Source: a virus | Virus record (IMG/VR): IMGVR_UViG_3300023174_000140 | Span: 12,759-76,758 of that record | Length of the DNA stretch: 64,000 nt | Direction: 5' to 3' (one strand) | In this document: positions 1-64,000 of the stretch, in pieces | How positions within the stretch are numbered: the first letter of the stretch is position 1 | Layout: each line of letters starts with the position of its first letter | Notes under the pieces: model-generated | The model's input: only the letters and a program-made list of their open reading frames with translations | What the model was told of the DNA's origin: nothing | The model's database searches: none | Program-made: the position numbers and the translations under genes

Positions 1-243
1 AATATCAAAGAATTTCTTGAGACTTGTTCCGAGGATGAAAGAGAGTATATCTATGATTTGTATAATAATGCTTCGGTAGCAGATTTAATTGATTTGCTTT
101 TTGAGTATTTACCAGCAGATGATACTATACAAGAAATTCAAGAATACAGAGAAGAAATGGAATGGGATAATAACGAAGCTAAAAAATTAAATAAACCCAA
201 AAGAAAGTGTGATTGTGATTTTGTTGGATGCCAAGGTTGTTAA
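1..243 (+). CDS. hypothetical acidic protein with Cys-rich C-terminus (5' truncated)
   Basis: Frame is open from the window start; ends KCDCDFVGCQGC. Confidence 0.55.
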   Translation, partial: NIKEFLETCSEDEREYIYDLYNNASVADLIDLLFEYLPADDTIQEIQEYREEMEWDNNEAKKLNKPKRKCDCDFVGCQGC

Positions 244-299
244 ATGAAAAATAAATTTGAATTGACTTCTATTAATAAAAAATTAAAATCTAAAAAGAA

Positions 300-530
300 A
301 TGAAAAATAAAACATTATCTAAAAAAGACCCTTACCATCTTAAAGTAGGTAAATTCAAGAAAAAAAATGTATTTGATACTCAAGTAGATATGGGAGATCG
401 TATGAGAGATTTTTTCCTTGGTTTGGGTAGAAGGGTAATTACAGAAGATGAGTTTATTAATATTGGCTTTAACTATGCACTAATTAAAGGCTTGGGCGAA
501 GCGAAAAAGGTTAAAAGTAAAAAGAAATGA
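300..530 (+). CDS. hypothetical basic protein
   Basis: ORF preceded by TTGACT promoter-like motif; ATGA overlap with mazG. Confidence 0.6.
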   Translation: MKNKTLSKKDPYHLKVGKFKKKNVFDTQVDMGDRMRDFFLGLGRRVITEDEFINIGFNYALIKGLGEAKKVKSKKK

Positions 531-862
531 CATTTAATAATTATCAAGCTAATGCTGGTCGAACTGCTTTTTATCCAAGAGATTTAGCGGGTGATGGATT
601 ATACTATACTACTTTAGGACTTGTTGGCGAAGCTGGCGAGATTGCTAATAAAGTTAAGAAGGTAATGAGAGATAACAATGGAAATCTCTCAAAAGAAGCT
701 AAAGCTAGGATTGCAGATGAACTTGGTGATGTTCTTTGGTATTGTGCCTCTTTAGCAGATGAACTTGGTATGAATCTTGAAGATATTGCAGGAAATAATT
801 TAATTAAACTTGCAGATAGATTAAAAAGAGGTAAAATAAAAGGAAGTGGAGACAAAAGATGA
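527..862 (+). CDS. mazG: MazG-like nucleotide pyrophosphohydrolase
   Basis: LGLVGEAGEIANKVKK...ELGDVLWY...N..KL..R..RG.IKGSGD is the typical phage MazG signature. Confidence 0.92.
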   Translation: MTFNNYQANAGRTAFYPRDLAGDGLYYTTLGLVGEAGEIANKVKKVMRDNNGNLSKEAKARIADELGDVLWYCASLADELGMNLEDIAGNNLIKLADRLKRGKIKGSGDKR

Positions 863-1026
863 TGATTTTATCTAACAAACCTTTAACTTGCGTTGATTGT
901 GGCGAAGTTGTAACACCAGAACAAATGAAGAAAGATGAGATGCGTATGCACAGATACAAGGACGATTTTTATTGTGAACTATGCTATGAAGAATTAAAGG
1001 AGCAAATATATGACTCAATGGATTAA
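859..1026 (+). CDS. small zinc-finger protein (55 aa, not in ORF track)
   Basis: MMILSNKPLTCVDCGE...FYCELCYEELKEQIYDSMD; two CxxC pairs; ATGA overlap with mazG stop. Confidence 0.6.
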   Translation: MMILSNKPLTCVDCGEVVTPEQMKKDEMRMHRYKDDFYCELCYEELKEQIYDSMD

Positions 1027-1294
1027 AGCTAACCCATTAGATTATGATGCCAAGTATCCTCAAGTAGCTGAATCTACTAACGATGATGCAAAGATTTTCG
1101 TTATGGAACGAAATGAAGGTAAGGAAGTAATGTTTCAGATCGAGGATGGAACTCAATACTATGGTAGGATTGGTTATGTGCCAAATAGTGAGCATTATTG
1201 CGTTATTGTTGATAGAAACGGAACTCCTTGGGAATGGTATGTTAGAGAAGAAGCACTTCGCTTCGTGGAAGATATTGGCACTAAAATAGGATGA
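1010..1294 (+). CDS. hypothetical protein
   Basis: ORF with AAGGAG SD upstream. Confidence 0.65.
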   Translation: MTQWIKANPLDYDAKYPQVAESTNDDAKIFVMERNEGKEVMFQIEDGTQYYGRIGYVPNSEHYCVIVDRNGTPWEWYVREEALRFVEDIGTKIG

Positions 1295-1862
1295 ATTGGA
1301 GTTTCTTGAGCTTAATCGTGCCATTATTAGCTTTTTCTTTGGTATGGTGGTTTATTTATTTAATATCTAAAAAGGACTAAATAATATGTTTCTTATAGTT
1401 AATGATAATATAGCCTATACTGAACTAAACCTCGATATTAGCCTTGATCTTGTGATATTCTTATGCGGATTTTTGGCACTATTCTTATTTAATGGTCTTA
1501 TTTTACTTGAAGTAAAAAGAATAAGGCAGTATATTAAAAAGAGGGGTGAAAAGTAAGATTATGTCTTTATTAGGTATTCATTTTGATATACAAGGGTATA
1601 TATTCAAGCCATTTTACCTAATACTAGGAGCATTATACTTTATAGTGTTATTGAGTCTATTAGCATCCTTATATGTTATGCTTTATATTAGAAATACTCT
1701 AGAGATAGTATTAAAAGACATAGAGAAGAATAGAAATAAGTATAAAAGAATGAAATAGGTTTGGTGGACTATAATATATATAATTCTTTACAAGTCAAGC
1801 ATTAAATAATTAAATAATATTCTTTTTTTATCTGTTATCTATGTATAATAAGCTAATAGCTA

Positions 1863-2273
1863 ATGAAATTCAAATCACTAGAAGAAAAATTAGAGTTATA
1901 CTATGATAAGCTAAAACATCCAGCAAAAATAATAAATAATTGGGCTATTATTGATATTGATGCTTTTAATAAGTTAAATAAAATAACACTACATAACATA
2001 AATAATGTAAGCTATGGTGAGATTGATAGAATCATAACAACAGAAAACAAAAATAACTACATAGTAATTAAATATAGCCCCAATTTTATTGCTACTAAAG
2101 TAATAGATAAAGAATATGATTACTTATTAAAGGATTGGGACTTGATAGCAGTAGATAGAGAAGTTATGTATAAGGGCGAATCAAATAAGCTAATGACAAA
2201 TAAAGAAATAATCAAATTACTTGGTTTTAAGCTAACTAAAAATGCTAGGGCAAATTTAGAATATTTTAATTAA
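1863..2273 (+). CDS. hypothetical protein
   Basis: 136-aa ORF downstream of TGTATAAT. Confidence 0.6.
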   Translation: MKFKSLEEKLELYYDKLKHPAKIINNWAIIDIDAFNKLNKITLHNINNVSYGEIDRIITTENKNNYIVIKYSPNFIATKVIDKEYDYLLKDWDLIAVDREVMYKGESNKLMTNKEIIKLLGFKLTKNARANLEYFN

Positions 2274-2477
2274 TTTTAATGTTATTTGTGATTTTTACTT
2301 GACGAAATAATATATTTAGTTTATTATAAAATACTTGGAAGCCGTGACCCAAGGAAGCATAGGTTTGTGGTGATCCTAGCAAGTTCCTTTCCTTGCAAAA
2401 ACCACATTTATTAATAAATATGCCAGAAATAATAACAACAACCTTAATGATGTTAGCTGGAATGGCACTAATCCATT

Positions 2478-2738
2478 TTGCTAACCATATTAAGTAAAAT
2501 AATGATCTCAAATAATCAAATAAAGGCTTTGTCCGAGGACGAGCTTACCTATCTTTTTTATTGTTGCAAAACTGAATGGGACTCTTTAAATATGGGCTAT
2601 GAATTTGATTGGTATATACTTAAATCTTTTAATAATAAAGCTATTCATCCAATGTTAAATAAGTATAGTGATAACTTGACAGATGAAAATAAAGGTCTTA
2701 TAATGCAAATACTAAATAAATTAGAAGCAAATATATGA
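2478..2738 (+). CDS. hypothetical protein
   Basis: ORF coupled to next gene by ATGA overlap; start probably ATG 2502. Confidence 0.55.
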   Translation: MLTILSKIMISNNQIKALSEDELTYLFYCCKTEWDSLNMGYEFDWYILKSFNNKAIHPMLNKYSDNLTDENKGLIMQILNKLEANI

Positions 2739-3253
2739 ATCCTATACCTATTGATTTTGATTACTTTGATTTATTAAGCATAATGGGAGTTGCTCATAGC
2801 AGAAATATTATTAAAGTTGCTCACGGAGTAAGAAGCAAAAGAGTAGACGACAATCAAACTGATTTTGAAAATCATATCAATGGAGTAATGGGCGAAGCGG
2901 GTGTTGCTAGATTTTTAAAACTAAAACTAGATAAACGACTTAGCTTAAGTGGCGATGATAAGATAAAAGACTTTATAAAAGATAATAAAACTATTCAAGT
3001 AAAAACTTGCCTTGTAAAAGGTGATTATAAAAATTTATTCTTTCCTAATAAAGAAGATTTTAGAGCAGACCTTTCAATACTATTATCAATTAAATCATTA
3101 ACTAGCGTTCTAATAGAAGGATGGATTACGAGAGAAGATTTCTTAAATAAAGCCAAACAAACTATTCTTGGCAAGAATAAACCTGCTGTTTGGGCGGTAT
3201 CAAATCAAAATCTAACTGAACCAAATAAACTACTGGAGTATTTTAAAATATGA
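2735..3253 (+). CDS. PD-(D/E)XK-like nuclease-fold phage protein
   Basis: G..GEAGVA...DF....TIQVKT pattern. Confidence 0.55.
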   Translation: MNPIPIDFDYFDLLSIMGVAHSRNIIKVAHGVRSKRVDDNQTDFENHINGVMGEAGVARFLKLKLDKRLSLSGDDKIKDFIKDNKTIQVKTCLVKGDYKNLFFPNKEDFRADLSILLSIKSLTSVLIEGWITREDFLNKAKQTILGKNKPAVWAVSNQNLTEPNKLLEYFKI

Positions 3254-3483
3254 ACCATTTAACAGCTTGGGCAATTACTCTTACAGCTTTCAGTTCGGGG
3301 CTATATGGAATTTGTAAATACATTCTTGCGAAATATTACTTTACTTATGATGTAAAGCCGATTCACTATTTGTCAAATAGAAAACAAAAAATAAAGAAAA
3401 GGTATAAGACTCTTAGAAAATATAAATCTAAAAAGCGAAATAGCTATCTTGCAGTTATAAATAAATATAAAATGGACATCTAA
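3250..3483 (+). CDS. small membrane-anchored basic protein
   Basis: N-terminal hydrophobic segment, Lys-rich tail. Confidence 0.45.
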   Translation: MNHLTAWAITLTAFSSGLYGICKYILAKYYFTYDVKPIHYLSNRKQKIKKRYKTLRKYKSKKRNSYLAVINKYKMDI

Positions 3484-3678
3484 AAGCGAAATAATAGAAT
3501 ATAAATAATGAATATAGACATAGATAACAATAGAAATAAAGCTATTATTCTAAACAGAGAAGAAATAAGTTTTATTGTATATGCTTTAGTATTAAGTAAA
3601 TCCTCAATAGATGAGAGTGAACATAAAAGAATTGATGATATCCTTGACAATCTTCAAAGATCAAGGTACATTAATTGA

Positions 3679-3861
3679 ATGAGCGAATATACTGATAAAT
3701 ATTTTACTAGAGATGATTGGTTATTAATTCAAGATGCTATTGTTGATCAAATTTCACATCTCAAAGAGTGGCAAAAGTACGGCTATGAGGAACAAGTTGA
3801 GCGTCTAGAAGCTATGCTGAAAAGAGTAAATGCAAAGAGAGCAATAGCAAATAAGGAGTAA
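3679..3861 (+). CDS. hypothetical protein, leaderless
   Basis: TTGACA-N17-TACATT-N6-ATG. Confidence 0.65.
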   Translation: MSEYTDKYFTRDDWLLIQDAIVDQISHLKEWQKYGYEEQVERLEAMLKRVNAKRAIANKE

Positions 3862-3970
3862 TTAAATAATGAATTACTATTATATTTTTGGTGTTATCTT
3901 AGTAGTATATATTTTAAATATTTTCTTAAACAGAGATTGACAAAGTTTAAGTTTAGATTATATTGGATGT

Positions 3971-4480
3971 ATGAGCAAAACATCTAAATCTAAAAAAATC
4001 AAAATGCCCAAGATGGATGACATCATGGCACAAATCAGAGCAGACCAAATCAAGAAAGCAGATCAAGTAAAGCATAATGCTAAACTATTATTTGATACTC
4101 TACAAGAAACCAGAGTAGCCAGCATTGAAGTAACCTTTGATGGTTGTGGAGATAGTGGTCAGATTGATGAGGTTGTTTATGAAGATCACAGAGGCAAAGA
4201 AGTATCAGAGCCTAAACTAGTGGTTAAAGGTTCATATAAAGGCAAGCATCACGAGTGGGATGACGAGAAGAAAACCTTTGTTGAGGTTGGTGGTGGCGAA
4301 GGAAAGGTTCGTGATATCGTTGAGCAAGTATGCTATGATAAGTTAGAAGCCAGCCACGGAGGTTGGGAGATTAACGGAGGTAGCTATGGAACATTTCACT
4401 TTGATGTTCTTAACCGCAAGGTTAATCTTGAGTTCAATGAGAGGATCGAGGAAGTGAACTCTAGCGAGGAAAGTTTCTAA
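3971..4480 (+). CDS. DUF6878-like protein
   Basis: V.FDGCGDSGQI...GWEINGGSYGTF motif; paired with the DUF6915-like gene as is usual for these families. Confidence 0.75.
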   Translation: MSKTSKSKKIKMPKMDDIMAQIRADQIKKADQVKHNAKLLFDTLQETRVASIEVTFDGCGDSGQIDEVVYEDHRGKEVSEPKLVVKGSYKGKHHEWDDEKKTFVEVGGGEGKVRDIVEQVCYDKLEASHGGWEINGGSYGTFHFDVLNRKVNLEFNERIEEVNSSEESF

Positions 4481-4830
4481 TGGCTAATCCATACCATCAT
4501 TCTGTCTCTTCGTCAAAGAAGTGGGGTGGAACGCCCGAAGATTATCAGAGGATTCATGATTGGTTTGATGAGAGTAAGATGATGATGGCAGACTTTAGAC
4601 ATAGAGCTTTGCGACATCATGCCGAGGGCATCTTTATGTGTGAGAGAATATTTGGCAATACCATCACGCTATCCAACGGCAAAAAGATTCCTACTCGTTG
4701 GGTTGGCGAACAGCATGTTGCAGAGGACTTGGGATTTATTCCATCTATGCAAGATTGGCTTAAACATATTATGCCAGAACCTTGGATGGGCAAAACAAAG
4801 AAACTTGATGTGGAGTTAAATCCAGCATAA
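4480..4830 (+). CDS. DUF6915-like protein
   Basis: MANPYHHSVSS.KKWGG...IHDWFDESK...HRALRHHAEGIF...GEQHV.EDLGFIPS..DWL. Confidence 0.8.
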   Translation: MANPYHHSVSSSKKWGGTPEDYQRIHDWFDESKMMMADFRHRALRHHAEGIFMCERIFGNTITLSNGKKIPTRWVGEQHVAEDLGFIPSMQDWLKHIMPEPWMGKTKKLDVELNPA

Positions 4831-5100
4831 ACTTTTGGTGAGGTGATGGTGGTCATCGGTGGTCACTCCGTTATAGTGAATCGTTTGCAAGTATCGAAAA
4901 ACTTGCACTGTTTTTTAAAAAAAAGTTCTACAAGATATTGTATTTGATGTATAATAGGTTGTATGAGCGAAAAACAAATGGAGAAAAATTTATCATATGG
5001 AGATTGTTTTAATTTTTTTGGGAGTCTGTTTAGCAATTTGGTGGGAAATATTGAAGTAAGAGAACTTGACGAAAAGGAAAAAAACAATTAATATATAAAT

Positions 5101-5287
5101 AGTAGAAGGCAGGGTCTCAAATGCGAGGCACTGCAAAGGAAGAGAGCCAAGGCGCCCTATATCTCTTTCGTTCCTTCTGCACTGATTTCCGCACGAAATC
5201 AAGGATTGGATGTTGAGGTGATTGCGGGATTAACCTCGACCATATATCCTTTGAGCGTTTTTTGGTGTCGCAGAAACCATATTTTTT
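5101..5287 (+). ncRNA. putative pseudoknotted structured RNA upstream of tRNA-Asp
   Basis: Own promoter (TTGACG 5066, TAATAT 5089); GC-rich non-coding; stems GTAGAAGG/CCTTCTGC, TGATTTC/GAAATCA, AAGGAT..GAGG/CCTC..ATCCTT; loop-loop CCGCA/TGCGG. Confidence 0.65.
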
Positions 5288-5292
5288 TCAAA

Positions 5293-5366
5293 GGAATCGT
5301 AGCTTAATTGGTTAAAGCACCGCCCTGTCACGGCGGGGAGTGAGGGTTCAAGTCCCTTCGATTCCG
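5293..5366 (+). tRNA. tRNA-Asp(GUC)
   Basis: GGAATCG/CGATTCC acceptor, CCGCC-CTGTCAC-GGCGG anticodon arm, TTCAAGT T-loop, G73. Confidence 0.95.
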
Positions 5367-5403
5367 AATTGACAAAAAATAATAATCTAAATAATATAAA
5401 GTT

Positions 5404-5619
5404 ATGCGTAAAATTATATTCTTATTTATATTAATATCTTTTAATTCTTTTGCAGATCAAGATCCATTTTGCACAGCCAAAATAGATTGTAAATGTAGAT
5501 GTGTGCAAAACAGCAAGTTTAATATATGTTTATGTAGCACACCTTGCAAAACTAAAATGCCAGAAATATCTGCAAAAATAGATAAAGAAAATAATAAAAT
5601 AGAACTTAATCTACCATAA
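5404..5619 (+). CDS. small secreted Cys-rich protein
   Basis: Signal peptide (..SFA-D), 7 Cys; leaderless after TTGACA..TAATAT. Confidence 0.6.
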   Translation: MRKIIFLFILISFNSFADQDPFCTAKIDCKCRCVQNSKFNICLCSTPCKTKMPEISAKIDKENNKIELNLP

Positions 5620-5773
5620 ATATATGAGCGACATTCCAATTGTAACAAGCAAAAGTAAAATAAGATGTTTTATAGAAGCTATGGCTATTACTATTATAGC
5701 TTTAAGTGGATGGATTGCTTTTGTTTATTTTATTTACTTGACAGATTAACAAAATAAATATATATTTATATTT

Positions 5774-5994
5774 GCAGGACAGATTGTGTCGAAGCGAACT
5801 GGCGTAGGCATACGACCACTCGCGGAGCCAAAGTAATCTGGAGGGGTCGCACCCTTGAGGTAGAAGGGCATCTACAAAGATGCGCCTAAACTACACCGCG
5901 TCTGTTGCGAAACAGAGGTTCACAATCGGTAATGGGCAGATCTGAGGATCTGAAAAGGTAAGCAATAAAAACTTATCGTGCCTAGTCCTTTTTT
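5774..5994 (+). ncRNA. putative large multi-stem structured RNA (~215 nt)
   Basis: Promoter TTGACA 5738/TATATT 5761; closing stem AGGAC/GTCCT followed by a T-run; GATTGTG/CACAATC; GNRA-capped hairpins CGTA-GGCA-TACG and TCTGTT-GCGA-AACAGA; GCATCT/AGATGC; CAGATC/GATCTG. Confidence 0.75.
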
Positions 5995-6029
5995 CTTTAC
6001 TTATTTTTAATTTAACTTATATTTAATAG

Positions 6030-6284
6030 ATGAACAGCACATACCAATACATAGCAAACTATATCAACAAGCCCACATACTTTTGTTATGTTGTAGATCG
6101 TGTGGTTAATACAAATCCTTATTTGTTTACTGGCGAGTATAATAAAAAATTAATAAATAAGAAAGTATGGGTTGCTAAACAAGTATATCCAATGTGTATG
6201 CCAGAACAATATACCTATTTCAAAACACTCAAAGAATTAAAAGCCGCGTTAAATAGATGGGGCGCGAGTTGGGTAAGAGCTTGA
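6030..6284 (+). CDS. hypothetical protein
   Basis: ORF with promoter immediately upstream. Confidence 0.6.
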   Translation: MNSTYQYIANYINKPTYFCYVVDRVVNTNPYLFTGEYNKKLINKKVWVAKQVYPMCMPEQYTYFKTLKELKAALNRWGASWVRA

Positions 6285-6314
6285 CTTAATAATAATTTAA
6301 GTTATATTAAATAT

Positions 6315-6551
6315 ATGGCATCAACAAAAACAAACTCCCAACCTACCTTAACATCAAGAAGTGTTAAGATGTATTATCAATTTAAGATTGGCCCTGCTGA
6401 TTATGAAGTGATAGAATCCTTTGATGGTAATAATGAATTATGTTTTAGAGAAATAAAGAGGTCAGATTGGGGTGGCTCATATAGTGTTACCAATGAATCA
6501 TTAAGAAAGAAATTAATTAAAGCGGCGAAACAATATAGAATATTTAATTGA
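6315..6551 (+). CDS. hypothetical protein, leaderless
   Basis: TTGACT..TATATT-N6-ATG. Confidence 0.65.
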   Translation: MASTKTNSQPTLTSRSVKMYYQFKIGPADYEVIESFDGNNELCFREIKRSDWGGSYSVTNESLRKKLIKAAKQYRIFN

Positions 6552-6581
6552 CTAAATAATAATTTAGATTATATTCTATTT

Positions 6582-6866
6582 ATGACTAAAACATTCAAAA
6601 TAGGCGAGACAGCACTTGGTGGAACTATCAAGGTAAGTATTCCTAAAACCTTAACTAATATTAAGATAGATGTTATTTCTACTAATCATATTACCAGAGG
6701 TTCGTGTGATGCACCATACTTAATTAATCAGTATATCTATTATAGCTTTGATAGGATTAGAATTGAAAGAGATTTGTTTCAAATAGTAAGTGGTTACTGG
6801 TCAGATCAGATCCTTAAATGGATTACTAGCAAGTGGCAAATAGAGATTCCTAAAAATATAATTTGA
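6582..6866 (+). CDS. hypothetical protein, leaderless
   Basis: TTGACT..TATATT-N6-ATG. Confidence 0.65.
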   Translation: MTKTFKIGETALGGTIKVSIPKTLTNIKIDVISTNHITRGSCDAPYLINQYIYYSFDRIRIERDLFQIVSGYWSDQILKWITSKWQIEIPKNII

Positions 6867-6890
6867 CAATAAATATAAAAGGAGTATATT
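6863..6890 (+). promoter_or_regulatory. representative sigma70-like early promoter (TTGACA-N16/17-TATATT), leaderless
   Basis: Similar promoters precede ATGs at 3679, 3971, 5404, 6315, 6582, 6897, 7547, 8173, 9215, 10145, 10727, 11121, 12198, 13247, 14199. Confidence 0.75.
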
Positions 6891-6896
6891 AAAAAT

Positions 6897-7133
6897 ATGA
6901 ACAACACCGAAAAACCCCTAAAGAAATTCACGATTCGTATGCAACGCAACCAAATCGCAGAAGTGGACATCGAGGTGGAGGCCACATCAGATGAGGAAGC
7001 GGTTGATAAGGCAACAGAGATGGCTGAGAATTGCACAGACGCAAATGGCTTTATGCTCGATTGGGATGAGGTTGATTATAACTTTGAAGCTATTGATGTC
7101 GAGGAAGAAGAGGAGGACGAAGATGAAGCTTAG
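6897..7133 (+). CDS. highly acidic small protein
   Basis: D/E-rich (…DVEEEEEDEDEA); TTGACA..TATATT-N6-ATG. Confidence 0.7.
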   Translation: MNNTEKPLKKFTIRMQRNQIAEVDIEVEATSDEEAVDKATEMAENCTDANGFMLDWDEVDYNFEAIDVEEEEEDEDEA

Positions 7134-7546
7134 GTCGCAAATTGTCAAAGAAATCAGTGATAGGATTGAGGAATATAAAGGTCTGCAAATTGATCACGAC
7201 AATAACCAAGATGTTGTGCATGAACTAAATAGCGTAATTAATGAACTAGAAAATATATTGGAATGGATTAATGAGTAATGCACCTTTATATTTTGCTATT
7301 ATATTAAGTATTGTTTTTGCTGTTTATATATATTTTAGCTACAATGAATAAGTTATTTTGTATTGAAATACTACAAGAGAAACCAGTAATATCATTTGAT
7401 GAATTACTATTAGTTAAATATGAAATAGATAATAGTGAAATAAGAGTTGATTAATAATAAATAGATGATAGCAGTATAGTGATTATAGAATATATATTTT
7501 AATTTTGGGCTATTGACATTAAACTAATTTGGTATATTATTAGCCT

Positions 7547-7999
7547 ATGAAGCTAATTAATACTACCTCATATTGTTCTGAAAAGTTAAAAGAAATTATT
7601 AAATGGTGCTTGCCCCAAGGATTGCACCTTAAAGATATTAGAAAAATAGACTTTGGTAATACCAAAATTGGTTGGCATGGCAGAGCATGGGGAAGCATGA
7701 GGGTGCATATTGCAGTTCCAAATTATTCTATTTATAAAAAGCCTTATAAGAGTGGAGGGTTTAGAGGATATTTACCAGTTAAGAGTTATAGCTGGGAAGA
7801 ATCATTAGTAGAATTAGTTGCCCATGAAGTAAGACATATATGGCAATACAAGAAAGATAAGTTCTATCATGGTATTAAAAAGATAAGAAAATATAATATG
7901 GGTACTAGGGCTAAATTAAGTGAAGTAGATGCTAGTTTATATGCTATTAGAAAGATAAGAGAATATAGAAAGAGTAGTATTAAATTTAATTTGGTTTGA
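7547..7999 (+). CDS. HEXXH zincin-like metallopeptidase-fold protein
   Basis: LVAHEVRHIWQY plus a downstream E (SEVDA). Confidence 0.65.
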   Translation: MKLINTTSYCSEKLKEIIKWCLPQGLHLKDIRKIDFGNTKIGWHGRAWGSMRVHIAVPNYSIYKKPYKSGGFRGYLPVKSYSWEESLVELVAHEVRHIWQYKKDKFYHGIKKIRKYNMGTRAKLSEVDASLYAIRKIREYRKSSIKFNLV

Positions 8000-8000
8000 C

Positions 8001-8075
8001 TTAAGTAGTTGATTATTATATATTTACGTATCGGCGGAGCCCGCGTGCGTAAATCCTTGAATATCAGCACTTTAT
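8001..8075. repeat. 75-bp bipartite palindromic element, copy 1 (extra half-site at 8095-8121)
   Basis: Half-sites start at 8001 and 8049 (48 bp apart); GC-rich 21-bp spacer. Confidence 0.85.
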
Positions 8076-8172
8076 AAAAAATTATCTTAGGATACGTAAA
8101 TCCTTGCACAACATTATCTTATGACATGAAAAAAGTTCTTGTCACAGTTTAAAAGTGTGGTATGATTAACAT

Positions 8173-9030
8173 ATGGCTAGAACAACAAAACCCGCTCAAA
8201 GTGTATACGATTTCGATATACATCAAGAGCCACTCCTCACAACCGACGGCAAGAGGACAGGATACTTCGGGATGGTACGCCGTGATACCCCCGAACCCAT
8301 GACACTCGGAGTTTGCACCGAGCAGTATGGTGTGGTGAAGAATGCAGACCTTGTGGAAATGGTCGAAGAGTCGCTGGCTCAGAACAGCATGCTCATGAAT
8401 CACACTTCTAAGAAGTTCGTGGTTCGTGATGGTGCTCGTTTCTACGCTAGCTATGACTTTACTGACTTCAAGACTGAATTGAAGCCAGTTGGCAAGCGTG
8501 CCAAGGGAGACATTCTTGGACTGCGGTTGACTGTGAATAACAGTTATGATCGCTCCAGCCGTGTCTCGTTAACCCTCGGTTTCCTCCGTTTGGTTTGCAC
8601 CAACGGAATGAAATCGTTGACCAAGGAGTTCAGCATGACGAAACGCCACACGTTGGCCGTCAATCTGGATTTCATTGGTGATGCGTTGGCTAACGCTGTC
8701 TCCAGCGTTGACAACTCTGTAGCAATCTTCAATAGGTTGGCGCAGAAGGCAATTACTGACGAGCAGGGTTTGACCTTGCTCACCAAGTTGGAAGAGAAGG
8801 ATGTCATCTCTGCTAAGGTGCGTGAAGGCATCGAAGCAGTCTGGCGGAACCCTTCTTACGAGGAAGATACTGACCGCAACCTGTACAATTTGTACAATGC
8901 GTCAACTCAGTTCTTGACTCGCAATGTGGCGGATGAACGCTATGAGTATAGCGAGCGCATCAGCACCGACCTGCTCAAGGTCTTCAGCGGAAAAACCCGT
9001 GATGAAGAGCTCTTGAAGTTGGTTGCCTAA
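8173..9030 (+). CDS. DUF932 family (LGT_TIGR03299-like) protein
   Basis: Y.VVKN.D...NSYDRSS...RLVCTNGM...NLYNLYNA.T motifs. Confidence 0.85.
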   Translation: MARTTKPAQSVYDFDIHQEPLLTTDGKRTGYFGMVRRDTPEPMTLGVCTEQYGVVKNADLVEMVEESLAQNSMLMNHTSKKFVVRDGARFYASYDFTDFKTELKPVGKRAKGDILGLRLTVNNSYDRSSRVSLTLGFLRLVCTNGMKSLTKEFSMTKRHTLAVNLDFIGDALANAVSSVDNSVAIFNRLAQKAITDEQGLTLLTKLEEKDVISAKVREGIEAVWRNPSYEEDTDRNLYNLYNASTQFLTRNVADERYEYSERISTDLLKVFSGKTRDEELLKLVA

Positions 9031-9049
9031 ACTAAAACGAAACTTTAAC

Positions 9050-9082
9050 AGAGGCGGAGGGCAAAACCCTCCGCTTCTTTTT
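9050..9082 (+). terminator. Rho-independent terminator
   Basis: GAGGCGGAGGG-CAAAA-CCCTCCGCTTC followed by TTTTT. Confidence 0.85.
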
Positions 9083-9100
9083 GCTCAAATTAAAAAATGT

Positions 9101-9175
9101 ATAAGTCGTTGATTATCAAGCATTTACGTCGGGCGAGCCCCCGCATGCGTAAATCGTTATCTATCAAAGGTTTAC
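9101..9175. repeat. 75-bp bipartite palindromic element, copy 2
   Basis: ATAAGTCGTTGATTATCAAGCATTTAC-N21-GTAAATCGTTATCTATCAAAGGTTTAC; TTGACA follows at 9181. Confidence 0.9.
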
Positions 9176-9214
9176 AATTCTTGACATTTATATTATTTAT
9201 GTTATATTTATGAG

Positions 9215-9556
9215 ATGAAAGCCAAACATAAAGTATATTATAATTTACATAAGCATTGTCTTTCTATTATGCTTCGTGGTAAAGTATTAGAGCATAGCAC
9301 AGAATTCTTTTTGAAGGATGTAGAGTTTAGAGTGAGTCAAGCTGGCAGAAACAGAGTATTAAAAGAACAAAGAAAGAATGTTCACGCTTTTGTGTGTGGC
9401 ACTCCAGATGATGGATGGCCAATAGATCAAACTGAAAGAAAGGTTACCTATAATCCTTATAAGTTTAATAGTTTTGTTTATTCTGATACTCTTGAGCCAG
9501 TATATAAAGCTAAATGGGTTGGAGTTATTAATCGTGATATTTTTGTCTTGAATTAA
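9215..9556 (+). CDS. conserved phage hypothetical protein
   Basis: VYYNLHK...F.VSQAGR.RVLKEQRKNVHAFV...VTYNPYK motif, familiar from other phages. Confidence 0.75.
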   Translation: MKAKHKVYYNLHKHCLSIMLRGKVLEHSTEFFLKDVEFRVSQAGRNRVLKEQRKNVHAFVCGTPDDGWPIDQTERKVTYNPYKFNSFVYSDTLEPVYKAKWVGVINRDIFVLN

Positions 9557-9723
9557 TCTAAAAGTATAGTAGAATTATCTAATGGAAATCACTAAAGCCA
9601 AAAAACTAAAGGAGGGTGGCTACGCACTATACGCAGTTGACCCTAAAACTAAAACCGAAACCCAAGTTGGATATATTGGAGAAAATCTGACTTTGGAAGC
9701 GTGGCTTCCTAAAGGAGTTAAAA

Positions 9724-10137
9724 TTGAAAATTCTTGAAGAATCTTTTACTAGCAGAGGCTTTAAGTTCACGATGATTGGTCGTGATGGAGATGTTGCAAT
9801 CTATAAAAAACAATTAGATGAAGTAGACAGCGAAGCCTATAACTATGAAGTTATCGCTATCAAACGCCACAATGGTTACGAGATTGCAGGTGTGAAGATG
9901 CCTCCTGCTGAAATGTATCCAAGCGATAGTCAATGGGGTGATTGGGCTTTCACTTGCTCTACTCGTGAAGATGCAGATAAACGATTTGTTCAACTAAAAG
10001 AAAAACTATCAGCTTATGTTGCCACAGCAACTTTGCCTAATGGTGAGAAGCGTGGTCGTGGCCGTCCTCGGAAGAGTAATGTTCTTCCAGCACCTCCAGC
10101 AGAAATTCACTTGACACCAGAACAATTAGCAGTATAA
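9724..10137 (+). CDS. hypothetical protein with AT-hook
   Basis: KRGRGRPRK near the C-terminus. Confidence 0.7.
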   Translation: MKILEESFTSRGFKFTMIGRDGDVAIYKKQLDEVDSEAYNYEVIAIKRHNGYEIAGVKMPPAEMYPSDSQWGDWAFTCSTREDADKRFVQLKEKLSAYVATATLPNGEKRGRGRPRKSNVLPAPPAEIHLTPEQLAV

Positions 10138-10144
10138 TCCGATT

Positions 10145-10381
10145 ATGACATACAAATGTGCAGTAAGCGGTGAAGCACTTTCACCAGAGAGAGTTGAGGC
10201 TCTGCAAGTCCTCGGCGTTCCAGAGAGTCAATGGACAAAGAAAGAATATAGTCAGACAAAAAAACTACGAGCTGTATATGCAGGTGATGATGGCAGTAAT
10301 GACATCGTGATTTGTGATGCAGTAGATGGTGGCTCTATGTTTGATAATGCAGTAGCATTGGAGGTAGAAAATGAATCTTAA
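10145..10381 (+). CDS. hypothetical protein, leaderless
   Basis: TTGACA..TATAAT-N6-ATG. Confidence 0.65.
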   Translation: MTYKCAVSGEALSPERVEALQVLGVPESQWTKKEYSQTKKLRAVYAGDDGSNDIVICDAVDGGSMFDNAVALEVENES

Positions 10382-10568
10382 GTATATCGTTTTGCGAGAT
10401 GGAGTTCGTGTGAGTGAAGATATGCACTCAAAGATTGAAGATGCCGAGCAAGAAGCGGAGTTTTGGCGTAAAGTCATCCGCTCTTGGCCTGATGGAACGA
10501 AAGTTACCATCAAGAAAATCGGTGGATAACTTCGGAGGCTGACATTGAGCTACGGCTTAGTGTTGATT

Positions 10569-10659
10569 GCTAGGGTCGTCTAACTGGTTAAGACCCACGA
10601 CTTATACTCGTGAAGCTCTAGATTTGAGCGTAATGAAGGTTCGAATCCTTCCCCTAGTA
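10569..10659 (+). tRNA. tRNA with UAU anticodon (Ile, AUA) and long variable arm
   Basis: GCTAGGG/CCCTAGT-A acceptor, CACGA-CTTATAC-TCGTG, 22-nt V region with GCTC/GAGC stem, GAAGG-TTCGAAT-CCTTC. Confidence 0.85.
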
Positions 10660-10921
10660 TGTAAAGCCTTATCATTCAACGAATTATTTTTATTGACTAT
10701 TTCTCTAACTCTTGTATATTAAACCTATGACAAACAAACAATCAGTTCCATTCTATGTGATGAATGTGTTCGGCCAAGATCGAGCTATCATCCTAAACAC
10801 CTCAATCCGTATGTGCACAACCAAAGAGACTTGTTCTCTCAAAGACTTGGAAAATTATGCCAAGGCTTTTGCAGTAGAGTTCTTTCAAGTGCCAAAACCT
10901 TCCAGCTTTCCAGCTAAAGTG

Positions 10922-10993
10922 GGGCAAGTAGTTTAAAGGTGAAACAGAGAACTCATAATTCTCCTAGTGCTGGTTCGAGTCCAGCCTTGCCCA
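10922..10993 (+). tRNA. tRNA-CAU, probably Ile2 (lysidine type) rather than Met
   Basis: GGGCAAG/CTTGCCC-A acceptor, GAGAA-CTCATAA-TTCTC, GCTGG-TTCGAGT-CCAGC. Confidence 0.85.
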
Positions 10994-11120
10994 CTTCTCC
11001 TTCTGCAGATTGGATGCTCAATTCCTATAGTAAGTATTGTGAGCCATCTCAAGAGGACATAGATTGGTATTTTAACAATAAAAGTATTGACAAAAAACAA
11101 AAACAGGATAACATTAAACT

Positions 11121-11507
11121 ATGAAACTAATTAAACAAAACCTCGGTGCTCATTGGGTCATCGGGATTAAAGGCAACAAGGACGAGATTGAGCAGTTCCA
11201 CAATCGAGTCTATAATTGGGGTGGAACAAACGGAGAGCTTCAATGGATGAGTAATGACTTTGCTTATTTTTGGATTACTCTCGAAAAGTTAGAGCGAGTG
11301 ATGTTTAAGTATGTTATGAATGGTATCACAGATAAACTTGGCAAAAAGTTTCGTGGTGCTAAAGGTGGATTGAAAGCAGTTGCGATGAATCGTATTAAGA
11401 ATACTATTGATAATATTCCAAACGAACATTTTGTTCGCACAGCACAAGTGGAGGATATTTATTCCCTCGGAACAATCTCTGCTGAAAAATTAGATAACGA
11501 TAGCTAA
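11121..11507 (+). CDS. hypothetical protein, paralog of 18005..18460
   Basis: Shares YNW.GTNG.L..M and YSLGTISAEK. Confidence 0.75.
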   Translation: MKLIKQNLGAHWVIGIKGNKDEIEQFHNRVYNWGGTNGELQWMSNDFAYFWITLEKLERVMFKYVMNGITDKLGKKFRGAKGGLKAVAMNRIKNTIDNIPNEHFVRTAQVEDIYSLGTISAEKLDNDS

Positions 11508-11513
11508 AAAATC

Positions 11514-11586
11514 CGCCTAGTAGCCCAATGGCAGAGGCAAACGACTTAAAATCGTTATAGTGTCAGTTCGAGTCTGACCTAGGCGA
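11514..11586 (+). tRNA. tRNA-Leu(UAA) with short variable loop
   Basis: CGCCTAG/CTAGGCG-A acceptor, AACGA-CTTAAAA-TCGTT, 5-nt V loop, GTCAG-TTCGAGT-CTGAC. Confidence 0.88.
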
Positions 11587-11596
11587 AAAATTTGTT

Positions 11597-11670
11597 GCTC
11601 CTATAACTCAACTGGAGAGAGTAACAGTTTTCTAAACTGTAGGTTGCAGGTTCGATCCCTGCTAGGAGCG
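11597..11670 (+). tRNA. tRNA-Arg(UCU)
   Basis: GCTCCTA/TAGGAGC-G acceptor, ACAGT-TTTCTAA-ACTGT, GCAGG-TTCGATC-CCTGC. Confidence 0.92.
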
Positions 11671-12073
11671 AAATACTTTCTCTAAATAAAAAATAAAATG
11701 TACTCTATTTATGTGAGAAATATTTTTGATAAATTTGGCGTAGAGTTTTTTGTTTTATTTTTAATGTTAGCGATATCGTGGGGCGGAATACAAGAGATAC
11801 TGAAAATTATAATTACACATCTAAAGTAAGATTTGCCAAATATCTAATAGGATATAATAAATAGTTGAAATATTTCCTAAATAATTGTAATATATATTGA
11901 TATGAAAAGCGAAAATAGATTGAGCAAAATACTTGAGAAAAGAATCTTACAAAACGAAGATCCTAAGACTATTGCTCAAATAGATAAGTTTTTAAATAAT
12001 TTAGAAGTTGTTTTCGTAAAGTGGGCGAAAGCTCATCCCAATTGGAAAGAATCAGAAGAATAATTAAACTGTT

Positions 12074-12148
12074 GTAAGTTGTTGGTTATTAACTATTTAC
12101 ATTCGCGGGGGCTCTTCATGCGTAAGTCGTTGACTATCAACGAGATTT
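12074..12148. repeat. 75-bp bipartite palindromic element, copy 3
   Basis: Half-sites at 12074 and 12122. Confidence 0.88.
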
Positions 12149-12197
12149 AATTTAAGATTTTTCTTGTGAAAAAACAAAGGTATGGTATATTTAACCT

Positions 12198-12464
12198 ATG
12201 AACAAAATCAAAAACGCAATCATATACGCAACCTCATATCTGAAACACTTCGTCCTTTTCCTCTTGGGGCAAAGGTATTTAATCGAATACAAACCCTATG
12301 GTAAGGAGCAGGTTTATACCTACATCATCAGCAAACCCTCTTCTCATACCATCAGCAAGGCAGGGAATAAGCTATTCACTAGCTTCTGCTTTTCTGGTCG
12401 TATGGATTCTGGCGTGAAGCAATTCCGCTATGATCGAATCGCTGGTGGTCTTTCGCCAGTCTAA
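12198..12464 (+). CDS. hypothetical protein, leaderless
   Basis: Promoter directly upstream; terminator downstream. Confidence 0.65.
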   Translation: MNKIKNAIIYATSYLKHFVLFLLGQRYLIEYKPYGKEQVYTYIISKPSSHTISKAGNKLFTSFCFSGRMDSGVKQFRYDRIAGGLSPV

Positions 12465-12485
12465 AAACAGAAAGACATTATAGAA

Positions 12486-12516
12486 AGGGCGAGGCCTAAA
12501 AAACCTCGCCTTTTTT
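12486..12516 (+). terminator. Rho-independent terminator
   Basis: GGCGAGG-CCTAAAAAA-CCTCGCC followed by TTTTTT. Confidence 0.8.
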
Positions 12517-12549
12517 ATTGCAGATAAACAAAAGTATGTTAAGATAGTT

Positions 12550-12767
12550 TTAGTTCTTCGATATCAGAGAAGGTTGACCGCAAGGTTGCAGTTCTGGAAA
12601 GTTTCTAATGGAAACATTAGTTATATATAACGGAACGCCAATACTTCTCTTGGCGAGTCTGACTAACTCCCATAAGAGGATGAACCTGCCAACGCCCAGA
12701 GTCAGAGGCGAAAGAGGAGCAGGATATTCCTTTACGAAATCATGAGCGTAGAGGGTCGAAGAACTAA
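12550..12767 (+). ncRNA. putative large structured RNA (~218 nt) with pseudoknot
   Basis: 12-bp closing stem TTAGTTCTTCGA/TCGAAGAACTAA; GNRA hairpins GACC-GCAA-GGTT and CTAATG-GAAA-CATTAG; CCTGC/GCAGG; TCTGACT pairs with loop AGTCAGA; promoter TTGCAG 12518/TAAGAT 12540. Confidence 0.78.
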
Positions 12768-12943
12768 TTTTTATTACGCCATTTTTCTCTGTGATTGAAA
12801 ACCCAATCTAACAGAGCTTTTTCAAAACCAATATCGTGTCCTGCTTTTTCGCTTTCGAGCCATTTGTGCTTTAGGATTTCATTTCGCTCTTCAATAAACT
12901 TTTTATATAGAGCAGACGATTCAAGTAAACCAGAAACCTTCAT
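12764..12943 (-). CDS. DUF4032-like small protein (59 aa, not in ORF track)
   Basis: MKVSGLLESSALYKKFIEERNEILKHKWLESEKAGHDIGFEKALLDWVFNHREKWRNKN; GTGTAAT starts 14 nt upstream of the ATG. Confidence 0.75.
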   Translation of the reverse strand: MKVSGLLESSALYKKFIEERNEILKHKWLESEKAGHDIGFEKALLDWVFNHREKWRNKN

Positions 12944-12957
12944 ATATTATATTACAC

Positions 12958-13071
12958 CTATTCCCACGGCATCCACATCGTGGCAAACTCTTCTTCGAGT
13001 TTTTCTATTTTTTGTTGTTGTGCCATTTCGTTTGCGAGTTGCTTCAATGCTTTCATATCATCTAAATACAT
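12958..13071 (-). CDS. small hypothetical protein (37 aa)
   Basis: MYLDDMKALKQLANEMAQQQKIEKLEEEFATMWMPWE; GGAG SD and TTGACA promoter on the minus strand. Confidence 0.5.
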   Translation of the reverse strand: MYLDDMKALKQLANEMAQQQKIEKLEEEFATMWMPWE

Positions 13072-13132
13072 ATTAGCTCCTTTGGTTAGTGTTAACTTAA
13101 CATTAACATATTATATTAATTTGTCAATGTTT

Positions 13133-13207
13133 ATATCTCTTTGATAGCCAAGCATTTACGTCGGCAGGGGCTCTTGCGATGTAAATCGTTGATACTCAAT
13201 GAAATTT
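13133..13207. repeat. 75-bp bipartite palindromic element, copy 4
   Basis: Half-sites at 13133 and 13181; lies between divergent promoters. Confidence 0.85.
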
Positions 13208-13246
13208 AAATGTAGACAAAAAACAAAACTCTGATATATTTAAACT

Positions 13247-14086
13247 ATGAAAGTAAACGAAATTATCACCGAAAAATTCATCGAAGCCCTCAACAAAGGT
13301 GTCATCCCTTGGCAGAAGCCTTGGAAAGTTTTTGACCTCTGCAACGGAGTTTCCAAAAAGAATTATAGGGGCATCAATCAATTTTTGCTACGGATGCTGG
13401 CTTCTGATGATTTCTTTTTTACATTCAATCAGATTAAGGAACTAGGTGGGAGAATCAAAAAGGGCGCTAAGTCTCATATGGTAGTTTATTACAAACTCCT
13501 CAAAACAGAAAGCAACAATGAAACCAAAACTTTCCCCATGATGAGATTCTATAAAGTTTTTGGATTGAGTGATATTGAGGGCATGAAGTGGAAACAGCCC
13601 GAAGTTAAGAAGCTGGATTTTTCACCAGTAGAAGAAGCAGAAAAGTTGATTAACAAGTGCGTGATTCAGATTAAACATGGTGGAAGTCGTGCCTGTTATT
13701 ATCCACAGGAACATAAGATTGATTTGCCCCCAAAAGAAAACTTCACCAGCGTTGAGGAGTATTATTCTACAGCGTTCCATGAGATTGGTCACGCTATGCA
13801 CAAGGCTACAAGCGATGAAGTGAAGAATGGATTTGGAACGCAGAATTATAGCAAAGAAGAATTGACAGCAGAGATTTTTGCAAGCCTTTGCCTTAACTTC
13901 TGCGGAATTGATTCGGAAAAATGCTTTAACAATTCTGCGAGCTATCTTTCAAGCTGGCTTCAAGTTTTGAAAAAAGATATGAACTTTATCATCTCAGCTT
14001 CTAGCAAAGCCCAAAAAAGATTTGATGCTTTTATTGATAGAAAAGAAAGCGAAGAGATTCCAGAAGAAGAAGCTGCAACTGCTTAA
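13247..14086 (+). CDS. ardC: ArdC-like antirestriction protein (DUF1738 ssDNA-binding + zincin-like domain)
   Basis: IPWQKPW...YRGIN...TFNQIKELGGRIKKG.K...YYSTAFHEIGH...YSKEELTAE...SASYLSSWL. Confidence 0.9.
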   Translation: MKVNEIITEKFIEALNKGVIPWQKPWKVFDLCNGVSKKNYRGINQFLLRMLASDDFFFTFNQIKELGGRIKKGAKSHMVVYYKLLKTESNNETKTFPMMRFYKVFGLSDIEGMKWKQPEVKKLDFSPVEEAEKLINKCVIQIKHGGSRACYYPQEHKIDLPPKENFTSVEEYYSTAFHEIGHAMHKATSDEVKNGFGTQNYSKEELTAEIFASLCLNFCGIDSEKCFNNSASYLSSWLQVLKKDMNFIISASSKAQKRFDAFIDRKESEEIPEEEAATA

Positions 14087-14149
14087 GTCTCAACGATTTA
14101 CGCAAGCAACCTCCCTGCATATGTAAGTCATTGATAGTCAATGAGATTT
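14075..14149. repeat. 75-bp bipartite palindromic element, copy 5 (overlaps ardC stop)
   Basis: Half-sites at 14075 and 14123. Confidence 0.85.
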
Positions 14150-14198
14150 AATTGTAAAAAAAACTTGTCCCAAAACAAAAACGTGGTAACCTATTTTT

Positions 14199-14834
14199 AT
14201 GTTCAAAAACAAAAAACAAGCCGAAGAGATTGTTGGCACACTCTCAAAACCCTCAAAGATGCCTGGATATGCTTATTCAACGCCCGCAAAGCGTTGTCTT
14301 ATCGGGCAGAAAATGCGGAATGTTGTAGGAAGCATTTGTGCTTTTTGCTATGCTCTTAAAGGGCGTTATGTTTTCCCCAATGTTCAAAAAGCTATGGAAA
14401 AGCGTTTTGCTTCTCTTACCAATGATTTGTGGGTGGATGCTATGACATACTTAATCGGCAAGGTTAAGAATCCGCATTTCAGGTGGCACGATTCGGGCGA
14501 TTTGCAAGGTGTGTGGCATATTGAAAAGATTGTGAAGATTGCAAAGAATCTTCCTCACATTTCTTTTTGGCTTCCAACTCGTGAATATGCTTTCGTTTCA
14601 ACCTATATTGAACAAGGCGGTGAAGTTCCTAGCAATCTTACTATCCGTTTGTCTGCTCTGATGATGGATGGCCCCGCACCCGTAGGAATTGCACAACGCC
14701 TTGGCTTATGCGTTAGCGGTGCAAGCAAGTTAGGAAACTTTAACTGCCCAAGCTCCAAGCAAGGCAACAAGTGCGGTGATTGTCGCAAGTGTTGGGATAA
14801 AAATGAGTTTGCAATCGACTATAAAAAGCATTAA
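14199..14834 (+). CDS. phage gp88-like protein (Cys-rich, radical-SAM-like fold)
   Basis: LSKPSKMPG...C...CAFCYA...FRWHDSGD...WLPTRE...CGDCRKCW. Confidence 0.8.
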   Translation: MFKNKKQAEEIVGTLSKPSKMPGYAYSTPAKRCLIGQKMRNVVGSICAFCYALKGRYVFPNVQKAMEKRFASLTNDLWVDAMTYLIGKVKNPHFRWHDSGDLQGVWHIEKIVKIAKNLPHISFWLPTREYAFVSTYIEQGGEVPSNLTIRLSALMMDGPAPVGIAQRLGLCVSGASKLGNFNCPSSKQGNKCGDCRKCWDKNEFAIDYKKH

Positions 14835-15067
14835 GATGTCTAGATGACATTAATCTTTTTAATTATCCTTGGAATATTATTATCACTATTTATAACATAC
14901 TAAAATGAAAATTGAAAAACTCTTAAATGAAAATCTAGAATCTTTTTATCCTTGGAATGATTCTGATAATCCTCCACTCGACACAAACAAAAGTTTTGTA
15001 GAAAAACAGAGAGAGATTGACGAAGTATTCGAAGGTTGGCGAGCGAGTATGTAAAAAACTTGCTGGT

Positions 15068-15142
15068 GTAAGTCTTTGATTATCAAGGATTTACATCGGC
15101 GGCCTCCCTGCGTGCGTAAGTTGTTGATAACCAACTACTTAC
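15068..15142. repeat. 75-bp bipartite palindromic element, copy 6 (at the convergence of + and - transcription)
   Basis: GTAAGTCTTTGATTATCAAGGATTTAC-N21-GTAAGTTGTTGATAACCAACTACTTAC. Confidence 0.92.
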
Positions 15143-15402
15143 TCACCACATAAATTTTCATCACCAGCCCAGCCAAAATCCTCCATTTGATAACACCCGC
15201 CATTATAGTCTTCGTCAGTTCCATGGCCAGCAGAAGCCATAGCAGAGTCGAAGTCGCCATCCATAGAGTCGTCTGGCTCGTTCGAGGTTTCGGATTTGAT
15301 AGCGCGATCATCTTCGCGCATCTGGTTAAGGATGTCGCGCACATCCAGCGGAGACAGCATATGCTGGCTCATCCACTCCTTGAGAGAGGCTTTGTAGTCC
15401 AT
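15139..15402 (-). CDS. acidic hypothetical protein
   Basis: Probable start MDYKASL (GGAGG SD upstream); DDSMDGDFDSAMASAGHGTDEDY. Confidence 0.7.
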   Translation of the reverse strand: MDYKASLKEWMSQHMLSPLDVRDILNQMREDDRAIKSETSNEPDDSMDGDFDSAMASAGHGTDEDYNGGCYQMEDFGWAGDENLCGE

Positions 15403-15403
15403 A

Positions 15404-15568
15404 TTATTTGACCTCCACAATAGTTTCATTGGAGCCATAGACTCCAGACAACGCATCGAGCATTGCATTAACTTCATCATTGGAATTGATGAAATCAAAG
15501 AACGCATTAGCGTCCGCATAAACTTCCTCGCAGGTTTCCGTCGATAGAGCTGTGATTTCGTTTGTCAT
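15404..15568 (-). CDS. small acidic protein (54 aa, not in ORF track)
   Basis: MTNEITALSTETCEEVYADANAFFDFINSNDEVNAMLDALSGVYGSNETIVEVK; TTGCGC..TACATT promoter just upstream. Confidence 0.6.
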   Translation of the reverse strand: MTNEITALSTETCEEVYADANAFFDFINSNDEVNAMLDALSGVYGSNETIVEVK

Positions 15569-15623
15569 AGATTAAATGTATCACAGATTATTTTTAGCGC
15601 AACATTTATTTTTAAAAAAATTG

Positions 15624-15705
15624 AATAGAAGAATTGCTAATAGTAAATAGGAAATAGCCTAATAGGAAATAGCTCAATACAAAATAGGAAATCACAATAT
15701 CAAAA
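15624..15705. repeat. degenerate 7-8 bp tandem repeat (AATAGGA)n
   Basis: aatagta aatagga aatagcct aatagga aatagctc aatacaa aatagga. Confidence 0.7.
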
Positions 15706-15730
15706 TGTTATGCCCGATTTATCTTTATGC

Positions 15731-15805
15731 GTAAGTCGTTGACTATCAAGGGTTTACGCGCGCGGCGGGCTTTCTTTTGTAAGTGTTTGATAATCAACAT
15801 ATTTG
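15731..15805. repeat. 75-bp bipartite palindromic element, copy 7
   Basis: Half-sites at 15731 and 15779. Confidence 0.88.
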
Positions 15806-15884
15806 ATCTTTTACTTTCATTCAGGTTTTGTCTAAAAATCGGTTTGGATCTTTTGCTTTCGTTCAGGTTTTGTCGCAAGATCAG
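15805..15884. repeat. 42-bp-period tandem direct repeat (2 copies)
   Basis: GATCTTTTRCTTTCRTTCAGGTTTTGTC at 15805 and 15847. Confidence 0.85.
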
Positions 15885-15889
15885 ATTTT

Positions 15890-15964
15890 ATAAGTTGTTA
15901 TTTGTTAAGGATTTACGCAAAAAACCTCCCTGCATGCGTAAATTGTTGATACTTAGTTACTTAC
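15890..15964. repeat. 75-bp bipartite palindromic element, copy 8
   Basis: Half-sites at 15890 and 15938. Confidence 0.85.
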
Positions 15965-16117
15965 AGCAGGTCTCGAAGATTCAAACAACTCGCAGAAAGA
16001 TAGTAAAAAAATCTTTCACGCAAAAAGTTTTTCTGCTCACCATTTTTCACAGCGAGTCTATAAGTTTTTTTATTTATTTTGAAAAGTATTTTTTTCATTC
16101 GTATTGTTAAGTCCATA

Positions 16118-16300
16118 TTATTTGCTCAACCTTTCTTGTGCATCTTTGAGATATTCAAGAGCTTCTCTGATTGATTCGTTTTGCCAACCTTTTGTATAAG
16201 GTTTGACTGCTTCTAATTTAATCACAGCAACCGAGAGGCAACCTTTTGCCCATCCTTTGTTGTGTGCTTCATTCATTATTTTTTCAACTTCAATTTCCAT
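16118..16300 (-). CDS. hypothetical protein
   Basis: Probable start MEIEVEK with AGGAG SD. Confidence 0.6.
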   Translation of the reverse strand: MEIEVEKIMNEAHNKGWAKGCLSVAVIKLEAVKPYTKGWQNESIREALEYLKDAQERLSK

Positions 16301-16301
16301 A

Positions 16302-16721
16302 TTAGTCTCCTTTATATTGTCCACCGCTGTTATATGCTTCAGAGATTCCAGCAGAGATTCTTTTAGTCAATTTTACTTGTTCTAAAAGTTCTTCGGTTGA
16401 TTCAACTTTTTTAATGTCGAAGTATTTTCCAACACTCGTCAAAAGTTCATATCCACCCGAAAGAGTCCAAAGCATTAGATTCTTTAAGAAAGGTAGGTTT
16501 GAGTAATGGCTATGCTCTTTTTCATCAGCATACCAGATTTCGGTTTCAGTAGTTTCACCACCGATTCTCCAAAACGATTTATAGGAAACTTGGATAAAGT
16601 CTCCTGCTTTGATGTTGAGCGAACGGAAAGCCTCAACTGCTTCTTTTTCTTTGCGAGCATTTTCAGCCCTAGCAAGTATCATTTTTTCTCTGAATTGTTT
16701 ATTCTTTTCTTTTGTTGTCAT
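16302..16721 (-). CDS. hypothetical protein, leaderless
   Basis: TTGACA..TAGATT promoter on the minus strand; lone half-site at 16762-16788 upstream. Confidence 0.7.
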   Translation of the reverse strand: MTTKEKNKQFREKMILARAENARKEKEAVEAFRSLNIKAGDFIQVSYKSFWRIGGETTETEIWYADEKEHSHYSNLPFLKNLMLWTLSGGYELLTSVGKYFDIKKVESTEELLEQVKLTKRISAGISEAYNSGGQYKGD

Positions 16722-16774
16722 ATCTATAATCTATCACACTTTCCTATTTTGTCAAGCTATTAAATTTCGTTGAT

Positions 16775-16963
16775 TTACAACGACTTAGGACTTTTCCCAT
16801 TAAGTTTTGCCTTTAGTAAGGCGTGAGCTTTAGCCTTTTCAGGATTATTCTTTTTCCATTCAGACCATCGCTTTTTACGATTAGCCCAAAGAGCTTGATT
16901 TTTTTCTTTGCGTTGAATTTCCCATTCTTGGGAAGTTAATTGTTTTTTATTATCATTATTCAT
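16775..16963 (-). CDS. small basic protein
   Basis: AAGGA SD; stop lies within the lone half-site. Confidence 0.55.
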   Translation of the reverse strand: MNNDNKKQLTSQEWEIQRKEKNQALWANRKKRWSEWKKNNPEKAKAHALLKAKLNGKSPKSL

Positions 16964-16964
16964 T

Positions 16965-17240
16965 TTATTTATTTTCCTTTATTAGTTTAGCGTTATTAAG
17001 GTTGATAGTTCCAACCTTATCTTTATCTTTACCTTCTAGGAAGGTTACAACCGCAGTATTTGCAGAAGTTTTGTAAGAAACTTTTACTAGAGTTCCTTCG
17101 TAAAGGTATATTTCACCAAAGTAAGTTGGTGTATTGTTAGAGTTAGTAATGATTACTTCTTCAGAAGCATTCATATTTTTTCGCATATTTTCACGCATTT
17201 GTTTTCGTTGAAAATTCCAGTTTATCATTCTATGAGTCAT
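16965..17240 (-). CDS. hypothetical protein
   Basis: ORF in the minus-strand early block. Confidence 0.6.
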   Translation of the reverse strand: MTHRMINWNFQRKQMRENMRKNMNASEEVIITNSNNTPTYFGEIYLYEGTLVKVSYKTSANTAVVTFLEGKDKDKVGTINLNNAKLIKENK

Positions 17241-17313
17241 TTTATTTTTTTCTTTCTTTGTTATTTGTTATCTTTTATCTTATGTATATAGTTTACCACA
17301 ATTCCTGCAAAAG

Positions 17314-17502
17314 TCAAATTATTTCTTCAATTTGTTTTTCGTTGATTATCATAGAGTTATGATGAGCAACTTCAACTTTGTGTTCATATTTCGAGAAACT
17401 TTCATCGAGTCTCTTTTGGGATTCTTCAACGGCTTTTTTGAGGTCAGCCGAAGCTTTGTCTAAATTTCCGAGGAGGATTTCTAATTTTGTTTTTCTTTTC
17501 AT
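17314..17502 (-). CDS. small coiled-coil protein, paralog of 18541..18690
   Basis: K.E.L..NL.KAS.DLK.A...LD...KVE..H shared with the paralog. Confidence 0.7.
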   Translation of the reverse strand: MKRKTKLEILLGNLDKASADLKKAVEESQKRLDESFSKYEHKVEVAHHNSMIINEKQIEEII

Positions 17503-17551
17503 ACTTATAATCTATCAGATTTTAGGATTTTTGCAAGATATTTTTTCATTT

Positions 17552-17626
17552 AAATTTCATTGACCATCAACGATTTACGCACGCAGGGAGCCCGCATGTG
17601 TAAGTCGTTGATATTCAATTACTTAC
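17552..17626. repeat. 75-bp bipartite palindromic element, copy 9 (overlaps hydrolase stop)
   Basis: Half-sites at 17552 and 17600. Confidence 0.9.
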
Positions 17627-18000
17627 AACTTGTAAAACTTGTGGTTGTGTATTGTAGCCACTAGCCTTGCATTCCTAGACCACCTAGGAGCTACGCTAAT
17701 GGCGTGGTAATGGTTCGCACCCCTTACGATATCGGGCATCTGCTGATGAATCACAAGGTCTGCGAGGTAGAGAGCGTTCTTACCTTGTGGTGTTGATAGT
17801 AGTTTCTTTTTGGTAGCTTCACTTACTCCACCATTCCAGAAGCTAAACTGCTTTGGTGATAAGCATACTTCTTTAGCAGATTGATGACGCTCTATCATCC
17901 TTGTTTGGATAACGCTAGCTACACCAGCCATACCTTCCATACCTTCACCCCTAGCTTCACCCAAGAGCGTTAATGCTACAATGAATAGTTCTGCTGTCAT
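17623..18000 (-). CDS. SleB/Hydrolase_2 family cell wall hydrolase
   Basis: EARGEG..GM.GVA.VI..R...QFSFWN...GANHYHA....P.W......I.NH.FY. Confidence 0.85.
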   Translation of the reverse strand: MTAELFIVALTLLGEARGEGMEGMAGVASVIQTRMIERHQSAKEVCLSPKQFSFWNGGVSEATKKKLLSTPQGKNALYLADLVIHQQMPDIVRGANHYHAISVAPRWSRNARLVATIHNHKFYKL

Positions 18001-18004
18001 AGGA

Positions 18005-18424
18005 TTAGTCCCTTCCGTTGCTTACTGCACCGCAGTAGTCAGAAGGTTTCTCTGCACTGATAGTTCCAAGGCTGTATCCCTCGGAGCTACTCGCACCCCA
18101 TAGGAAACAGGTTTGCCCCATAGCATCCACGATGCTCTGTGCTTTTGCCTTGGCAAGGTCAAGCAATCCACCCTTACGCCCCTTGGCGTTAATCTTATTC
18201 ACGAGAGAGTGAAGAGCGACCTTGGTAAGAGCGTGCATCACATCATCGGGATGAGCGTAGAAGTAGAACGCTTTGCCGTTGCCCATATCGTGCAACTTGC
18301 CGTTAGTTCCTTCCCAATTATATATAGAATTGAAGAAGTGATTAATTTGTTTTATGTTTCCTTCGAGGAGGTAAGCATTGTTTTCGCCGAAGGTTTGGTA
18401 ACTGATTTTTAGGTTTTGTTTCAT
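18005..18424 (-). CDS. hypothetical protein, paralog of 11121..11507
   Basis: Probable start MKQNLK directly after TTGACG..CAATAT; shared motifs with the paralog. Confidence 0.7.
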   Translation of the reverse strand: MKQNLKISYQTFGENNAYLLEGNIKQINHFFNSIYNWEGTNGKLHDMGNGKAFYFYAHPDDVMHALTKVALHSLVNKINAKGRKGGLLDLAKAKAQSIVDAMGQTCFLWGASSSEGYSLGTISAEKPSDYCGAVSNGRD

Positions 18425-18540
18425 AGGTTGTATATTGCCTTTCTGTTTATGTTTCGTCAAGTATTATTTTGCTGTTACCATACCATAGATGCCCACGAGG
18501 ATGCTTCCAATGGTAAGGGTGAAGATGAGGGTGTCGATAT

Positions 18541-18690
18541 TCATTTAGTCATCGCTTCCTGATGGATAGCTTCCACCTTTTGAGCGTGAGCGTCAAGGGT
18601 TGCGATGGCCTTTGTAGAGGCATCCTTAAGGTCTTGGCTAGCCTTGTTGAGGTTGGCAATCAGTTGTTCGTATTTGCTTAATTTCTTCAT
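18541..18690 (-). CDS. small coiled-coil protein (49 aa, not in ORF track)
   Basis: MKKLSKYEQLIANLNKASQDLKDASTKAIATLDAHAQKVEAIHQEAMTK; upstream promoter and half-site resemble those of 17502. Confidence 0.7.
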   Translation of the reverse strand: MKKLSKYEQLIANLNKASQDLKDASTKAIATLDAHAQKVEAIHQEAMTK

Positions 18691-19166
18691 ATAGGTAATC
18701 TATCACAGAATAGATTTTCTGCAACATATTTCTTCATTTAAATTTCATTGATAGTCAACAAGATACGCATGGACATACCCCTACCCCCTATTTTATATTC
18801 TTAATTTCTTAAACATAAAGGATGGCTGGCTTCATTGTGGTTTTGATTTCGCATATGGGTACCCTATTTTTGAAAAGATGGATTGATTTTAATTTTGAAT
18901 TAATGCGCGGGGGTACTATCTTCAATCTCCACACTATTTATAACTATTACTTATTTATACCTTATCTATATATACCCCTACCCCTTTTCTTAAAATCTAT
19001 TAAAATTCAAACCAATACAATAACCTTAAAGGTCAAAAATTCCGCTGGGCTATTTTTATTATAAAGTGTTTTTAATATATAGTTATTTTGGAACTATAAT
19101 ATCTTTGCCTTCTACTTTGCGTCCATTAAATGTGTGTGATTTGCCGCTAGCCATATATACTCTATA

Positions 19167-19184
19167 TTACACAATATAGTGTAA
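19167..19184. promoter_or_regulatory. divergent pair of GTGTAA putative late promoters
   Basis: TTACAC (19167) and GTGTAA (19179), each followed by an ATG on its own strand. Confidence 0.6.
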
Positions 19185-19194
19185 ATATAAGCAT

Positions 19195-19419
19195 ATGAAA
19201 ATCAATTTAAAACTAATATCATTAATAACTATCCTTGGTACTTTATTCTACTTCTTAGGTCATAAAAATAAAAACAATAGTTCAATCGAACAAATAGAAC
19301 AAGTAACAATAGTTGATAAAAAAACAAATAGCGCAAATTTATCATCGCCCAAGGTTTATATTTCTGTTCCGCCAGCCCAAAATGGTTTAGGCATAGGAAA
19401 TAATTGGAAAAGCAAATGA
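19195..19419 (+). CDS. small membrane-anchored protein
   Basis: N-terminal TM; GTGTAA upstream. Confidence 0.55.
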   Translation: MKINLKLISLITILGTLFYFLGHKNKNNSSIEQIEQVTIVDKKTNSANLSSPKVYISVPPAQNGLGIGNNWKSK

Positions 19420-19892
19420 TTATTCAAAATAAAGAATTAGTAACTCCATTTATCAATAACAATAATATAATCCCTAAGAATTTTGTTATATCTGATACTG
19501 ATTACTTTTGTCCTACATTAGATATGGTAAATATGGAGTTATTTCCTAAATATTGGACATGGCTTCAATCATTAAAATTAACAAGATGGATGCATAAATG
19601 GGATTGTGATAATTTTGCAGATGCTTTTAAATTATTTTGTTGTGGATATTATGAACAAGTTATTGAGAGTACTGCAAATGGAATAGCAGTAGGAGTTATT
19701 AACTATAAAGCTAATAGTAAAGCAGAAAATGGATTACAAGGTGGTCATGCTATTAATATAGTTTATATAGATAATGGCAAAAATGATGATGGATCAAATA
19801 ATTTTTATCCAATTTTTGTTGAACCTCAAAATGGAAAGATATATAGATTAAGTCAAGAAGAGTTTAATAGCATTTGGACAGTTTATATATAA
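19416..19892 (+). CDS. papain/transglutaminase-like cysteine protease-fold protein
   Basis: WDCDNFA...GHAINI...VEPQNG (Cys-His-Glu). Confidence 0.7.
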   Translation: MIIQNKELVTPFINNNNIIPKNFVISDTDYFCPTLDMVNMELFPKYWTWLQSLKLTRWMHKWDCDNFADAFKLFCCGYYEQVIESTANGIAVGVINYKANSKAENGLQGGHAINIVYIDNGKNDDGSNNFYPIFVEPQNGKIYRLSQEEFNSIWTVYI

Positions 19893-19911
19893 TATAGTGT
19901 AATTGTCACCG

Positions 19912-20556
19912 ATGGCTTATCTTAACGTAAATGTTCCTCCACTCGAATGTTATGTTCGAGGAAACTATTTAAGAAATCAAGAGGATAGTTTTGATAAGTA
20001 TTATCCTTGCCTCGTCTTTGGTGCGACAAGTCTTCCTAGTCAAGTTCCTCTTTTTAATTTTCTTATGGAAGATGGAGGGATTTGGTGGCATGCTCCTATT
20101 AGCGCATTTTGTAGTAAACCAAATACAGAAGCAATAGATTTACATGAATTAGAATTATGGGATAGTTTTAGTTATCATATAGCAGTAACCAAGTTCTCAG
20201 TACTTCAAAATAAAAAAATGAAATATACTGGTCGATCTGGTAAAGAATATATGGGTCGTTATCTTTTTACATTAGATTGGGCTCATAGTGATTATAACGA
20301 ACTTAATTTTGGAGTTAGCGAACATCCAGATCAACACAAAGCTGGTCATGTAATTCAATTAGATAATGGAAATTTTGCTATTCAACCAAACAATAGAATA
20401 AAAGTTTTTGATCCAAGCTTCGCAACAAAACCAAATGAAGTATTGTTGCATAGAAAAGTAAATAGTCATATCTACACTGTAGAAAACAGCCCTAAGTGGG
20501 TCGCAGAAGATAGTGATAGTTATGAATATAAAATAGAGGAAATAAAAAGTGAATAA
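19912..20556 (+). CDS. conserved phage hypothetical protein
   Basis: YLN.N.P...YVR..YL...WD.FSY...YLFTLDW...GNFA.QPNNR; ATG 15 nt after GTGTAA. Confidence 0.75.
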   Translation: MAYLNVNVPPLECYVRGNYLRNQEDSFDKYYPCLVFGATSLPSQVPLFNFLMEDGGIWWHAPISAFCSKPNTEAIDLHELELWDSFSYHIAVTKFSVLQNKKMKYTGRSGKEYMGRYLFTLDWAHSDYNELNFGVSEHPDQHKAGHVIQLDNGNFAIQPNNRIKVFDPSFATKPNEVLLHRKVNSHIYTVENSPKWVAEDSDSYEYKIEEIKSE

Positions 20557-20830
20557 AACAATAAACATAACAGAAAGAAACATTTTTGAAGGAGAAAAAG
20601 CTAATCCTCAAAATTGTGCAATTGCCAGAGCAATCAAAAAGAACATGAAAGGTAAAGTTACTAGCATTGCAGTACTTCCTTCTCATGTTAATATGAGAAT
20701 TAAAAATAAAGAATATACTGCAGTTATGCCAAAAATTGGAGCAAACTTTATTAAAAGATTTGACGAGGGCCAAGCTGTTAATTCATTTTCTTTGAATTTA
20801 AAATTTAAAGAAGGTTATTCTTTAATCTAA
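20549..20830 (+). CDS. hypothetical protein
   Basis: CAIARAIK...FI..FD pattern. Confidence 0.6.
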   Translation: MNKTINITERNIFEGEKANPQNCAIARAIKKNMKGKVTSIAVLPSHVNMRIKNKEYTAVMPKIGANFIKRFDEGQAVNSFSLNLKFKEGYSLI

Positions 20831-20901
20831 TAAAATTTTAATTTTATTAAAATTAATTATAAATTAGTACAATAGGGGTGTAATTATTTACAGTAAGTAA
20901 G

Positions 20902-21630
20902 ATGTCTAAAAAAAATAAACAAAAAGAAGACAAGTCAACTCCAGTTCCTCAAAGAGATAAAATTGAAGGTTTCTTGAATATTCGCGAATTACAATGGACA
21001 GATAATCAAAAGAAGTTCATTCAATTACTTCAAGATAAGAATACTAAAATGGTATTTTGTAAAGGTCCAGCAGGAACAGCTAAAAGTTTACTTAGTGTAT
21101 ATGCAGCATTAAATGCCATAAATCAGAAAAAAATTGGAGAAATATTTTATATTCGTAATCCAGTAGAAAGTTCATCTCATAATCTTGGATTTTTAAAAGG
21201 CGATCTTCATAGCAAACTTGATCCATATCTTCAACCATTAATGGATAAACTTCACGAATTACTTCCTAAAAATCAAGTTGAAATGCTTTTAAAGCAAGAA
21301 CGAGTTAAGGGATTACCAGTAGGATTCTTAAGAGGACTTAGTATTAATGCCAGTTATATTATATGCGATGAAGCTCAAAATTTAAGTATTCATGATCTAC
21401 TTCTAATTACTACTAGAATGGGTAAATTTAGTAAATTAATATTAATTGGAGATATAAGACAAGCAGATATTAAGAATAGTGGATTCGATAAAATTTATAA
21501 TCTTTTTGATGATAAGAAAAGTAAAGACAAAGGGATATGTACATTTAAATTTGGACGAGAAGATATTATGAGAAATGATATATTAGCTTATATTATTGAG
21601 AAGTTTGAAGAGTTAGACAATAGTAGATAA
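20902..21630 (+). CDS. phoH: PhoH family ATPase
   Basis: GPAGTAKS Walker A-like, LGFLKGD, FLRG, DEAQN, TRMG..SK, GD..Q.D. Confidence 0.93.
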   Translation: MSKKNKQKEDKSTPVPQRDKIEGFLNIRELQWTDNQKKFIQLLQDKNTKMVFCKGPAGTAKSLLSVYAALNAINQKKIGEIFYIRNPVESSSHNLGFLKGDLHSKLDPYLQPLMDKLHELLPKNQVEMLLKQERVKGLPVGFLRGLSINASYIICDEAQNLSIHDLLLITTRMGKFSKLILIGDIRQADIKNSGFDKIYNLFDDKKSKDKGICTFKFGREDIMRNDILAYIIEKFEELDNSR

Positions 21631-21633
21631 AAG

Positions 21634-21640
21634 GTGTAAT
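21634..21640 (+). promoter_or_regulatory. representative GTGTAAT putative late promoter (about 20 copies from 19.2 to 63.6 kb)
   Basis: Motif starts at 19179, 19897, 20878, 21634, 21946, 27821, 28101, 29529, 35938, 37902, 39986, 40018, 42488, 43742, 47371, 52956, 54521, 55478, 56365, 63635. Confidence 0.75.
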
Positions 21641-21647
21641 AAACTAT

Positions 21648-21935
21648 ATGTCTGAATACTTCTTTAGAGATAGCGGATTTGAAGCTGAAGCGCTTGCAGC
21701 AAATATTACTGGGAATGGAGTTATTTTGAATTCGCCCTCAAATGGTAGTATATATTTACTTGGAGTTAGTTGTCATACAAATACAATTTTAAAAGAAAAT
21801 AATAATAATGGAAATGTATTATTAAACGTTGCTGCTGGAAACTATAATTTACCAGCAACAGTTAAAGTTGGTAATGGTGCAAACTTATACGTTACAGGTT
21901 CTGGTCCAGTATCAGTAATATACCATACAAATTAA
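21648..21935 (+). CDS. hypothetical virion-associated protein
   Basis: Beta-rich; GTGTAAT-N7-ATG. Confidence 0.6.
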   Translation: MSEYFFRDSGFEAEALAANITGNGVILNSPSNGSIYLLGVSCHTNTILKENNNNGNVLLNVAAGNYNLPATVKVGNGANLYVTGSGPVSVIYHTN

Positions 21936-21959
21936 TTAAAATAAAGTGTAATAATCTTT

Positions 21960-22553
21960 ATGCCAAATATTCGCGAACCAAATTTTAATAAAAATGTAAT
22001 TGAGGTTTATACAGAAGAACCAGGATTTACAGGATACAAAGGTTTAGAGTGGAATAAATTAGATAGCGTTGAAGATATTTTGAGACAAGGAGTTGTTGTT
22101 TCTGGATTTGATGTTAATCTTAACTCAACAAATTCAATACTAAGTGGTATAAATAATAAAATTTTTGTAACAGGCGATCCATATCCAGCTGGAGTACAAG
22201 GCAATATAGTATTTCAAGCAGATTTAAATCCTCAATTTGATGCAGTTATGATGTACCAAGCAGATGCAGGGGGAAATGGACAAGTAGTATTTATTAATTC
22301 ATTCGTAACACTACCAAATACAGGATATATTAAAAATCTAGTATTTATCAACGCTTCTAATTCTACAATAGAAGTTAAACAAGATAATACATTTAATTGG
22401 GGAATACCAATTCCAGCTAATACGACTTTAACATTTAATGGCATTACTGGTTTGCAACAACTTTCAGCTAGAAGATTTGATCAAGCAGCATGGCCTCCAT
22501 TGACTGGTTATTTTAGATGGGAAGCTTGGCGTAAAAATTCAATTTTAAATTAA
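21960..22553 (+). CDS. hypothetical virion-associated protein
   Basis: GTGTAAT-N7-ATG. Confidence 0.6.
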   Translation: MPNIREPNFNKNVIEVYTEEPGFTGYKGLEWNKLDSVEDILRQGVVVSGFDVNLNSTNSILSGINNKIFVTGDPYPAGVQGNIVFQADLNPQFDAVMMYQADAGGNGQVVFINSFVTLPNTGYIKNLVFINASNSTIEVKQDNTFNWGIPIPANTTLTFNGITGLQQLSARRFDQAAWPPLTGYFRWEAWRKNSILN

Positions 22554-22560
22554 TTATATA

Positions 22561-23685
22561 ATGAAAAAAATAGAAATTGATTTTAGTTCTAGTTTAGCCG
22601 AAAAGAAAAAAGGCAAAGCACCACTCAATAAACCATTTCGCCTTCCATCTGGAAGTAAAAAGAAATTTGGAGTTTACGTTAAGAACGATAAGGGTAATAT
22701 TGTTAAGGTTACTTTCGGTGACCCAAACATGTCGATTAAAAGAGACAATCCAGAAAGACGTAAAGCATATAGAGCTAGACATGGTTGCAGTAGTCCAGGC
22801 CCAAAATGGAAAGCTAATTACTGGAGCTGTAAAATGTGGAGTGCTAAACCAGTTAGTAAAATTACTGGTAGTGAAGAAGAAATTACTTTAGAAGCAGAAG
22901 TTCAAGGTAAAAATAAAGGACTTTGGTACAACATTCAACAAAAGAAAAAAAGAATGGGTAAAAATTATCGCCCAGCTAAACCAGGATCTCCAGATCGTCC
23001 AAGTCAAGAAGCACTTAAAAAAGCTCAAGCAGATGACTATACTAATCAAGATTATAATTGGGATGGACAAACAGAATTTGATCAAAATCAATTTATTCAA
23101 GAAGATCCAACTTTAAATGAAGTAGAAATAATGGATGACACTGACATGGAAGCTCTTGAAATGAGTGAAAGTCAATTATCAGCAATCGCAGATAAAGCAG
23201 AACAACTTCTTGAAGCAATGTCTAATCCAGAAGTTGCAGATGATATATTAGAACCTTGGATTCAAAATAAATTAGCAATTCTTGATGATTATATGGCTAC
23301 AATTTATGATTATATCATGTATCCATCAAAACAAGAACAAATGCAAGATCAACAAAATCCAAATTTAAATCAAAATCAAGCATATTCTATGTTTAATGTT
23401 GGAGATAAAGTTAGAAATATTAATGCTATGTGCAAGCATTATGGTAGCGAAGGCACAGTTAAAGAAATTCGCCAACTTCCAGAAGATATGGGTTATGCAG
23501 TTATATATGAATGCACAAACAATGGTTCAACTTGGAAAATGGGAGATATGCTAGGTAAAACAGAAATACAACTTCAAAAAATTAATGAAGCAAAATGGAG
23601 CAAACAATATAAAGATAGCATTAATTGCAATAATCCAAAAGGCTTTTCTCAAAAAGCACATTGTCAAAGTTTAAAAAAGAAATAA
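22561..23685 (+). CDS. multi-module phage protein (DUF6321-like N-domain plus small basic/Cys modules)
   Basis: KKF.VYVKN..G...KV.FGDPNM.IKRDNP.RRK..RARH.C...A.YWSC..W; GLWYNI; KWS..YK.SINCNNPKGFSQKAHC. Confidence 0.7.
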   Translation: MKKIEIDFSSSLAEKKKGKAPLNKPFRLPSGSKKKFGVYVKNDKGNIVKVTFGDPNMSIKRDNPERRKAYRARHGCSSPGPKWKANYWSCKMWSAKPVSKITGSEEEITLEAEVQGKNKGLWYNIQQKKKRMGKNYRPAKPGSPDRPSQEALKKAQADDYTNQDYNWDGQTEFDQNQFIQEDPTLNEVEIMDDTDMEALEMSESQLSAIADKAEQLLEAMSNPEVADDILEPWIQNKLAILDDYMATIYDYIMYPSKQEQMQDQQNPNLNQNQAYSMFNVGDKVRNINAMCKHYGSEGTVKEIRQLPEDMGYAVIYECTNNGSTWKMGDMLGKTEIQLQKINEAKWSKQYKDSINCNNPKGFSQKAHCQSLKKK

Positions 23686-23689
23686 TTTT

Positions 23690-24070
23690 ATGCCAAATGA
23701 AGGGCTTATCTTTCCAAAGTTAAACGAAAGACAAAAAGATCTTTATTTAAAGATAGTTACTAATCTACAAACCTATGGATATTTTGATAGAGGTATTGGT
23801 TCTAATGGAATTCAATATTTAAGTGCAGAACAAAATCCTTTCAAAGAGCAAAGTCTTGAATGTGAGTATTGTGCTTTTTATTACCTTGAAAGCGATAAGC
23901 CAAGATGTGAATTAATTCAAGGTGATATAGATAATGAAGGATGGTGCAAATTTTGGATAATTTCTGATGAAGATATAAAGAAAGAATCTCAAGCAGCTTT
24001 TAAGGTTCTAAATAAAAAGAATAAAACTTTTGAAGCGACATATAGATTGGATGATAAACAAATTAAATAA
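23690..24070 (+). CDS. HiPIP-like Cys4 domain protein
   Basis: CEYCAFY...CELIQGDI...GWCKFW. Confidence 0.6.
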   Translation: MPNEGLIFPKLNERQKDLYLKIVTNLQTYGYFDRGIGSNGIQYLSAEQNPFKEQSLECEYCAFYYLESDKPRCELIQGDIDNEGWCKFWIISDEDIKKESQAAFKVLNKKNKTFEATYRLDDKQIK

Positions 24071-24581
24071 ACTTTGTAACTGGAAATCGAAAACATTACT
24101 AGTTGGACTCATATTAATCGTATCTTGGATCGCTTGCTTAAAAATTGGTTTTGAACTTAAAAAACATTATTCAATAACAAATCTTCCAAATTCTTGCTTC
24201 ATTGATTCAATGATATATGCCTCTAGATGTAATCTTCTTTTAATAAGTAGTTCTGATACTTGGAATAGTGTTTATGGTTTTACATTTGGTTATAAAGATG
24301 ACAAAGAAGCTATACTTGGTCATGCAGTTTGCGTTTTTGAGTATAATAATAACTTATGGATGTACGATCCTAATTGGGGCACATCTCCTGTATGCAAAAT
24401 TGGAGATAGAAAAAGATACAAAGAAAAAATAAGATTGTATATAAACAAAACTTACCCTATAATAGTAATAGAGGATTTTATGTTAAATGATTGGACATAT
24501 GTTCAAAAAACAAAGAAAAATAAAATGAACAAAACTTATAAAGAGGTGTCTATACATTTAGATGAAGACAAAAAGGAGTAA
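24030..24581 (+). CDS. membrane-anchored transglutaminase/cysteine-protease-fold protein
   Basis: TM helix, NSCF...GHAVCVF...YDPNWG. Confidence 0.55.
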   Translation: MKRHIDWMINKLNKLCNWKSKTLLVGLILIVSWIACLKIGFELKKHYSITNLPNSCFIDSMIYASRCNLLLISSSDTWNSVYGFTFGYKDDKEAILGHAVCVFEYNNNLWMYDPNWGTSPVCKIGDRKRYKEKIRLYINKTYPIIVIEDFMLNDWTYVQKTKKNKMNKTYKEVSIHLDEDKKE

Positions 24582-24590
24582 ACTAATAAT

Positions 24591-26618
24591 ATGAAAATAA
24601 ACCTACTAAAAAGGTTACTAAAAAACACAGCCGCAAAATTAATTGCGGCTTTTTTAATGTCTGGAGCTGTTCAAGAATCTCAAGCAGTAAATTTCTTATG
24701 GAATAATACTGGCACACAATGGACATCTCCAACTAGCTGGACAAATAACGCTCAACCAACCTCTACCACTACAACTGGTACAGATGTTGTTCAGTTTAGT
24801 AACTATGGTGCAAATTTTAATACTGTAGATTTAACTTCTACAAGAACAGCTCAAAAACTTGAGTTTTTTAGTGGAGCAAATGCTTATACATTTACAACTG
24901 CAAGCAGTAAGCTACTTGAAACAGCATCTGGCGGAATCACTAACGCTTCATCATCTATACAAACTTTTAATTTACGAGTTAATAATAGCGGTGGCAATTA
25001 TACTTGGTTTACAGCTAGTGGAGGAGGTCTTACGTTTAATCAACAAGTAGGATTAACCACAGATGCGTCTAGTACTTCTAGGACTCTTACTCTTGCTGGA
25101 GATGGTGCATATATATTTAATAATAACCTTATAAACAATGGTACAAGTTTAGCTCCTGCTGCTAAAGTAATTTATACAGGTAATGGCAGTATTACATTTA
25201 ATGGTACAAACGTAATTGGAGGTTCTGGTGGAGGTGGTTTTGATATAACAGGAAGTGGCACTGTTAATGTAAATGGTGGAACTGGTGTTGGACAAGGATT
25301 GGTAACATTAGGTGGAGCAAGTGGAACAACAAATGTACCTATATTAAAAATTAATACTGCAAATGGTTTATCTACTCTTAGCAGCTTGAAGGGATCAACT
25401 AGTTTATCTACAATGGGAACGCTAGATTTGCTAGGATCAAATCCTGATGCTGTTACTACTTTTATCATGAATCAGTATCAAGGCAATAATATGAATTTTA
25501 CAAATCATGGCGGAGGTAAAACATTGCTTCAATTTACTAATTCTGCTAATACATTAACTGTATCTACTGGTAATAGTGGTGGCAGAAGGATGTTCAACAA
25601 TAGTACAAACTTACTAGTGCAATTTGATGGTACATTAGATGTTGGATCTACTACAGCAGATTATAATGTTGTTGGAGGTATTGGAGATTTCTTATTTAAA
25701 GGATCTTTGCTTAATACTGGTTCTGCAATCAGAGGGCTTACAAAAACAGGATTAGGAACAGTAACTCTAGAAGGAGTTAATTCTTATAATGGAGATACAA
25801 CAGTACAAGAAGGAAAATTACTAGTTAATACAACTGGTTCTATATTATCAAGTTCTGCTATAGTTTCTGGAGGAACTCTTCAAGTCAAAGGAGTTGCAGG
25901 TGGAGTAACTCTAAATAGCGGAAATTTACTTGTAGATAATGGTGGTACAGTTGGATCTACAACAGTTGGAGGTGGTACTCTATTAGTTTCTGGTACAGCT
26001 GGAACAACTATAGTTAATGCTGGAACAGCTACAGTAAATTTAGGTGGCACTATTGGAAGTACCACAATTAATGGAAGTTTACTTTCCGTAAATGGACGCG
26101 CAGGAGATGTTATAGTAAATACAGGAGGTACATTAGGTGGCTCTGGTAGTGTGCAAGGCTTGACTTTAAATGGTGGTATTGTGGCCCCTGGCAATAGCCC
26201 TGGTCTGCTTACTGCTTATGATTTAAATGGAAGCAACGGAACATTTGCATTCCAAATAGGCGCGCCCACTACTAGAGGAGTCACCTACGACGCTATCAAT
26301 GTTACTAATTTATTAACTTTTGGATCAAATTCAAATTTTACATTTGAAGTATTAGATACTTATAATTTCTCTAGTGGAGATTCATATGATCTATTTAACT
26401 TTGGAAGTATTGATGCTACAAATTTTGATATAACAAAACTAGATATTGCATTACCAACTTTAAATTCAACTGATCTAAGTTGGAATACTAGTTCATTTAC
26501 AACGGATGGAATAGTTAGCGTTGTTGCTAATGTTCCAGAACCATCTGCGATACAATTATTTGGAATTGGTTTGATTTCTCTACTTGCTTGTCGTAGAATA
26601 TCTAAAAGAAATGGATAA
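24591..26618 (+). CDS. PEP-CTERM surface protein with autotransporter-associated beta-strand repeat
   Basis: Signal peptide; LTKTGLGTVTLEGVNSYNGDTTVQEGKL repeat; APGNSPG; C-terminal VPEPS-TM-RR. Confidence 0.9.
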   Translation: MKINLLKRLLKNTAAKLIAAFLMSGAVQESQAVNFLWNNTGTQWTSPTSWTNNAQPTSTTTTGTDVVQFSNYGANFNTVDLTSTRTAQKLEFFSGANAYTFTTASSKLLETASGGITNASSSIQTFNLRVNNSGGNYTWFTASGGGLTFNQQVGLTTDASSTSRTLTLAGDGAYIFNNNLINNGTSLAPAAKVIYTGNGSITFNGTNVIGGSGGGGFDITGSGTVNVNGGTGVGQGLVTLGGASGTTNVPILKINTANGLSTLSSLKGSTSLSTMGTLDLLGSNPDAVTTFIMNQYQGNNMNFTNHGGGKTLLQFTNSANTLTVSTGNSGGRRMFNNSTNLLVQFDGTLDVGSTTADYNVVGGIGDFLFKGSLLNTGSAIRGLTKTGLGTVTLEGVNSYNGDTTVQEGKLLVNTTGSILSSSAIVSGGTLQVKGVAGGVTLNSGNLLVDNGGTVGSTTVGGGTLLVSGTAGTTIVNAGTATVNLGGTIGSTTINGSLLSVNGRAGDVIVNTGGTLGGSGSVQGLTLNGGIVAPGNSPGLLTAYDLNGSNGTFAFQIGAPTTRGVTYDAINVTNLLTFGSNSNFTFEVLDTYNFSSGDSYDLFNFGSIDATNFDITKLDIALPTLNSTDLSWNTSSFTTDGIVSVVANVPEPSAIQLFGIGLISLLACRRISKRNG

Positions 26619-26880
26619 TCAATTGAGAAATATATTATTGAATAATTATGAAAAGAGTCTTCCATCCAAAAGGGATACAGAAGACTTTATAAGTAATTTT
26701 CGTCAATATAGAATTAAAAAGAAAGCACAAGAAAAAACGCATTATGGATTAGTTTTTGCTTGCATTTTAGTATTAACTATGATAGGATCAATTGTGGCCA
26801 AACAAACTAAAAATAATTTAGATATACAAACCGCAGCTGGATTAGAAAAATGCAATACGCAACTCATGGAAAAAAAGTAG
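26611..26880 (+). CDS. single-pass membrane protein (anti-sigma-like topology)
   Basis: Short helical N-terminal domain followed by one TM. Confidence 0.45.
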   Translation: MDNQLRNILLNNYEKSLPSKRDTEDFISNFRQYRIKKKAQEKTHYGLVFACILVLTMIGSIVAKQTKNNLDIQTAAGLEKCNTQLMEKK

Positions 26881-27064
26881 TCTTTGAAGGAGATGTCAAA
26901 GAAGTATCTAATTGGGTAAATAAAAACGTTGGAGATCATCAAACAGTATCACTAAAAGAATATTTTCAAGATGATATTTTTGGGGTATATAAAAATGGCG
27001 AAGAAAATTATAGATACTATTATCAATGTTTGGGCCATGGAAGATATTCAATTTTCATAATACA

Positions 27065-27379
27065 ATGAAATCTTTTATTAGATTAGAGATGTTGTTTTAT
27101 TTTATGCTATTTCCAATAGGTGCTGTTTGTGCATTTTTCTATACAAAAAATGTTGGACCTATAAAGCAATATAATCTTGGTCTTGATTTTGAATATGTGC
27201 CAGTTGATGAAGGCTCATCTTTTATATGTAGAGCAGAACCAATAGGCGAAAATAGTCAACCTTGGATATTAAGCTTGCAACCAAAACCAAAACCAGTTAT
27301 AGACACAAATGAACATTATATATGCATAGGCTATATGAGAAAAAGAATAAGATTAAAACCAAATTTATGCACAAATTAA
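27065..27379 (+). CDS. membrane-anchored hypothetical protein
   Basis: N-terminal TM; ATGA coupling. Confidence 0.5.
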   Translation: MKSFIRLEMLFYFMLFPIGAVCAFFYTKNVGPIKQYNLGLDFEYVPVDEGSSFICRAEPIGENSQPWILSLQPKPKPVIDTNEHYICIGYMRKRIRLKPNLCTN

Positions 27380-27816
27380 TATATATACTATTAGTCACAA
27401 TTTTAATTCAAACTTCTTATGCCGAGGATAAAATCAAAATATCAATCAACAAAGATAAAAATGGCAAGATAACCTTAATTAGTTCTGGACATTCAGTTCC
27501 AATATCTTTTGATATTATGGGCAAAAGTTATGATGTTCCAGCTGGTGGTGGATCAGTAGAAGTTGAATCAAAAGAATTAGATAATAAAAAAGAACAAGTG
27601 CCAAAAGAGGAAAAGAAAGATGAAGCATCAAATTTAGCAAAAGAAGAGACTGCCGCGAATAATGATCAAGCTCAAAAGATGAAAGACTTCAATCAAAACC
27701 AAGAACAACAACAGCAAACTCAAAAACTTCAACAAGCTATACAACAACAGCAAAATGAAAAGAATGTTCCACCAGTAAATTCAAATCCAAACCCTAAAGA
27801 AGCAACTCCTATTTAA
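27367..27816 (+). CDS. secreted protein with Q-rich C-terminus
   Basis: MHKLIYILLVTILIQTSYA signal peptide. Confidence 0.55.
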   Translation: MHKLIYILLVTILIQTSYAEDKIKISINKDKNGKITLISSGHSVPISFDIMGKSYDVPAGGGSVEVESKELDNKKEQVPKEEKKDEASNLAKEETAANNDQAQKMKDFNQNQEQQQQTQKLQQAIQQQQNEKNVPPVNSNPNPKEATPI

Positions 27817-27834
27817 TATGGTGTAAGCCCATAT

Positions 27835-28101
27835 ATGGTAATTAAAATTAAGAACTGGTGGAAAGATTTAAAATCTTATGATAGGTTTTTCTTTATCTCA
27901 TTCGTTCCTGCAATGCTTTTCACACTTTGGGGGCTAAGTGACCTTTATATTAATTACTTTGATTTATTAAGTAGAGAAGATCACCTTCAATTCTTTCTTA
28001 GGATATTCTTTCCAATATCAGTAGCTACTTTAATAACAGTATTAGAGCGCAATAAGAGACAAAAACTAATAAAAGATATAAAAAACTATTTAAAACAGTA
28101 G
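27835..28101 (+). CDS. two-TM membrane protein
   Basis: Two hydrophobic helices; GTGTAAG-N7-ATG. Confidence 0.6.
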   Translation: MVIKIKNWWKDLKSYDRFFFISFVPAMLFTLWGLSDLYINYFDLLSREDHLQFFLRIFFPISVATLITVLERNKRQKLIKDIKNYLKQ

Positions 28102-28114
28102 TGTAATCTACTTT

Positions 28115-29422
28115 ATGGCTTTTACAGTTAAAAAACAAGGAAAGTTAAATTTTAAAAAAAATAAAACTTTTAAGATTCTAAGAACAGCAGAGTCATTTCT
28201 TCCATCAAGTTTAGGTGGATTAGCTCTTTGGTTAAAAGCGGATACTGGGATTACATTACAAACTTATATATCTCAAGTTGTTCTAACTTGCACTGGAGGA
28301 CTTTCAAGTTTTTCTGGAACATACATAGCCAATGGATTCCCAGATGCTGGTAATAACTATTCTTTGAGTTGCCCTGCAAATGGTAAATCAATAACTTGTG
28401 AAGAAGGAAGATTCTATCTTGACCAAAATTCTAATGTGGATTCTTATGATTGCATTAATTGGAATTTAAATAATCAGATTACAGTTGGTATACATATTAA
28501 TGGTGGAGATATTCCTGAGGAATTAGGGGGTAATTATTATCTAAATGAAAGGTCTGCAGGATATTCAGATATGATTAATGGTAGTGGGGGAAATATACAA
28601 GGAAGCCTTGGAAATTGGAGTTTATACGATACAGCTACATTTACTCTTCAATACTCTAACTCATCTACTTATGGAGATGGACAATGGACAAACGAAGCTG
28701 GAGGTGGAGAGCTCTATGGATCGTCAGTTATATTAGATCCAGATGGTACGATATCTGGTACTGTTACAAGATCTATTAACTATGGATATCAAACTGTAAT
28801 TGAATGGGCAGATCAAAGTGGAAATGATAACAATATGATTGCAGATTCTGGATCTGAACCCACATTTATTAGCAGTGAATTAAATGGGAAACCAGTTATA
28901 GATTTTGCAACAAACAAGTATTTAACCGCATCATTTTCCTCAACCAATTTTACACAGGAAACTGTATTTGTTGTATTTAAGTTTGTTTCGGAAAATTTAA
29001 GTACTTATGCAAGGCCATTCTCGCAAAGTAATATAGACTACAATGATTACCAAACACCAGGAAACCTTTTGCCACTTATGCGGAAAGATGGGACAGATGA
29101 TATGTGGTGTTATAGTCCTCAAGATGATACATTTCTAGCTAGTCTTCCAACATCTAACAATACTTGGTATATTTCAACAACAAAAACAAATGGAAGTAAT
29201 GGTTCTTTTTTGCTTAACGGAAGTAATGAGCAATCGTTTTCAGCAGAATTCAATGCAGATATTACAAATATGAGAATTGGTGGATCTATATTTGAAGGTG
29301 GATCTTTCAACGACCCATTCAATTCTAAAATAGCCGAAGTAATTGTTTACAATAGAGATTTAACAACCCAAGAACGCCAGCAAGTTGAAGCTTATTTAAA
29401 CCAAAAATATCAAATTTATTAA
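28115..29422 (+). CDS. LamG/ConA-like domain virion or adhesin protein
   Basis: LALWLKAD...WADQSGN...IAEVIVYNRDLT..ERQQVEAYL..KY. Confidence 0.75.
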   Translation: MAFTVKKQGKLNFKKNKTFKILRTAESFLPSSLGGLALWLKADTGITLQTYISQVVLTCTGGLSSFSGTYIANGFPDAGNNYSLSCPANGKSITCEEGRFYLDQNSNVDSYDCINWNLNNQITVGIHINGGDIPEELGGNYYLNERSAGYSDMINGSGGNIQGSLGNWSLYDTATFTLQYSNSSTYGDGQWTNEAGGGELYGSSVILDPDGTISGTVTRSINYGYQTVIEWADQSGNDNNMIADSGSEPTFISSELNGKPVIDFATNKYLTASFSSTNFTQETVFVVFKFVSENLSTYARPFSQSNIDYNDYQTPGNLLPLMRKDGTDDMWCYSPQDDTFLASLPTSNNTWYISTTKTNGSNGSFLLNGSNEQSFSAEFNADITNMRIGGSIFEGGSFNDPFNSKIAEVIVYNRDLTTQERQQVEAYLNQKYQIY

Positions 29423-29542
29423 TATTACTTAACTCTCTCTACTAAATACCATATATAAATTAACACAGCAAAGCAAACTAAAGTAGTAGAAATAATCATA
29501 TATATTCTTACACTAGTATTAAAAACATGTGTAATAACATAC

Positions 29543-30208
29543 ATGCCGATTCCCCAGCCCAAGGATAACGAAAAACAAAACGACTACATGGATCGTTGCA
29601 TGCACAAAGTTAATAAAGATAATCCTAAAATGGAAAATAAGCAACAAGTCGCAATTTGCTTAAATACTTATAACAACCCAAAGAAGAAAAGCAAAGCAAA
29701 CGAAATTGAAGTAGACATGAGTGAAGATATCAAAAACTTGAATAAACAACAAGAAGTAAAGGTTGAAGCGCCAACAGCACCAGAAGTTAAGGCTCAAGAT
29801 ATTACTGATATCCCAGATGATCAAAACACTGAGTCCTTAGATGGAGAAAAAATTCAAACAGCAATGCTTCAAATGCAAAAACAATATCAAATTTTTCATT
29901 GGCAAACAACTTCATTCTCACAACATAAAAGTTTTGGAAAAATTTACGAGAGCTTAGATGAAAGCATAGATACTTTTATTGAAACATACATGGGTAAATA
30001 TGGCAGAGTAATCGCCGCTTCTAAGTTTAATCTTGAAATGTCAAATTATTCTGATTTGAATTTTAGTACCGCAACAGATTCATATATTGAATTTTTGATT
30101 GGATTAAATGATATGTTTGATGAAACTCGAGATTCAGATTTATTAAATACACGAGATGAGATACTTGGCAGTTTAAATAGATTAAAATATCTATTGACAT
30201 TAAACTAA
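29543..30208 (+). CDS. ferritin/Dps-like (DUF5856-type) protein with N-terminal small module
   Basis: FHWQT.S..QHK.FG..Y..L...ID.FIE.YMGKYGR...DLLN.RDE.L..LN.LKYLLTL. Confidence 0.8.
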   Translation: MPIPQPKDNEKQNDYMDRCMHKVNKDNPKMENKQQVAICLNTYNNPKKKSKANEIEVDMSEDIKNLNKQQEVKVEAPTAPEVKAQDITDIPDDQNTESLDGEKIQTAMLQMQKQYQIFHWQTTSFSQHKSFGKIYESLDESIDTFIETYMGKYGRVIAASKFNLEMSNYSDLNFSTATDSYIEFLIGLNDMFDETRDSDLLNTRDEILGSLNRLKYLLTLN

Positions 30209-30239
30209 AAAATAATATATATCACCCTAATATATTAGG

Positions 30240-30911
30240 ATGCACGAAGTACTAGCAATTTCAGATATTCACCTTGGCGACAAAGATTGTCAAGCTAATA
30301 AATTACTTAAAGTCTTAAAAAAAGAAGAAGCAAAAACAATATTAATTGTTGGTGATCTTTTTGATCATCATAACTTAAATAGACTTAATAAAACTCATTG
30401 GAAAGTATTATCCAAATTAAGAAAATTAAGCAAAAAAAGCAAAATTATATATTTAATTGGCAATCATTGTTTTCTAAAAGCAGAGTTTATGAGTATTCTT
30501 CTTGGTTTTGATTGTAGAGATGAGTATGAATTTGATATAAAAGATAAGAAATTTATAGCAGTTCATGGTGATATATTTGATATATATTTTAGTAAATACA
30601 AAAGCATCACAGAATTTATAATTAAATTATATTATATTATTAGACACTATACGCCATTTGCGGATAATTTCTTTAAATTATTAAGAAAGAAAACAGAATC
30701 ATTAGGAGAAAAAACATCTAATATAAAAGAAAATGCTATTAAATACTGTAAATTTAATAACAAAGATTCAATTATTTGTGGTCATAGCCATAAACCAGAA
30801 CATGACTATAATAAATTTGAATATATTAATACTGGAAGTTTTTGTGAAGAAAAGGCTAGTTATGTTATAATAGATAAGAAAGGTAAAGCAAGTTTAATTT
30901 ATTTAGATTAA
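30240..30911 (+). CDS. calcineurin-like metallophosphoesterase (LpxH/YbbF-like)
   Basis: SDIHLG, GDLFD, GNH, HGD, CGHSH, YINTGS. Confidence 0.85.
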   Translation: MHEVLAISDIHLGDKDCQANKLLKVLKKEEAKTILIVGDLFDHHNLNRLNKTHWKVLSKLRKLSKKSKIIYLIGNHCFLKAEFMSILLGFDCRDEYEFDIKDKKFIAVHGDIFDIYFSKYKSITEFIIKLYYIIRHYTPFADNFFKLLRKKTESLGEKTSNIKENAIKYCKFNNKDSIICGHSHKPEHDYNKFEYINTGSFCEEKASYVIIDKKGKASLIYLD

Positions 30912-30939
30912 ATTCAAAATTAGTGGTATAATATTGTTA

Positions 30940-31377
30940 ATGAAAAGATATTGTGCTTCATGCGGATCGCCCACAGAATATACGATTAAAAAACCATTAT
31001 TTTGTTCAAGTTGTGCTAAACCATTTGATAAACTTGATGAAGCACCTACAAAACCAGTAGTACAAAAAGTATTAATGCAAAAAAAGACTATATCAAGTAA
31101 AAAATATATAGAAGATATAGATGCAGATGTTGACTCAGATACTGACACAGATCTTGATATGGAAGATGATGTGGATGTTCCTAATATATCTAAATTAGAA
31201 GTAGAAGCTGAAGATGAAACTCCTAAATCTAAAGGAATAAAAATAGGCTCACTTATGGGAACAAGTTCTACTCCATCAAAAAGGAGCAAGCAAACAAAAA
31301 ATAGTAAAACTTCAAAGAAACAAACTCTAGAAGATTTTTCTAAAGAAGCAGGTACATTAAGAAGATCCAGAAAGTAA
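30940..31377 (+). CDS. zinc-ribbon protein
   Basis: YCASCG...FCSSCAKP; acidic linker. Confidence 0.7.
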   Translation: MKRYCASCGSPTEYTIKKPLFCSSCAKPFDKLDEAPTKPVVQKVLMQKKTISSKKYIEDIDADVDSDTDTDLDMEDDVDVPNISKLEVEAEDETPKSKGIKIGSLMGTSSTPSKRSKQTKNSKTSKKQTLEDFSKEAGTLRRSRK

Positions 31378-32060
31378 TGAAATCTTCGAAAGCAAGTTTC
31401 GAGAGTAAAATTTCGGAGATAAATCAGGAAATTAATAAAAGAAAGCATAAGTGGAATCTAACTAGTTTAGCTTGGATGGACTTTAGTGATGTTTCTCAAA
31501 TTCTGAGAATACATATATATAAAAAATGGAATCTATATGATCCTAAAAAGCCATTAGCTCCATGGATAAACAGAATCGTCAGCAATCAAATTAAAAATCT
31601 TATAAGAAATAACTATGGAAATTATTCGAGACCTTGTTTAAAATGTGCAGCTGCAGAACAAGAAGATGGATGTAGCATATATGCTTCTCAATGTAGTAAA
31701 TGCCCACTTTATGCAAAATGGGAAAAAAGCAAAAAATCAGCCCACAACATTAAGCTTCCAGTTGCTTTAGAAAATCATACTCAAGAAGTTCATAATATAA
31801 TTGAAGATGAAATAGATATAGAAAAAACAGCTAAAAATATTCATGCAAAAATGCAGCAAGTCCTTAAGCCTATTGAGTGGAAATTTTATGATTTATATTA
31901 TATTCAACACAAATCTGAAGAAGATTCAGCAAAATCAATGGGATATAAGACAACAGAAAAAAATAGAAAAATTGGATACAAACAAGTCAAGAATCTCAAA
32001 AAATCCATTATGATAAAAGTTAAGAAATATTTATATAATGGAGACATAGATATTCATTAA
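31377..32060 (+). CDS. phage ECF-like RNA polymerase sigma factor with Cys-rich insertion (candidate late sigma)
   Basis: Region 2-like DFSDVSQ...YDP...PWINRIVSNQIKNLIR; region 4-like LKPIEWKFYDLYYI...SEEDSAKSMGY. Confidence 0.72.
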   Translation: MKSSKASFESKISEINQEINKRKHKWNLTSLAWMDFSDVSQILRIHIYKKWNLYDPKKPLAPWINRIVSNQIKNLIRNNYGNYSRPCLKCAAAEQEDGCSIYASQCSKCPLYAKWEKSKKSAHNIKLPVALENHTQEVHNIIEDEIDIEKTAKNIHAKMQQVLKPIEWKFYDLYYIQHKSEEDSAKSMGYKTTEKNRKIGYKQVKNLKKSIMIKVKKYLYNGDIDIH

Positions 32061-32061
32061 T

Positions 32062-33156
32062 ATGAGCGAAAATTTACCAGAGCTTACAGAAGAACAACAA
32101 TTAAATCTATTGAATGAATGGAATAATCGAGTAGATAATCCACCTTCATTAACTGAATTGGTTAAATTAGCTTTTGGTAGAGATGATCTTGATGGCAGAA
32201 GCAAAGAGGGTAAAGCTGTTAAACAATTCCTCGCAGCAAGACAGATTAAACCACGAAAGAGTCACGAATATCAAGCTAAAGGTCTTATAGAATTAACAGA
32301 AGATCAAAAAGAATACATTAGCAATAATTGCGCTACAATGACAGGAATTGAAATAGCTAAAATTTTATTTAAAAACGAATCATTAACAAATCTTTGCCAA
32401 GAAACTAGAAGCGTTCTTGATTATATGAAAACTATACCTAGTAATATCAAATATCTTAATGACGTAAATCAAAATGCTGCTACAGAAGTTTATAAAGCTC
32501 CGCGAAGCGAAGAAAGAATGATTGTCAAAATAAATAAATATATATTAGATGGAATTGATAAAGAAAAGATTACTCCAAGACAAAAAAAAGAAATAAATTC
32601 TTTGATTGGTTATATGAATACTTATAGATTTACTCATCAAATTAATCTTTATAGCGATGAAAATGATAGAGATCTTTTTGAAAGTAGTTTCGTTAGATAT
32701 ACTTATGATAAAAGTGATTTAACTCAAGAGGAAGTAGATCAATATATTGTATTAGCTACAGAAGTAGTAATATCATCTAGCATTCAACAAACAATTACAG
32801 CATTACAAGATCAAATAGATATAGCGACTCAAGAAGATGGTAAAATTCCAATGGCAGTAGTAGAAGCTAGTAGCACAGCAAGAAAAGAGTACAATGACTG
32901 CGTTAATCGTCAACAAAAATTATTACAAGATCTTAAAGTTAAAAGAAGCGAAAGACTTAGTAAACAAGTTAAAGAAAACGCCAGTATCTTAAATCTTGTC
33001 GAAATGTGGAAGCAAGAAGAGTCAAGGCAAAAACTATTAAAAATAGCAGAACTTAGAAAAAATAGTATTAAAAAAGAAATCGAACGACTTGGTTCAATGG
33101 AAGAATTAAAAGCTAGGATACTTGGAATATCAGAGGACGATATTTTAAACGGATAA
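32062..33156 (+). CDS. hypothetical protein, possible terminase small subunit
   Basis: HTH-like segment and C-terminal coiled coil; position upstream of TerL. Confidence 0.4.
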   Translation: MSENLPELTEEQQLNLLNEWNNRVDNPPSLTELVKLAFGRDDLDGRSKEGKAVKQFLAARQIKPRKSHEYQAKGLIELTEDQKEYISNNCATMTGIEIAKILFKNESLTNLCQETRSVLDYMKTIPSNIKYLNDVNQNAATEVYKAPRSEERMIVKINKYILDGIDKEKITPRQKKEINSLIGYMNTYRFTHQINLYSDENDRDLFESSFVRYTYDKSDLTQEEVDQYIVLATEVVISSSIQQTITALQDQIDIATQEDGKIPMAVVEASSTARKEYNDCVNRQQKLLQDLKVKRSERLSKQVKENASILNLVEMWKQEESRQKLLKIAELRKNSIKKEIERLGSMEELKARILGISEDDILNG

Positions 33157-33160
33157 ATTT

Positions 33161-34096
33161 ATGCCAGTTATATGTAAAGTAGATGGAAAAGAATTTCCAA
33201 CCGAGAAGGCATTACACATGTCACTCAAGGGTTATGGTTTGAATAAAGTTAAATATTATCAAACATATTTTGAAAGACGAGATTTACTAACAAATGAGCT
33301 TATTAATTTTAAGACTAAAGAGCAATATTTAAATAGCGATTTTAATGATAAGAATAATATGAAAAAATGGCTAAAGCAACAGCCAATTGAAAAAGCTCAA
33401 GAATATTGTAAGCAACTACTATCTAAAAGAAAAGATGATAAAAACTTAACCTATAGCCCTTCTCAAGTAGAGTTAAGAACTATTATGGCGCCATCTATAC
33501 TTTTCTACAATAAAATATTTAATGATTATTATGATGTATGCTCAAGCCTAGGACTAGAGAATAGATTCATACATCCAAATAATATAATAGATCAATTTAA
33601 AAATAAATTAAATAAGAAATCAATTATCTATGTTGATACAAGAGAACAAAGTTGGTTAAAGTTTGATACAAAGTTTGAGATTAAGACTTTACCATTTGGA
33701 GATTATTCTTGCAGTAACGATAATTGTAAATGCTTTATAGAAAGAAAAAGTTTAAGTGATTTCATTAGCACATTAAGTGTTAAAAACTTTGATAGATTTA
33801 AAAATGAAATAGATCGAGCAAAGAAAAGTGGAGCATATTTGATTGTTATAGTTGAAGAAAAATTATCTAACGCACTTAGTTTTCAATATCTTCCGCATAT
33901 TAGCAAAAAAATTAAAGCAACTCCAGAATATATATTTCATAATGTCAGAGAATTATTGCAAAACTATGATAACCTACAATTTTTATTTGTAGACGGAAGA
34001 GGAGAGATGACAAGAGTAATTGAATCTATTTTTACATCAAATTGTTTTTATAGACAAGTAGATCTTCAATTAGCTTATGACCTAAAACTATTATGA
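33161..34096 (+). CDS. ERCC4/XPF-family nuclease
   Basis: VDTREQ...GDY...IERKSLSDF. Confidence 0.85.
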   Translation: MPVICKVDGKEFPTEKALHMSLKGYGLNKVKYYQTYFERRDLLTNELINFKTKEQYLNSDFNDKNNMKKWLKQQPIEKAQEYCKQLLSKRKDDKNLTYSPSQVELRTIMAPSILFYNKIFNDYYDVCSSLGLENRFIHPNNIIDQFKNKLNKKSIIYVDTREQSWLKFDTKFEIKTLPFGDYSCSNDNCKCFIERKSLSDFISTLSVKNFDRFKNEIDRAKKSGAYLIVIVEEKLSNALSFQYLPHISKKIKATPEYIFHNVRELLQNYDNLQFLFVDGRGEMTRVIESIFTSNCFYRQVDLQLAYDLKLL

Positions 34097-35937
34097 TATA
34101 CTCTCCAGATAAATATAAAAAAGATTATCCAGACATTAATACAGAATTAATGAATCTTAAAGGTATTCTTAACGATAAAGATGCAAAAATATCTCTTGCT
34201 AAATTTTTAAGAGCCAATTTAGGATTTACTACTGAACTTATAAGTGGTATCAAATTAGCTCCGTATCAAGAAATTCATCTTAAGGGTTTATTAAATAGAA
34301 ACTTTAGTATGTGCGTATTTGGTCGAGGTTGTGGTAAGAGTTTTATCGCAAGCGTATTTTGTTTTCTTCAATGCGTTTTTGAGCCTAATACTAAAATTCT
34401 AATTGCAGGGCCAACTTTTCGAACAGCTAGATTCATATTTAATAATCTAGAAAAAATTGTAAATAGTAAAGGCGCAGAACTTCTTCAACAAGCTTTTGGT
34501 TCAAAAAGCAAAAGAAATGATCAATATGAATGGTCGATTAATGGTGGAAGCATTGTAGCTATTCCTTTAAGTGGAGAAAAGATTCGAGGATTTCGCGCTA
34601 ACGTATTAGTGCTTGACGAGTTCCTTTTGTTGTCAGAGGATATTGTTAAAACTGTATTGATGCCATTCTTGGTTGCCCCACAAAATATGAAAGAAAGAAT
34701 GGAGATTAGAGAAATGGAAGACACTTTAATACGAGAGGGAGCAATGAAAGAAGAAGATCGAATGGTTTTTGAAAATAACAGTAAAATGATAGCTCTTTCT
34801 TCTGCAAGTTACACATTTGAGAATCTTTATAAAACGTACAACGAATGGATAGAAAAAATTTATTCAAAAGAAGCCACAGAAGCATCTTATTTCGTATCTC
34901 AATTAAGTTATGAAGCTTTACCACTAGAGATGATAGATAAAACAATTATTGAAGAAGCTCAAAACGGTGGATCAAGTCATAGTAGTTTCTTAAGAGAATA
35001 TTGCGCAAGATTTATTGATGGTAGTGATAGTTATTTTAGCGCTAAAAAGATGGAAGACTGCACGATTCCAAATGGTCAATCTCCACATACTTTAATGAAA
35101 GGGATTCCTGGAAAAAAATATATTCTTGGTATTGATCCTAATATGAGCGATAGCCCTAATGCAGATTATTTTGCCATGGCAGTAATGGAGATTGATGAAG
35201 AAACTAAAACTGGCACATTAGTTCATACTTATGCTGGATTAGGAAACTTAAAAAATCATGTTAATTACTTATATTATATTATGACTAATTTTAATATTGT
35301 ATTTATGATTTTGGATAACGCTGGCGCAGATGTATTTCTTTCTGCTTGTAATCAATCTGAATTATTTAAAAGCAATAATTTAATAATCAATACTTTTGAA
35401 TTTAACTCTGATCTAGAAGGAGTAGACTATGATCAAGAAATTAGAAAAATTAGAAATAATTATAATTTAGAATCCAAGAAAATAGCTTTTAACCAAGTCT
35501 TTACAAGCAACTTTATTCGTAAAGCTAACGAGCATCTACAAGCATCTATTGATTATAAAAAAATATGGTTCGCTAGTAAAACTTGTGCAAATGATAGCTT
35601 TTTTGAATCTCAGTTTAATCAAAATATACCAATAGATTTAATGAAAACAGAGGAAAAGAAAGATTGGTCTACTCTAGACTTTATTGAAAATCAGGATGAC
35701 TTTATATATCAAACTAAAAAACAATGTACCCTAGTAGAGCATTCATCTACCGCTAGAGGTACACAATCATTTGATTTACCTCAACACTTAAAAAGAAGTT
35801 CTTCAGCGAATAAAGCTAGAAAAGATAATTATTCTGCACTTTTATTAGTAAATTGGGGTTTAAAGTGCTATAATGATATAATAAACGCACCAAAAGAAGA
35901 AATATCACAGACTTTCACCCCAATAATGATAAAATAA
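34093..35937 (+). CDS. terL: terminase large subunit
   Basis: GRGCGKS Walker A, IRGFRANVLVLDE Walker B, REY.A.F, ILGIDP nuclease domain, RKD.YSA. Confidence 0.92.
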   Translation: MIYSPDKYKKDYPDINTELMNLKGILNDKDAKISLAKFLRANLGFTTELISGIKLAPYQEIHLKGLLNRNFSMCVFGRGCGKSFIASVFCFLQCVFEPNTKILIAGPTFRTARFIFNNLEKIVNSKGAELLQQAFGSKSKRNDQYEWSINGGSIVAIPLSGEKIRGFRANVLVLDEFLLLSEDIVKTVLMPFLVAPQNMKERMEIREMEDTLIREGAMKEEDRMVFENNSKMIALSSASYTFENLYKTYNEWIEKIYSKEATEASYFVSQLSYEALPLEMIDKTIIEEAQNGGSSHSSFLREYCARFIDGSDSYFSAKKMEDCTIPNGQSPHTLMKGIPGKKYILGIDPNMSDSPNADYFAMAVMEIDEETKTGTLVHTYAGLGNLKNHVNYLYYIMTNFNIVFMILDNAGADVFLSACNQSELFKSNNLIINTFEFNSDLEGVDYDQEIRKIRNNYNLESKKIAFNQVFTSNFIRKANEHLQASIDYKKIWFASKTCANDSFFESQFNQNIPIDLMKTEEKKDWSTLDFIENQDDFIYQTKKQCTLVEHSSTARGTQSFDLPQHLKRSSSANKARKDNYSALLLVNWGLKCYNDIINAPKEEISQTFTPIMIK

Positions 35938-35956
35938 GTGTAATATCTTTAAATAA

Positions 35957-37897
35957 ATGAGTAAAAAAAATAAAATCCATCAAGTTGAAGCATCTATAGC
36001 TATACCAAAAGAAGAAGCAACACCATTAATGGTATATGGATCTGATTCTTCTAGCGCCAAAAGAGCTAAAATATCTGAAATTAGAGCCAATACAACCTCA
36101 ACAAGAAGAAACGCTGCGTCCACCATAGAAAGAACTAATAGATTCACTAATATTGATACAGGATTAATTCCTTTTAGATATTCTAATTATGTAAAAAATC
36201 TTTCAACTTTAGATGTTAGAGATGCTATTATTTTATGCCAAAAGGCTTATTATAATGTAGCTATTTTCAGAAATACAATTGATTTAATGACAGAATTTTC
36301 TGATAGTCCAATTTACTTAACTGGCGGAAGTCAAAAGTCAAGAGAATTTTTTGAAGCATATTTCAAAAAAATTAATTTAGCAAGTTTTCAAGATCAATTT
36401 TTTAGAGAATATTATAGAAGTGGGAATGTATTTACTTATAGATTTGATACTTCTTTGAGCAGCGAGCAACTATTAAAAATAACACAAACTTTTGGTTCAA
36501 AATTAAAATCCATAGCTCAAGATGGAGATATTAAAATTCCAGCAAGATATACTATAATTAATCCAGCAGATGTTTATGTTGGTGGCACAGTAAATTATTC
36601 TTTTAATACATATTATAAATTATTGAGTGATTACGAATTAGAAAGATTAAGAGACCCAAAAACTGATGAGGATATAGAAGTATACAATTCTATGCCAGAT
36701 ATTGTTAAAGAACAAATAAAAAATAAAGGAAATTCTTATATTCTAATGCCATTAGATAGAACCAAATTAGCGGCAGTTTTTTATAAGAAGCAAGATTACG
36801 AACCACTTTCCATTCCAATGGGATTCCCAGTACTTGATGATATCAACTGGAAACTTGAAATGAAGAAGATGGATATGGCCGTTACAAGAACAACCCAACA
36901 AGCAGTTCTTCTTGTAACAATGGGAACTGATCCAGAAAAAGGTGGAGTTAATCAAAAAAATCTTCAGGCTATGCAACAATTATTTGAGAACCAAAGCGTT
37001 GGTAGAGTTCTAATCGCAGATTATACAACTAAAGCAGAATTTGTAATTCCAGATATTGGAAATCTTATTGGGCCTCAAAAGTATGAAGTAGTAGATCGTG
37101 ATATTCAAATTGGATTGAATAATATTCTTATTGGTAATGAAAAATTTGCAAATACAAGCATCAAGGTTCAAGTGTTTGTTCAAAGATTAAAGCAAGCTAG
37201 AGAAGTATTCATCAATGAATTCTTAATTCCAGAAATTAGAAGAATGAGTAAAGATATTGGCTTTAAGAATTTTCCAACTCCAACCTTCCAAGATATAGAC
37301 ATCAAAGATGATGTTCAATATTCTAGAATTTATAATAGGCTAGTTGAATTAGGAGTATTAACCGCAGAAGAAGGATTAGCTGCAATTGAAACTGGAAGAT
37401 TACCAACCCAAGAAGAATCTCTAGAATCTCAAAGGAAATTTAAAGAATTAAGAAACGAAGGTCTTTATCAACCGCTTATTGGCGGATCAACTCCTCAAGC
37501 AGGAAGACCAGCTGGTACAACTGGAATACCTCAAAGCACAAAAAATGTAAGTCCAATTGGTAAAAAACCAACTCAAACTAAAGCTAATTTTTCAATAACA
37601 AAAATTAAAGAGAATATTCTAGCTATTCAAACTCTAGAAGAAGAAGTAAAATCTGCAGTTAGAAAGAAGTTTAATGTTAAAAAATTAAGCAATCAACAAA
37701 AGGAAAATGCAGAAAAGATATCTGAAATTATCATAGCTAACGAAAATCCAGAAAATTGGGTATCTAAAATTGAAGAATACATAGAAAAACCATTTGATAA
37801 AAATCAAGATAATCTCAACGAAATACAAGAAATAGCAGCACAACATCAAGTAACTGAATATTTAGCTAGTATATTATATCACAGTAAATTTAATTAA
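35957..37897 (+). CDS. portal protein
   Basis: Follows TerL; AYY...FRNTIDLM.EF, FFREYYRSGNVF; size and synteny. Confidence 0.8.
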   Translation: MSKKNKIHQVEASIAIPKEEATPLMVYGSDSSSAKRAKISEIRANTTSTRRNAASTIERTNRFTNIDTGLIPFRYSNYVKNLSTLDVRDAIILCQKAYYNVAIFRNTIDLMTEFSDSPIYLTGGSQKSREFFEAYFKKINLASFQDQFFREYYRSGNVFTYRFDTSLSSEQLLKITQTFGSKLKSIAQDGDIKIPARYTIINPADVYVGGTVNYSFNTYYKLLSDYELERLRDPKTDEDIEVYNSMPDIVKEQIKNKGNSYILMPLDRTKLAAVFYKKQDYEPLSIPMGFPVLDDINWKLEMKKMDMAVTRTTQQAVLLVTMGTDPEKGGVNQKNLQAMQQLFENQSVGRVLIADYTTKAEFVIPDIGNLIGPQKYEVVDRDIQIGLNNILIGNEKFANTSIKVQVFVQRLKQAREVFINEFLIPEIRRMSKDIGFKNFPTPTFQDIDIKDDVQYSRIYNRLVELGVLTAEEGLAAIETGRLPTQEESLESQRKFKELRNEGLYQPLIGGSTPQAGRPAGTTGIPQSTKNVSPIGKKPTQTKANFSITKIKENILAIQTLEEEVKSAVRKKFNVKKLSNQQKENAEKISEIIIANENPENWVSKIEEYIEKPFDKNQDNLNEIQEIAAQHQVTEYLASILYHSKFN

Positions 37898-37916
37898 TTT
37901 TGTGTAATTTTATTAA

Positions 37917-38225
37917 ATGCGTACATTTAATGGATTACAAGTATTTACTACTCAACTGACTAATTCTGGACAATTAGATCTTAGATATATTAGAATTACT
38001 GGAAACCAAGACGTACAAAATTTAAAAACTTTTAATGATGGTTTAGTTTTATCTAAAAATAATTCAGTTAGTATACCAAGCTCTTCAAATCCTGTCTCTA
38101 GTCCAGTCGGAGTAACTGGGCAGATGATATTTTCATCTCCTCATATTTACATATGCACACAAGTAGATCAACCTAACAACTTGTATACTTGGAAAAGACT
38201 AATGATACAGGATTTTCCATTATGA
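37917..38225 (+). CDS. short tail-fibre-module protein
   Basis: MRTFNGLQ.FT.QLTNSGQLD.RY N-terminus shared with 40032; C-terminal G..GQ..F...Y.C..W.R module. Confidence 0.65.
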   Translation: MRTFNGLQVFTTQLTNSGQLDLRYIRITGNQDVQNLKTFNDGLVLSKNNSVSIPSSSNPVSSPVGVTGQMIFSSPHIYICTQVDQPNNLYTWKRLMIQDFPL

Positions 38226-39967
38226 GCTTAAAATCAGTCCAAACATACGAAGTTGGCGCTAATGGAGTTCTTAAACCAGTTCCTAATCTTGTATTTCAAA
38301 CAGATGGTTGTGGTAATACAATTTTAGGAGGATCATGTTCTGATCTAATAGATGTAAGCAATATAAGCGTTGATGGTTCTGGAAAATTCCTAGGTTTCGT
38401 TGATTATAATATATCTGCTGTAATTGTTGGAGGGGCATGTAATGTTAGTAATAATGCTGGGGCTTCTTTTATAGGAGCTGGACAAAATAATTTTATAACT
38501 GGTTCTACATGTGCTCTTTATTTTACTGATCCCATATACGGATACAGTCCTAGTTGTTACATTCATGGTTCAAGAAGTTTTATTGGCGGTGGAACAAATA
38601 ATTCTGTATGTAGTGCAAAATCAGTAATAGTTGGTGGACATAATAACAGCATAAAAGGAACAACCTGCGCTCAGATGCAACAAGGTTACCCATACAACAT
38701 TCAATATCCAGGAACAATAACAGGTGAATATCCAGATACTCAGACTGTATTTGGTACGTCTAATTTTGGTATTATATGCAGTGGTCCTGGATACAATGGA
38801 ATAGTTGGTGGAAAAAATAATTCCATTGATGCAATTTTTTCAATTATTGGCGGAGGTTTAAATAATAAAATTATTTCAGAAAGAGAAAGGGTAACATATT
38901 ATAATAACGGAACACTTCCTATTAATGGTAATTTAAGTGGACAATTTAATTTTATTGGTGGAGGAGAAAATATTTTAATAAACAATTCTTGCCATTCTGC
39001 AATATTAGGAGGAAAAAATAATTCAATTGATAAAAGCAATAGTTCTGTATTAGTAGGTGGATGTTGTAATTTAATAACTGGAGTTCCAAGAGGACCTGGT
39101 GGTGGAGCTAATTTGTCAAGACTTCCTGGTTCCAATGATACTTTAGTAGGGGGATTCCGTAACTGTATTATTACAACCGCTGGCTACGGGAGTAATCAGT
39201 TTATTGGTGGAGGAGCATGTAATATTTCTTCTGGAGTTTATGGGAGCGTAATTATTGGAGGAATGAATAATATTAGCAAGAGTAGTGAAGCTTTTATATT
39301 TGATTCTGACTCAGTTAATGTTATACTTGGAGGATCTTGTAATTCAATTTCTGGAGGACAAAATGTAATTTTTGGAGGTCTTTTTAATAAAATAACTTCA
39401 AATTGTTGTTCATCAATTATAGGTGGAAATTGTAATACTATAACAAGTAATTGTGCATCTATTGTAGGCGGCTTTCGTAATAATGTTTCTCATCTTGGAG
39501 CAGTATTAATCGGAGATTATACTTCTAGAACTAAAACTTCAGCAGGAAATCATACTCTTTCTTTAGATTTTGCATCTGGAATACTTTTAAGATCTGAATG
39601 TGTGCCATTAACTCACACAAGCAATGGATATAGTGGGCAAATTAGTTTTGATAAAGATTATTTTTATAGACATAATGGTGATTATTGGACAAAAACACCA
39701 ATGCTAACTGGATCTGGATCACAAATAATAATACAAAACCAAGGGTCCAATCAAAGCATAGCTTCTATATTAAATTTTTCTGGAAATGGAGTATCAACTT
39801 ATACAGTTGGATCAATTGCTACGATTATAATAAGCGGAACATCTTTTGCAAATCCACCCGCAAATTTTAATAGCCCTGGTACTCTTGGGCAGATTGCATA
39901 TGATGCTAATTATCACTATAGACATAACGGAACAAATTGGACAAGAACAGCAATGTCCATTTGGTAA
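38222..39967 (+). CDS. tail fibre/adhesin with Gly-Gly-x-x-Asn beta-roll repeats
   Basis: Many S.I.GG.NN repeats; two C-terminal GQI.(F/Y)D..Y.YRHNG..W modules. Confidence 0.7.
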   Translation: MSLKSVQTYEVGANGVLKPVPNLVFQTDGCGNTILGGSCSDLIDVSNISVDGSGKFLGFVDYNISAVIVGGACNVSNNAGASFIGAGQNNFITGSTCALYFTDPIYGYSPSCYIHGSRSFIGGGTNNSVCSAKSVIVGGHNNSIKGTTCAQMQQGYPYNIQYPGTITGEYPDTQTVFGTSNFGIICSGPGYNGIVGGKNNSIDAIFSIIGGGLNNKIISERERVTYYNNGTLPINGNLSGQFNFIGGGENILINNSCHSAILGGKNNSIDKSNSSVLVGGCCNLITGVPRGPGGGANLSRLPGSNDTLVGGFRNCIITTAGYGSNQFIGGGACNISSGVYGSVIIGGMNNISKSSEAFIFDSDSVNVILGGSCNSISGGQNVIFGGLFNKITSNCCSSIIGGNCNTITSNCASIVGGFRNNVSHLGAVLIGDYTSRTKTSAGNHTLSLDFASGILLRSECVPLTHTSNGYSGQISFDKDYFYRHNGDYWTKTPMLTGSGSQIIIQNQGSNQSIASILNFSGNGVSTYTVGSIATIIISGTSFANPPANFNSPGTLGQIAYDANYHYRHNGTNWTRTAMSIW

Positions 39968-40031
39968 AGTTTAATAAAAATAATAGTGTAATCCTTTCTA
40001 AGGATAATTTATTTCGAGTGTAATATATTTT

Positions 40032-40319
40032 ATGCGTACGTTTAATGGATTACAAATATTTACTTCACAGCTTACTAATTCTGGGCAATTAGACGCTAGA
40101 TACGTAACTTTAAATACGAACCAAACTATAACTGGATTAAAAACTTTAAAAAGTGATTTAATTTTTCAACCAAGCTATGTACCTTCTAATCCTAATTCTC
40201 CAGGATATAGCGGACAAATAGCCTTTAATAGAGATTATCTTTTTATTTGTGTTAGCGGAAATGGAATCAATGGAGATTGGAGATCTACACCAATTGCTAC
40301 AAATTGGGCTTTAAACTAA
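40032..40319 (+). CDS. short tail-fibre-module protein, paralog of 37917
   Basis: Shared N-terminus, QTITGLKT and C-terminal module. Confidence 0.65.
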   Translation: MRTFNGLQIFTSQLTNSGQLDARYVTLNTNQTITGLKTLKSDLIFQPSYVPSNPNSPGYSGQIAFNRDYLFICVSGNGINGDWRSTPIATNWALN

Positions 40320-40320
40320 T

Positions 40321-42042
40321 ATGAGTAATATTACATACAATCAAGTCTTGAGTCTTCAAAAAGTCCCAAATGGAGGGTTCGCTTACATTAATGCAAATGA
40401 AGGAATAACTCTTAATAGTGGTCAGCAATTTTTTATTGATACCGTTGGTACTGGATTTTTTCCACCAGTATCTTTGGCCTCTACAGATAAAAACAAATAT
40501 AGAAAACAAAAATGGTTAAGTATAGGTTTAGAAGGAAATACTTTTAGAAGATATATTAACGAAAATAGTGGACTATTAGGTATTCCTGAAAATTTACAAC
40601 CTGGAAATTTTGTTTATTATACTATTGAGCCTAAAAGCAGTCTACTAGAATCTGGTGCAGGAAATTCAAACACTAGATACATATCTTCTTTAAGAGCAAA
40701 ACCTTATATGGTAATGGAAAATGATGCGAAAAGAGATAACAGTTATGAAAAAACTCCAGCCAGTCTTTTTACTGGAGTTTCTGGAAATAACAACTTTGTC
40801 GTATTTCATCCCAAAAGTAAATATAGCGGATTAGCTTTACAATCAATAAGATTTCATCCAATTATTGGCAATGGATATTCAAATTATGACCTAGTAAGTG
40901 GAAAGATAATAAATATTCAACCAAAAAATCATCATCTTGAAACATTTATAGAAATTAATGTTAAAAGTGGCAATAAAATTAATTATGGTAATAAAGATAG
41001 ACAATCCTACTTTTTAACATATCCAACTATAGCTAGTGGAAGAGGAATTGGTATAGTAGGAGCACCAATTTTAGAAGCTAACGGAATTTATGTAGGAAAT
41101 AATTCTAACCTTGAGCCAAGTTATTGGATAAATGAAAATAATTATAGACTATATAATAGCGGTAGTACCAATTTATACGTAATAGCTCAACCAAAAAATT
41201 CAAATATTAGTTACAGTATAGCTCCTGATTTAATTAATTTTACAAATATATATAGATCATCTGGAAATGCAACTTATCCATATAATTATACTAGATTTGC
41301 AGATAATAATCATACATATTTAGGTCAAAATAGCATCTATACCTCTGGATGGAGAAACGTAAACGATTCTTCGAGTGTCCCATTAAAGGTTTCTAGTATG
41401 TCACTTAGCCAGACTAACAATACTCCTTCTTTATATGTTTTAAGTAGCGGCAAAAGATTTGGTTCTTTTGCAAGCGCAAATGTTAATCCAACAGGAGCAT
41501 ATTTATTACCTAAATTTTCTATAAATGATTTACCTCCTGTTAAAATTGGAAAATATATGAGATTTACAACTGACGTTAGAGGAGCTGCATATACTTCGGC
41601 TTCAACTTTAACTGCTAATTTAAGATATTTTAATCCTAATTTTATATTCGAAAACGATGGTATTTCTTATTTTCCAAATACAACATCGTATTCTTTACAA
41701 AATGAAATTATTAAAAAAGAAAGAGTTAATTTTAAAAAAGCGCTATCACCTAATCTGCATCAAGCTAAAAAAGTTAATTTAAAAATTAAATTTGATAGAG
41801 ATGATAAAGCAGAACAGACCCTGCTAGTTATCAAAAACACTTATCCTGTTGTGGAAAAAACGTATATTGGTTATGATAGAGTGCTAGAATTCTATGATGA
41901 AAAAGATAATAATACTTATTCCCAAATTCCATTTTATGCAATTTCTGGAAGAGATTATGAATTTAATCAAAATGAACTTTTCATATATAAGTCTAGACCA
42001 GACTTTAATGATCCAAACCAACAAAGTGTAATTAGATGGTAA
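40321..42042 (+). CDS. hypothetical virion protein
   Basis: 573-aa beta-rich ORF in the structural block. Confidence 0.55.
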   Translation: MSNITYNQVLSLQKVPNGGFAYINANEGITLNSGQQFFIDTVGTGFFPPVSLASTDKNKYRKQKWLSIGLEGNTFRRYINENSGLLGIPENLQPGNFVYYTIEPKSSLLESGAGNSNTRYISSLRAKPYMVMENDAKRDNSYEKTPASLFTGVSGNNNFVVFHPKSKYSGLALQSIRFHPIIGNGYSNYDLVSGKIINIQPKNHHLETFIEINVKSGNKINYGNKDRQSYFLTYPTIASGRGIGIVGAPILEANGIYVGNNSNLEPSYWINENNYRLYNSGSTNLYVIAQPKNSNISYSIAPDLINFTNIYRSSGNATYPYNYTRFADNNHTYLGQNSIYTSGWRNVNDSSSVPLKVSSMSLSQTNNTPSLYVLSSGKRFGSFASANVNPTGAYLLPKFSINDLPPVKIGKYMRFTTDVRGAAYTSASTLTANLRYFNPNFIFENDGISYFPNTTSYSLQNEIIKKERVNFKKALSPNLHQAKKVNLKIKFDRDDKAEQTLLVIKNTYPVVEKTYIGYDRVLEFYDEKDNNTYSQIPFYAISGRDYEFNQNELFIYKSRPDFNDPNQQSVIRW

Positions 42043-42065
42043 TTTATGAAATATTTTTTACATAG

Positions 42066-42213
42066 CTCTAATAACGTGACCATCTCTGCAGTCCATAAGG
42101 ACAACAGAAAGAGTCTAGAGAATCAAGCTCGCACCCGTAAAAAGATGCAAACAAATTCAAGTGATTTTCCCCAAAGTCTATACAGACCATATGGGGGGGT
42201 CACGTTATTAGAG
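42066..42213. other. 148-bp element closed by a perfect 16-bp inverted repeat, with internal hairpins (candidate structured RNA)
   Basis: CTCTAATAACGTGACC (42066) / GGTCACGTTATTAGAG (42198); internal GTCC-ATAA-GGAC and CCCCA..GTCT-ATAC-AGAC..TGGGG. Confidence 0.6.
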
Positions 42214-42224
42214 GGAGTAAAAAT

Positions 42225-42467
42225 ATGAAAGAAAGAATAGAGTTAAAATATATAAATCTGGATGGAAAACTTATTAAAGTCCAAGGAGAGAATTTATATT
42301 TTAATAATAAGCAAATAAATCTGGATGGAAGTGCAGGCTTATTTAAGAGTGCTCCAGTTTCTGCCAATTCATCAGGGACTGCGGGAGATATTGCTTTTGA
42401 TAATCAGTATTATTATATCTGCATAGCTACAAATACTTGGATAAGAACGGCTTTGGCCTCTTGGTAA
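42225..42467 (+). CDS. short tail-fibre-module protein
   Basis: P.SANSSGTAGDIAFD.QY.YIC.ATNTW.RTALASW. Confidence 0.65.
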   Translation: MKERIELKYINLDGKLIKVQGENLYFNNKQINLDGSAGLFKSAPVSANSSGTAGDIAFDNQYYYICIATNTWIRTALASW

Positions 42468-42515
42468 ATATTAAATTTAAAATAATAGTGTAATCCTATA
42501 TAAGGATTAAGGATA

Positions 42516-43721
42516 ATGCCAAGAAATAGAATAATCTACAATGTAGAAGGTTTATATGTTGCTCCATATAGCGGCGAGCAAAATGCAAGTTCTGATTATT
42601 ACTTAGCTAATAATATTATTCTTAAAAGATTAGAGAAAATACAAAATTTCAATTACTCAATCCAACAGCCCAGATTAAATGCTCAAGGTTTTGGGCAAAA
42701 ACAAAATATATTTCGCGGAATTTCTGGACCACCAGAAGTAACTTTTAATTTTTCGTATATTCCTGATGGTGTTACAAATGAAAATAGATTAAATTTCAAT
42801 GTTAATCATTTTTCTGGATTTAATGCCCCAATGTTTTCTGGATTATGCACTAATAGCGGATTACTAAATGATAGAGATTTTTATCTTGTAATAAACAAGA
42901 ATGATGATGATTTATTTTCTGAAAACGCTACACTAACAAATTCTTTAATTAATCCAATTAATACTACTCAAATAATAAATTCAAATAGTCAAAATTATGG
43001 ATTACTACATTTTCAAAATTCTTATCTCAATGAATATTCTTTTAATGTTTCGCTTGGAAATTTACCAATAGTAAATCAAAGTTACGTTGCTGATAATATA
43101 GTTTTTTATACTAGTGGATCTGGCGTAAAGTATACTTTATTAGATTTAAGATCTGGAATCAATCAAGTAAATAATAATACAATAATTATTCCAAAAGCTT
43201 TAAATTATAATCAAACTGCAATAAGTGGACAAAATATTCTTCTGCCAGGAGATGCAACTGTTAGTTTTTATACAAGTAATACTGGGGTTTTATTTTATAC
43301 TGATACAATTCAAAGCTTAGATTATTCATTATCTTTTAATAGGAAATCTTATAGAGCAATTAATTATAAATTCCCATTATTGAGAAAAATAGAATTCCCA
43401 ATTAATGGAAAATTAAATACAAGCTTTATTGTTGAAGAAAATCTTGTTGGTTCATTTTTTGATACTTTAAATAGAGATGATGATTATAATGTTGTTGTTG
43501 ATTTTAGTAATTCAAGAAAAGGAGTAGATAAAACAAAATTGATTTTTAGTGGCTGTAAATTTACAAATATTAATTACGACTCTTCTATCGGAAGTAATAA
43601 AACTGCTACATTAAGCTTTGATTTTGATCTTGATCCAGATTTTGGAAGAAGAGGGTTATTTGTTAGTGGAAATGTGTTATATGGTGTTTTAAATAATCAA
43701 AAGAAAGTATTGATATTTTAA
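42516..43721 (+). CDS. putative tail tube-like structural protein
   Basis: MPRNRIIY...IQ.FNYS...P.V..NFSY...SSIGSNKT pattern; SD present; function inferred. Confidence 0.5.
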   Translation: MPRNRIIYNVEGLYVAPYSGEQNASSDYYLANNIILKRLEKIQNFNYSIQQPRLNAQGFGQKQNIFRGISGPPEVTFNFSYIPDGVTNENRLNFNVNHFSGFNAPMFSGLCTNSGLLNDRDFYLVINKNDDDLFSENATLTNSLINPINTTQIINSNSQNYGLLHFQNSYLNEYSFNVSLGNLPIVNQSYVADNIVFYTSGSGVKYTLLDLRSGINQVNNNTIIIPKALNYNQTAISGQNILLPGDATVSFYTSNTGVLFYTDTIQSLDYSLSFNRKSYRAINYKFPLLRKIEFPINGKLNTSFIVEENLVGSFFDTLNRDDDYNVVVDFSNSRKGVDKTKLIFSGCKFTNINYDSSIGSNKTATLSFDFDLDPDFGRRGLFVSGNVLYGVLNNQKKVLIF

Positions 43722-43753
43722 TTTTTAATATATATAATATAGTGTAATATCTT

Positions 43754-44038
43754 ATGAAAACTATGCTATCTAAAATATTTGGCCCTAATTGGAGATCTAG
43801 CTCGTCTGGCATAGCTACAGTTGTAGCAGTTTGTACTGCAATAGCAATTCACTCTGACCCTTCATTAGTAGCATTTCTTCCAGATCAAGCAGAAGTTTAT
43901 ATTCTTGGAATTTCAAAATTAATAGCAGTTGTTTCTGGTATTATTTTTGCATTAACAGTAAAAGATGCAGCAGTTACTGGTGGAACAGTAGCTCAAACAA
44001 CTGAAGCAAAAGATAAAACAAATGGAGAAAATATATGA
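43754..44038 (+). CDS. putative holin
   Basis: Two TM helices, NWRS..G...VKDA..TG; precedes lipoproteins. Confidence 0.6.
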   Translation: MKTMLSKIFGPNWRSSSSGIATVVAVCTAIAIHSDPSLVAFLPDQAEVYILGISKLIAVVSGIIFALTVKDAAVTGGTVAQTTEAKDKTNGENI

Positions 44039-44484
44039 ATAAATTACAATTAGTACTAGTTGCTCTTTTGAGCTTATTTCTTGGCGCTTGCGCCACAACA
44101 CCAACTGGTAAGGTTGATCCAGCAACAAGTGTTTCAAATGCACTTCCTTATGTAAAACCAGCAGTTGTATTAGCTTGCACAGTAGTTCTTGATCAAGCTC
44201 TTTCTCCATCAGATAGAATAGAAAAAGCTAAAATGATTAATCATGTCGCAAGTATTGTCGAAGGGCTAACAGCTGGAACTGCTCCAACTCCAGCAGAATT
44301 ACAAAAATCTCTAACTGATTATCTTCCAGAAGAAAAAACTCATTGGGCAAATTATGTTACTGTAATCAAAGATCTTTATGCTCAACAATTCGCAAGGTTA
44401 GACGGCAATACAGCTTTAGCTATAAAGGTGCTTAACGCTATTGCATCTGGATGTAAAGATGCAACAGCAAGTTACGTAGAGTAA
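44035..44484 (+). CDS. lipoprotein
   Basis: Lipobox LGAC. Confidence 0.7.
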   Translation: MNKLQLVLVALLSLFLGACATTPTGKVDPATSVSNALPYVKPAVVLACTVVLDQALSPSDRIEKAKMINHVASIVEGLTAGTAPTPAELQKSLTDYLPEEKTHWANYVTVIKDLYAQQFARLDGNTALAIKVLNAIASGCKDATASYVE

Positions 44485-44486
44485 TT

Positions 44487-44687
44487 ATGCCAACTGGAAT
44501 ACTGCAAGCATTACTCTCAGCAGTATCTGGAATATTCTCAGCAATTAATAATGTATTCGGAGCAAAGAATACAAAAGAAATGAAAGAGCGTCAAGAAGCT
44601 CAAAAAGAAGTTAACCATCAAAGCGAAATAGAAAAAGAAGTACAGGAGAAAAATCTTGAAGAAATTCGTAAGCGCATTAGTTCTTAA
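44487..44687 (+). CDS. putative inner-membrane spanin (Rz-like)
   Basis: Hydrophobic N-terminus plus coiled coil; overlaps the next lipoprotein gene. Confidence 0.45.
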   Translation: MPTGILQALLSAVSGIFSAINNVFGAKNTKEMKERQEAQKEVNHQSEIEKEVQEKNLEEIRKRISS

Positions 44688-45072
44688 TCTTCTTATTGTT
44701 GGTTGCACGACCGTAACACCAAATAAAATACAAGATGATAAATCATCCTATGACGCAACTACTCCAAAACAATACGATAAAGATAATGGCGGATTAATTT
44801 CTTTTATTGGAGATGATGCATTAATTACAAAACAGGCTAGAGATAGATATAATAATCTTGTTGAAATGTATAAGATCAAATTTAAAAAAGAAAAAGCAAT
44901 AGAACTAAAAATAGATTCTGGCATTAAACCTTATAAAGATAATTTTAATAATGAACTATATCTTATTGATAGTGAACATCTTGTTTATTTTGGAGTTTTA
45001 AACTCTTGGTTAAAAGAAAAAGTTCCTCAAGATAATATCATAGACAAGACCATAGATAAAATAAATAATTAA
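44656..45072 (+). CDS. lipoprotein, putative outer-membrane spanin (Rz1-like)
   Basis: Lipobox IVGC; overlaps the previous gene. Confidence 0.5.
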   Translation: MKKFVSALVLNLLIVGCTTVTPNKIQDDKSSYDATTPKQYDKDNGGLISFIGDDALITKQARDRYNNLVEMYKIKFKKEKAIELKIDSGIKPYKDNFNNELYLIDSEHLVYFGVLNSWLKEKVPQDNIIDKTIDKINN

Positions 45073-45077
45073 ATTAT

Positions 45078-46364
45078 ATGCCTAGCACTACTTATTCGTA
45101 TGATGCAGGAACAGACTCTTATTTTGTAACTGGTGGCTGTGGTGATGCTACCATAACTATACCAGATACACATGATGATGGAAGTAATGGGCCTCATCCA
45201 GTAACAAAAATTAATGCCAGCGCTTTTCTAAGCTGCACAAGTTTAGTAACTCTTATAATAGGCAATAACGTAACAACAATTGGAGCTTCTGCTTTTAAAA
45301 GTTGTAGTAATTTAACTTCAGTTACATTTCCTACAAGCAGTTTAACAACAATTGGTAGTAGTGCGTTTTGGGGATCTGGATTGACTAGCGTAGTTATTCC
45401 AAATTCTGTAACAAGTATGTCAGATAGTATATTTGTAGATTGCATTAATTTGGCTAGTGCTACTTTACCAATTAATGGAACGATAAATACCGTTCCTCAA
45501 GGAACATTTGTAAATTGCACATCACTAATATCAATAACTATACCTTCAAATTATACAATAATTGGAACAGATGCATTTACTATATCGGGTTTGCAAACAG
45601 TAGTATTAAATGAAGGATTATTAGATATTAGAACTCAAGCTTTTTATGGGTGTAGATCTTTAAGAGGTACTTTAACTATTCCTAATAGCGTAATAATTAT
45701 TCGCGCTAGAGCATTTGAAAAAACAGGAGCAGCTCCATCTGGATCAAATGAATTTAATGTGGTAATTGGCTCAGGAGCAATAAATCTTCAGTCTCATTGT
45801 TTTTATCAAAGTTATGCTAAAAGTTTTACTTTTATTCCAGGAAATTTAATAACAATTGGTCCTGGAGTTTTTTATGGTTGTATTTATTTAACAAATTTAT
45901 CTATTCCAAATTCTGTAACTACTATAAATCCATATAGTATAGATCCAAATGGTTATGCTTATACAGATGCACCATTTACTGCAACTACTTTAAAAAATTT
46001 AACTATTGGAGATGGATTAGCTATAAGTAACCACGTTACTTTTTCTCAAATATTTGTTGGAGCAAATATATCAAATTTAATACTTGGAAAAAGAATAACT
46101 GCTGTTCAAAATACTTCATTCAGTGAGTCTGGAGTTACATTTAGAAATAATTTAAAATCTATAACTTTTCAAGCAACAATGAGTTCGCTGGGAGCATCTA
46201 CTTTTGGACAAGCTGGTGGGCCAAGCATGTTTAATTTAACTGAAATTTTTTTTAATGACTTTACCACTCCATTTAGTTTTGGCGCAGGAATGTTTGATTA
46301 TCTTGATTATAATGTAAAAGTTTATATTAAACCAAAACAAAACTTAAGGATACTTAAAAAATGA
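45078..46364 (+). CDS. BspA-type leucine-rich repeat (LRR_5) protein
   Basis: Repeats of C..L.S.T.P.SVT.IG..AF. Confidence 0.88.
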   Translation: MPSTTYSYDAGTDSYFVTGGCGDATITIPDTHDDGSNGPHPVTKINASAFLSCTSLVTLIIGNNVTTIGASAFKSCSNLTSVTFPTSSLTTIGSSAFWGSGLTSVVIPNSVTSMSDSIFVDCINLASATLPINGTINTVPQGTFVNCTSLISITIPSNYTIIGTDAFTISGLQTVVLNEGLLDIRTQAFYGCRSLRGTLTIPNSVIIIRARAFEKTGAAPSGSNEFNVVIGSGAINLQSHCFYQSYAKSFTFIPGNLITIGPGVFYGCIYLTNLSIPNSVTTINPYSIDPNGYAYTDAPFTATTLKNLTIGDGLAISNHVTFSQIFVGANISNLILGKRITAVQNTSFSESGVTFRNNLKSITFQATMSSLGASTFGQAGGPSMFNLTEIFFNDFTTPFSFGAGMFDYLDYNVKVYIKPKQNLRILKK

Positions 46365-47365
46365 AAAATATTTCAATTACTCATAAAGGTTTAGGAAAAA
46401 TTAGTGCGAAAAATTTTGCAGATTCTATAAGCTATAATGGTCCAAATTTAATAAAAAATCCTAATTTTGATCAAGATAATTATTATCCTTACGATGGATA
46501 TGATAATAATTATTACGGGAATACTGTTGATGGTTCAGTTATTATGTCTAAATATTTGCATAATTCTCCATTAAGATATGACGCTGGAACTTATGCAACA
46601 TTATTTCGTAAAACTTTTCATGTAGCAAAACCACCATATGATCAATTACCATATGACTCACCATTACAAAAAAGATTCATGAAAATTTTACCAGTTGGAT
46701 ATAGGTATCCATTAATAAACACAGATCTTGGATTAATAAGAACTATTTCAAGTGTATTTTCTCCAGCAAATGGAGCAGGAAATACAGATTTAACAAGTTG
46801 GGTGAAATATTCATCAGAAACAATGGGATCGCAAACTTTTAGCCGTGGAGGATCAAAGTTACCTATATCAATTCCAGCAGAAGCAACAACTGTTAATTTT
46901 GGATGCTCTGTTAGAATAGCGAAAAATGATCAATTAAGACCTAAAAATTTTGGTGGAATATTTATTAATTTTAAAAAATCAACTTATAGAAGTTATGTAA
47001 ATTATATTGCAGTATGTGGAAACGAAGTTCCAACACTTCTAGGAGATAACAATCCATACACAACGTTTGATGCAGATTCTGATTCTAATGCAATGTCTCA
47101 ATGGTTAGGACCAAATACATCAAAAGCAAAAGTAAAAAAATTATCTCAAACCGTTCAAGATGATACTTATGATAGTTGGAGAATTATAAATGGATCTGCT
47201 ACAATACCAACTTTCTCTACAGCAGGTAACGATGCAACAAATGGTAGAGCAGAGTATGTATCTTTGCATATGTATTTCGCAGAAAGTTTTGTTTATTTAA
47301 ATAATAATGATGGCGTTGAAACTGGCGCAATGTTCTTTTATAATCCTTATCTTTATTTTAGTTAA
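46361..47365 (+). CDS. hypothetical protein, possible carbohydrate-binding domain
   Basis: NLIKNPNFD motif. Confidence 0.5.
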   Translation: MKNISITHKGLGKISAKNFADSISYNGPNLIKNPNFDQDNYYPYDGYDNNYYGNTVDGSVIMSKYLHNSPLRYDAGTYATLFRKTFHVAKPPYDQLPYDSPLQKRFMKILPVGYRYPLINTDLGLIRTISSVFSPANGAGNTDLTSWVKYSSETMGSQTFSRGGSKLPISIPAEATTVNFGCSVRIAKNDQLRPKNFGGIFINFKKSTYRSYVNYIAVCGNEVPTLLGDNNPYTTFDADSDSNAMSQWLGPNTSKAKVKKLSQTVQDDTYDSWRIINGSATIPTFSTAGNDATNGRAEYVSLHMYFAESFVYLNNNDGVETGAMFFYNPYLYFS

Positions 47366-47387
47366 AAATCGTGTAATTTAATATACA

Positions 47388-47612
47388 ATGAAAACAAAAG
47401 ATTTCCCAGCAGATTTCATAGCATCTCTAGCTGATTATGTTACAAATGCTGGGCCTGGATATGGTAATGGATTTGTAATGGATACATCTTATGTTCCAGC
47501 AACTTCTACATCTCCAGGAACAGCAGGACAAATTACTGCAGATAGTCAATATCTTTATTTTTGCAAAGCTACTAATCTATGGGTTAGAACAGCTCTAGCT
47601 GAATGGGAATAA
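47388..47612 (+). CDS. short tail-fibre-module protein
   Basis: PATSTSPGTAGQITADSQYLYFCKATNLWVRTALAEW. Confidence 0.65.
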   Translation: MKTKDFPADFIASLADYVTNAGPGYGNGFVMDTSYVPATSTSPGTAGQITADSQYLYFCKATNLWVRTALAEWE

Positions 47613-47613
47613 A

Positions 47614-47889
47614 ATGGGCGAAATTTCTTTTTCTTATAATCAAGCTAAATCAAATCAACTTTTGATTTCTAAAGAAAAAGAAGGATTAGGATATTTATCT
47701 ACTTTTTTTCCAACAACTCTTGCACCTTCACCAGAAGGTGGACTTTTAAATTTATATGATTATAGTTCATATTATCCTACTACCGTATCATCTCTAGGCT
47801 CAAGTGGACAATTAGCTTCAGATGGTGGTTTCATTTATTATGGTGCTGGAACTAATCATTGGATAAGAGTTTCTATGGCTGAATGGTAA
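47614..47889 (+). CDS. short tail-fibre-module protein
   Basis: PTTVSSLGSSGQLASDGGFIYY..GTNHWIRVSMAEW. Confidence 0.6.
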   Translation: MGEISFSYNQAKSNQLLISKEKEGLGYLSTFFPTTLAPSPEGGLLNLYDYSSYYPTTVSSLGSSGQLASDGGFIYYGAGTNHWIRVSMAEW

Positions 47890-47898
47890 AATAATAAA

Positions 47899-48525
47899 AT
47901 GCTCTCAAAAAAATCCTTAGATCTTATATTAGAGTTTGAAGTTGGAGGTGGTGAAAACTATTATAATAAATTTTTAAAAAATCCAACTTGGCCCGAAGGT
48001 CAAAGTGGAGTTACAATTGGGGTAGGTTACGATTTGGGTTATGTTAATAAAGCAGAATTTAGCGAAGATTGGAAAGATCTTCCTAAAGAAGTTTTTGATA
48101 GATTATATAAAGTTGTTGGCATCAAAGGATATAACGCTAAGAATCTTGTTAGAGGATTAAAAGATATTAGTATTCCTTGGGATCTTGCATTAAAAGTTTT
48201 TAATAATAAAACAGTAACAAAGTTCTGGAATTTAACAAAACAAACTTTTCCTAATTTTGATAATCTTCCAGAAGATGCAAAAGGTGGTTTAGTTAGCCTT
48301 GTATTTAACAGAGGAAACGCATTAGAAGGTGATCGCCGCCGAGAAATGAAATTAATAAGAGATGGAATGGCAATAACAACTACTTTTGATCAAAAAGCAT
48401 TATCTTTTATAGCTAATCAAATAAGAAATATGAAAAGAATATGGATTGGTGGTAGTATTGAAAAAGGAATGAGTAGAAGACGAGATGCAGAAGCAAATTT
48501 AATAGAAAATTCATTAAATAATTAA
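47899..48525 (+). CDS. endolysin (lysozyme-fold, GH24/pesticin-like)
   Basis: LILEFEVG...SGVTIGVGYDLG...LVSLVFNRG...G..RRR.AEA.L. Confidence 0.85.
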   Translation: MLSKKSLDLILEFEVGGGENYYNKFLKNPTWPEGQSGVTIGVGYDLGYVNKAEFSEDWKDLPKEVFDRLYKVVGIKGYNAKNLVRGLKDISIPWDLALKVFNNKTVTKFWNLTKQTFPNFDNLPEDAKGGLVSLVFNRGNALEGDRRREMKLIRDGMAITTTFDQKALSFIANQIRNMKRIWIGGSIEKGMSRRRDAEANLIENSLNN

Positions 48526-48573
48526 AATTAATTAAAAATATATGCCCTTTTTGTGTATATTATATATAAGAAT

Positions 48574-49167
48574 ATGAATTACAATTCTGAACAATATGGC
48601 TTTGATTTGATTAAAGCTAAAAGATCTGGTCCAAAGTCATCTGCCCAAACACCATCAAAACCCTCAGAAAGAAAAAAGGGCTCTTCTCGCAATAAGCCTG
48701 GAAGCGCAGGAACAAAGAGTGACAAAGCAATTGAATTTTCAAAAAAAGTTATTGAAGCACTAAAAAATAAAGTAAAAGAACATAATAGTAAAAATAAAAA
48801 GAAAGTAACCCTAGGTCAATTAAAAAAAGTATATCGTCGTGGCGCTGGAGCTTTTTCATCTTCTCATAGACCAGGAAAGACTCGTGGTCAATGGGCGATG
48901 GCTAGAGTAAATATGTTCATTAGAATGGTAAGTGGTAAACCTGTAAAAGATGCATATCGTAAAGCTGATAGCGATATCGCTCGTGCCTCATTTAATGATT
49001 ATACTATTGAAGCTGCATTTGAACCCAATGAAGAAGACTTCTTGCAAGCAGATGAGGACATTAAAAATTTTGATTTAAATGATTTTGATTTTAATAGTGC
49101 TGAAGAATTATATCTAGAAGATGAAGATGATGGTGTAATTATTTACGGACTAGGTAATAATATATAA
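48574..49167 (+). CDS. basic protein with DUF5824-like motif
   Basis: LKKVYRRGAGAF.SSHRPG.TR.QWAMARVN.F. Confidence 0.65.
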   Translation: MNYNSEQYGFDLIKAKRSGPKSSAQTPSKPSERKKGSSRNKPGSAGTKSDKAIEFSKKVIEALKNKVKEHNSKNKKKVTLGQLKKVYRRGAGAFSSSHRPGKTRGQWAMARVNMFIRMVSGKPVKDAYRKADSDIARASFNDYTIEAAFEPNEEDFLQADEDIKNFDLNDFDFNSAEELYLEDEDDGVIIYGLGNNI

Positions 49168-49170
49168 AAT

Positions 49171-50706
49171 ATGAATTTTGAATTCACAACCACATTTGCA
49201 AATTTACAAATTAAACCACTAGTTAGTGAAGAGAAGGATAAATATCTTTCTCTTGCTTCTATTGATAGTTTAAAGAAATTTTTACCAGAAATTAATACAG
49301 AAAAAAATGTAGATCTTCTTCCTATAGCTTTTGATGCATGTGTAGTTAATAGAGTTAATAAAAATGGCGATGTAGTAAATTCATTAACTGCAGGAGAGAT
49401 GCTTAAAGACTTTATAAATAAACCAATTAATGTTGAACACGACAGAACAAAAGTAGTTGGTTGTATATTAACTGCTAGTTTTAGTAAATTTGGTACAAAT
49501 GAAGTTCTTGCCGAAGATCAAGTAAAAGATATGAAAGAGCCATTTTATATTACTCTTGGCGGAGTAATCTGGAAAATTATTAATCCTCAATTATCAAATC
49601 TAATAGAAGAAAGCAATGATCCTTCTAGTGAAAATTATATGAACGTAAGTGCTAGTTGGGAGCTTGGATTTAATGAATACGATTTAGTTCTTATTAATGA
49701 TAATAATAAAAACTTAGAAAATGCTAAATTTGTAACTGATGAAAAAGAAAAAGACAAATTAAAGAAAAATTTAAAAGCTTTTGGTGGTTCTGGTAAAATA
49801 GACAAAAATACATCTATTTATCGCCAAGTACTAGGAAATGTTATTCCACTAGGGATAGGATTAACAGCTAATCCAGCTGCTGATGTACAAGGAGTGGCTA
49901 CCAAAGATGAACAAAGTTTAGAAGTTGAAATTTCTAAACCAGAGGAAAATGACCAAATGTCAGATTCTTCTGATATTAATTGTGAAAATAATATTTCACA
50001 AGACGAAGAAAATACTGTAAATGAAGAAGGAGTTATAAACAGAATAATTATGAAAATAGAAAATATTAATCAAATAACCGATGAGCTTTTGAAGCAAGTA
50101 ACTGCTTCTAGCGTTTCCGATTTTATTCAAGAGGAACTTAAAAAAGCCTCTGAAGCTTTCACAGCTGAAAAGAATGAAAAAGATCTTGCTATCAAAGCTA
50201 CTCAAGAAAAATACGAAGCACTATCTACTGAAAGTGAAAAAGTAAAAGAAGAACTAAAAAAAGTAAAAGCTTCTCTTGCTAAACTTGAAGAAGAAAAAGT
50301 TGCTAAAGCTCAAGAAGAAGCCTTCAATTTAAGAATGGCTGCTTTTGACGAAGAATTTGACCTTTCTGATGAAGATCGTCAAGTTATCGCAACTGATATC
50401 AAAGATTTAAACGATGAATCTTTTGCTGCTTATAAAAATAAGATGGCAGTTCTTATGAAAGAAAAAAATAAAGCTGCTAAAAAAGCAAAAGAAGAAGAAA
50501 TGAAAAAAAGTAAAGCTTCCGAAGTTAAAGAAGAAATTAAAGCTTCAACATCTTCAGAACAATCTGCAACCGAAGTTGTAGATGAAGTTCTCGACAATTC
50601 TAACGTTGAGAAGAATTCAATCCCAAATTCAACAACAGCCGCTGAACTTTCGCTACGTGAAAAATATAGCAAAGCTTTCGGTTTTGAAGGATTTGATATT
50701 AAATAA
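49171..50706 (+). CDS. prohead protease / scaffold protein
   Basis: NKNGD...KPINVEH...SASWELGF...GIGLTANPAADV protease domain, then a coiled-coil scaffold; upstream of capsid genes. Confidence 0.8.
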   Translation: MNFEFTTTFANLQIKPLVSEEKDKYLSLASIDSLKKFLPEINTEKNVDLLPIAFDACVVNRVNKNGDVVNSLTAGEMLKDFINKPINVEHDRTKVVGCILTASFSKFGTNEVLAEDQVKDMKEPFYITLGGVIWKIINPQLSNLIEESNDPSSENYMNVSASWELGFNEYDLVLINDNNKNLENAKFVTDEKEKDKLKKNLKAFGGSGKIDKNTSIYRQVLGNVIPLGIGLTANPAADVQGVATKDEQSLEVEISKPEENDQMSDSSDINCENNISQDEENTVNEEGVINRIIMKIENINQITDELLKQVTASSVSDFIQEELKKASEAFTAEKNEKDLAIKATQEKYEALSTESEKVKEELKKVKASLAKLEEEKVAKAQEEAFNLRMAAFDEEFDLSDEDRQVIATDIKDLNDESFAAYKNKMAVLMKEKNKAAKKAKEEEMKKSKASEVKEEIKASTSSEQSATEVVDEVLDNSNVEKNSIPNSTTAAELSLREKYSKAFGFEGFDIK

Positions 50707-50727
50707 TAAACAAGGAGAAATAAATAT

Positions 50728-51327
50728 ATGGCATTTACATTAAGACCATTAAGAGACTACAGTGAGCATGATGTAGTCAACTTCTTTGCCGTTCAAGCAG
50801 ATCAAGACGCCAATGGCGTTATTGCTCTAGCAGGCACAGTAGTTAAAGTCACAGGAAACGGTTTTCAACCAGTTGTAGCTTCTACAACTCCAGGTGGAAC
50901 AGGATTTCTTGGAACAGTACCAGTTGATTTAGGCGCCAGTCTTGGAGTTCCAGGACTAAGCAACGTCGTTTCTAACCGTTATACTGTAAACGCAAAAGTT
51001 GCACCAGCTGTTCGCAGTGATGCAGCACCACTAGGAATTACCCTAATGAGCACTCAAGAGCTTGATGAAAATGGTGAAAAACTAATTTTCAAACCTCGCA
51101 AAGCTGCCGAAAAGGGAGTAGCCATCAGTGGTCAAGCAGTACCAGTTCTAACTAAAGGCGTAGTAGTTTATAGTGGAACTAATATTGCTAATACAGCCAA
51201 TGTTGGCGATGGAGTTTATGTATCAACAAGTGCTGGCGAATTGAGCACAAGCTCAGGCCCAGTTAAAGTTGGTACCCTACTAAGCAAGCCAGTTAATAAC
51301 GTTGCTTTAATCAAACTCAGCTTCTAA
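50728..51327 (+). CDS. putative capsid decoration/cement protein
   Basis: Between scaffold and MCP; AAGGAG SD; beta-rich. Confidence 0.65.
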   Translation: MAFTLRPLRDYSEHDVVNFFAVQADQDANGVIALAGTVVKVTGNGFQPVVASTTPGGTGFLGTVPVDLGASLGVPGLSNVVSNRYTVNAKVAPAVRSDAAPLGITLMSTQELDENGEKLIFKPRKAAEKGVAISGQAVPVLTKGVVVYSGTNIANTANVGDGVYVSTSAGELSTSSGPVKVGTLLSKPVNNVALIKLSF

Positions 51328-51347
51328 TTTAAGGAGAATTATAGAAA

Positions 51348-52454
51348 ATGAAAATCAAATTAAAAAATACACCAGAGCAAGTTGAGCTTGTAAAAGCTAT
51401 GGGTAGCAGAGATGTTACAGTAGCTCGTGAAGCCACCGAAGCTTTTGCCGCTTTCATTGGACCAGTAGTAGCCAAGGTTCTAATGCAAGCTGGTACAGCC
51501 AGTGCAATTTACACTGATGCACCTTATGATGAAGATGATAATCCCAGTATTCCTCTTGATCTATGGTTTGATCAAGCCCAAGATTATGTTACAGTTTGGA
51601 GTCAAAATGTAGCAGGTGGATTACCTTCTTCAGCAGTTGAAGGATTCAGTGAATTGAAAGTTTCTACATATCGTTTAGATACAGCAGTCAGCTTCCTAAA
51701 GCGTTATGCTCGTCGTGGACGTATTGATGTAGTAAGCAAAGCAGTAGAGAGAATGAGCAATGAAGTTCTCGTAAAACAAGAACGTAATGCTTGGGCAGTA
51801 GTATTAAAAGCCCTTGCAGAAGCTCGTACTCCAGCCGTTGGCACAAACAATGGACAAAGTGGTAGTCATATTACCAGAGCTGCAGCAGCTGGTGCATTTG
51901 GATTAGGTGATCTAAACAGTCTAATGACACTAGTAAAAAGAATTAATACTTCTTATGCTGGTGGCACAACTGATAGTTCTTATGGCCTAACCGATTTATT
52001 CGTTAGTCCTGAGATCAAAGCAGATATCCGTGCATTTGCTTACCAACCAATGAGTATTACTACTAGTGCTAATACTTTGCCAACAACCTTGACAAATCTT
52101 CCAGATGGAGTTCGTGAAGAAATCTATCGTGGTGCAGGAGCTCAAGAACTTTATGGAGTAACACTTCATGAACTCGTTGAACTTGGCGTTGGAGCAAAAT
52201 ATAACGCTCTATTTGATGCTTTCAAAGGCACACAACCTTTTGATAGCGTTACAAATGAAATTCTAGTAGGTCTTGATCTAAGCAGAGAAGGCTTTATCCG
52301 CCCAATCGCTCGTCAAGCCGAATCAGGTTCAACATTCAGCGTTCTTCCAGACGATCAATTCGTTGCTCGTTCTGAGAAAACTGGTTTCTACGGTTCTCTC
52401 GAAGAGGGTCGCGTTTGTATTGATGCCCGTACAGTTGCAGGATTAATTGTCTAA
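51348..52454 (+). CDS. major capsid protein (HK97-fold)
   Basis: Synteny, strong SD, high-expression codon bias, 368 aa, followed by a terminator. Confidence 0.8.
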   Translation: MKIKLKNTPEQVELVKAMGSRDVTVAREATEAFAAFIGPVVAKVLMQAGTASAIYTDAPYDEDDNPSIPLDLWFDQAQDYVTVWSQNVAGGLPSSAVEGFSELKVSTYRLDTAVSFLKRYARRGRIDVVSKAVERMSNEVLVKQERNAWAVVLKALAEARTPAVGTNNGQSGSHITRAAAAGAFGLGDLNSLMTLVKRINTSYAGGTTDSSYGLTDLFVSPEIKADIRAFAYQPMSITTSANTLPTTLTNLPDGVREEIYRGAGAQELYGVTLHELVELGVGAKYNALFDAFKGTQPFDSVTNEILVGLDLSREGFIRPIARQAESGSTFSVLPDDQFVARSEKTGFYGSLEEGRVCIDARTVAGLIV

Positions 52455-52473
52455 TTAATAATTAGATTAATTT

Positions 52474-52512
52474 AAAGACCCAGTAGGATAATCCCTACTG
52501 GGTCTTTTTTTT
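52474..52512 (+). terminator. Rho-independent terminator
   Basis: AAAGACCCAGTAGG-ATAATC-CCTACTGGGTCTTT followed by a T-run. Confidence 0.9.
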
Positions 52513-52574
52513 AAATAAATATTAGAAATTAACGCTATTAGATTTATAATATATTAAGGAGATTATTTACATTT

Positions 52575-52922
52575 ATGCCTAGAAAATCAATAAAATTAGA
52601 AGACCTTTCCCAAACTCATGGAAAATTAGAGAATATTCAATATAAAACATTAGATCAAATTTGGGGTGATACTGGATCAGGAAAATATTCAACGAATAAT
52701 GAAAAGGAATATTTGAATTTTCTAAATGATTTAAATAAGAGCGATTTACAAGCTCATGCAAATAAAGTTGGTTTAGTTCCAATTGATAATAGAGAGACTC
52801 TTACTAAAAGATTAGTTGCTGAATTTAAAAAATTCACTTCACTTTATAAAATTCCAAAAAATATAGAAAACAAAGCTAATTTAAGTAAAAGGACAAAAGA
52901 TATTTTGTCAGAAGGCAAGTAG
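52575..52922 (+). CDS. hypothetical protein
   Basis: AAGGAG SD; follows MCP. Confidence 0.65.
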   Translation: MPRKSIKLEDLSQTHGKLENIQYKTLDQIWGDTGSGKYSTNNEKEYLNFLNDLNKSDLQAHANKVGLVPIDNRETLTKRLVAEFKKFTSLYKIPKNIENKANLSKRTKDILSEGK

Positions 52923-52975
52923 TCCTAAAAAAACTTTTATTTTGTTAAAATAAAAGTGTAATTTAGCTATAAGAA

Positions 52976-54466
52976 ATGAAGACAGATAAAAGATCTTATT
53001 TGCAAGTTTTTGATAACCAAAAAAATTCATTCACAGAATTAGATAGATTTTCTAGTGGTATTTATTTATCTTATAATGATGTTGATCGAAATAGCGATAA
53101 TCCTAGCGAAAGACTTGCTTATAGTGGTTTAAATATACCCTTCTTTAAAACAGATACGATTACTGCTTACCCAGTTTTAATAGGACAATTAATAACAAGT
53201 GTTGGTCCTGGAATTAATATAGGCCAATGGAATAGAACAGATTCTCCGTATTTTATGAGATATACTGGAGATGGCCCAGAAATTACTATAGGAAGTTCAA
53301 ATTTTCTACTCTCTGGTATAGAAAATATGACGATGGGTAATTTCAATATGACATATCAATCAAAACTGATTAATGTATATGGTAAAGCAAATTATGCAGA
53401 TAATTCAAATTATTCATATATTATAGGTTCATATAATTATCTCTCTGGAATTAGTTTATCAAATACTTTTGGTAAAAATAATATTTTATGGGCAAATAAT
53501 AATGTAGAACAATACAAACAAGGAAATCCTTCTGTATTTACTGGTTGGGCATCCTATATGATAAATACAATAGGCGATTATAATAACATAACAAATGGAG
53601 CAGTAGAATTAACTTCAGTAGGTAATTATAATCAATTTACAAATAGTTATAATGTTCGTTCTTATGGAAATTATAATAATTCAATTTCTGCAACGGGTTT
53701 TGATAATTTAATTTTAGGAAATAGAAATAATTTAAATGTTACTTTTGATGGAACTGCTATAGGTAATGAAAATACTTTATCAAATTCTAATGGAGATTTA
53801 ATTTTTGGTAAAATTAATAACTCATTTGGTGGTTATTATAATTATGTATTTGGAAAAAGCAATACATTAAAAACAAATTCCGAAAATATTCTAATCGGAA
53901 GTTTAAATACAATTTTAGGAAGCTATAATCAAATATTCGGAAGAAGTATAACAAATTTTTCAAATAGTCTTTATGACACTGTTATTGGTGATACTAATTT
54001 TTTAAGTGGAACTTATAGTAATTATATAATTGGATCAAATAATACATCTGATTCAAGTATTTTACTTGAATTAGCAGCTACGAATTATCCATTTTTAACT
54101 GGTAAATTTATTAATAATGGTGCTATTACTGGCGAAGGTGGAGATTATAATTTTTACTTAGGTAATAGCATTAGAGGAAGCATGAATGACAATACTTTCT
54201 CAATTGGTGAAGCGAGTAATTTAATAAATAATTATAGAACATATTCTGTTGGTAGAAATAACCAACTTGTTTCAAATCAAAATTCATATGTGTTTGGTTA
54301 TAATAACCAAATTACAGGATCATCAAATGCAATATTTGTAGGATTTAATTTTATTAGTGGTACAGCTGGCGAAGGTATAAAAGGAGTTGGTATAAAAATA
54401 ACTCCTAATGGAGTAGATATATACGGAACTCTGAAGGTCAATGGCACCACAATGAATGTGCCTTAA
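52976..54466 (+). CDS. tail fibre/adhesin with G-x-x-N beta-roll repeats
   Basis: Repeated (I/F)G..N. Confidence 0.7.
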   Translation: MKTDKRSYLQVFDNQKNSFTELDRFSSGIYLSYNDVDRNSDNPSERLAYSGLNIPFFKTDTITAYPVLIGQLITSVGPGINIGQWNRTDSPYFMRYTGDGPEITIGSSNFLLSGIENMTMGNFNMTYQSKLINVYGKANYADNSNYSYIIGSYNYLSGISLSNTFGKNNILWANNNVEQYKQGNPSVFTGWASYMINTIGDYNNITNGAVELTSVGNYNQFTNSYNVRSYGNYNNSISATGFDNLILGNRNNLNVTFDGTAIGNENTLSNSNGDLIFGKINNSFGGYYNYVFGKSNTLKTNSENILIGSLNTILGSYNQIFGRSITNFSNSLYDTVIGDTNFLSGTYSNYIIGSNNTSDSSILLELAATNYPFLTGKFINNGAITGEGGDYNFYLGNSIRGSMNDNTFSIGEASNLINNYRTYSVGRNNQLVSNQNSYVFGYNNQITGSSNAIFVGFNFISGTAGEGIKGVGIKITPNGVDIYGTLKVNGTTMNVP

Positions 54467-54534
54467 GCTCTAAAATAATCTTTCATTATTTTTTCTTTTT
54501 AATTAAATTATAAATCCTACGTGTAATTTATTAT

Positions 54535-54909
54535 ATGGCCACTTCATATAATATAAATACTATTCAAGGAGACTATTTACAACTTTCATTAAGAGTAAGA
54601 GATTCTAATAACAATCCAATAAATTTAAGTGGATATGGTGTTAGAGGAGTTGTAAAATATGCTTATGGATACACAGGCGATCAACAAGTTTTAGTTAATT
54701 TAAATCCATTTATTGTTTCTGGTAATAATGGGTCTTACTATCCATCTGGGATAGTAAATATAAACGTAGAATCTTATACAACCGCAAGTATTCCAGTAGG
54801 AACTTTTGTTTATGATATAGAACGATTTCCTTATGGAGTACCAACTGGTAATTCTATAAAACTAATTAGAGGAAAGTTCATTGTAAGTCCAGAAGTAACA
54901 TCTTTTTAA
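54535..54909 (+). CDS. BppU-N-like virion protein
   Basis: I.QGD......D....PINLSGY...YDIE...G.F.VSPEVT. Confidence 0.6.
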   Translation: MATSYNINTIQGDYLQLSLRVRDSNNNPINLSGYGVRGVVKYAYGYTGDQQVLVNLNPFIVSGNNGSYYPSGIVNINVESYTTASIPVGTFVYDIERFPYGVPTGNSIKLIRGKFIVSPEVTSF

Positions 54910-54913
54910 TTTT

Positions 54914-55471
54914 ATGGCAGATGTAATCGTAGATGTAATTTTGCCAAATGCGATAACCACGGATGTAACTTCTCCGAGTTACCCTACAAACGCTAACGTA
55001 TTTATTCCTGGAGCAGATGGTCCTCAAGGTCCAATTGGTCCAGCAGGACCATCAGGAAGTTCTGATGTATTTAAAGTAATAAAAGTAAGTGGACAAGGAG
55101 ACTTAATTCCTACTGGAACAGAAACTTTAGAATTTATTGCTGGCACAGGAATTTCAATACTAACTAATACAAATAAAAATCCTTACAAATCAATCAAAAT
55201 TGATGCATCTCCTTTAAGTGGATATTTTGAAAGCGAGAACATAGTTGGTTACAAAGCAAATCTAACTGCTGGATCTGATAATTATTACATATCATATCCA
55301 ACAGTATTAAATACTGCTCCAAAATCAGTTGTTTGCACTTTTCAGAATACAATAGATGATATGGCTTATTATTTTACTGTTGGATCAATAACTAATGCTG
55401 GATTTTATATAAATTTTAGTGATAATCTTTTAAATAATGGATATTACTTAAATATTCAAGTTAAAAAATAA
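54914..55471 (+). CDS. virion protein with short collagen-like repeat
   Basis: GADGPQGPIGPAGPSG. Confidence 0.65.
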   Translation: MADVIVDVILPNAITTDVTSPSYPTNANVFIPGADGPQGPIGPAGPSGSSDVFKVIKVSGQGDLIPTGTETLEFIAGTGISILTNTNKNPYKSIKIDASPLSGYFESENIVGYKANLTAGSDNYYISYPTVLNTAPKSVVCTFQNTIDDMAYYFTVGSITNAGFYINFSDNLLNNGYYLNIQVKK

Positions 55472-55504
55472 AAAAATGTGTAATAATATGAAAGGAATTA
55501 AACT

Positions 55505-56356
55505 ATGATAAGCGCATTTAAACATATTAGACTTAGCGGATATAATTTAACACCAGTTCAAGGAACAGCATGGGATAATAGTTCAAATTTAAGACTTGGT
55601 TTTGGAAATAGTGGTTTAGCTTATTATAGTGAACTCACTGGAATTAGTGGTTACTTACAAGGTTTAATTAATACTGCTAATGCTGACGTAAATAGTATTA
55701 ATGTTACTGGTTATGCTGGTGCAGGAAATTTAGCAATTACTGGTTTAGATGGTACGACGCTTACTTTTAATGTTAGAACAAATACTATAGAAGTAAATGG
55801 TAATAGTGGATATTTTCAAGCATTATCTAATACAGTTTCTAATAATTTAGCTATTACTGGGAGTTATTTATATAATTTATTTACTGGATATACTGGTTCA
55901 TTAGATAATACTTATGCTTCTCAAACAGAATTTAATGCATTAAGTGGTAATCTCATTCAAACTGGTATAATTTTAAATGATAAAATTAGTAGTTTAAGTG
56001 GTTATGTTAATTCTCAAGATCTTATAGTTAGTGGACAAATTGCATTAACTGGAAGTATTTTAGATACTAAAATAAATAACTATAGCGGTTGGGCAAGTGG
56101 AACATATATTGCAAAATCTAGTAATCAAGTATTTACTACAACATTAGCAATTGGATTAGATGAATATCAAATTAATTATCCAGTACCTTTTGGTGGAGCA
56201 CTACCACCAAAAGTTTTAGCAACTCTTGAAGTTCCTGGAAATGTAATGTATAGTTTATCAACAAGATCAATCAGTCAAGCTGGATATACAGGCGTACTTT
56301 CTGATAATATTTTAGAAGCTGGCGCAAAAATCCATACTTTTGCTTCTATACAATAA
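55505..56356 (+). CDS. tail-fibre-related protein
   Basis: Shares the TGS.L..KI..LSG repeat with 56472. Confidence 0.65.
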   Translation: MISAFKHIRLSGYNLTPVQGTAWDNSSNLRLGFGNSGLAYYSELTGISGYLQGLINTANADVNSINVTGYAGAGNLAITGLDGTTLTFNVRTNTIEVNGNSGYFQALSNTVSNNLAITGSYLYNLFTGYTGSLDNTYASQTEFNALSGNLIQTGIILNDKISSLSGYVNSQDLIVSGQIALTGSILDTKINNYSGWASGTYIAKSSNQVFTTTLAIGLDEYQINYPVPFGGALPPKVLATLEVPGNVMYSLSTRSISQAGYTGVLSDNILEAGAKIHTFASIQ

Positions 56357-56471
56357 CTTATCTAGTGTAATATTCACTAGAATAATAGAATTAATAATTC
56401 TTTTACTCTTTAGTTCGCTTTAAAAAGCGACAGTTTGGCCTAAAAAACCAACAAAAGGAATAAAAAGAAAA

Positions 56472-59400
56472 ATGGCACAGATTTTTAAAGCTAAAACATT
56501 AGTAAGCAATAGTGGAAGATTCGCTTATGAGGTTATTGCGCCTAATTTAGTTTATAATACTGGTGACCAAAATGTTAGCGGAGTCAAGAATTTTGGATCT
56601 AGGCCTACTGTAAATGGCACAGGAGTTTTATTAATTGGCGAAGCTTCAGCAATAACTTTACCAAGCACAATTGTTTATACAACTGGGAATCAAATTATTT
56701 CTGGAAATAAAACTTTTGTTAATAATGTAGCCATTTCTGGTACTGGTATATTTAGTTCAGTTAAAGTTTCAAATATTGATAAATTACTTCTCTCTGGTAT
56801 TGATGTAGTTATATCTGGCAACTCTTCTGTTAATGTATATAATCAAATATACATAAGTGGAAATCCAGTATTAACTGGAGTAATTCCTACATCTCAAACT
56901 ATATCAAATGTAGTTTATACAACTGGCGATCAAAATATATCTGGAGCCAAAAATTTTTATACTCGCCCAACAGTAAATGGAACTGGCGTTTTATTAAGTG
57001 GAGATATTCCATATATTCAAACCAATTCATATTTCTATGTTGATGCCACTAGAACAGATTCATATATTGAAAATGGAAATATTTTATATCCATATAAAAC
57101 TTTAAGTAGCGCTTACAATGCAGCAAAAAATATTGCATATTTTCACAATCCAACTTATATAACGCTTCTTAGCCCAATAGCTGAAAATTTAACTATAGAT
57201 AAAGGATATATTAATTTAATAGGAAATAATACAAATAAAAATGATCCAATTAGAATAACTGGCTCATTAGTTTTTGCAGCTACTGGTATTGGTTCAACTA
57301 TAACAGATAATAATTTTTCAATAGCTGGGTTAGGAGTAACGGCCACTTCAAATAATAAATGTATATTATTTTCTGGAAATAACCCTCAAAGATTGTTTAT
57401 TCAAGATTGTTGGTTGATAGCAAAAGATAATGGAACTTGTTTATATTCAAATAATACAAATACAACTTCAAGATTGCAAGGAGATATATTAAAACTTAGT
57501 CCAGAAGGAGTAAATACAACAGCAATTGATATAGTAAGTGGAACATCTTCGATTTCTTTTGCTGAGACTAGTAGTTCTGCAAGTGTTTTAGCTTACGTTA
57601 GAAATAATAGTACTTTAAATATAAGTAACTCTCAAATAGAAACAACTGGAGCAAAAGCTTTTCAAGTTGAAAACGCTGCTAGATTAACTTTATTAAATAG
57701 CGTGCTAACAAATACAGCGAATCCTTCGACTGGAATATTTTTAAAAGATGCATCTTCTACAGCAGTAGTAGTTGGTTCAGCAATTTCTGTTCCAGCAAAC
57801 GCTAATAGTTATGCTATAAATGGAGTAGCTAATTCTTATCTTTTTTATAAAAATCTTTATTTTAGTATAGATGCAATTGGCGGAAGCACAGAATCAAAAA
57901 TTGGAAATAATGTTAATAAAAATTTAATTAATTCATATGATCCAGTAGTTTATAGTATAGGTAATCAAACTATTTCTGGAATTAAAACTTTTGATGTATT
58001 TCCAATTATTAGCGGAAATAAATTAATAACAGGAGTAGATTTAAACGCTTATGCTACAGTTGCTAATCTATTTGCTACAGGCTTTAATTTAGACAATAAG
58101 ATTAATAGTCTAAGTGGATATGTTGATAGTAAGGACATCATTTTTAGCGGTCAAATAGCTTTGACTGGATCTAATTTATATAACAGCATACTTTCATTAA
58201 GCGGTTTATTTACAGGATATACTGGAAATTTAGATACTAACTTTGCGAGCGATTCCCAATTATTTGCAACAGGTTCAACTCTTGATAACAAGATTAACTC
58301 TTTAAGTGGTTACGTCAATTCTCAAGACATTACGTTTAGTGGTCAAATATTTAACACAGGAAGCAGATTAGATAATAAAATTAATTCTCTAAGCGGATAT
58401 CTTAACGCTCAAGATATAGTATTTAGCGGCCAAACGTTTAATACAGGTAGCAGATTAGATAACAAGATCAACAGTTTGAGCGGTTACGTTGATAGCAAAT
58501 CTATAACTTTACCAAGTACAATTGTTTATACAACTGGCGATCAAGCTATAAGTGGATTTAAAAATTTTAGAAATGGATTTTATTTAAATAATACAAATAA
58601 CGAAGAGATTGGTGGAACACTTTTTGAAGGAAATATAAGTGGAATTTCTTTAAGTACATTTCAAAACCCAACAGATATTAAAATAAAAAATATTTTTGTT
58701 GGAGGTAATTTTGAGGATGTAATTTCTATACGTAATTCTTATTATACAGATACAATATTTGGACCATCTATAAATACTGCTATAGATGGAGATCAAATTG
58801 TTATATATCAAACTGGGTCAATTTATGGTATTTCAAACTCTAAAGGTCCATACATTAGACTGGGCGAAAATAATATAATTTCAGAAAAAAGGGCAAGCAA
58901 ACTTGGAGTTGGAACATTATTTCCAATAGAAAAAGTTCATATTAGTGGTGGAAATTTAAGAGTTGATGGAAATATTTACATTAGTGGCAACCAAGTTTTA
59001 ACAGGGTCTTTCGCTACAATTGCTAATTTAGACAATAAAATAAATGCATTAAGTGGAGTTTCAGTATTAACATTTGGTGATCAAATTATTTCTGGAAATA
59101 AAACTTTTGTTAATAATATTGGTGTTTCTGGAACTGGAGTTTTTAATGCAATTGATTTAAATAATGTTGATATTCTTTCTATTTCTGGAGTAGATGTTTC
59201 AATAGTAAATGGAAATGTTAGTTTAACAAATCGTCCTACAGTAAATGGCACAGGAGTTGTTTTAAGTGGCGAACTTGAAAGAATAATTATAAATAGTGGA
59301 GCTTTATTAAATGAAAAAATAAATTCACTTAGCGGTTATGTAAACTCCCAAGATATTGTTTTTAGTGGTCAGACATTTAATACAGGAAGTAGACTTGATA

Positions 59401-61571
59401 GTAAAATCAATAGTCTAAGTGGATACATTGATTCTAGAGATATTTTATTCAGTGGGCAAATATCACTAACTGGTAGTAATCTTAACGATAAGATAACTTC
59501 TTTAAGTGGTTATGTTAACTCACAAGATATTATCTTTAGTGGCCAAATATCATCTACTGGAAGTATACTAGATAATAAAATCAACTCACTTAGTGGTTAC
59601 ATCAACTCTCAAGACAATGTATTCAGCGGACAAATTTTTAACACAGGTAGTAGATTAGATAGCAAGATCAACTCTTTAAGTGGTTACCTTAACTCGCAAG
59701 ATATTATTTTTAGCGGCCAGATAGCTTCTACAGGTTCTAGTTTATACAATAGCATACTTTCATTAAGTGGTCTATTTACGGGATATACTGGAAATTTAGA
59801 TGCTAATTTTGCAACTGATGCACAATTGTTTAGCACAGGTTCAATTTTAGATAATAAGGTTAACGCTTTGAGCGGATATGTAAATTCTCAGGATAATATA
59901 TTCAGCGGTCAAACATTTAATACTGGAAGTAGACTAGACAATAAAATAAACTCTTTGAGTGGATACGTTAATAGTCAAGACATTATCTTTAGTGGACAGA
60001 TTGCTTCTACTGGATCAATTCTTGATAACAAGATTAATGCATTAAGTGGTTCATTTGGTAATAATATTGTTTATACTACTGGCAATCAAATCATAAGTGG
60101 AATTAAAACTTTTGTAGATAATACAGTATTCGGTGATCCTAGTCAAGGTGACTTTTTAGTTATTTCTGGTAATACTTTCACAATATATGGAAGTGGTAAT
60201 TTCACAAATGGACTTTTTGTAAGTGGAGTTCCAGTATTAACTGGATTACCAAATTGGTATGCAACTTCAACTGATTTAGCCTTAACTGGAAGCATTTTAA
60301 ATGATAAAATTAACGCTCTAAGCGGATATGTAAATTCCCAAGATACTATATTTAGTGGTCAAACTTTCAACACAGGTAGTAGATTAGATAGCAAAATAAA
60401 TTCATTAAGCGGTTGGAGTGCTTCATCTGGTAATCTTTTTTCAACTGGAAGTAATTTAGACAATAAGATCAATTCATTAAGTGGTTATGTTAACGCTCAA
60501 AACATAGTATTTAGCGGCCAAACATTTAATACGGGCAGCAGATTAGATAATAAAATTAATAGTTTAAGTGGTTATATAAATTCTACTGGTAGTAATATTC
60601 TATTTACAACTGGTAATCAAACAATAGATGGTAATAAATCATTTACAGAATCATCAGTATTAACTGTAAAAACAATCTCAGGATTTAAGGGCAACAACAT
60701 TTATTCTTTAAATTTATTTGGAGCAAATGATACTTCTACTGCAAATCCAAGTATTTTTGTAGGTGGTAGCATAAATTTAATAGGAGGCACAGGAACAACA
60801 TTTGGAAATCCAAATTATGGAAGTATTAATTTACTTGCTGGTGGACCAAAATACAATGGAAATATAAACTTAAATGGAAATATAAATTTCAATAATGATA
60901 CTACATCTACTTTGGGTTCAAGAACTATTAGTTTTTATAAAACAGGCCTAAGTTTTGGAAGCCCACAGTCAATAAGTGTAATTACTATTAATAATAGTGC
61001 ATTTTCAATTAATGATCCAGCTGGGTCAGCTGACGGAGGAATTGGATTTTACATTAGTGGAGTAGGAGTAACTCCAGCGCTTTATGCTAATATTAATAAT
61101 CTTGCTAGTACTGGCTCTACTCTTAATAATAAAATAAATAATCTTAGCGGCTTTATTAATGATAATGTTGTATTTAAAACTGGCAATCAAACAATATTAG
61201 GAGAAAAAACTTTCTCTGGAACAACAACAGTAATTGGGCATTTTGCAGCAACATCTAAATCATTCTTAATAGATCATCCTTTAGATAACAATAAAAAACT
61301 TCAATACGCCAGTTTAGAAGGCCCAGAGCATGGAGTATTCCTAAGAGGAAAAACTAATGAAAACATCATAAACCTTCCAAATTATTGGTCCGCTTTAGTT
61401 GACGAAAATACTATTTCAGTTAATCTCACTCCAATTAATGTATATTCCAATATTTATGTTGTTGATTATAATAATAGAAGAGTAATCACAAATGGTAATA
61501 ATGGAAACTATTATTTTTATACAATCTATGGAGAACGAAAAGATATTCCTAAATTAACTGTGGAGTTTTAA
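56472..61571 (+). CDS. long tail fibre protein
   Basis: VYTTG.Q.ISG.K.F repeats, ~29-aa TGSRLDNKINSLSGYVNSQDIIFSGQ repeats, C-terminal KSFLIDHP...L.YASLEGPE.GV..RG domain. Confidence 0.85.
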   Translation: MAQIFKAKTLVSNSGRFAYEVIAPNLVYNTGDQNVSGVKNFGSRPTVNGTGVLLIGEASAITLPSTIVYTTGNQIISGNKTFVNNVAISGTGIFSSVKVSNIDKLLLSGIDVVISGNSSVNVYNQIYISGNPVLTGVIPTSQTISNVVYTTGDQNISGAKNFYTRPTVNGTGVLLSGDIPYIQTNSYFYVDATRTDSYIENGNILYPYKTLSSAYNAAKNIAYFHNPTYITLLSPIAENLTIDKGYINLIGNNTNKNDPIRITGSLVFAATGIGSTITDNNFSIAGLGVTATSNNKCILFSGNNPQRLFIQDCWLIAKDNGTCLYSNNTNTTSRLQGDILKLSPEGVNTTAIDIVSGTSSISFAETSSSASVLAYVRNNSTLNISNSQIETTGAKAFQVENAARLTLLNSVLTNTANPSTGIFLKDASSTAVVVGSAISVPANANSYAINGVANSYLFYKNLYFSIDAIGGSTESKIGNNVNKNLINSYDPVVYSIGNQTISGIKTFDVFPIISGNKLITGVDLNAYATVANLFATGFNLDNKINSLSGYVDSKDIIFSGQIALTGSNLYNSILSLSGLFTGYTGNLDTNFASDSQLFATGSTLDNKINSLSGYVNSQDITFSGQIFNTGSRLDNKINSLSGYLNAQDIVFSGQTFNTGSRLDNKINSLSGYVDSKSITLPSTIVYTTGDQAISGFKNFRNGFYLNNTNNEEIGGTLFEGNISGISLSTFQNPTDIKIKNIFVGGNFEDVISIRNSYYTDTIFGPSINTAIDGDQIVIYQTGSIYGISNSKGPYIRLGENNIISEKRASKLGVGTLFPIEKVHISGGNLRVDGNIYISGNQVLTGSFATIANLDNKINALSGVSVLTFGDQIISGNKTFVNNIGVSGTGVFNAIDLNNVDILSISGVDVSIVNGNVSLTNRPTVNGTGVVLSGELERIIINSGALLNEKINSLSGYVNSQDIVFSGQTFNTGSRLDSKINSLSGYIDSRDILFSGQISLTGSNLNDKITSLSGYVNSQDIIFSGQISSTGSILDNKINSLSGYINSQDNVFSGQIFNTGSRLDSKINSLSGYLNSQDIIFSGQIASTGSSLYNSILSLSGLFTGYTGNLDANFATDAQLFSTGSILDNKVNALSGYVNSQDNIFSGQTFNTGSRLDNKINSLSGYVNSQDIIFSGQIASTGSILDNKINALSGSFGNNIVYTTGNQIISGIKTFVDNTVFGDPSQGDFLVISGNTFTIYGSGNFTNGLFVSGVPVLTGLPNWYATSTDLALTGSILNDKINALSGYVNSQDTIFSGQTFNTGSRLDSKINSLSGWSASSGNLFSTGSNLDNKINSLSGYVNAQNIVFSGQTFNTGSRLDNKINSLSGYINSTGSNILFTTGNQTIDGNKSFTESSVLTVKTISGFKGNNIYSLNLFGANDTSTANPSIFVGGSINLIGGTGTTFGNPNYGSINLLAGGPKYNGNINLNGNINFNNDTTSTLGSRTISFYKTGLSFGSPQSISVITINNSAFSINDPAGSADGGIGFYISGVGVTPALYANINNLASTGSTLNNKINNLSGFINDNVVFKTGNQTILGEKTFSGTTTVIGHFAATSKSFLIDHPLDNNKKLQYASLEGPEHGVFLRGKTNENIINLPNYWSALVDENTISVNLTPINVYSNIYVVDYNNRRVITNGNNGNYYFYTIYGERKDIPKLTVEF

Positions 61572-61572
61572 T

Positions 61573-62280
61573 ATGGGAGTAGGATATAATCCTAAGATAG
61601 TTACTGATGGATTAGTACTATGCTTAGACGCTGCTAATAAAAAAAGTTATTCTGGAACTGGAACTTCTTGGAAAGATTTAAGTGGAAATAATAGAAATTT
61701 CAATTGGTATTCTAGTCCATCTTTTGTTTCTGCTGGAGCACTTTCTTACTTTACAACTCTTGGAAATAGATGCACTGGTCCAGCTTCAAATTCTTTTAAT
61801 ATAAATGATACAACTGGATATACAATATTTTTAATTTGTATGCAAAATAGTCTGGTTGATACTTCTGCATTTAAATTTTATGGATCAGTTGGATATGCAA
61901 ATAGAGGAATTTTTGCTCATGTTACATGGAGCGATAATGTTGTTTATTTTGATCAAGGGGGATGTTGCGATCCAGATACAAGAACGAATGTTGCTAGTGG
62001 AGGCTCTCAAACTTGGAATATATGGACATTTAGAAGATTAACGAATAGCTCAACTAGAAGTATTAGTAAAAATGGAAGAACGTTAATAACAAATACAGCT
62101 ACTGCAGCAAATATCAATTTAAATTCAACTAACATTGATTTAGGTAGCTCAGATGAATATGGTGGAAATAGTTCAACTTGGAACGCAAGATTAAATTTTT
62201 TTAATGTATATAATAGAGGTTTATCTGATCTTGAAATTCTTCAAAATTGGAATGCTTTAAAAGGAAGGTTTAATTTATGA
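61573..62280 (+). CDS. LamG/ConA-like domain protein
   Basis: IVTDGLVLCLDAAN..SY.G.GT.W.DLSG...YNR.LS..EILQN.NALKGRF. Confidence 0.8.
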   Translation: MGVGYNPKIVTDGLVLCLDAANKKSYSGTGTSWKDLSGNNRNFNWYSSPSFVSAGALSYFTTLGNRCTGPASNSFNINDTTGYTIFLICMQNSLVDTSAFKFYGSVGYANRGIFAHVTWSDNVVYFDQGGCCDPDTRTNVASGGSQTWNIWTFRRLTNSSTRSISKNGRTLITNTATAANINLNSTNIDLGSSDEYGGNSSTWNARLNFFNVYNRGLSDLEILQNWNALKGRFNL

Positions 62281-62966
62281 GCTTTCATCATTCTCCTAAA
62301 ATAGTTACTGATGGATTGGTTTTTTGTATTGATCCTGCAAATCCAAAAAGTTACTCTAGCGGTTCAACTTGTAGAGATCTTACCTTAAAAAATGGAATTG
62401 GCACTTTAACAAATGTAACACTTTCATCAGACAAGGGATTTATTCTTTCAATATATAATAGTTCAAAAATTCAATTTATTAGAAATTTTACGAATGTAAC
62501 AAATAACATGACCTATATGGTTGCAGTAGATGCTCCTCCAACTAATTCTTATGGTGCATTTTTATCTTCATCAAATATTGATTTTGGAGGAGTAGTCCTT
62601 GGATATTATTATGGTGGAGCTAGTACTTATACATTTCAACTTTACGCAGCTGAAAACGATGGAATTTATAATATTGATTTGGGAGCTATAATTAATGCAA
62701 ATTCATGGAAAAGAAAATATATAATTGCAGCAACAATTAATGGATCAATAGCAAAGATATATGTAAATGGAATATTAAGCGCAACTGCATCAAATCCTTA
62801 TAATTTAAATAATCAAAATTATATAAATGTTGGTTATGATGACCAAGAAGATAATTGGATTGTTGAAGGAACTAAAATATATCAATCTATGATTTATAAT
62901 AGAGCCTTAACAGACACAGAAATTCTTCAAAACTATAATGCTTTAAAAGGAAAGTATAAAATATGA
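62277..62966 (+). CDS. LamG/ConA-like domain protein
   Basis: Same N- and C-terminal motifs as 61573. Confidence 0.8.
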   Translation: MSFHHSPKIVTDGLVFCIDPANPKSYSSGSTCRDLTLKNGIGTLTNVTLSSDKGFILSIYNSSKIQFIRNFTNVTNNMTYMVAVDAPPTNSYGAFLSSSNIDFGGVVLGYYYGGASTYTFQLYAAENDGIYNIDLGAIINANSWKRKYIIAATINGSIAKIYVNGILSATASNPYNLNNQNYINVGYDDQEDNWIVEGTKIYQSMIYNRALTDTEILQNYNALKGKYKI

Positions 62967-63634
62967 GTGCATCAGGTGGACCAGATTTAGTTACAAATGG
63001 TTTAGTTCTTTGTCTTGACGCAGCAGATAAACAAAGCTATTCTGGAAGTGGAACAATTTGGAGGGATTTAGCTGGTTCTAACAATGGAACACTTACAAAT
63101 GGACCAACTTATAACAGCGCAAATGGTGGTTCTATTATTTTCGATGGAGCTGATGACTTTGTTCAATGTTTAGGATCTATTACAGTTACAGATGCGACAT
63201 TTGTAACTTGGATAAGACGTAATGGAAATCAAGGTACATATGATGGTATTTTATATTCCAGAGGAACAAATACTACTGGAATGAGCTTTTATTCATCCAA
63301 TCAACTTGGATATACTTGGAACGATGCTGGTAATACTTATGGTTGGAGTAGTGGATTAACAATACCAAATTTGACATGGTGTATGGTTGCAATTTCTGTT
63401 ACAAGCACAGCAGCAACAGCATATCTATGTGAATCTAGCGGAATCACCTCTGCTACTAATACAGTTAGTCATGCTAGTAGTCTTTTAGATGATATAAAGA
63501 TTGGTATTGATGAGTATGAGAATAGATGCTTCACTGGAAACATAGCAACAGCAATGATTTACAATCGTGCGCTATCTGCAAATGAAATTCTTCAAAACTA
63601 TAAATCTTTAAAAGGAAGGTTCTTGTTAACATAA
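62963..63634 (+). CDS. LamG/ConA-like domain protein
   Basis: Same N- and C-terminal motifs as 61573. Confidence 0.8.
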   Translation: MSASGGPDLVTNGLVLCLDAADKQSYSGSGTIWRDLAGSNNGTLTNGPTYNSANGGSIIFDGADDFVQCLGSITVTDATFVTWIRRNGNQGTYDGILYSRGTNTTGMSFYSSNQLGYTWNDAGNTYGWSSGLTIPNLTWCMVAISVTSTAATAYLCESSGITSATNTVSHASSLLDDIKIGIDEYENRCFTGNIATAMIYNRALSANEILQNYKSLKGRFLLT

Positions 63635-63649
63635 GTGTAATCTATCTAT

Positions 63650-64000
63650 ATGCCTAATATATTAATTAACCCAAGATCGGGAATACTTGAATTTAACACG
63701 GGTATTGCTGGAAGTTCTGCTTTTGATACTAATTTAAGTGGTTTTAGAATGACTTATGATAATTTCGGGGCAATTAATTTATTAAGCTATAATACGAATC
63801 CATCTTCTGGAGTAGACAGATTCACAATAGATGGAACAAATGGCCGTTTATTTTCTGTAACAGATAATCTTGTTGGATCTCTTTTTAGCGTTAACGATAT
63901 AGCTGGACTTCCAATTATAGAAGCTTTTGATGACAATACTGTTGTTATGGGAGCTTTCAATAAAAATGATTTTATTATAAGTGGAGGTTGCGTTGGAATT
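63650..64000 (+). CDS. tail-fibre-like protein (3' truncated)
   Basis: GTGTAAT-N8-ATG; open to the window end; LFSVND..GLP.IE.FDD motif. Confidence 0.65.
   Translation, partial: MPNILINPRSGILEFNTGIAGSSAFDTNLSGFRMTYDNFGAINLLSYNTNPSSGVDRFTIDGTNGRLFSVTDNLVGSLFSVNDIAGLPIIEAFDDNTVVMGAFNKNDFIISGGCVGI

Follow-up and report, generated by a model that had tools for sequence, protein, structure and literature searches.

The question raised by this locus is what is encoded by the short stretch that lies between a small ORF and a tRNA-Asp gene in the window, i.e. the whole 64,000-nt stretch of DNA analysed here, which belongs to an IMG/VR virus record of 76.7 kb with a completeness of about 50%. The preliminary description had read this stretch as a G+C-rich, non-coding and pseudoknot-rich RNA, which starts downstream of a TTGACG/TAATAT promoter, is co-transcribed with the tRNA and could be assigned to no family. 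Comparison with relatives indicates that positions 5101-5288 of the plus strand are indeed an independent gene, whose product is a folded non-coding RNA of ~185 nt from an uncatalogued family; transcription and the ends of the RNA are predicted from sequence. The gene and its immediate surroundings comprise the following elements.

5066..5094, plus strand: sigma-70-type promoter, TTGACG-17 nt-TAATAT, found by promoter scan
5101..5288, plus strand: whole RNA gene, from a predicted start at ~5101 to a predicted end at the U-run
5282..5288, plus strand: U-run, read directly from the letters
5293..5366, plus strand: tRNA-Asp (GUC), found by ARAGORN and Rfam, outside the family core

The first elements of the earlier reading are confirmed. 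G+C content is 0.455 at 5100-5299, compared with about 0.26-0.33 in the flanks, and the promoter is present, with the -35 box TTGACG at 5066-5071 and the -10 box TAATAT at 5089-5094, the last base of the -10 box being 7 nt ahead of 5101. An element of the form TTGAC-N17-TA(A/G/T)(T/A)AT is found at constant spacing to the first helix of the RNA, P1, in all the 17 relatives inspected. The -10 box and the stop codon of the small ORF at 4963-5091 share bases; this ORF has 42 codons and its 3′ end holds both the -35 and the -10 boxes of the RNA promoter. As many relatives keep its protein, at 50-89% identity, the promoter coincides in part with coding sequence.

Inside the RNA itself the alignment of relatives reveals no conserved reading frame: the ATG of a 31-codon ORF at 5121 is missing from most of them, and single-base indels occur along the alignment. 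The plus strand, with a folding energy of -60.5 kcal/mol, is more stable than its shuffles (z -2.68), which is not the case for the minus strand (z -1.25). Among the cells of the alignment that belong to predicted pairs, G-U combinations are 214 and A-C combinations 43, which indicates that the plus-strand RNA is the folding strand and the one under selection. The covariance model built for the whole RNA, R1, matches the window at 5100-5289 with 211 bits; this is the single copy in the 76.7-kb record, since no second one was found across its length.

Relatives were sought in two steps, first by the DUF6915 protein encoded 5′ of the RNA and next by the invariant 3′ motif GAGCGTTTNTTGGTNTCGC, using an nhmmer profile as filter, which was passed by 17 viral contigs and 72 metagenome contigs. 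All of them share the same gene order on one strand, consisting of DUF6878, DUF6915, the small ORF, the RNA, variable small genes and a DUF932 gene; the 52 distinct short forms of the RNA have pairwise identities of 57-92%. For the neighbours DUF6915 and DUF6878 a structure search found no solved relatives and a literature search found no papers. No cultured phage has a large terminase that exceeds 27% identity to the one encoded here. The tail motif also matched 55 bacterial or archaeal genome records, against a chance expectation of ~69 (an estimate based on 17 fixed bases, 596 billion bases and two strands), and none of the 55 passed the profile; thus, as far as the data go, the RNA is found in phages only. 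The family is restricted to a single lineage of uncultured phages.

The RNA folds into two parts, a three-way junction, named Module A, and a Module B, which is formed by the P5 arm with its knot and by a 28-nt tail.

5102..5180, plus strand: Module A, three-way junction of P1, P2 and P3, with a conserved CGUU in the junction
5102-5108 with 5174-5180, plus strand: helix P1, covarying
5109-5118 with 5125-5134, plus strand: helix P2, covarying
5138-5145 with 5162-5169, plus strand: helix P3, covarying
5183..5201, plus strand: local hairpin TGATTTC/GAAATCA, subclade-specific, which excludes the pseudoknot and the base of P5a
5187..5193, plus strand: 5′ strand of the pseudoknot, UUCCGCA, paired with 5223-5229
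5199..5254, plus strand: P5 arm, made of P5a, internal loop, P5b and apical loop
5199-5206 with 5246-5254, plus strand: helix P5a with one bulged base, 97.9% of cells paired, four pairs changed on both sides
5207-5211 and 5241-5245, plus strand: internal loop UGGAU / CAUAU, largely invariant, in which UGG and CAUA never vary
5212-5218 with 5234-5240, plus strand: helix P5b, 97.1% of cells paired, six pairs changed on both sides
5219-5233, plus strand: apical loop of P5b, 15 nt, holding the 3′ strand of the pseudoknot
5223..5229, plus strand: 3′ strand of the pseudoknot, UGCGGGA, in the P5b loop, paired with 5187-5193
5252..5279, plus strand: nearly invariant 28-nt tail, found from the alignment, with UGAGCG, U6 and a weak hairpin UGGU(GUCGCAGAA)ACCA

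On the 52 short forms, RNAalifold recovers P1, P2, P3, P5a and the small 3′ hairpin. Covariation among homologues, which had been proposed as a check on the first reading, is strong: when the full structure, including P5b and the pseudoknot, is laid on the MAFFT alignment, 93.7% of the cells pair, whereas only 41-51% do so if the partners are slid by 1-3 columns; 23 pairs are changed on both sides, and none of 500 shuffles reaches any of the observed measures. In a model-based alignment that also includes the long forms of the RNA, the corresponding values are 94.5% and 42-49%, with 36 of 52 pairs changed on both sides; this alignment leans to the modelled helices, while the pseudoknot, which is absent from the model, is unfitted. 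For Module A, with stand-alone copies added, 92.2% of the cells are paired, compared with 42-61% for slid partners, and 20 of 24 pairs are changed on both sides. Helices P1, P2, P3 and P5 are thus supported as predicted elements of the fold, and the stems GTAGAAGG/CCTTCTGC, GCAG/CTGC, GAAGAGA/TCTCTTTC and AAGGAT..GAGG/CCTC..ATCCTT, originally noticed in the window alone, are present and all covary in relatives. A further stem of that reading, TGATTTC/GAAATCA, can form in the window and in 31 of the 52 distinct short forms, but it is not a feature of the family: it is missing from the L004 type and from the long forms, its bases are shared with the pseudoknot and P5a, and it shows no covariation in the alignment of relatives.

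Of the long-range interactions, one pseudoknot, UUCCGCA/UGCGGGA, is well supported as a predicted pairing. It includes the pairing of CCGCA (5189) with TGCGG (5223) that had been proposed, which is present and covaries; indeed, at least four compensated variants occur (UUUCGCA/UGCGAAA, UUCCACA/UGUGGAA, UUCCUUA/UAAGGAA and UUCCGU/ACGGAA), in the types with the full seven-pair knot the own partner is almost always a better match than a foreign one, and 82% of the cells are paired in an alignment that was not fitted to the pseudoknot helix. The other two proposed pairings find no support in the comparison. The first would join CTCAAA (5116) to TTTGAG (5250); CTCAAA is itself part of the P2 hairpin, which covaries, and it is replaced elsewhere by CTCGGT or CTTATT. 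The second would join CCAAGGCGC to GCGTTTTTTGG; its CCAAGG is found in few members, and the others have GCGAGG or a wholly different hairpin. With one of three proposed long-range pairings left, the RNA can hardly be called pseudoknot-rich. The pairing of CGC (5190-5192) with GCG (5255-5257) was also considered, and was dropped because it does not covary.

Taken as a whole, the locus is probably best explained as a self-contained folded RNA gene, with its own sigma-70-type promoter, whose product acts in trans as an architectural RNA, the latter term being a broad statement. The RNA would be read from this promoter, the pseudoknot would fix its shape, and the unpaired, invariant internal loop together with the tail may form the surface that meets a putative partner. 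The position of the knot has a geometric consequence, since in all forms a linker of 4-6 nt is all that separates the knot strand from the base of the arm, which has ~17 pairs: the knot can be intramolecular only if the arm is folded back, otherwise it links two copies. The internal loop UGGAU/CAUAU could therefore act as a sharp hinge, with P5b folded back along P5a, or the knot could join two copies. We favour, on balance, a pseudoknot formed within one molecule; its formation between copies is possible, though rather unlikely.

The latter arrangement is the basis for the alternative that best survives, namely that the strand-loop pairing is intermolecular and head-to-tail copies form an RNA-only dimer, ring or cage, as happens for phi29 pRNA, ROOL, GOLLD and manA. 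This alternative, which we regard as tentative, is a special case of the architectural RNA proposed above, and the short linker to the foot of a long arm, kept in every form, speaks in its favour. Moreover, in ROOL (J6/8 with L8) and in GOLLD (L20 with J13/15) junction-loop pairs that covariation had revealed turned out to connect different chains (PMC12286853), and RNAs of <200 nt, e.g. manA, assemble into 8- to 60-mers (bioRxiv 10.64898/2026.07.01.735769); the window RNA has likewise a junction-loop pairing, it is phage-borne, and a part of its related loci have a tRNA gene nearby. Conversely, the invariant 5x5 internal loop in the middle of the arm is what an intramolecular fold-back hinge would be expected to look like, covariation does not distinguish pairing in cis from pairing in trans, and the RNA has no homology to phi29 pRNA, ROOL, GOLLD or manA. 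Somewhat less likely still would be that the window RNA is a small, modular equivalent of ROOL and GOLLD, whose copies assemble by themselves into an RNA-only ring or cage in the early phase of infection; the junction and a ~170-190-nt insert carried by the long forms would then face outward or bind cargo.

The absence of homology is seen in several searches. With Rfam 15 at gathering thresholds, the 64-kb window yields tRNAs only; at E<=10 on 4800-6600, the sole listing that touches 5101-5287 is rli33, at chance level (10 bits compared with a cut-off of 46, E 7.2); at E<=1, four long-form loci yield tRNAs and one tRNA-like match lying on a tRNA. The models for GOLLD, ROOL, manA and phi29 pRNA give no match. 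As for tRNAs and tRNA-like elements, ARAGORN and the Rfam tRNA model find 5293-5366 only, and the ACCA at 5276-5279 is no free 3′ end but is paired, as 3′ strand, in the small hairpin. No Rfam model thus matches this structured RNA, in agreement with the first reading. Candidate motifs were also examined and rejected. By eye, GAGGUGAU, which is complementary to the 3′ end of 16S rRNA, is found in the window type only, the CsrA-type GGA in UUGGAUG is GGC or GGU elsewhere, and the RNase P CR-I-like GGAAAGU is limited to the long forms; a kink-turn was discarded because the internal loop has no tandem G-A.

The RNA is not a member of GOLLD, ROOL, manA, pRNA or another Rfam family, nor is it kin to T4 rnaC/rnaD; it is of the same kind, that of orphan folded phage RNAs often found beside tRNA genes. 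The comparison with GOLLD and ROOL made at the outset is therefore apt as regards kind, but not as regards membership, since no model matches and the window RNA is shorter. GOLLD (RF01998) and ROOL (RF03087) are phage or prophage RNAs often located near tRNA islands, and the window RNA is phage-borne too, with a tRNA nearby in a part of the related loci. In GOLLD the 3′ region is conserved, the 5′ region less so, and a linker sometimes contains tRNAs; the window family has a constant 3′ module and a linker that takes inserts. ROOL is about 580 nt long and many GOLLD RNAs exceed 800 nt, whereas the window RNA has 185 nt and its long forms ~350-380 nt. Phi29 pRNA (RF00044), of about 120-174 nt, is made from an early promoter, and complementary covarying loops join its copies into a ring; its fold differs from that of the window RNA, whose phage is large and has an ordinary large terminase. 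The manA motif (RF01745) is a structured RNA of <200 nt, found partly in cyanophages, which forms RNA-only 8-, 10- and 60-mers (bioRxiv 10.64898/2026.07.01.735769); it is described in 5′ untranslated regions, whereas the window RNA stands alone in most relatives. The T4 rnaC and rnaD RNAs are small stable RNAs beside tRNA genes whose function is unknown (PMC9697503), and the window RNA likewise probably shares a transcript with a tRNA. The T4 RNAs, however, are downstream of tRNA-Arg, and rnaC has a T-arm-like GGTTCGAATCC, whereas the window RNA is served by a promoter of its own and precedes the tRNA, and in the family a tRNA neighbour is usually missing; R1 applied with filters off to T4 69000-74500 found at best 6.1 bits (E 0.28). 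A published catalogue drawn from IMG/VR lists 8,495 candidate viral RNAs of 29-151 nt (PMC10690425).

Co-transcription with tRNA-Asp, as first proposed, is plausible in the window: the promoter scan shows nothing promoter-like from 5094 to 5293 and the 3′ hairpin reaches only -3 kcal/mol, so that RNA and tRNA are probably transcribed together. As a family trait it does not stand, since tRNA-Asp is found 7-26 nt downstream in 8 of 89 related loci, comprising both short and long forms. A tRNA is present within 600 nt in about a quarter of the related loci, most short forms have none, and in many long forms a tRNA-Asn or tRNA-Thr is 190-340 nt off. In the scheme of a trans-acting RNA, weak termination in the window would probably allow the transcript to run on into tRNA-Asp, and RNase P would then free the RNA.

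The region downstream of the RNA shows further features of its own. Compared with the L004 type, the window and L002 have ~740 nt inserted (window 5289-6029, corresponding to L004:4099-4150), 3′ of the RNA and 5′ of the conserved CTTTACTTATTTTTAATTTA promoter block that belongs to the following gene. Within this insertion are tRNA-Asp, a pair of small ORFs and a second RNA candidate, and the site resembles a hot spot at which small genes and tRNAs are taken up as cargo. This second candidate, at 5738-5995, has TTGACA-17 nt-TATATT at 5738-5766, followed by ~220 nt of G+C-rich sequence with a closing long-range stem and a U-run; its MFE z is -2.47 and it has no Rfam match. Homologues that are 82-99% identical are present only in some relatives (L085, L150, L106, L176, L064/L002 and L116), which indicates an accessory RNA gene. 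A third RNA candidate, at 12550-12767, has homologues of ~91% identity in L074 and L070. Neither candidate has similarity to the RNA at 5101-5288. Elsewhere in the window, a tRNA-Ile (UAU) at 10568-10660 has 93 nt and should thus possess a long variable arm, an uncommon feature in tRNA-Ile.

The RNA also occurs in other forms, which reveal its modular build. Long forms of ~350-380 nt are found in L012, L015-L018 and about 20 metagenome loci; their extra domain of ~170-190 nt, which follows the three-way junction and precedes the knot strand, contains its own covarying helices and shows no similarity to the window RNA. A second model, R2, which represents the three-way junction alone, matches a stand-alone junction in more distant DUF6915 phages (L019, L028, L031, L032 and L044). 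Thus, since the junction can occur alone, the RNA is composed of a junction module and a knotted-arm module. In all five of these phages the stand-alone junction is 4-23 nt before a start codon, and in L028, L031, L032 and L044 a sigma-70-type promoter is directly 5′ of it. These junctions are on the minus strand (L031:1424-1633, L032:1442-1651, L044:1929-2126 and L028:1006-1346) and are followed by a U-run and the start codon. In L031, L032 and L044 this start codon opens a conserved ORF of 39 residues, rich in Cys (CxxC...CxCxxC), which in L028 is the second gene and is absent from the window; the Cys-rich protein could be tied to the junction, e.g. by autoregulation.

The position of the lone Module A argues against a role exclusively in trans, and a role in cis is possible for at least this module. 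It is also part of the case for a different and improbable explanation, in which the whole RNA is a cis-acting leader or attenuator, or a put-like antiterminator element, that controls read-through into tRNA-Asp and the downstream early genes. Such a function would fit an RNA that begins at +1 of a strong promoter and ends with a weak hairpin and a U-run, the closeness of tRNA-Asp in the eight loci mentioned, the mutual exclusion between local hairpin and pseudoknot in the window type, and the boxA-like GUUCUUUGAUAU of the long forms. However, the alternative hairpin is lacking in 21 of the 52 short forms and in the long forms, and neither the window type nor the L004 type has the boxA-like GUUCUUU. 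Moreover, the genes 3′ of the RNA vary among relatives, and most of them have, by eye, promoter-like boxes of their own and a leaderless start (a stringent consensus scan finds a promoter in 20 of 51 downstream flanks), which indicates that the RNA is not the leader of one gene. Within the window's clade no fixed position before one gene family, as expected for a riboswitch or leader, was found, the downstream genes being different. As a separate observation, the genes that follow the RNA (window 5369-5404 and relatives' flanks) start 5-7 nt past a -10-like box and are thus leaderless, and for some of them the box is GTGTAA(T/A), with no clear -35.

The tail has three variable columns only among the 52 distinct short forms. 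Its hairpin is thermodynamically weak (-3 kcal/mol for the window, -7 for the L004 type, both within the range of shuffles), and a terminator scan calls no intrinsic terminator there, although the U-run is present. An invariant and yet weak tail points to recognition of its sequence, rather than to stability or to a strong terminator. The U-run is probably a leaky stop, and in some relatives with a following tRNA, e.g. L178 and L164, it is interrupted.

The same tail suggests another explanation, more doubtful than the previous ones, in which the RNA is a base-pairing regulator or an RNA-chaperone sponge, with U6, hairpin and U-run as an Hfq-type module and the invariant unpaired stretch as seed. 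In enterobacterial small RNAs a layout of U-rich stretch, hairpin and U-run binds Hfq, and the tail has this layout and remains invariant while the helices drift. Conversely, sites complementary to the tail in the 64-kb window are at chance level (7 compared with 7.0 expected, and 1 compared with 0.7), the 3′ hairpin is not the stable, G+C-rich one of such modules, and five covarying helices with a pseudoknot far exceed the structure that such regulators need. Finally, a locus with no RNA gene, i.e. a DNA element (an origin, a protein-binding site or an attachment site derived from an RNA gene of the host) or a short coding sequence, is very improbable and largely refuted. The almost invariant 3′ 28 nt would suit the core of an attachment site, but the excess of G-U over A-C implies selection on one RNA strand, the genome records with the tail motif do not exceed chance and none passes the profile, and reading frames are broken by single-base indels.

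A folded phage RNA with an architectural role in trans would join a long-standing puzzle, that of orphan RNAs such as GOLLD, ROOL, manA and T4 rnaC/rnaD, several of which are shown by cryo-EM to build RNA-only assemblies. To these the present family adds a small and well-aligned case, with about 90 natural variants and a clean covarying pseudoknot, and the geometry of the knot poses a sharp question, i.e. whether it forms within one molecule or between copies. The family also provides natural module swaps, in the shape of lone junctions, short forms and long forms, and an RNA of 185 nt is easy to transcribe, probe and image.

Follow-up and report, generated by a model that had tools for sequence, protein, structure and literature searches.

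A stand-alone structured RNA gene in the variable early region of an uncultured freshwater phage

Genomic context of the RNA gene

The window analyzed in this study, a stretch of 64,000 nt, is part of a 76.7-kb viral record in IMG/VR with an estimated completeness of approximately 50%. The source phage is an uncultured, AT-rich freshwater phage, whose large terminase is at most 27% identical to that of any cultured phage. More than 490 related terminases were found in IMG/VR, and the contigs of these relatives reached up to 166 kb. A host search with terminase patterns against GTDB genomes yielded no relative. The host hints in the window (9215-9556, 14199-14834, and 24591-26618) disagreed, with Pfam matches to the mycobacteriophage L5 gp82 and GP88 families on one side and, on the other, a 675-aa protein that ends in a weak PEP-CTERM motif, a feature characteristic of Gram-negative bacteria.

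The RNA locus lies in an early region dense with short self-promoted ORFs and tRNA genes, together with anti-restriction, DUF932, and GP88-like genes located 2-9 kb downstream of the RNA. Five tRNA genes were identified in the window by ARAGORN, in agreement with Rfam: tRNA-Asp is located 408 nt upstream of the RNA and the other four lie 4.6-5.7 kb downstream. The 93-nt length of the tRNA-Ile gene (anticodon UAU, plus strand, 10568-10660) points to a long variable arm, which is unusual for tRNA-Ile. Additionally, many early genes look leaderless, because only a few nucleotides separate the -10 box of an early promoter from the ATG of the ORF that follows, and no Shine-Dalgarno sequence is present (5996-6032, 6281-6317, and 6548-6577).

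The RNA gene of approximately 221 nt was delimited to positions 5774-5994 of the plus strand on the basis of the fold, the alignment, and a metatranscriptome contig. It forms a GC island, with a GC content of 49% over 5774-5994 (45-56%) versus 25-30% in the flanks. A sigma-70-type promoter was found at 5738-5766 on the same strand, consisting of the -35 box TTGACA (5738-5743), a 17-nt spacer, and the -10 box TATATT (5761-5766). This promoter matched 11 of 12 consensus positions and was the top-scoring site within 4800-6700. A preliminary description of this DNA had called it perfect, which is slightly generous, since the -10 box matches at five of six positions. The -35 box falls inside the last codons of a small ORF (5624-5749), and the promoter was kept in all homologues that reach that far, even beside a different upstream gene.

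As had been described, no credible ORF spans the RNA: the plus strand contained no ORF of at least 30 aa across it. The single minus-strand ORF (41 aa, 5746-5871) was broken by indels of 1, 2, and 4 nt in the homologues. The indels of 1, 2, 3, and 4 nt among the homologues exclude a coding reading.

At the 3' end, a tract of six U residues (5989-5994, plus strand), as read from the sequence, directly follows ten paired nucleotides that form the 3' strands of helices P7 and P1. The earlier claim that the ends are closed by a stem plus a T-tract thus held for P1 and this U-tract. A simple terminator scanner made no call at 5989-5994, and the end is not a canonical simple terminator hairpin; the 3' end appears to be branched and terminator-like, with the U-tract placed after the co-axial 3' strands of P7 and P1.

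Predicted secondary structure

The minimum free energy (MFE) fold of the RNA reached -73.4 kcal/mol (z = -3.38), and none of 200 dinucleotide shuffles folded as well. The architecture consists of a five-way junction closed by P2 and carrying four hairpins (domain 1), plus a two-hairpin domain 2. Domain 1 alone had a z-score of -4.0, and domain 2 alone one of -0.4, which is not significant. The minus strand folded almost as well (z = -3.28), so the strand is not given by thermodynamics alone. All stems listed in the preliminary description were recovered, with unchanged coordinates, in both the MFE fold and the alignment consensus of eleven copies described below.

The outermost helix P1 (5776-5780 paired with 5985-5989; all elements are on the plus strand) was invariant in the 11 sequences, and P2 (5782-5788 with 5921-5927), which closes domain 1, showed one G-C to G-U change. 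The P3 hairpin (5794-5823) has a GGCA loop and a helix with compensatory changes. It is followed by J3/4, a 14-nt single-stranded junction (5824-5837) that 10 of the 11 sequences share without change; L108, which is the most diverged copy, has a single substitution or other change in it. The P4 hairpin (5838-5859) has a conserved apical loop and an ambiguous register; P4 of L108 fits a shifted register with a 5-nt loop. The P5 hairpin (5860-5894) includes an internal loop, formed by a CCUAAA strand facing a GAAGG strand, which appears to resemble a tetraloop receptor. Its apical loop is ACAA in the window and GCAA or GAAA in 8 of 10 homologues, some of which have insertions of 2-4 nt near the P5 apex. 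The P6 hairpin (5898-5919) bears a GCGA tetraloop and was remodelled, yet still formed a hairpin, in L020 and L108. Domain 2 (5933-5984) comprises P7 (5933-5937 with 5980-5984), P8 (5938-5951), and P9 (5957-5977). P7 showed zero changes among the 11 sequences, and P9, whose A-rich loop has 9 nt, was invariant in all 11 apart from one loop U-to-C change in L020 and L108. The description of the loops as GNRA tetraloops was overstated: the GCGA loop of P6 is a true GNRA tetraloop, whereas GGCA, ACAA, and UGAG are not GNRA in the window copy.

Several further elements were considered and dropped. A CGCGG/CCGCG pseudoknot was absent from variants of the L016 type, and a kissing pair between the P4 and P6 loops was lost in L020 and L108. 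A GGAGG motif that could serve as an anti-Shine-Dalgarno sponge was lost in L108, and a T-arm-like sequence, GGUUCACAAUC, occurred without a flanking stem.

Homologues and structural conservation

A search with a 20-mer invariant among contig variants recovered nine true homologues in JGI metagenomes; a further match, L019, was a chance match. A pattern from the 3' domain recovered the more diverged copy L108 in IMG/VR, giving 10 homologues and, with the window, 11 copies. All homologues belong to one phage lineage and occupy the same locus with variable neighbours. A covariance model, R1, was built from ten of the sequences, and all eleven copies were aligned to it. R1 recovered the window's own record and gave a single match in the window, indicating that the RNA is single-copy.

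Other searches did not extend this range. Exact scans of IMG/VR with two junction-based patterns gave no match, nor did a junction pattern searched against GTDB genomes, while a gapped junction pattern and a 17-mer gave only chance matches in IMG/VR that were rejected by the covariance model. R1 found no copy in 29 terminase-related IMG/VR contigs, among the five longest of which one covers the early locus, partly. A blastn search of the RNA against 50,697 phage records found nothing.

In the alignment, which was fitted to the model and contains close relatives (84-96% identical), standard pairs occupied 99.5% of 746 pair cells, compared with 35-46% when the partners were slid by 1-3 columns. 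The covariation score was 0.111 versus 0.077 ± 0.005 in shuffles and was reached by 0 of 500 shuffles, in a control that ignores phylogeny. In P3, both partners had changed in 5 of 12 pairs, one position occurred as three different types of pair, and a transcript variant found in a lake metatranscriptome (X17) and in L108 represents a further re-paired version of this helix. The changes in other stems were exchanges between G-C or A-U pairs and G-U wobbles, except for two broken cells. Both broken cells lie in P4 of L108, where a one-step register shift largely repairs them; P4 was invariant in the other ten copies. Read on the minus strand, each of these G-U pairs would become an A-C mismatch, which, together with the promoter and the U-tract, fixes the strand of the RNA as plus. 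In addition, L108 folded independently into the same architecture.

Informative variation was absent from six of the nine named stems (eleven helix segments counted), and a scan for extra covarying column pairs returned only pairs confounded by two divergent lineages. Because covariation is confined to P3, with the remodelled P6, the full architecture rests on thermodynamics and on the absence of disruptive changes. Conservation of the stems had been proposed as a test of the RNA, and it was borne out in part: pairing was kept and P3 covaries, and the other stems, apart from P4 in L108 and the remodelled P6, were invariant or showed wobble changes only. Across the same eight loci, the mean identity of the RNA was 94.5%, compared with 84.3% for the adjacent ORF.

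Transcript evidence

The expression data are assembled contigs of public runs, and the contig ends are hence not measured transcript ends and give no measured strand. In the lake metatranscriptome X17, a 217-nt contig with a depth of 80 covered approximately 5766-5981 and stopped before the U-tract. This contig is an L108-type variant, the first 59 nt of which carry the re-paired P3. The depth in X17 was at most 1 over 5674-5755, just upstream of the RNA. This upstream segment is nearly identical in L108 and the window, so contigs from it would have matched if present, and the depth contrast between the RNA and the upstream segment would not be explained by DNA contamination. The upstream RNA candidate described below and tRNA-Asp had comparable depths (45-134).

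In a second study, a 362-nt RNA-library contig (X15) extended over the RNA from 5731 to 6076. It overruns both ends of the RNA and is therefore uninformative on the boundaries and cannot show a discrete transcript. Another RNA-library run, X16, covered little of the stretch. Transcription as a discrete RNA, a further test raised by the preliminary description, thus found partial support in contig data, through the 217-nt contig in X17. From these data it is reasonable, and not conclusive, that the RNA accumulates as a discrete, abundant transcript.

Taken together, the own promoter, the terminator-like end, the conserved fold with some covariation, and the transcript contigs uphold the view of a stand-alone multi-domain structured RNA. 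We consider it very probable that the locus contains a real, expressed, and structure-constrained non-coding RNA gene.

Presence and absence in related phages

Five close relatives (L002-L006), found via the downstream ORF, all lacked the RNA. In L002, the segment 5750-6007 (plus strand) was absent and position 5749 was joined to 6008, so that only the RNA module was gone. In L003-L006, a longer block (5289-5990, plus strand) was absent, which contains tRNA-Asp, the ORFs at 5404-5619 and 5624-5749, and the RNA; here, 5288 joins approximately 5991. The joint from 5749 to 6008 was also found in lake-sample DNA (run X3) at a depth of 472, as was a joint from 5286 to 6017, and contigs with RNA-less joints occurred alongside RNA-carrying contigs in the same lake sample. 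The occurrence of joints with and without the RNA in one sample indicates a segregating presence/absence polymorphism.

The neighbours of the RNA varied as well. The upstream tRNA-Asp was present in some loci and absent in others, alternative upstream cargo ORFs of 121, 234, and 251 aa were found among the loci, and the usual downstream ORF (the ORF84 homologue) was replaced in L108 by the next gene along. Conservation spans the sequence from the -35 box through the U-tract, and the neighbouring genes each have a similar promoter of their own. These limits, together with the self-promoted neighbours, identify the unit of inheritance as the promoter, the RNA, and the terminator. We infer that recombination, acting on the repeats formed by promoter and T-tract sequences, probably shuffles this unit.

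The surrounding segment (5289-6030) can be described as a hyperplastic slot with strain-specific self-promoted cassettes, as also seen in L015, L016, L020, L022, L023, and L108. Its cassettes include tRNA-Asp, a 71-aa ORF, small ORFs of 39-41 aa, and ORFs of 121, 234, and 251 aa, and the joints fall at repeated promoter and T-tract sequences. The 71-aa ORF (5404-5619, plus strand) encodes a protein with a signal-peptide-like N-terminus and a cysteine-rich mature part, matching no Pfam family, and was absent from several strains (joint from 5395 to 5616; L024 and L108). Moreover, an X15 RNA-library contig (depth 76) contained 216 extra letters between the upstream RNA and tRNA-Asp (window 5288/5292), indicating that some strains have another insert the size of an RNA gene there.

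These loci bear on a cis-acting role, in which the RNA would be a leader, riboswitch, or attenuator and the folding of P1 and P7 beside the U-tract would control read-through into the downstream gene. The aptamer-like closing helices do adjoin the U-tract, and the X15 contig reads through to 6076. However, the downstream gene varies by locus and is retained without the RNA in the relatives. Its own promoter directly follows the U-tract, both in the window and in all homologues that extend beyond this point (L020 ends there), the X17 contig stops before the U-tract, and no riboswitch family matched. We therefore regard a cis-acting role as highly improbable; a riboswitch or leader was rejected as the identity of the RNA on the grounds that the downstream gene is a different one in L108, is self-promoted, and is still found in the RNA-less relatives L002-L006.

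The patchy distribution, the narrow phylogenetic range, and the lack of a known family would also fit a sequence with no current function, that is, a decaying remnant (e.g., of an intron or mobile element) or a well-folding hitch-hiker. Against this, the RNA is more conserved than the neighbouring coding gene (94.5% vs 84.3%), its substitutions preserve pairing, the strong promoter is intact in all copies that reach it, and the RNA is abundant in an RNA library, which makes an absence of function very unlikely.

Comparison with known RNA families

A scan of the window with Rfam 15 (4227 models) at gathering thresholds returned only the 5 tRNAs. The models include ribozymes, riboswitches, 6S, tmRNA, RNase P, SRP, Y RNA, pRNA, ROOL, GOLLD, raiA, and HEARO. 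At E ≤ 10 over 5600-6100, four chance-level matches were obtained, outside or at the edge of the RNA, the best of which, at 18 bits, fell short of its gathering score of 50. No RNA-binding protein, reverse transcriptase, Ro, or partner nuclease/recombinase gene was found in the 76.7-kb record (approximately 50% complete). The suggestion that the RNA is of ribozyme scale or a protein scaffold was a guess and gained no support, as no Rfam ribozyme or other family matched at E ≤ 10 and no partner gene lies nearby. As far as Rfam and the phage databases show, the RNA is a new family, with a known range of one lineage and 11 copies. It fits the description of a stand-alone phage stable RNA in a tRNA cluster, being non-coding and structured and accumulating as RNA.

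Specific identities were rejected one by one. The RNA is bounded by a promoter and a U-tract rather than being embedded in a gene, and had no Intron_gpI match, in contrast to a group I intron; short resemblances to the group I R and S elements were judged to be chance. ARAGORN found just the 5 tRNAs, leaving no tmRNA or tRNA-like RNA. A retron or other reverse transcriptase-associated ncRNA was dismissed because the 76.7-kb record had no RVT_1 match and the neighbouring ORFs (41-94 aa) had no such Pfam match. Similarly, a Y RNA was rejected because neither a TROVE match, in a record of 76.7 kb that represents about half of the genome, nor a Y RNA model match was obtained, and an IscB/TnpB omega-RNA or IS110 bridge RNA because no ORF of at least 100 aa occurs in 4830-7547 on either strand.

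Phage phi29 expresses its stand-alone prohead RNA (about 170 nt) from an early promoter, and this RNA combines a main domain that contains a junction with a small domain at the 3' end. The RNA described here matched no Rfam model of this kind, and the phage is unrelated, as seen from its terminase (at most 27% identical to those of cultured phages). Close relatives manage without the RNA, as would not be expected of an essential packaging component; a phi29-type packaging RNA was accordingly rejected, given that five close relatives and variants within one lake sample lack the RNA and that the pRNA model gave no match.

RNAC and RNAD of phage T4, which are cut from a tRNA precursor, are the closest counterparts by context. 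These two small stable RNAs are encoded in the tRNA region of T4 and have no known biological role (PMC3014915). Like the RNA described here, they are phage-encoded non-coding stable RNAs located among phage tRNA genes; no sequence similarity between them was detected by blastn, and the present RNA is larger, accessory, and equipped with its own promoter and a terminator-like end. A 2023 catalogue, likewise drawn from IMG/VR-type viral contigs and concerned with objects of this kind, listed 10,006 predicted structured RNAs (PMC10690425).

ROOL and GOLLD are RNAs of phages and prophages, often near tRNA islands, that have no known function and form RNA-only cages (PMC12286853). They share with the present RNA a complex multi-helix fold, a phage tRNA-island context, and the lack of a known protein partner, and they differ from it in size (roughly 600-800 nt or more vs approximately 220 nt) and in that no covariance model matched. 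The RNA could thus be an RNA-only machine, either a small self-assembling or catalytic RNA in the manner of ROOL and GOLLD or a new class of ribozyme. This possibility draws on its being phage-encoded in a stable-RNA/tRNA cluster, which is the context of ROOL and GOLLD (PMC12286853), on the conservation of its apical loops and the presence of a receptor-like internal loop, through which tertiary or intermolecular contacts could form, and on the failure to find a protein partner gene. On the other hand, no Rfam ribozyme, ROOL, or GOLLD matched even at E ≤ 10, the RNA is three to four times smaller than ROOL/GOLLD, the possible kissing of the P4 and P6 loops was lost in L020 and L108, and the contigs show no cleavage or ligation junctions. 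An RNA-only machine is therefore quite improbable.

Further candidate RNAs in the lineage

A second stand-alone structured RNA of approximately 190 nt was found upstream (window 5066-5290, plus strand; RNA 5101-5287). It has a promoter of its own (TTGACG-N17-TAATAT, 5066-5094) and ends in a small hairpin and a T-tract just before tRNA-Asp. Unlike the RNA at 5774-5994, it occurred in all relatives that were examined. Across 12 aligned copies, 15 base pairs showed compensatory changes, a comparison with Rfam gave no match, and RNA-library contigs covered it at depths of 45-185. This RNA looks like a core RNA gene of the lineage.

A third candidate (window 12550-12767, plus strand) is approximately 218 nt long and closed by a 12-bp terminal helix. 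Its fold had a z-score of -4.19, with 0 of 200 shuffles as good, and it matched no Rfam family at gathering thresholds, nor R1. Homology of the RNA at 5774-5994 with these two candidates was rejected, because R1 had a single match in the window. Beyond the RNA at 5774-5994, the lineage thus has one other unclassified structured RNA at a minimum, and probably a second one.

Proposed role of the RNA

In our reading, a strong early promoter of sigma-70 type drives the RNA gene, and the transcript ends at the U-tract. Some strains carry the RNA and others lack it because the unit is one cassette in a hyperplastic, self-promoted early region. The stable folded RNA may then bind a partner in trans, most probably a host or phage protein, and could act as a decoy, sponge, or scaffold made early in infection. 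The loops of P3, P4, and P9, the 14-nt junction, and the P5 internal loop would provide surfaces for contact or tertiary folding; their invariance suggests such a function. In addition, the accessory-gene genetics in a region of anti-restriction type favors a trans partner-binding role. As a whole, an independent early ncRNA gene with partner binding in trans is our best explanation, which we put forward at somewhat below even confidence; the partner-binding mechanism itself is, if anything, slightly more tentative. That the RNA is an anti-defence decoy, as previously suggested, is a guess from context, namely an accessory cassette in an early region rich in anti-defence genes.

The same invariant stretches could instead serve a regulatory small RNA that base-pairs with host or phage mRNAs, with the 5824-5837 junction or the A-rich P9 loop as the seed and the 3' hairpin and U-tail as a chaperone-binding module. 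Phage-encoded small RNAs are well known, the RNA lies within the small-RNA size range, and the stand-alone promoter and U-tail and the invariant single-stranded stretches suit this role. However, base-pairing small RNAs need far less structure than a five-way junction that carries four conserved hairpins, and complements of the 14-nt junction in the window (at most 3 mismatches) numbered 4 versus 7.1 expected, one of them being the site itself. We consider a base-pairing role unlikely, and the RNA is probably neither a base-pairing regulator nor a leader of the downstream gene.

Partner binding in trans also has a bolder form, in which the RNA would be an RNA-only effector of counter-defence or host takeover; alternatively, it would be a miniature self-assembling RNA resembling ROOL and GOLLD, and in either case a swappable cassette comparable to protein anti-defence genes. 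In the counter-defence version, it would be an early, abundant, and tightly folded decoy or sponge that ties up an immune sensor of the host, a nuclease directed at RNA, or a signalling nucleotide. This proposal is speculative, and we rate it as rather improbable.

Significance

Large structured RNAs without a known family are rare, and the phage-borne T4 RNAC and RNAD, ROOL, and GOLLD have for years eluded a functional explanation. At approximately 220 nt, the RNA described here is small enough for chemical probing, crystallography, and cryo-EM, and it offers clear boundaries, a natural polymorphism with and without the RNA, and natural variants that already test one helix. Genetically, the RNA behaves like an accessory 'moron' or anti-defence gene. 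If it were an RNA-only effector, phage counter-measures would extend past proteins and CRISPR-repeat mimics, and together with the RNAs at 5101-5287 and 12550-12767 the lineage would be unusually reliant on structured RNAs. If it is not an effector, it would still be a clean new RNA family, in a lineage with a further strongly covarying unclassified RNA.

Follow-up and report, generated by a model that had tools for sequence, protein, structure and literature searches.

Class I activator sites, for example, that of CRP at -61.5, and UP elements are familiar components of sigma-70 promoters. Several groups of dispersed sites and repeats are also relevant to the locus described here. Promoter-early stem-loops (PeSLs) are found in T4-type phages (Arbiol et al. 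2010, PMC2839356; Comeau et al. 2014, PMC4122927), and stoperators, which end elongation, are repressor sites present in large numbers over a phage genome (PMC9283540). The BIME/RIP elements of E. coli and the Correia elements of Neisseria are IHF-bearing repeats of cellular genomes (PMC3184786). IHF itself has the consensus WATCAR-N4-TTR, with binding sensitive to the TTR element, and its classical sites lack symmetry, one half of the footprint bearing the consensus (bioRxiv 10.1101/382655).

The window, that is, the whole stretch of DNA analyzed (64,000 nucleotides of the IMG/VR record IMGVR_UViG_3300023174_000140), comes from an uncultured freshwater phage. It contains an early anti-restriction region whose small genes are set apart by a repeated 75-bp element; no published description of the element was found in the literature.

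Anatomy and distribution of the element

All nine copies claimed in the earlier note were found at the starts listed below, each with two 27-bp imperfect palindromes that start 48 bp apart (9 of 9) and flank a 21-bp spacer, which is GC-rich in a genome of ~30% GC. The entire element is indeed a quasi-palindrome, and a loose palindrome (GCAGGG.CCCTGC) is also recognizable in the spacer. The degenerate pattern used in the earlier note yields 11 matches compared with 0.76 expected (100 shuffles, largest 3); under leave-one-out PWM scoring, the nine copies reach 31.6-88.4 bits, and there were no matches of 35 bits or more in 887 kb of shuffled loci. The window and 21 relatives together supply 80 distinct copies, in which conservation is symmetric and position-specific: ten columns are invariant, and the 3-bp centers and N4 gaps vary freely. 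The consensus of the 27-bp site is YAA-N4-TTGA-N3-TCAA-N4-TTR. Two arms of 12 bp enclose a variable center of 3 bp, in place of the 10+7+10 layout originally proposed. Neighboring genes are arranged in tandem, convergently or divergently, and a module of roughly 75-130 bp repeats about once per kilobase. The elements (given without strand) are:

8001..8075, element 1, the most degenerate copy (leave-one-out 31.6 bits), starting 1 nt past the stop codon of gene 7547-7999, with the DUF932 gene downstream
9101..9175, element 2, after the DUF932 gene and its intrinsic terminator (9050-9085); right palindrome center to ATG 9215, 53 bp
12074..12148, element 3, beginning 10 nt past the stop of 11902-12063; right palindrome center to ATG 12198, 63 bp
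13133..13207, element 4, between divergent promoters, the left palindrome facing the minus-strand one; right palindrome center to ATG 13247 (ArdC), 53 bp
14075..14149, element 5, its left arm containing the ArdC stop codon (14084-14086); right palindrome center to ATG 14199 (GP88), 63 bp
15068..15142, element 6, the best copy (88.4 bits), between convergent genes with a promoter on neither side; right arm overlapping the stop codon of minus-strand gene 15139-15519
15731..15805, element 7, left border of an 84-bp mini-cassette
15890..15964, element 8, its right arm adjoining the 3' end of minus-strand gene 15961-16116
17552..17626, element 9, left palindrome center to minus-strand ATG 17502, 63 bp; right arm overlapping the stop of minus-strand gene 17623-18000

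The four lone half-sites reported previously are of unequal quality. Those at 16762 and 18740 score above the shuffle threshold, that at 10661 falls below the PWM threshold, and that at 8095 is poor, with 2 of 13 self-complementary pairs, and for the most part directly repeats the beginning of 8049. The first three are:

16762..16788, minus strand, lone palindrome (17.5 bits, shuffle maximum 15.2) on the promoter side of minus-strand gene 16302-16721, without spacer or partner
18740..18766, minus strand, lone palindrome (17.4 bits) followed by a degenerate G-rich spacer; center to minus-strand ATG 18690, 63 bp
10661..10687, plus strand, degenerate lone palindrome directly after tRNA-Ile, one mismatch to the pattern; center to leaderless ATG 10727, 53 bp

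A scan of the whole 76.7-kb record with a symmetric single-palindrome PWM, the threshold being the top score in 20 shuffles, placed all 19 palindromes within 8049-18766 of the window, in agreement with the claim that there are no copies elsewhere. The same element is present on at least 21 related IMG/VR phage contigs, and in four whole related records, one of them a 171.9-kb genome rated complete, all copies lie within a single stretch of 10-13 kb. Element copies occupy orthologous positions across relatives.

In an unbiased scan of the window's record and 21 related loci, neighbors separated by at most 150 bp are exactly 48 bp apart in 103 of 123 cases. In more distant lineages, the spacing is 46 bp (L036, L074) or 42-43 bp (L070), with different GC-rich palindromic spacers of 19, 16 or 15 bp. 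Because of these lineages, the fixed spacing, and the view that geometry is conserved while sequence drifts, hold within the clade and break down across the wider family, and the argument from helical phase between the two sites is weakened.

The short length, inverted-repeat symmetry and many intergenic copies of the element would fit a miniature inverted-repeat transposable element spread through intergenic regions, and the Correia elements of Neisseria also carry an IHF site and promoters (PMC3184786). However, a mobile element of this kind sits poorly with copies that occupy orthologous positions and are confined to one 12-kb stretch; no case of presence/absence polymorphism of the bare element came to light, the proteins scanned yielded no transposase, and a pattern scan found the element in none of 185,579 species-representative prokaryotic genomes. 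We regard this origin as hardly credible.

Duplex symmetry and promoter register

The self-complementarity of the element led to the earlier suggestion of a cruciform or ssDNA hairpin. Among the 80 distinct copies, the fraction of paired cells is 74.6% for three local hairpins versus 74.0% in shuffled columns, 60.0% versus 63.4% for the spacer hairpin, and 67.8% versus 70.3% for one long hairpin, and there is no compensatory change or covariation for any of these three structures. Selection for pairing is thus unsupported, and because pairing is no better than in shuffled columns, we read the symmetry as that of double-stranded sequence, not of a hairpin, cruciform or RNA. The corresponding alternative, a transcribed RNA or extruded ssDNA acting as a terminator, RNase III site, REP-like mRNA stabilizer or cruciform, would explain why elements lie directly past stop codons and can form extensive self-complementary structures, and one promoter-side palindrome (12127-12143) does score as a weak terminator-like hairpin. 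Nevertheless, frequent variants disrupt pairs (GAGTTAC opposite GTAAGT), Rfam yields no match for the element, and the GC core is not followed by a U-tract, although ordinary intrinsic terminators lie nearby at 9050-9085 and 12488-12510; such a function is very improbable.

The palindromes are in register with promoters. Among 52 outward leaderless promoters, 17 have the palindrome center 52-55 bp from the ATG and 26 have it 62-63 bp away, so that 43 fit one of two classes, with the -10 hexamer ending at +46 or +56. The promoter-side palindrome therefore has two offsets, exactly 10 bp apart; -35 boxes are weaker in the 63-bp class (4.0 vs 4.8 matches of 6). Examples are:

9181..9208, plus strand, sigma-70-type promoter TTGACA-16-TATATT; its mRNA is leaderless because the ATG is 6 nt past the -10 hexamer
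12164..12191, plus strand, promoter TTGTGA-16-TATATT with extended -10, 63-bp class, leaderless
13213..13240, plus strand, promoter TAGACA-16-TATATT, 53-bp class, leaderless, driving ArdC
16728..16755, minus strand, promoter TTGACA-16-TAGATT, adjoining the lone palindrome at 16762

Other sigma-70-type leaderless promoters in the window (e.g. 5738, 6863, 7513) are without elements, and the element is therefore no general promoter requirement.

The arms of the palindromes match WATCAR-N4-TTR exactly in 101 of 320 cases and with at most one mismatch in 203, compared with 0.02% of the record's 13-mers, a match spotted post hoc among many known consensus sequences; both T's of TTR are invariant. 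Together, symmetric conservation without covariation, the two offsets 10 bp apart and the IHF-like arms point to the two-site nucleoprotein target predicted in the earlier note, which also offered that the element may be an operator/activator pair for the adjacent promoters or a set of sites for host nucleoid proteins. We infer that the elements are, quite probably, protein-bound duplex sites coupled to promoters. Each would comprise two double-stranded sites for a symmetric (dimeric), sequence-specific protein, held at the fixed 48 bp by a stiff GC-rich spacer. Given that the 27-bp site consists of two back-to-back IHF-type half-consensus sequences, a host-supplied bending protein of the IHF/HU type would be the most likely binder, an assignment we make tentatively; an unrecognized phage protein is the alternative. 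The perfect dyad would require a homodimeric IHF relative or two alternative binding modes. HU/IHF (PF00216) is absent from all five phage records.

At a cassette start, the outer arm of the nearest palindrome passes into an A/T-rich tract followed by a promoter of the sigma-70 type with an extended -10, placing the palindrome center at about -53 or -63 from the leaderless start, on the same helix face. From there, the predicted protein could influence RNA polymerase in the manner of an upstream activator or an architectural element, and transcription reading through from the neighboring unit may be hindered as well.

Alternatively, the sites could be operators of a phage-encoded repressor that shuts off early anti-defense cassettes and blocks read-through, resembling L5 stoperators or the operators scattered over P1. 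The sites are spread between the genes of a single regulon-like region, to which they are restricted, they show dyad symmetry without covariation, and several cassette genes belong to the mycobacteriophage L5 families gp82 and GP88; promoterless sites, such as 15068 between convergent genes, would suit a roadblock. However, no HTH, RHH or other regulator was detected among 44 early proteins (Pfam, PHROGs), and the sites lie upstream of the -35 box (-53 or -63), in an activator-like position rather than over the core promoter. Stoperators, furthermore, are asymmetric and orientation-biased, whereas the sites here are symmetric, and because no integrase was found, there is no sign of a lysogenic state needing silencing. 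We consider repression of this kind unlikely.

Probable cassette borders and homologous exchange

The probable protein-binding sites would mark the borders of independently transcribed early cassettes (ArdC, DUF932, GP88 and similar), each of which has its own promoter. For the composite as a whole, in which paired sites for a symmetric protein are coupled to early promoters and set cassette borders, with shuffling as a by-product, we see about an even chance. The genes and the mini-cassette (without strand) concerned are:

8173..9030, plus strand, DUF932 protein gene (cassette), 50% GC
13247..14086, plus strand, ArdC-type anti-restriction protein gene (cassette), with ArdC-N and zincin peptidase domains
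14199..14834, plus strand, GP88 family protein gene (cassette)
15806..15889, 84-bp mini-cassette of two 42-bp tandem units between two elements

The elements are favored sites of gene swap, movement or loss among related phages. Of 115 internal homology ends, 41 are no more than 10 bp away from an element, with elements covering 9% of bases, and among non-genic ends the share is 41 of 79 versus 33% expected; HSP ends and element copies are non-independent in these counts owing to the relatedness of the genomes. Over half of the breakpoints in homology fall outside elements. Thus, the idea that breakpoints between relatives lie inside the elements stands as enrichment and fails for any single position: change-points spread over columns 4-13, 16-29 and 31-45, with a cluster at column 28. 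Such scatter fits homologous rather than site-specific exchange. The element at L009:6112 is a hybrid of the window elements at 15731 and 15890, the mini-cassette unit recurs at other element sites in the relatives L009 and L096, and paralogous cassettes are present within the region. Recurring every kilobase or so, the module is therefore also a substrate for homologous exchange, through which related phages would have had cassettes duplicated, relocated, exchanged for others and lost.

Core sites of site-specific recombination or gene capture, whether for a tyrosine or serine recombinase or as integron attC, would have two inverted arms around a small variable center and could bound cassettes of either orientation, as the elements do; the palindrome/spacer border is the exact end point of some lone palindromes, and the cluster at column 28 would also fit. 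Yet neither PF00589 nor PF00239 was found in the window's record and four relatives, among them a complete 172-kb genome, although both profiles match in most control genomes. Change-points are scattered over element columns, each cassette has its own promoter, and what is conserved is the sequence, not the structure, the reverse of the situation at attC. Site-specific recombination is, accordingly, a highly improbable explanation, and its tyrosine-recombinase form is not supported, given the lack of a recombinase profile match, the 12+3+12 anatomy and the scattered homology ends.

The breakpoint enrichment and hybrid elements are also what a PeSL-like composite without a dedicated binder would produce, namely, an attenuator in the form of a GC-rich stem-loop, combined with an upstream promoter region and serving mainly cassette shuffling, with copies kept alike by repeated homologous exchange and gene conversion. 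The succession of stop codon, GC-rich core of G- and C-runs, A/T-rich tract, sigma-70 promoter and gene start follows the PeSL order (PMC2839356), and more distant lineages have different GC-rich palindromic spacers. Homogenization alone, however, cannot explain invariant positions alternating with free ones in 80 diverged copies, and the exact 10-bp, two-class promoter register is left unaccounted for; spacer-hairpin pairing is under the shuffled expectation, and the core lacks a U-tract, although ordinary intrinsic terminators occur in the region. We therefore judge a composite without a binder to be rather improbable.

Comparison with known systems

Like PeSLs, the elements are repeated intergenic composites of a large lytic phage and lie in a hyperplastic region; in both cases, the motif is where relatives differ by insertion, deletion and replacement (PMC2839356, PMC4122927). 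Both share the order of upstream stop, GC-rich run segment, A/T-rich tract, sigma-70-like early promoter and small accessory gene. PeSLs, however, consist of a promoter and a terminator stem-loop variably placed relative to it, and carry a Shine-Dalgarno sequence, whereas here the conserved part consists of two 27-bp dyads, spaced a fixed 48 bp from each other and located upstream of the promoter, a selected stem-loop is unsupported, and the genes are leaderless. Moreover, the phage is not T4-like, because its large terminase is ~25% identical to the nearest cultured relatives.

Class I activator sites likewise have a dyad centered upstream of the -35 box, at offsets one helical turn apart, and, as with UP elements, an A/T-rich tract is adjacent and the -35 boxes are weaker at the farther offset. 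Here, unlike at class I sites, a second site lies 48 bp further upstream, and elements are also present without a promoter.

With the stoperators of cluster A mycobacteriophages such as L5 (PMC9283540), the elements share many copies in short intergenic spaces at transcription-unit borders. Stoperators, however, are single asymmetric sites of ~13 bp, oriented with transcription and genome-wide, and are bound by the known monomeric immunity repressor of a temperate phage.

In the fit of the arms to WATCAR-N4-TTR, with TT invariant, the elements resemble IHF sites, but two IHF-type consensus sequences are fused here into a perfect dyad. BIMEs, which join GC-rich palindromes and an IHF site in a dispersed intergenic repeat, and Correia elements, which join an IHF site and promoters, are comparable in composition (PMC3184786). 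The layout is the reverse of that of BIMEs, with two dyads flanking the GC-rich part. Unlike these cellular repeats, the elements, at which binding is predicted, were found within 12 kb of phage genomes and not in cellular ones, and the phage that carries them is itself without an HU/IHF gene.

Distribution and anatomy of the element

Inspection of the window bore out all nine 75-bp copies reported in the earlier note (8001, 9101, 12074, 13133, 14075, 15068, 15731, 15890 and 17552, named here by their starts), each with two 27-bp palindromes around a 21-bp GC-rich spacer and all within 8001-18766. The degenerate pattern proposed there gave 11 matches against 0.76 expected by chance, and the nine copies scored 31.6-88.4 bits with a leave-one-out position weight matrix (PWM), with no shuffled DNA reaching 35 bits. 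Of the four lone half-sites listed in the same note, two are genuine (16762 and 18740), a third, at 10661, is degenerate but lies in the right place ahead of a promoter, and that at 8095 is doubtful. The claimed confinement to a stretch of ~11 kb holds for the window's whole source record (76.7 kb, ~50% estimated completeness, with the window at bases 12759-76758), where neither a pattern search nor a symmetric single-palindrome PWM found copies outside window 8001-18766. We found no published description of the element in the literature.

A pattern scan followed by PWM scoring identified true elements in 21 related IMG/VR contigs, with up to 10 per 15 kb, and 80 distinct copies were aligned (alignment A1). 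When four whole related records were scanned with a sequence-only covariance model, every copy in each record fell within one stretch.

Table. Element-bearing stretch in each of four related records
124.8-136.4 kb: in a 171.9-kb genome rated 100% complete
29.3-42.0 kb: in a 132-kb record
83.9-93.7 kb: in a 102-kb record
29.3-42.6 kb: in a 61-kb record

Among 185,579 species-representative prokaryotic genomes, a stringent two-site pattern, which recalls ~19% of copies and would catch ~88% of ten-copy genomes, gave 4 contig matches, the number expected by chance, and none of these scores as an element. In this respect, the element differs from REP/BIME repeats, which are spread over the bacterial chromosome.

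Ten columns of the 80-copy alignment are invariant and another eight are at least 90% conserved; together they form symmetric blocks separated by variable positions: TAAGT-nn-TTGA-nnn-TCAA-nn-AnTTA(C). The invariant bases include A3, T10, A18 and T24-T25. The GC-rich spacer carries a loose dyad, GCAGGG.CCCTGC. One side of this dyad has often decayed, and the sequence that then recurs, in one orientation or the other, is AACCTCCCTGC. In an unbiased single-palindrome scan, the start-to-start distance was exactly 48 bp in 103 of the 123 close palindrome pairs. The 48-bp spacing, described previously as invariant, is thus fixed in this clade without being universal, because more distant lineages use 46 bp (loci L036 and L074) or 42-43 bp (L070), with different GC-rich spacers. 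The palindromes themselves are the same in these relatives, with spacers of 19, 16 or 15 bp (L070:3535-7071, L036:4480-5235); L070 also has two directly abutting palindromes, 27 bp from start to start. The spacer-length variants of L070 and L036 would help to identify features that change together with the length of the spacer.

The island and its promoters

The island, that is, the element-bearing stretch, has a GC content of 38-41%, versus ~30% elsewhere, and its genes are small and mostly monocistronic. It encodes DUF932, an L5 gp82-like protein, ArdC (an ArdC-N domain with a zincin peptidase), GP88, a SleB-like hydrolase and many ORFans, together with four of the five tRNAs of the window. 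Elements are found between tandem, convergent (15068) and divergent (13133) genes, and at several (14075, 15116, 17600) the incoming gene ends with a stop codon that overlaps the element.

The DUF932 gene (8173-9030) has 50% GC in a phage with 30% GC. Its cassette, the unit between elements, is represented in public metagenomes by more than 90 sequence clusters of 69-99% identity, suggesting that this phage population is very abundant, and a homologue search with the DUF932 protein yielded metagenome proteins only. The tRNA-Ile (anticodon TAT) at 10568-10660 is, with 93 nt, unusually long for its isotype, and this length may reflect an inserted segment or an extended extra arm. Its 3' end is where the degenerate lone palindrome directly begins. 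Non-coding positions 15620-15700, beside element 15731, contain three to four AATAGGAAATAG-like words 17-20 bp apart, which resemble iterons and may represent an origin or a further binding array. Two copies of the repeat ATACCCCTACCCC(C/T)T, at 18775-18801 and 18972-18998 (197 bp apart), lie in the non-coding DNA that separates the island from the late genes.

Related DNA is present in freshwater and lake metagenome runs of 13 studies. No close relative of the phage has been cultured: megablast of window 7000-19000 found no cultured-phage match, and the large terminase is ~25% identical to those of large Bacillus and Clostridium phages.

At cassette starts, the outer arm of the nearest palindrome turns into CAAYGARATTTAAWT, followed by a sigma-70-type promoter with an extended -10. 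The ATG lies only 6 nt downstream of the -10 hexamer, so the cassette mRNAs are predicted to be leaderless. Such a promoter is present in 52 of the 157 distinct outward contexts studied from the window and its relatives. Among these 52, the palindrome centre lies 52-55 bp from the ATG in 17 cases and 62-63 bp from it in 26, two classes that are one helical turn apart. The -35 boxes are poorer in the farther class (4.0 versus 4.8 matches of 6). Early promoters of the same type at window positions 5738, 6863 and 7513 have no element, which indicates that the element is specific to the island.

Contigs from four lake metatranscriptome runs map to 7500-19500 and represent gene bodies of close relatives in RNA libraries. 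Several contig joints begin or end in elements, and three of these carry 21, 28 and 28 intervening letters, consistent with one spacer or with an inner arm plus spacer; the sides of the joints are short and the palindromes repeated, so the placement may be wrong, and contigs do not reveal RNA ends. The highest depth of the region was at 12312-12712; in run X16, the highest summed contig depth (2437) was at window 12312-12767, which coincides with the non-coding stretch past a terminator at 12488-12510.

Symmetry, structure and candidate binding proteins

The palindromic arms had suggested a cruciform or a single-stranded DNA hairpin. We counted base pairs for three explicit structures over the 80 copies and compared these with shuffled columns.

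Table. Paired cells in three explicit structures, 80 copies
Three local hairpins: 74.6% paired; shuffled columns, 74.0%
Spacer hairpin: 60.0% paired; shuffled columns, 63.4%
One long hairpin: 67.8% paired; shuffled columns, 70.3%

Pairing was no better than in shuffled columns, frequent element variants break base pairs, and the GC-rich core is not followed by a U-tract. At the gathering threshold, Rfam detected only the five tRNAs in the whole window and gave no match at the elements. Given the lack of covariation in the 80 copies, the hairpin, cruciform and RNA readings were dropped. Each arm fits the consensus independently, and therefore the symmetry of the element is fully accounted for. 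Symmetry of this kind characterizes sites at which a dyad-symmetric protein binds duplex DNA, rather than an RNA, a single-stranded DNA hairpin or a cruciform. The earlier proposal of a two-site nucleoprotein target gains support from symmetric, position-specific conservation without covariation. Our preferred explanation is two linked sites for a symmetric protein that probably bends DNA, functionally coupled to the early leaderless promoters and marking unit borders. Overall, we consider it likely that the elements are protein-bound duplex sites coupled to promoters.

With regard to the protein involved, integration host factor (IHF) recognizes the consensus WATCAR-N4-TTR, with a 9-bp kink spacing and binding that is sensitive to the TTR (bioRxiv 10.1101/382655). 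The palindrome arm reads (W)ATCAA-N4-TTR, in accordance with this consensus; 101 of the 320 arms are exact matches and 203 have no more than one mismatch, versus 0.02% of the 13-mers in the record, and the pattern of free and fixed positions in the arms agrees as well. IHF sites are, however, asymmetric, with the consensus in one half of a ~35-bp footprint and often an A-tract in the other, whereas the sites in the element are perfect dyads with the consensus on both arms. The likeness is a resemblance, and a binder of the IHF/HU type is a tentative suggestion, rather less likely than not.

The five phage records searched for protein families (G000-G004, the window's own and four relatives) lack the HU/IHF family (PF00216), a further point against a binder of that type, and Pfam and PHROGs detected no HTH or RHH regulator or transcription factor among 44 early proteins. 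The families that were recognized among these 44 are DUF932, L5 gp82-like, ArdC, GP88, SleB-like hydrolase, a RuvB-like AAA+ protein, an Ogg-like glycosylase, a dCMP-deaminase-like protein, MazG and an AT-hook motif. The AT-hook (KRGRGRPRK) is canonical and lies near the C-terminus of a conserved 121-aa cassette protein (9772-10137), the N-terminal domain of which belongs to no family; this protein may bind A/T-rich DNA in the minor groove, and in the ESM Atlas it matched only viral clusters without names. The RuvB-like protein has a RuvB_C winged helix (E = 6e-12); its gene belongs to the early set and lies upstream of the window (L106:1514-2446, in bases of the record), near the genes for the Ogg-like glycosylase (5582-6256) and the dCMP-deaminase-like protein (8525-8938).

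Cassette exchange and comparison with known systems

The window and 14 related loci share homology in separate blocks. Breakpoints at elements, which the earlier note had proposed to look for among relatives, were found: 41 of the 115 internal block ends lie within 10 bp of an element, with elements covering 9% of the bases, and among non-genic ends the proportion is 41 of 79, against 33% expected, counts that do not represent independent events. The single element at L009:6112 matches window element 15731 in its left part and 15890 in its right part; the window carries both, 159 bp apart. The 84-bp unit at window 15806-15889 is found in L009 at the site equivalent to window 17552 and elsewhere again in L096, and both L009 and L020 have other cassettes in place of window 16102-16793. 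Within the island, cassettes 11121-11507 and 18005-18424, as well as 17314-17502 and 18541-18690, are paralogous and in opposite orientations, which points to duplication and inversion between elements.

The 84-87 bp unit consists of two 42-bp tandem repeats (TTCAGGTTTTGTC..AAGATCAG), contains no ORF and is always located between two elements (window 15806-15889, L009:8218-8304, L096:7204-7288). Possibilities include a small RNA, a binding array or weak minus-strand promoters.

The hybrid at L009:6112 suggested crossovers at the spacer centre, but a change-point survey gave no such rule: across 74 junction pairs, homology ends at element columns 4-13, 16-29 (peak at 28) and 31-45. Tyrosine (PF00589) and serine (PF00239) recombinases are absent from the same five records, including the complete 171.9-kb genome; as controls, the searches found PF00589 in 14 of 14 genomes and PF00239 in 12 of 14. 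With no recombinase of either family and scattered change-points, the site-specific recombinase reading was dropped, and with it the suggested tyrosine-recombinase core site. The pattern fits homologous or microhomology-driven exchange between repeated modules, not a site-specific system. Such exchange has been described for the promoter-early stem-loops (PeSLs) of T4-type phages (PMC2839356, PMC4122927).

A more far-reaching reading is that the twin palindromes build a dedicated boundary complex that switches on leaderless anti-defence cassettes and promotes cassette exchange. Its protein would come either from the host, as an IHF-like factor acting as a homodimer, or from the phage, as a new protein; the cassettes would be switched on immediately after DNA entry, and cassette capture and exchange would be actively promoted. 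If true, lytic freshwater phages of a widespread clade would possess an integron-like platform for the acquisition of counter-defence genes, one that works with no recombinase of a known family. We regard this reading as improbable and favour a protein-bound, promoter-coupled element, with homologous cassette shuffling as a consequence of its repetition.

In large lytic phages, fast-evolving counter-defence genes sit in plastic regions, the organization and reshuffling of which are, to our knowledge, understood in detail only for the T4-type phages with their PeSLs. The element adds a second solution with a different architecture, from a freshwater phage clade that is abundant and uncultured: a rigid, two-site module locked to leaderless early promoters, the sequence of which points to a DNA-bending protein. 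If binding is confirmed, the element would be a defined, portable promoter-insulator unit, a marker of anti-defence islands in metagenomic phages, and a test case for architectural proteins shaping expression and modular exchange in phage genomes.

Several known systems invite comparison. The attC sites of integrons keep their structure while the sequence varies, whereas the element keeps its sequence without covariation; furthermore, integron cassettes are promoterless and depend on IntI, whereas the cassettes described here each have their own promoter, and no integrase was found in the five records. Recombinase core sites exchange at a fixed position within a 6-8 bp (or 2 bp) overlap, in contrast to the ends in the element, which scatter over columns 4-45. 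Mycobacteriophage stoperators are asymmetric ~13-bp sites, oriented with transcription and bound by the phage immunity repressor, unlike the paired symmetric 27-bp dyads of the element, and no repressor-like gene was detected among those for the 44 early proteins. There is a parallel with PeSLs, which likewise are repeated intergenic motifs with a sigma-70-like early promoter and an A/T-rich upstream tract, clustered in a hyperplastic region, with the insertion, deletion and replacement breakpoints of relatives at the motif. PeSLs contain a stable stem-loop serving as a terminator or attenuator; the core of the element is GC-rich and loosely palindromic (60.0% paired, versus 63.4% in shuffled columns) and has no U-tract behind it. 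PeSLs belong to T4-like myoviruses, from which the present phage is distinct, with no cultured nucleotide match and a terminase ~25% identical to those of large Bacillus and Clostridium phages. The element is a variant of PeSL-like phage regulatory cassettes and of IHF-bearing intergenic repeats.

What the first reader, a model, noticed from the sequence alone, without database searches (positions are those of the whole stretch)
12550..12767. Second stand-alone ~218-nt RNA with a 12-bp terminal helix and a pseudoknot
Seen: starts at the predicted TSS of TTGCAG/TAAGAT, just after a terminator. 5' TTAGTTCTTCGA pairs perfectly with 3' TCGAAGAACTAA. Internal features are AGAGAAG/CTTCTCT, GACC-GCAA-GGTT, CTAATG-GAAA-CATTAG, CCTGC/GCAGG, CCTTTACG/CGTAGAGG, and CGCC-loop-GGCG whose loop AGTCAGA pairs with upstream TCTGACT (pseudoknot). 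An alternative CGCCAA/TTGGCG pairing suggests a switch. It has the same size and closed-end design as the 5774 RNA but no obvious sequence similarity. Inference: the phage deploys a set of distinct large ncRNAs as early genes.
Basis: partly seen in the sequence, partly recalled or inferred. Interest (0 to 1): 0.8.

Follow-up and report, generated by a model that had tools for sequence, protein, structure and literature searches.

The report
Self-pairing structured RNA of lake phages
The flagged stretch is a real, separately transcribed, intricately folded non-coding RNA gene of an uncultured freshwater phage; it is the long form of an RNA family found in no catalogue, it sits among phage tRNA genes, one of its loops looks built to clip two copies together, and its job is unknown.

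Summary
Observation confirmed. Window 12550-12767 (+) is a structured RNA gene, about 214 nt, with its transcript probably starting at A12552. It follows an upstream terminator and has its own host-type promoter with an extended -10. A terminal helix and a T tract close it.

It is the long form of a family whose commoner short form is about 130 nt. I found 105 distinct variants, all in freshwater phage or metagenome contigs. Most lie in tRNA islands, on the tRNA strand.

The fold is a four-way junction: P1, a P2-P3 arm, a P4-P5 arm and P6. Compensatory changes support it at 21 of 42 pairs in a MAFFT alignment and 30 of 37 in a model-fitted one. G-U pairs fix the strand as +. The long form adds a domain with two GNRA hairpins.

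The pseudoknot core (GACU with AGUC) never varies, so covariation cannot test it. The proposed CGCCAA/UUGGCG switch is not conserved.

The P6 loop carries a six-base palindrome in 104 of 105 variants. It changes only by central dinucleotide swaps that keep it self-complementary, which is the published signature of an intermolecular kissing loop.

There is no Rfam, INPHARED or genome match. Metatranscriptome contigs cover the RNA. Function is unknown. This scan has already met the same family on four other DNAs.

The parts
12488..12516 (+). Intrinsic terminator of the upstream unit (7-bp GC-rich stem, 9-nt loop, T run). Also scored as a terminator-like site on the minus strand.
   Evidence: Sequence; the scan finds the minus-strand version at 12510-12488; conserved in relatives.
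12518..12545 (+). Promoter: -35 TTGCAG 12518-12523, TG of the extended -10 at 12537-12538, -10 TAAGAT 12540-12545.
   Evidence: Sequence. The same layout (-35 TTGAC, TGn, -10, 6 nt, then AGTTC) is found in 104 of 104 distinct family contexts.
12552..12765 (+). The RNA gene, long form, about 214 nt. Predicted start A12552; the end is not mapped.
12550..12561 (+). P1 5' strand, pairs with 12756-12767.
   Evidence: Perfect 12-bp inverted repeat. P1 covaries in short forms.
12562..12565 (+). P2 5' strand UAUC, pairs with GAUG at 12679-12682. This is my assignment by analogy with P2 of the short form.
   Evidence: Paired in 18 of 18 long forms but invariant. P2 covaries in short forms.
12566..12650 (+). 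Long-form insertion domain. P2a is 12566-12572 with 12644-12650. The P2b hairpin is 12576-12587 with a GNRA loop. P2c is 12588-12596 with 12631-12638. The P2d hairpin is 12605-12620 with a GNRA loop.
   Evidence: 100% paired in 18 sequences. P2d has 3 covarying pairs. Loops stay GNRA.
12652..12671 (+). P3 hairpin; loop CUGACUA at 12659-12665 carries the invariant GACU.
   Evidence: P3 covaries (4 of 5 pairs).
12672..12678 (+). Conserved single strand AUAAGAG between P3 and the 3' strand of P2.
   Evidence: Conserved in short and long forms. Its MFE pairing partner is not kept in L031, L177 and L195.
12685..12723 (+). P4-P5 arm. P4 is 12685-12690 with 12717-12723, with one bulged base. P5 is 12693-12696 with 12707-12710. 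The 10-nt loop 12697-12706 holds AGUC. There is an asymmetric internal loop.
   Evidence: P4 covaries between long and short forms. The P5 closing pair switches between U-A and C-G, 18 versus 17. The loop is invariant.
12659..12664 (+). Pseudoknot or kissing strand of the P3 loop, pairs with 12700-12705.
   Evidence: Four core pairs are present in all members and never vary. The extension to 6-7 pairs occurs only in the window's subtype.
12729..12754 (+). P6 hairpin: stem 12729-12736 with 12747-12754, and a 10-nt loop 12737-12746.
   Evidence: all P6 pairs covary.
12740..12745 (+). Self-complementary hexamer UCAUGA in the P6 loop, the proposed dimerisation site.
   Evidence: A palindromic hexamer is present in 104 of 105 variants, in four versions that differ by central dinucleotide swaps.
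12756..12767 (+). P1 3' strand.
12768..12775 (+). T-rich tract after P1, a possible termination signal.
   Evidence: Sequence. A T-rich tail is found in 76 of 82 well-bounded members.
12764..12943 (-). Convergent 59-aa ORF (weak DUF4032 match). Its stop codon lies inside the P1 3' strand. It is a neighbour, not part of the RNA.
   Evidence: Present downstream in 68 of 105 contexts.

Best explanation
**What is shown.** 12552-12765 (+) is an independent gene for a stable, highly structured non-coding RNA of a large uncultured freshwater phage. Host RNA polymerase should transcribe it from an extended -10 promoter, which makes it an early gene. It is the long form (about 214 nt) of an uncatalogued family whose basic form is about 130 nt.

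The basic form is a four-way junction:
- a closing helix P1;
- an arm P2-P3 ending in a loop with GACU;
- an arm P4-P5 with a conserved asymmetric internal loop and an invariant 10-nt loop with AGUC;
- a hairpin P6.

The long form carries an extra three-helix domain with two GNRA tetraloops inserted inside P2.

**What is inferred.**
- The six-base palindrome at the tip of P6 pairs with the same loop of a second copy, so the RNA works as a symmetric homodimer or a larger RNA-only or RNA-protein assembly. I put this at about 0.55.
- Like GOLLD and ROOL, it would be made from the phage's tRNA island during infection. It would act in trans as a scaffold or decoy rather than as a base-pairing or cis-regulatory RNA. 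I put this at about 0.3. Its target is unknown.
For: **Fold and family**
- The fold is better than all 200 shuffles (z = -4.19).
- 105 distinct variants were recovered from viral and lake metagenome contigs.
- MAFFT alignment of 38 short forms: 94.2% of cells paired against 44-52% when slid. 21 pairs have compensatory changes. 0 of 500 shuffles reach the covariation score.
- Model-fitted alignment of long plus short forms: 30 of 37 pairs compensatory.
- Long-form helices are 93.2% paired, and the added hairpin loops stay GNRA.

**Strand**
- 129 G-U cells against 39 A-C cells.
- All 213 neighbouring tRNAs lie on the same strand.

**Own transcription unit**
- The promoter sits at a fixed distance in 104 of 104 contexts.
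- There is a terminator upstream and a T-rich tail in 76 of 82 members.

**Expression**
- Six metatranscriptome runs hold part of the stretch.
- In two runs from different studies the contigs cover only about 12535-12806 and 12568-12771, not the flanking genes. In a third, the RNA contig has depth 24.9 against 4.6 upstream.

**Dimer**
- The P6 hexamer is UCUAGA (78 variants), UCAUGA (11), GUCGAC (13) or GUGCAC (2). Only one variant is non-palindromic and no single-step intermediates occur.
- PMC12286853 used this same kind of palindrome-preserving switch as evidence for the intermolecular kissing loops seen by cryo-EM in OLE and GOLLD.
Against: - No transcript ends, strand or abundance were measured. 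Contigs from RNA libraries can contain DNA and cannot show ends. Some of them run 15-25 nt upstream of the predicted start or past the T tract.
- The pseudoknot pairs never vary, so they rest only on conserved complementarity.
- All members come from one group of related freshwater phages. Relatedness therefore inflates the shuffle statistics, although the slid controls and the many double changes do not depend on it.
- The palindrome could instead be read by a dimeric protein, or reflect a DNA-level site.
- No partner protein or target is conserved next to the gene. The two commonest neighbours also flank a different RNA in relatives.
- Function is a guess by analogy with RNAs whose own function is unknown.
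Confidence: 0.62

Rival explanations
1. A monomeric protein-binding RNA (decoy, sponge or RNP subunit). The invariant loops and the palindromic P6 tip are recognition sites for a protein, possibly a dimeric one, rather than RNA-RNA contacts.
For: The 10-nt P5 loop, the internal loop and the junction strands are conserved beyond what pairing needs. The gene sits in an early region beside anti-restriction-type genes such as the ArdC-like protein.
Against: A protein site would not need compensatory central-dinucleotide swaps that keep RNA self-complementarity in two separate loop versions. No conserved RNA-binding gene lies next to it.
Confidence: 0.17
2. A ligand- or factor-sensing attenuator. 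Formation of P1 next to the T tract stops transcription. When P1 is prevented, polymerase reads into downstream tRNAs or genes.
For: P1 is directly followed by a T-rich tract. Nine variants have a tRNA starting just downstream. There are many conserved unpaired bases. In the long form, an internal segment resembles the P1 5' strand and could compete for the P1 3' strand (alignment).
Against: What lies downstream is not constant. It is a convergent gene in the window, a fresh promoter in many relatives, and a tRNA in only a minority. No riboswitch family matches.
Confidence: 0.07
3. A ribozyme, for example self-cleaving, that processes the tRNA-island transcript.
For: It is a compact junction fold with a loop-loop contact and invariant unpaired bases. 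Contigs from three RNA runs begin at exactly 12568, once joined to an adapter.
Against: No match to any Rfam ribozyme family even at E up to 10. Other contigs cross 12568. That position lies in the long-form insertion, which short forms lack. An end there is also what second-strand synthesis loss near a 5' end, or an assembly branch at the nearby variable site, would give.
Confidence: 0.04
4. Not an RNA gene of the plus strand. Instead a DNA-level element (a mobile element with inverted ends, or a protein-binding palindrome cluster), or merely the structured 3' UTR of the convergent minus-strand gene.
For: 12-bp inverted ends. The slot varies between relatives. The minus-strand ORF ends inside the element, and a terminator-like site lies on the minus strand at 12510-12488.
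Against: One copy per genome and no target duplications. Helices tolerate G-U but not A-C. A plus-strand promoter is fixed at the 5' end. Members exist without the convergent gene. RNA contigs in two runs cover the RNA but not that gene.
Confidence: 0.03

Closest known systems
GOLLD (RF01998) and ROOL (RF03087), large ornate RNAs of phages and prophages
   Same: They are encoded by phages, often in or beside tRNA islands. They are independently folded with pseudoknots and kissing loops, have no known protein partner and no known function. Their symmetric kissing loops show palindrome-preserving covariation (PMC12286853).
   Different: No sequence or model similarity. The present RNA is 130-218 nt against about 580-800 nt. 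It is a simple four-way junction and at most a dimer is suggested, not a cage. It is found only in freshwater phage contigs.
HIV-1 dimerisation initiation site (DIS) kissing loop
   Same: A 9-10-nt hairpin loop with a central six-base palindrome, usually flanked by purines. Natural variants differ by changes that keep the palindrome. This comparison rests on my own knowledge of the DIS.
   Different: It is a retroviral genome-packaging signal, not a small phage RNA. There is no homology, and dimerisation here is untested.
phi29 prohead RNA (pRNA, RF00044)
   Same: A phage-encoded RNA of 120-174 nt, closed by a helix of its two ends.
   Different: No model match. The phage here is large and has a terminase, so it is not a phi29-type packaging system. 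The complementary loops here may well pair within one molecule.
Unnamed candidate structured RNAs predicted from IMG/VR (PMC10690425)
   Same: That survey mined the same kind of viral contigs for covarying intergenic structures of 29-151 nt, so the short form may be among its 8,495 unnamed candidates.
   Different: I could not check this because the supplements are not held. That paper gives no description of this fold, its long form or the palindromic loop.

Membership tests
Any Rfam 15 family (includes GOLLD, ROOL, pRNA, Y RNA, tmRNA, riboswitches, ribozymes) | Score at or above the family's gathering threshold | tested here: not met
   The whole window and nine relatives give tRNAs only. 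At E up to 10, nothing credible overlaps the core.
GOLLD/ROOL-type ornate phage RNAs | Location in phage or prophage tRNA islands | tested here: met
   45 of 56 contexts have a tRNA within 1.5 kb. All 213 tRNAs are on the same strand.
GOLLD/ROOL-type ornate phage RNAs | Large size (over 500 nt) with many domains | tested here: not met
   130 nt (short form) and 214-218 nt (long form).
GOLLD/ROOL-type ornate phage RNAs | Homo-oligomer held by kissing loops | tested here: inconclusive
   Palindrome-preserving switches occur in the P6 loop.
tRNA / tmRNA | Cloverleaf recognised by ARAGORN or the tRNA model | tested here: not met
   ARAGORN and Rfam find five tRNAs elsewhere in the window and none here.
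Riboswitch or leader (cis-regulator) | A constant regulated gene directly downstream on the same strand | tested here: not met
   Downstream is a convergent ORF, a new promoter or a tRNA, depending on the relative.
Intrinsic terminator only | A short GC-rich hairpin plus T run explains the whole element | tested here: not met
   About 70 pairs in 11 helices are conserved over 214 nt.
Mobile element with terminal inverted repeats | Several copies per genome and target-site duplication | tested here: not met
   A single copy in the 76.8-kb record and one per related locus.
Small protein gene | An open frame kept in homologues | tested here: not met
   The 45-aa ORF at 12608-12745 is crossed by 1- and 2-nt indels between long subtypes. 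Most of it is absent from short forms.

The most novel reading that the evidence does not exclude
This would be a miniature counterpart of the GOLLD and ROOL assemblies: a 130-218-nt phage RNA that builds a symmetric RNA-only dimer. The same promoter-to-terminator slot of the tRNA island holds interchangeable, unrelated folded RNAs in sister phages. Together they would form a cassette system of early-expressed RNA decoys or scaffolds used in host takeover or counter-defence.
Probability: 0.2. Interest if true: 0.85.

Novelty: new variant of a known kind. Interest (0 to 1): 0.7.

Why it matters
Natural RNAs that assemble with themselves are rare, and the known phage examples (GOLLD, ROOL) are large and hard to work with. 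This is a 130-nt family with strong covariation, a clear dimerisation signature, a natural long form with extra tetraloops, and evidence of expression in lakes. That would make it a small, tractable model for what tRNA-island RNAs of phages do.

It also shows that uncultured freshwater phages carry several promoter-driven folded RNAs in their early regions, and that such RNAs are swapped as cassettes between relatives.

Tried and rejected
- **Rfam:** gathering thresholds on the window and on nine relatives, and E up to 10 on the locus, gave only tRNAs and chance hits.
- **Cultured phages (INPHARED):** near and distant DNA searches with the long and short forms found nothing. The terminase has no cultured relative above 27% identity, so no host could be named.
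- **Species genomes:** the core pattern found nothing in 185,579 genomes.
- **Pseudoknot covariation:** a viral-contig scan with the P5 loop left free returned only known members, so no variant exists that could test the pseudoknot.
- **CGCCAA/UUGGCG switch:** rejected as a conserved feature.
- **MFE pairing of CUUCU with AGAGG:** rejected in favour of AGAGAAG/CUUCUCU. L031, L177 and L195 break the former without compensation.
- **Neighbour analysis:** no RNA-specific partner gene emerged.
- **Pfam scans of 28 window proteins:** no RNA-handling enzyme turned up.
- **Supplements of PMC10690425:** not held, so prior listing as an unnamed candidate could not be checked.
- **Exact ends from metatranscriptome contigs:** contigs cannot show ends. 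The repeated start at 12568 is left unexplained.
- **K-turn, 11-nt receptor, hairpin ribozyme, hammerhead, SRP, TPP and SAM-I:** I compared their motifs by eye and found no convincing fit.

Full report
**1. The observation**

- As a single RNA strand it folds to -69.5 kcal/mol (z = -4.19), and none of 200 dinucleotide shuffles folds as well. The opposite strand gives z = -3.11.
- The perfect 12-bp terminal inverted repeat is real (I12). Three other spaced 12-bp inverted repeats occur in the same 64 kb, so that helix alone is not beyond chance. The case rests on homologues.

- A terminator hairpin at 12488-12510 with a T run ends the upstream unit.
- A -35 TTGCAG (12518-12523) and a -10 TAAGAT (12540-12545) follow, with a TG two bases before the -10, which makes it an extended -10 promoter.
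- A T-rich tract follows the terminal helix.
- A 59-aa ORF on the minus strand (12764-12943, weak DUF4032 match) converges on the element. An ArdC-like gene follows at 13247.

**2. Where the window comes from**

- The window is part of a 76.8-kb IMG/VR virus record rated about 50% complete.
- It encodes a T4-type terminase N domain and a cell-wall hydrolase, and it carries five tRNAs.
- No cultured phage is close: the terminase is below 27% identity and there is no DNA match.
- Related contigs reach 170-210 kb.

**3. Homologues**

The ArdC-like neighbour gave 27 related viral loci. Their flanks align, but the slot between terminator and convergent ORF differs.
- Some loci hold the 218-nt form.
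- Many hold a shorter RNA of about 130 nt that shares a core with it.
- Five (L017, L018, L021-L023) hold an unrelated closed-end RNA of about 180 nt behind the same promoter.

A 16-base core pattern found further loci.
- Viral contigs: 58 stretches, of which about two thirds are true members and the rest are chance hits inside genes.
- Metagenome contigs: a longer pattern found 116 stretches.
- 185,579 species genomes: none.

Altogether there are 105 distinct variants. The sequencing runs that hold the window's copy are labelled lake or freshwater metagenomes. A covariance model built from 38 short forms (R1) hits the window at 12642-12766 with 47.2 bits. It finds exactly one copy per locus and none in the loci with the other RNA.

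**4. Structure**

*Short form.* It is a four-way junction.
- P1 is formed by the two ends.
- P2 leads to hairpin P3, whose loop holds GACU.
- P4, with a bulged base, and P5 are separated by an asymmetric internal loop. P5 closes an invariant 10-nt loop that holds AGUC.
- P6 is a hairpin.

On the MAFFT alignment A1:
- 94.2% of cells are standard pairs, against 44-52% when partners are slid by 1-3 columns;
- 21 of 42 pairs show changes on both sides;
- no shuffle of 500 reaches the observed covariation score.

A striking single case is the closing pair of P5, which is U-A in 18 sequences and C-G in 17.

On a model-fitted alignment of long and short forms together (A3), 30 of 37 pairs are compensatory, including three in P4. 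That alignment leans towards the model, and it forces a false P1 5' strand on the long forms.

G-U and U-G cells (129) far outnumber A-C and C-A cells (39). This fixes the RNA strand as plus.

*Long form.* The 18 long forms are 94% identical, so they carry less signal, but every helix holds at 93.2% paired. In window coordinates:
- P1 is 12550-12561 with 12756-12767.
- P2 is 12562-12565 with 12679-12682.
- The inserted domain comprises:
  - P2a, 12566-12572 with 12644-12650;
  - hairpin P2b, 12576-12587;
  - P2c, 12588-12596 with 12631-12638;
  - hairpin P2d, 12605-12620.
- P3 is 12652-12671.
- P4 is 12685-12690 with 12717-12723.
- P5 is 12693-12710.
- P6 is 12729-12754.

P2d has three covarying pairs. 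The P2b and P2d loops vary only within GNRA, which points to tertiary docking.

Three variants break the alternative without compensation, whereas changes in the former only create G-U pairs.

The CGCCAA/UUGGCG 'switch' occurs in seven of 18 long forms, two of them with a mismatch. It occurs in no other member, so it is not a conserved feature.

*Pseudoknot.* GACU in the P3 loop and AGUC in the P5 loop are complementary in every member and never vary. A scan that left the loop free found no variants. The pairing is therefore plausible but untested by covariation.

In the window's subtype a U-to-A change in the P5 loop does two things. It extends the loop-loop pairing to six or seven pairs, and it breaks a competing local extension of P5 that RNAalifold predicts in the short forms. 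This mildly favours the loop-loop contact.

**5. A gene of its own**

- In all 104 contexts with enough upstream sequence, the RNA's first bases (AGTTC) lie 6 nt after a -10 hexamer. That hexamer is preceded by TGn and, at the usual spacing, by TTGAC. The start is therefore most likely A12552, and the two U at 12550-12551 are probably not transcribed.
- A T-rich tract follows P1 in 76 of 82 well-bounded members.
- Of 56 contexts with at least 1.5 kb on both sides, 45 have a tRNA within 1.5 kb. All 213 tRNAs within 3 kb lie on the RNA's strand. In nine, a tRNA starts just after the RNA.
- The two commonest protein neighbours are an 86-88-aa ORF upstream and the DUF4032-like ORF downstream, each in 68 contexts. 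They also flank the other RNA type, so they are not specific partners.

**6. Expression**

Six metatranscriptome runs hold part of the 701-nt query. I laid contigs of four of them.
- In two runs from different studies, contigs cover only about 12535-12806 and 12568-12771 and none of the flanking genes.
- In a third run, the contig over the RNA has depth 24.9 against 4.6 upstream.
- In a fourth run, a contig starts at 12568 directly behind an Illumina adapter. Contigs of two other runs start at the same base.

If these are standard dUTP libraries, which is my assumption, the adapter orientation fits a plus-sense RNA. A start about 16 nt inside the RNA is what second-strand synthesis often leaves.

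These are contigs, not reads. They cannot prove ends, strand or level, and RNA libraries can contain DNA. I count this as moderate support for an abundant transcript.

**7. The self-complementary loop**

The tip of P6 carries a six-base palindrome in 104 of 105 variants.

| Hexamer | Variants |
|---|---|
| UCUAGA | 78 |
| UCAUGA (the window's, at 12740-12745) | 11 |
| GUCGAC | 13 |
| GUGCAC | 2 |
| UCUAGG (non-palindromic) | 1 |

- The two pairs of versions differ by a swap of the central dinucleotide (UA to AU, CG to GC). This is the only kind of double change that keeps a palindrome, and no single-step intermediates occur.
- Both versions of the first pair occur among long forms that are otherwise nearly identical.
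- Adjacent bases of one chain cannot pair with each other, so such covariation implies pairing between two molecules.
- The cryo-EM study of OLE, ROOL and GOLLD used this argument to confirm their symmetric kissing loops (PMC12286853).
- The loop format is 9-10 nt with a central hexamer, usually between purines. From my own knowledge, it resembles the HIV-1 dimerisation site.

**8. What it is and how it probably works**

*Shown:*
- a conserved, covarying, plus-strand RNA fold;
- its own promoter;
- residence in a tRNA island;
- presence in RNA libraries;
- no catalogue match.

*Inferred:*
- a compact fold locked by the loop-loop contact;
- dimerisation through P6 (about 0.55);
- a trans-acting role as an RNA-only or RNA-protein assembly made early in infection (about 0.3).

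By niche and behaviour the closest things are GOLLD and ROOL, whose functions are themselves unknown. By membership it belongs to neither.

Rivals, in order of my estimate, are:
- a monomeric protein-binding RNA;
- an attenuator that controls read-through;
- a ribozyme;
- a DNA-level or antisense element.

Each is listed in the rival explanations with its evidence.

**9. Novelty**

- No Rfam 15 family matches.
- A 2023 survey of IMG/VR may list the short form among thousands of unnamed candidates. I could not check this.
- This scan's own notes show that four earlier follow-ups met the same family on other DNA and reached the same reading. I reached mine before reading them. They are not independent evidence.
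- I class it as a new variant of a known kind: phage tRNA-island RNAs that pair with themselves. It is far smaller than the known ones and unrelated to them in sequence.

Noticed in passing
L017:2825-3005 (also L018, L021, L022, L023): In five sister phages the same promoter-to-terminator slot holds a different closed-end RNA of about 180 nt, with a 13-bp terminal helix. It starts with the same first bases but has no similarity to this family (no R1 hit, no Rfam hit). Folded RNAs seem to be swapped as cassettes.
   Followed up: partly
I did not test it for covariation.
   Followed up: partly
window 12620-12631: A perfect 12-base palindrome (GUUAUAUAUAAC) lies inside the long-form insertion. 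In three relatives one A becomes G, which would still give G-U pairs in a self-duplex. It may be a second self-pairing site or just an AU-rich linker.
   Followed up: no
window 12568: Contigs of three metatranscriptome runs begin at exactly this base, once directly behind an Illumina adapter. The cause could be a real processing site, a library artefact near the 5' end, or an assembly branch at the nearby variable base 12566. This is unresolved.
   Followed up: partly
window 12642-12654: An internal segment of the long form resembles the 5' strand of P1 of the short form, and the covariance model aligns it there. This suggests that the long form arose by a 5' extension of a short form. It also leaves room for a competing pairing with the 3' strand of P1.
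   Followed up: no
window 10568-10660: The tRNA called Ile (anticodon UAU) is 93 nt long, far above the usual length, and the same long tRNA recurs in relatives (about 91 nt, e.g. L007:65-155, L025:22-112). It may have a long extra arm or an insert.
   Followed up: no
L044:850-893 and relatives (L057, L081, L099): In one subgroup the promoter spacer itself contains a copy of the RNA's first bases (AGTTCTTTC), and promoters of this type stand in tandem along the region. The meaning is unknown.
   Followed up: no
window 12764-12943 (minus strand): The convergent 59-aa DUF4032-like ORF ends inside the 3' strand of P1. If its transcript runs on to the terminator-like site at 12510-12488, it would be fully antisense to the RNA. 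That would be a possible late antisense partner.
   Followed up: no
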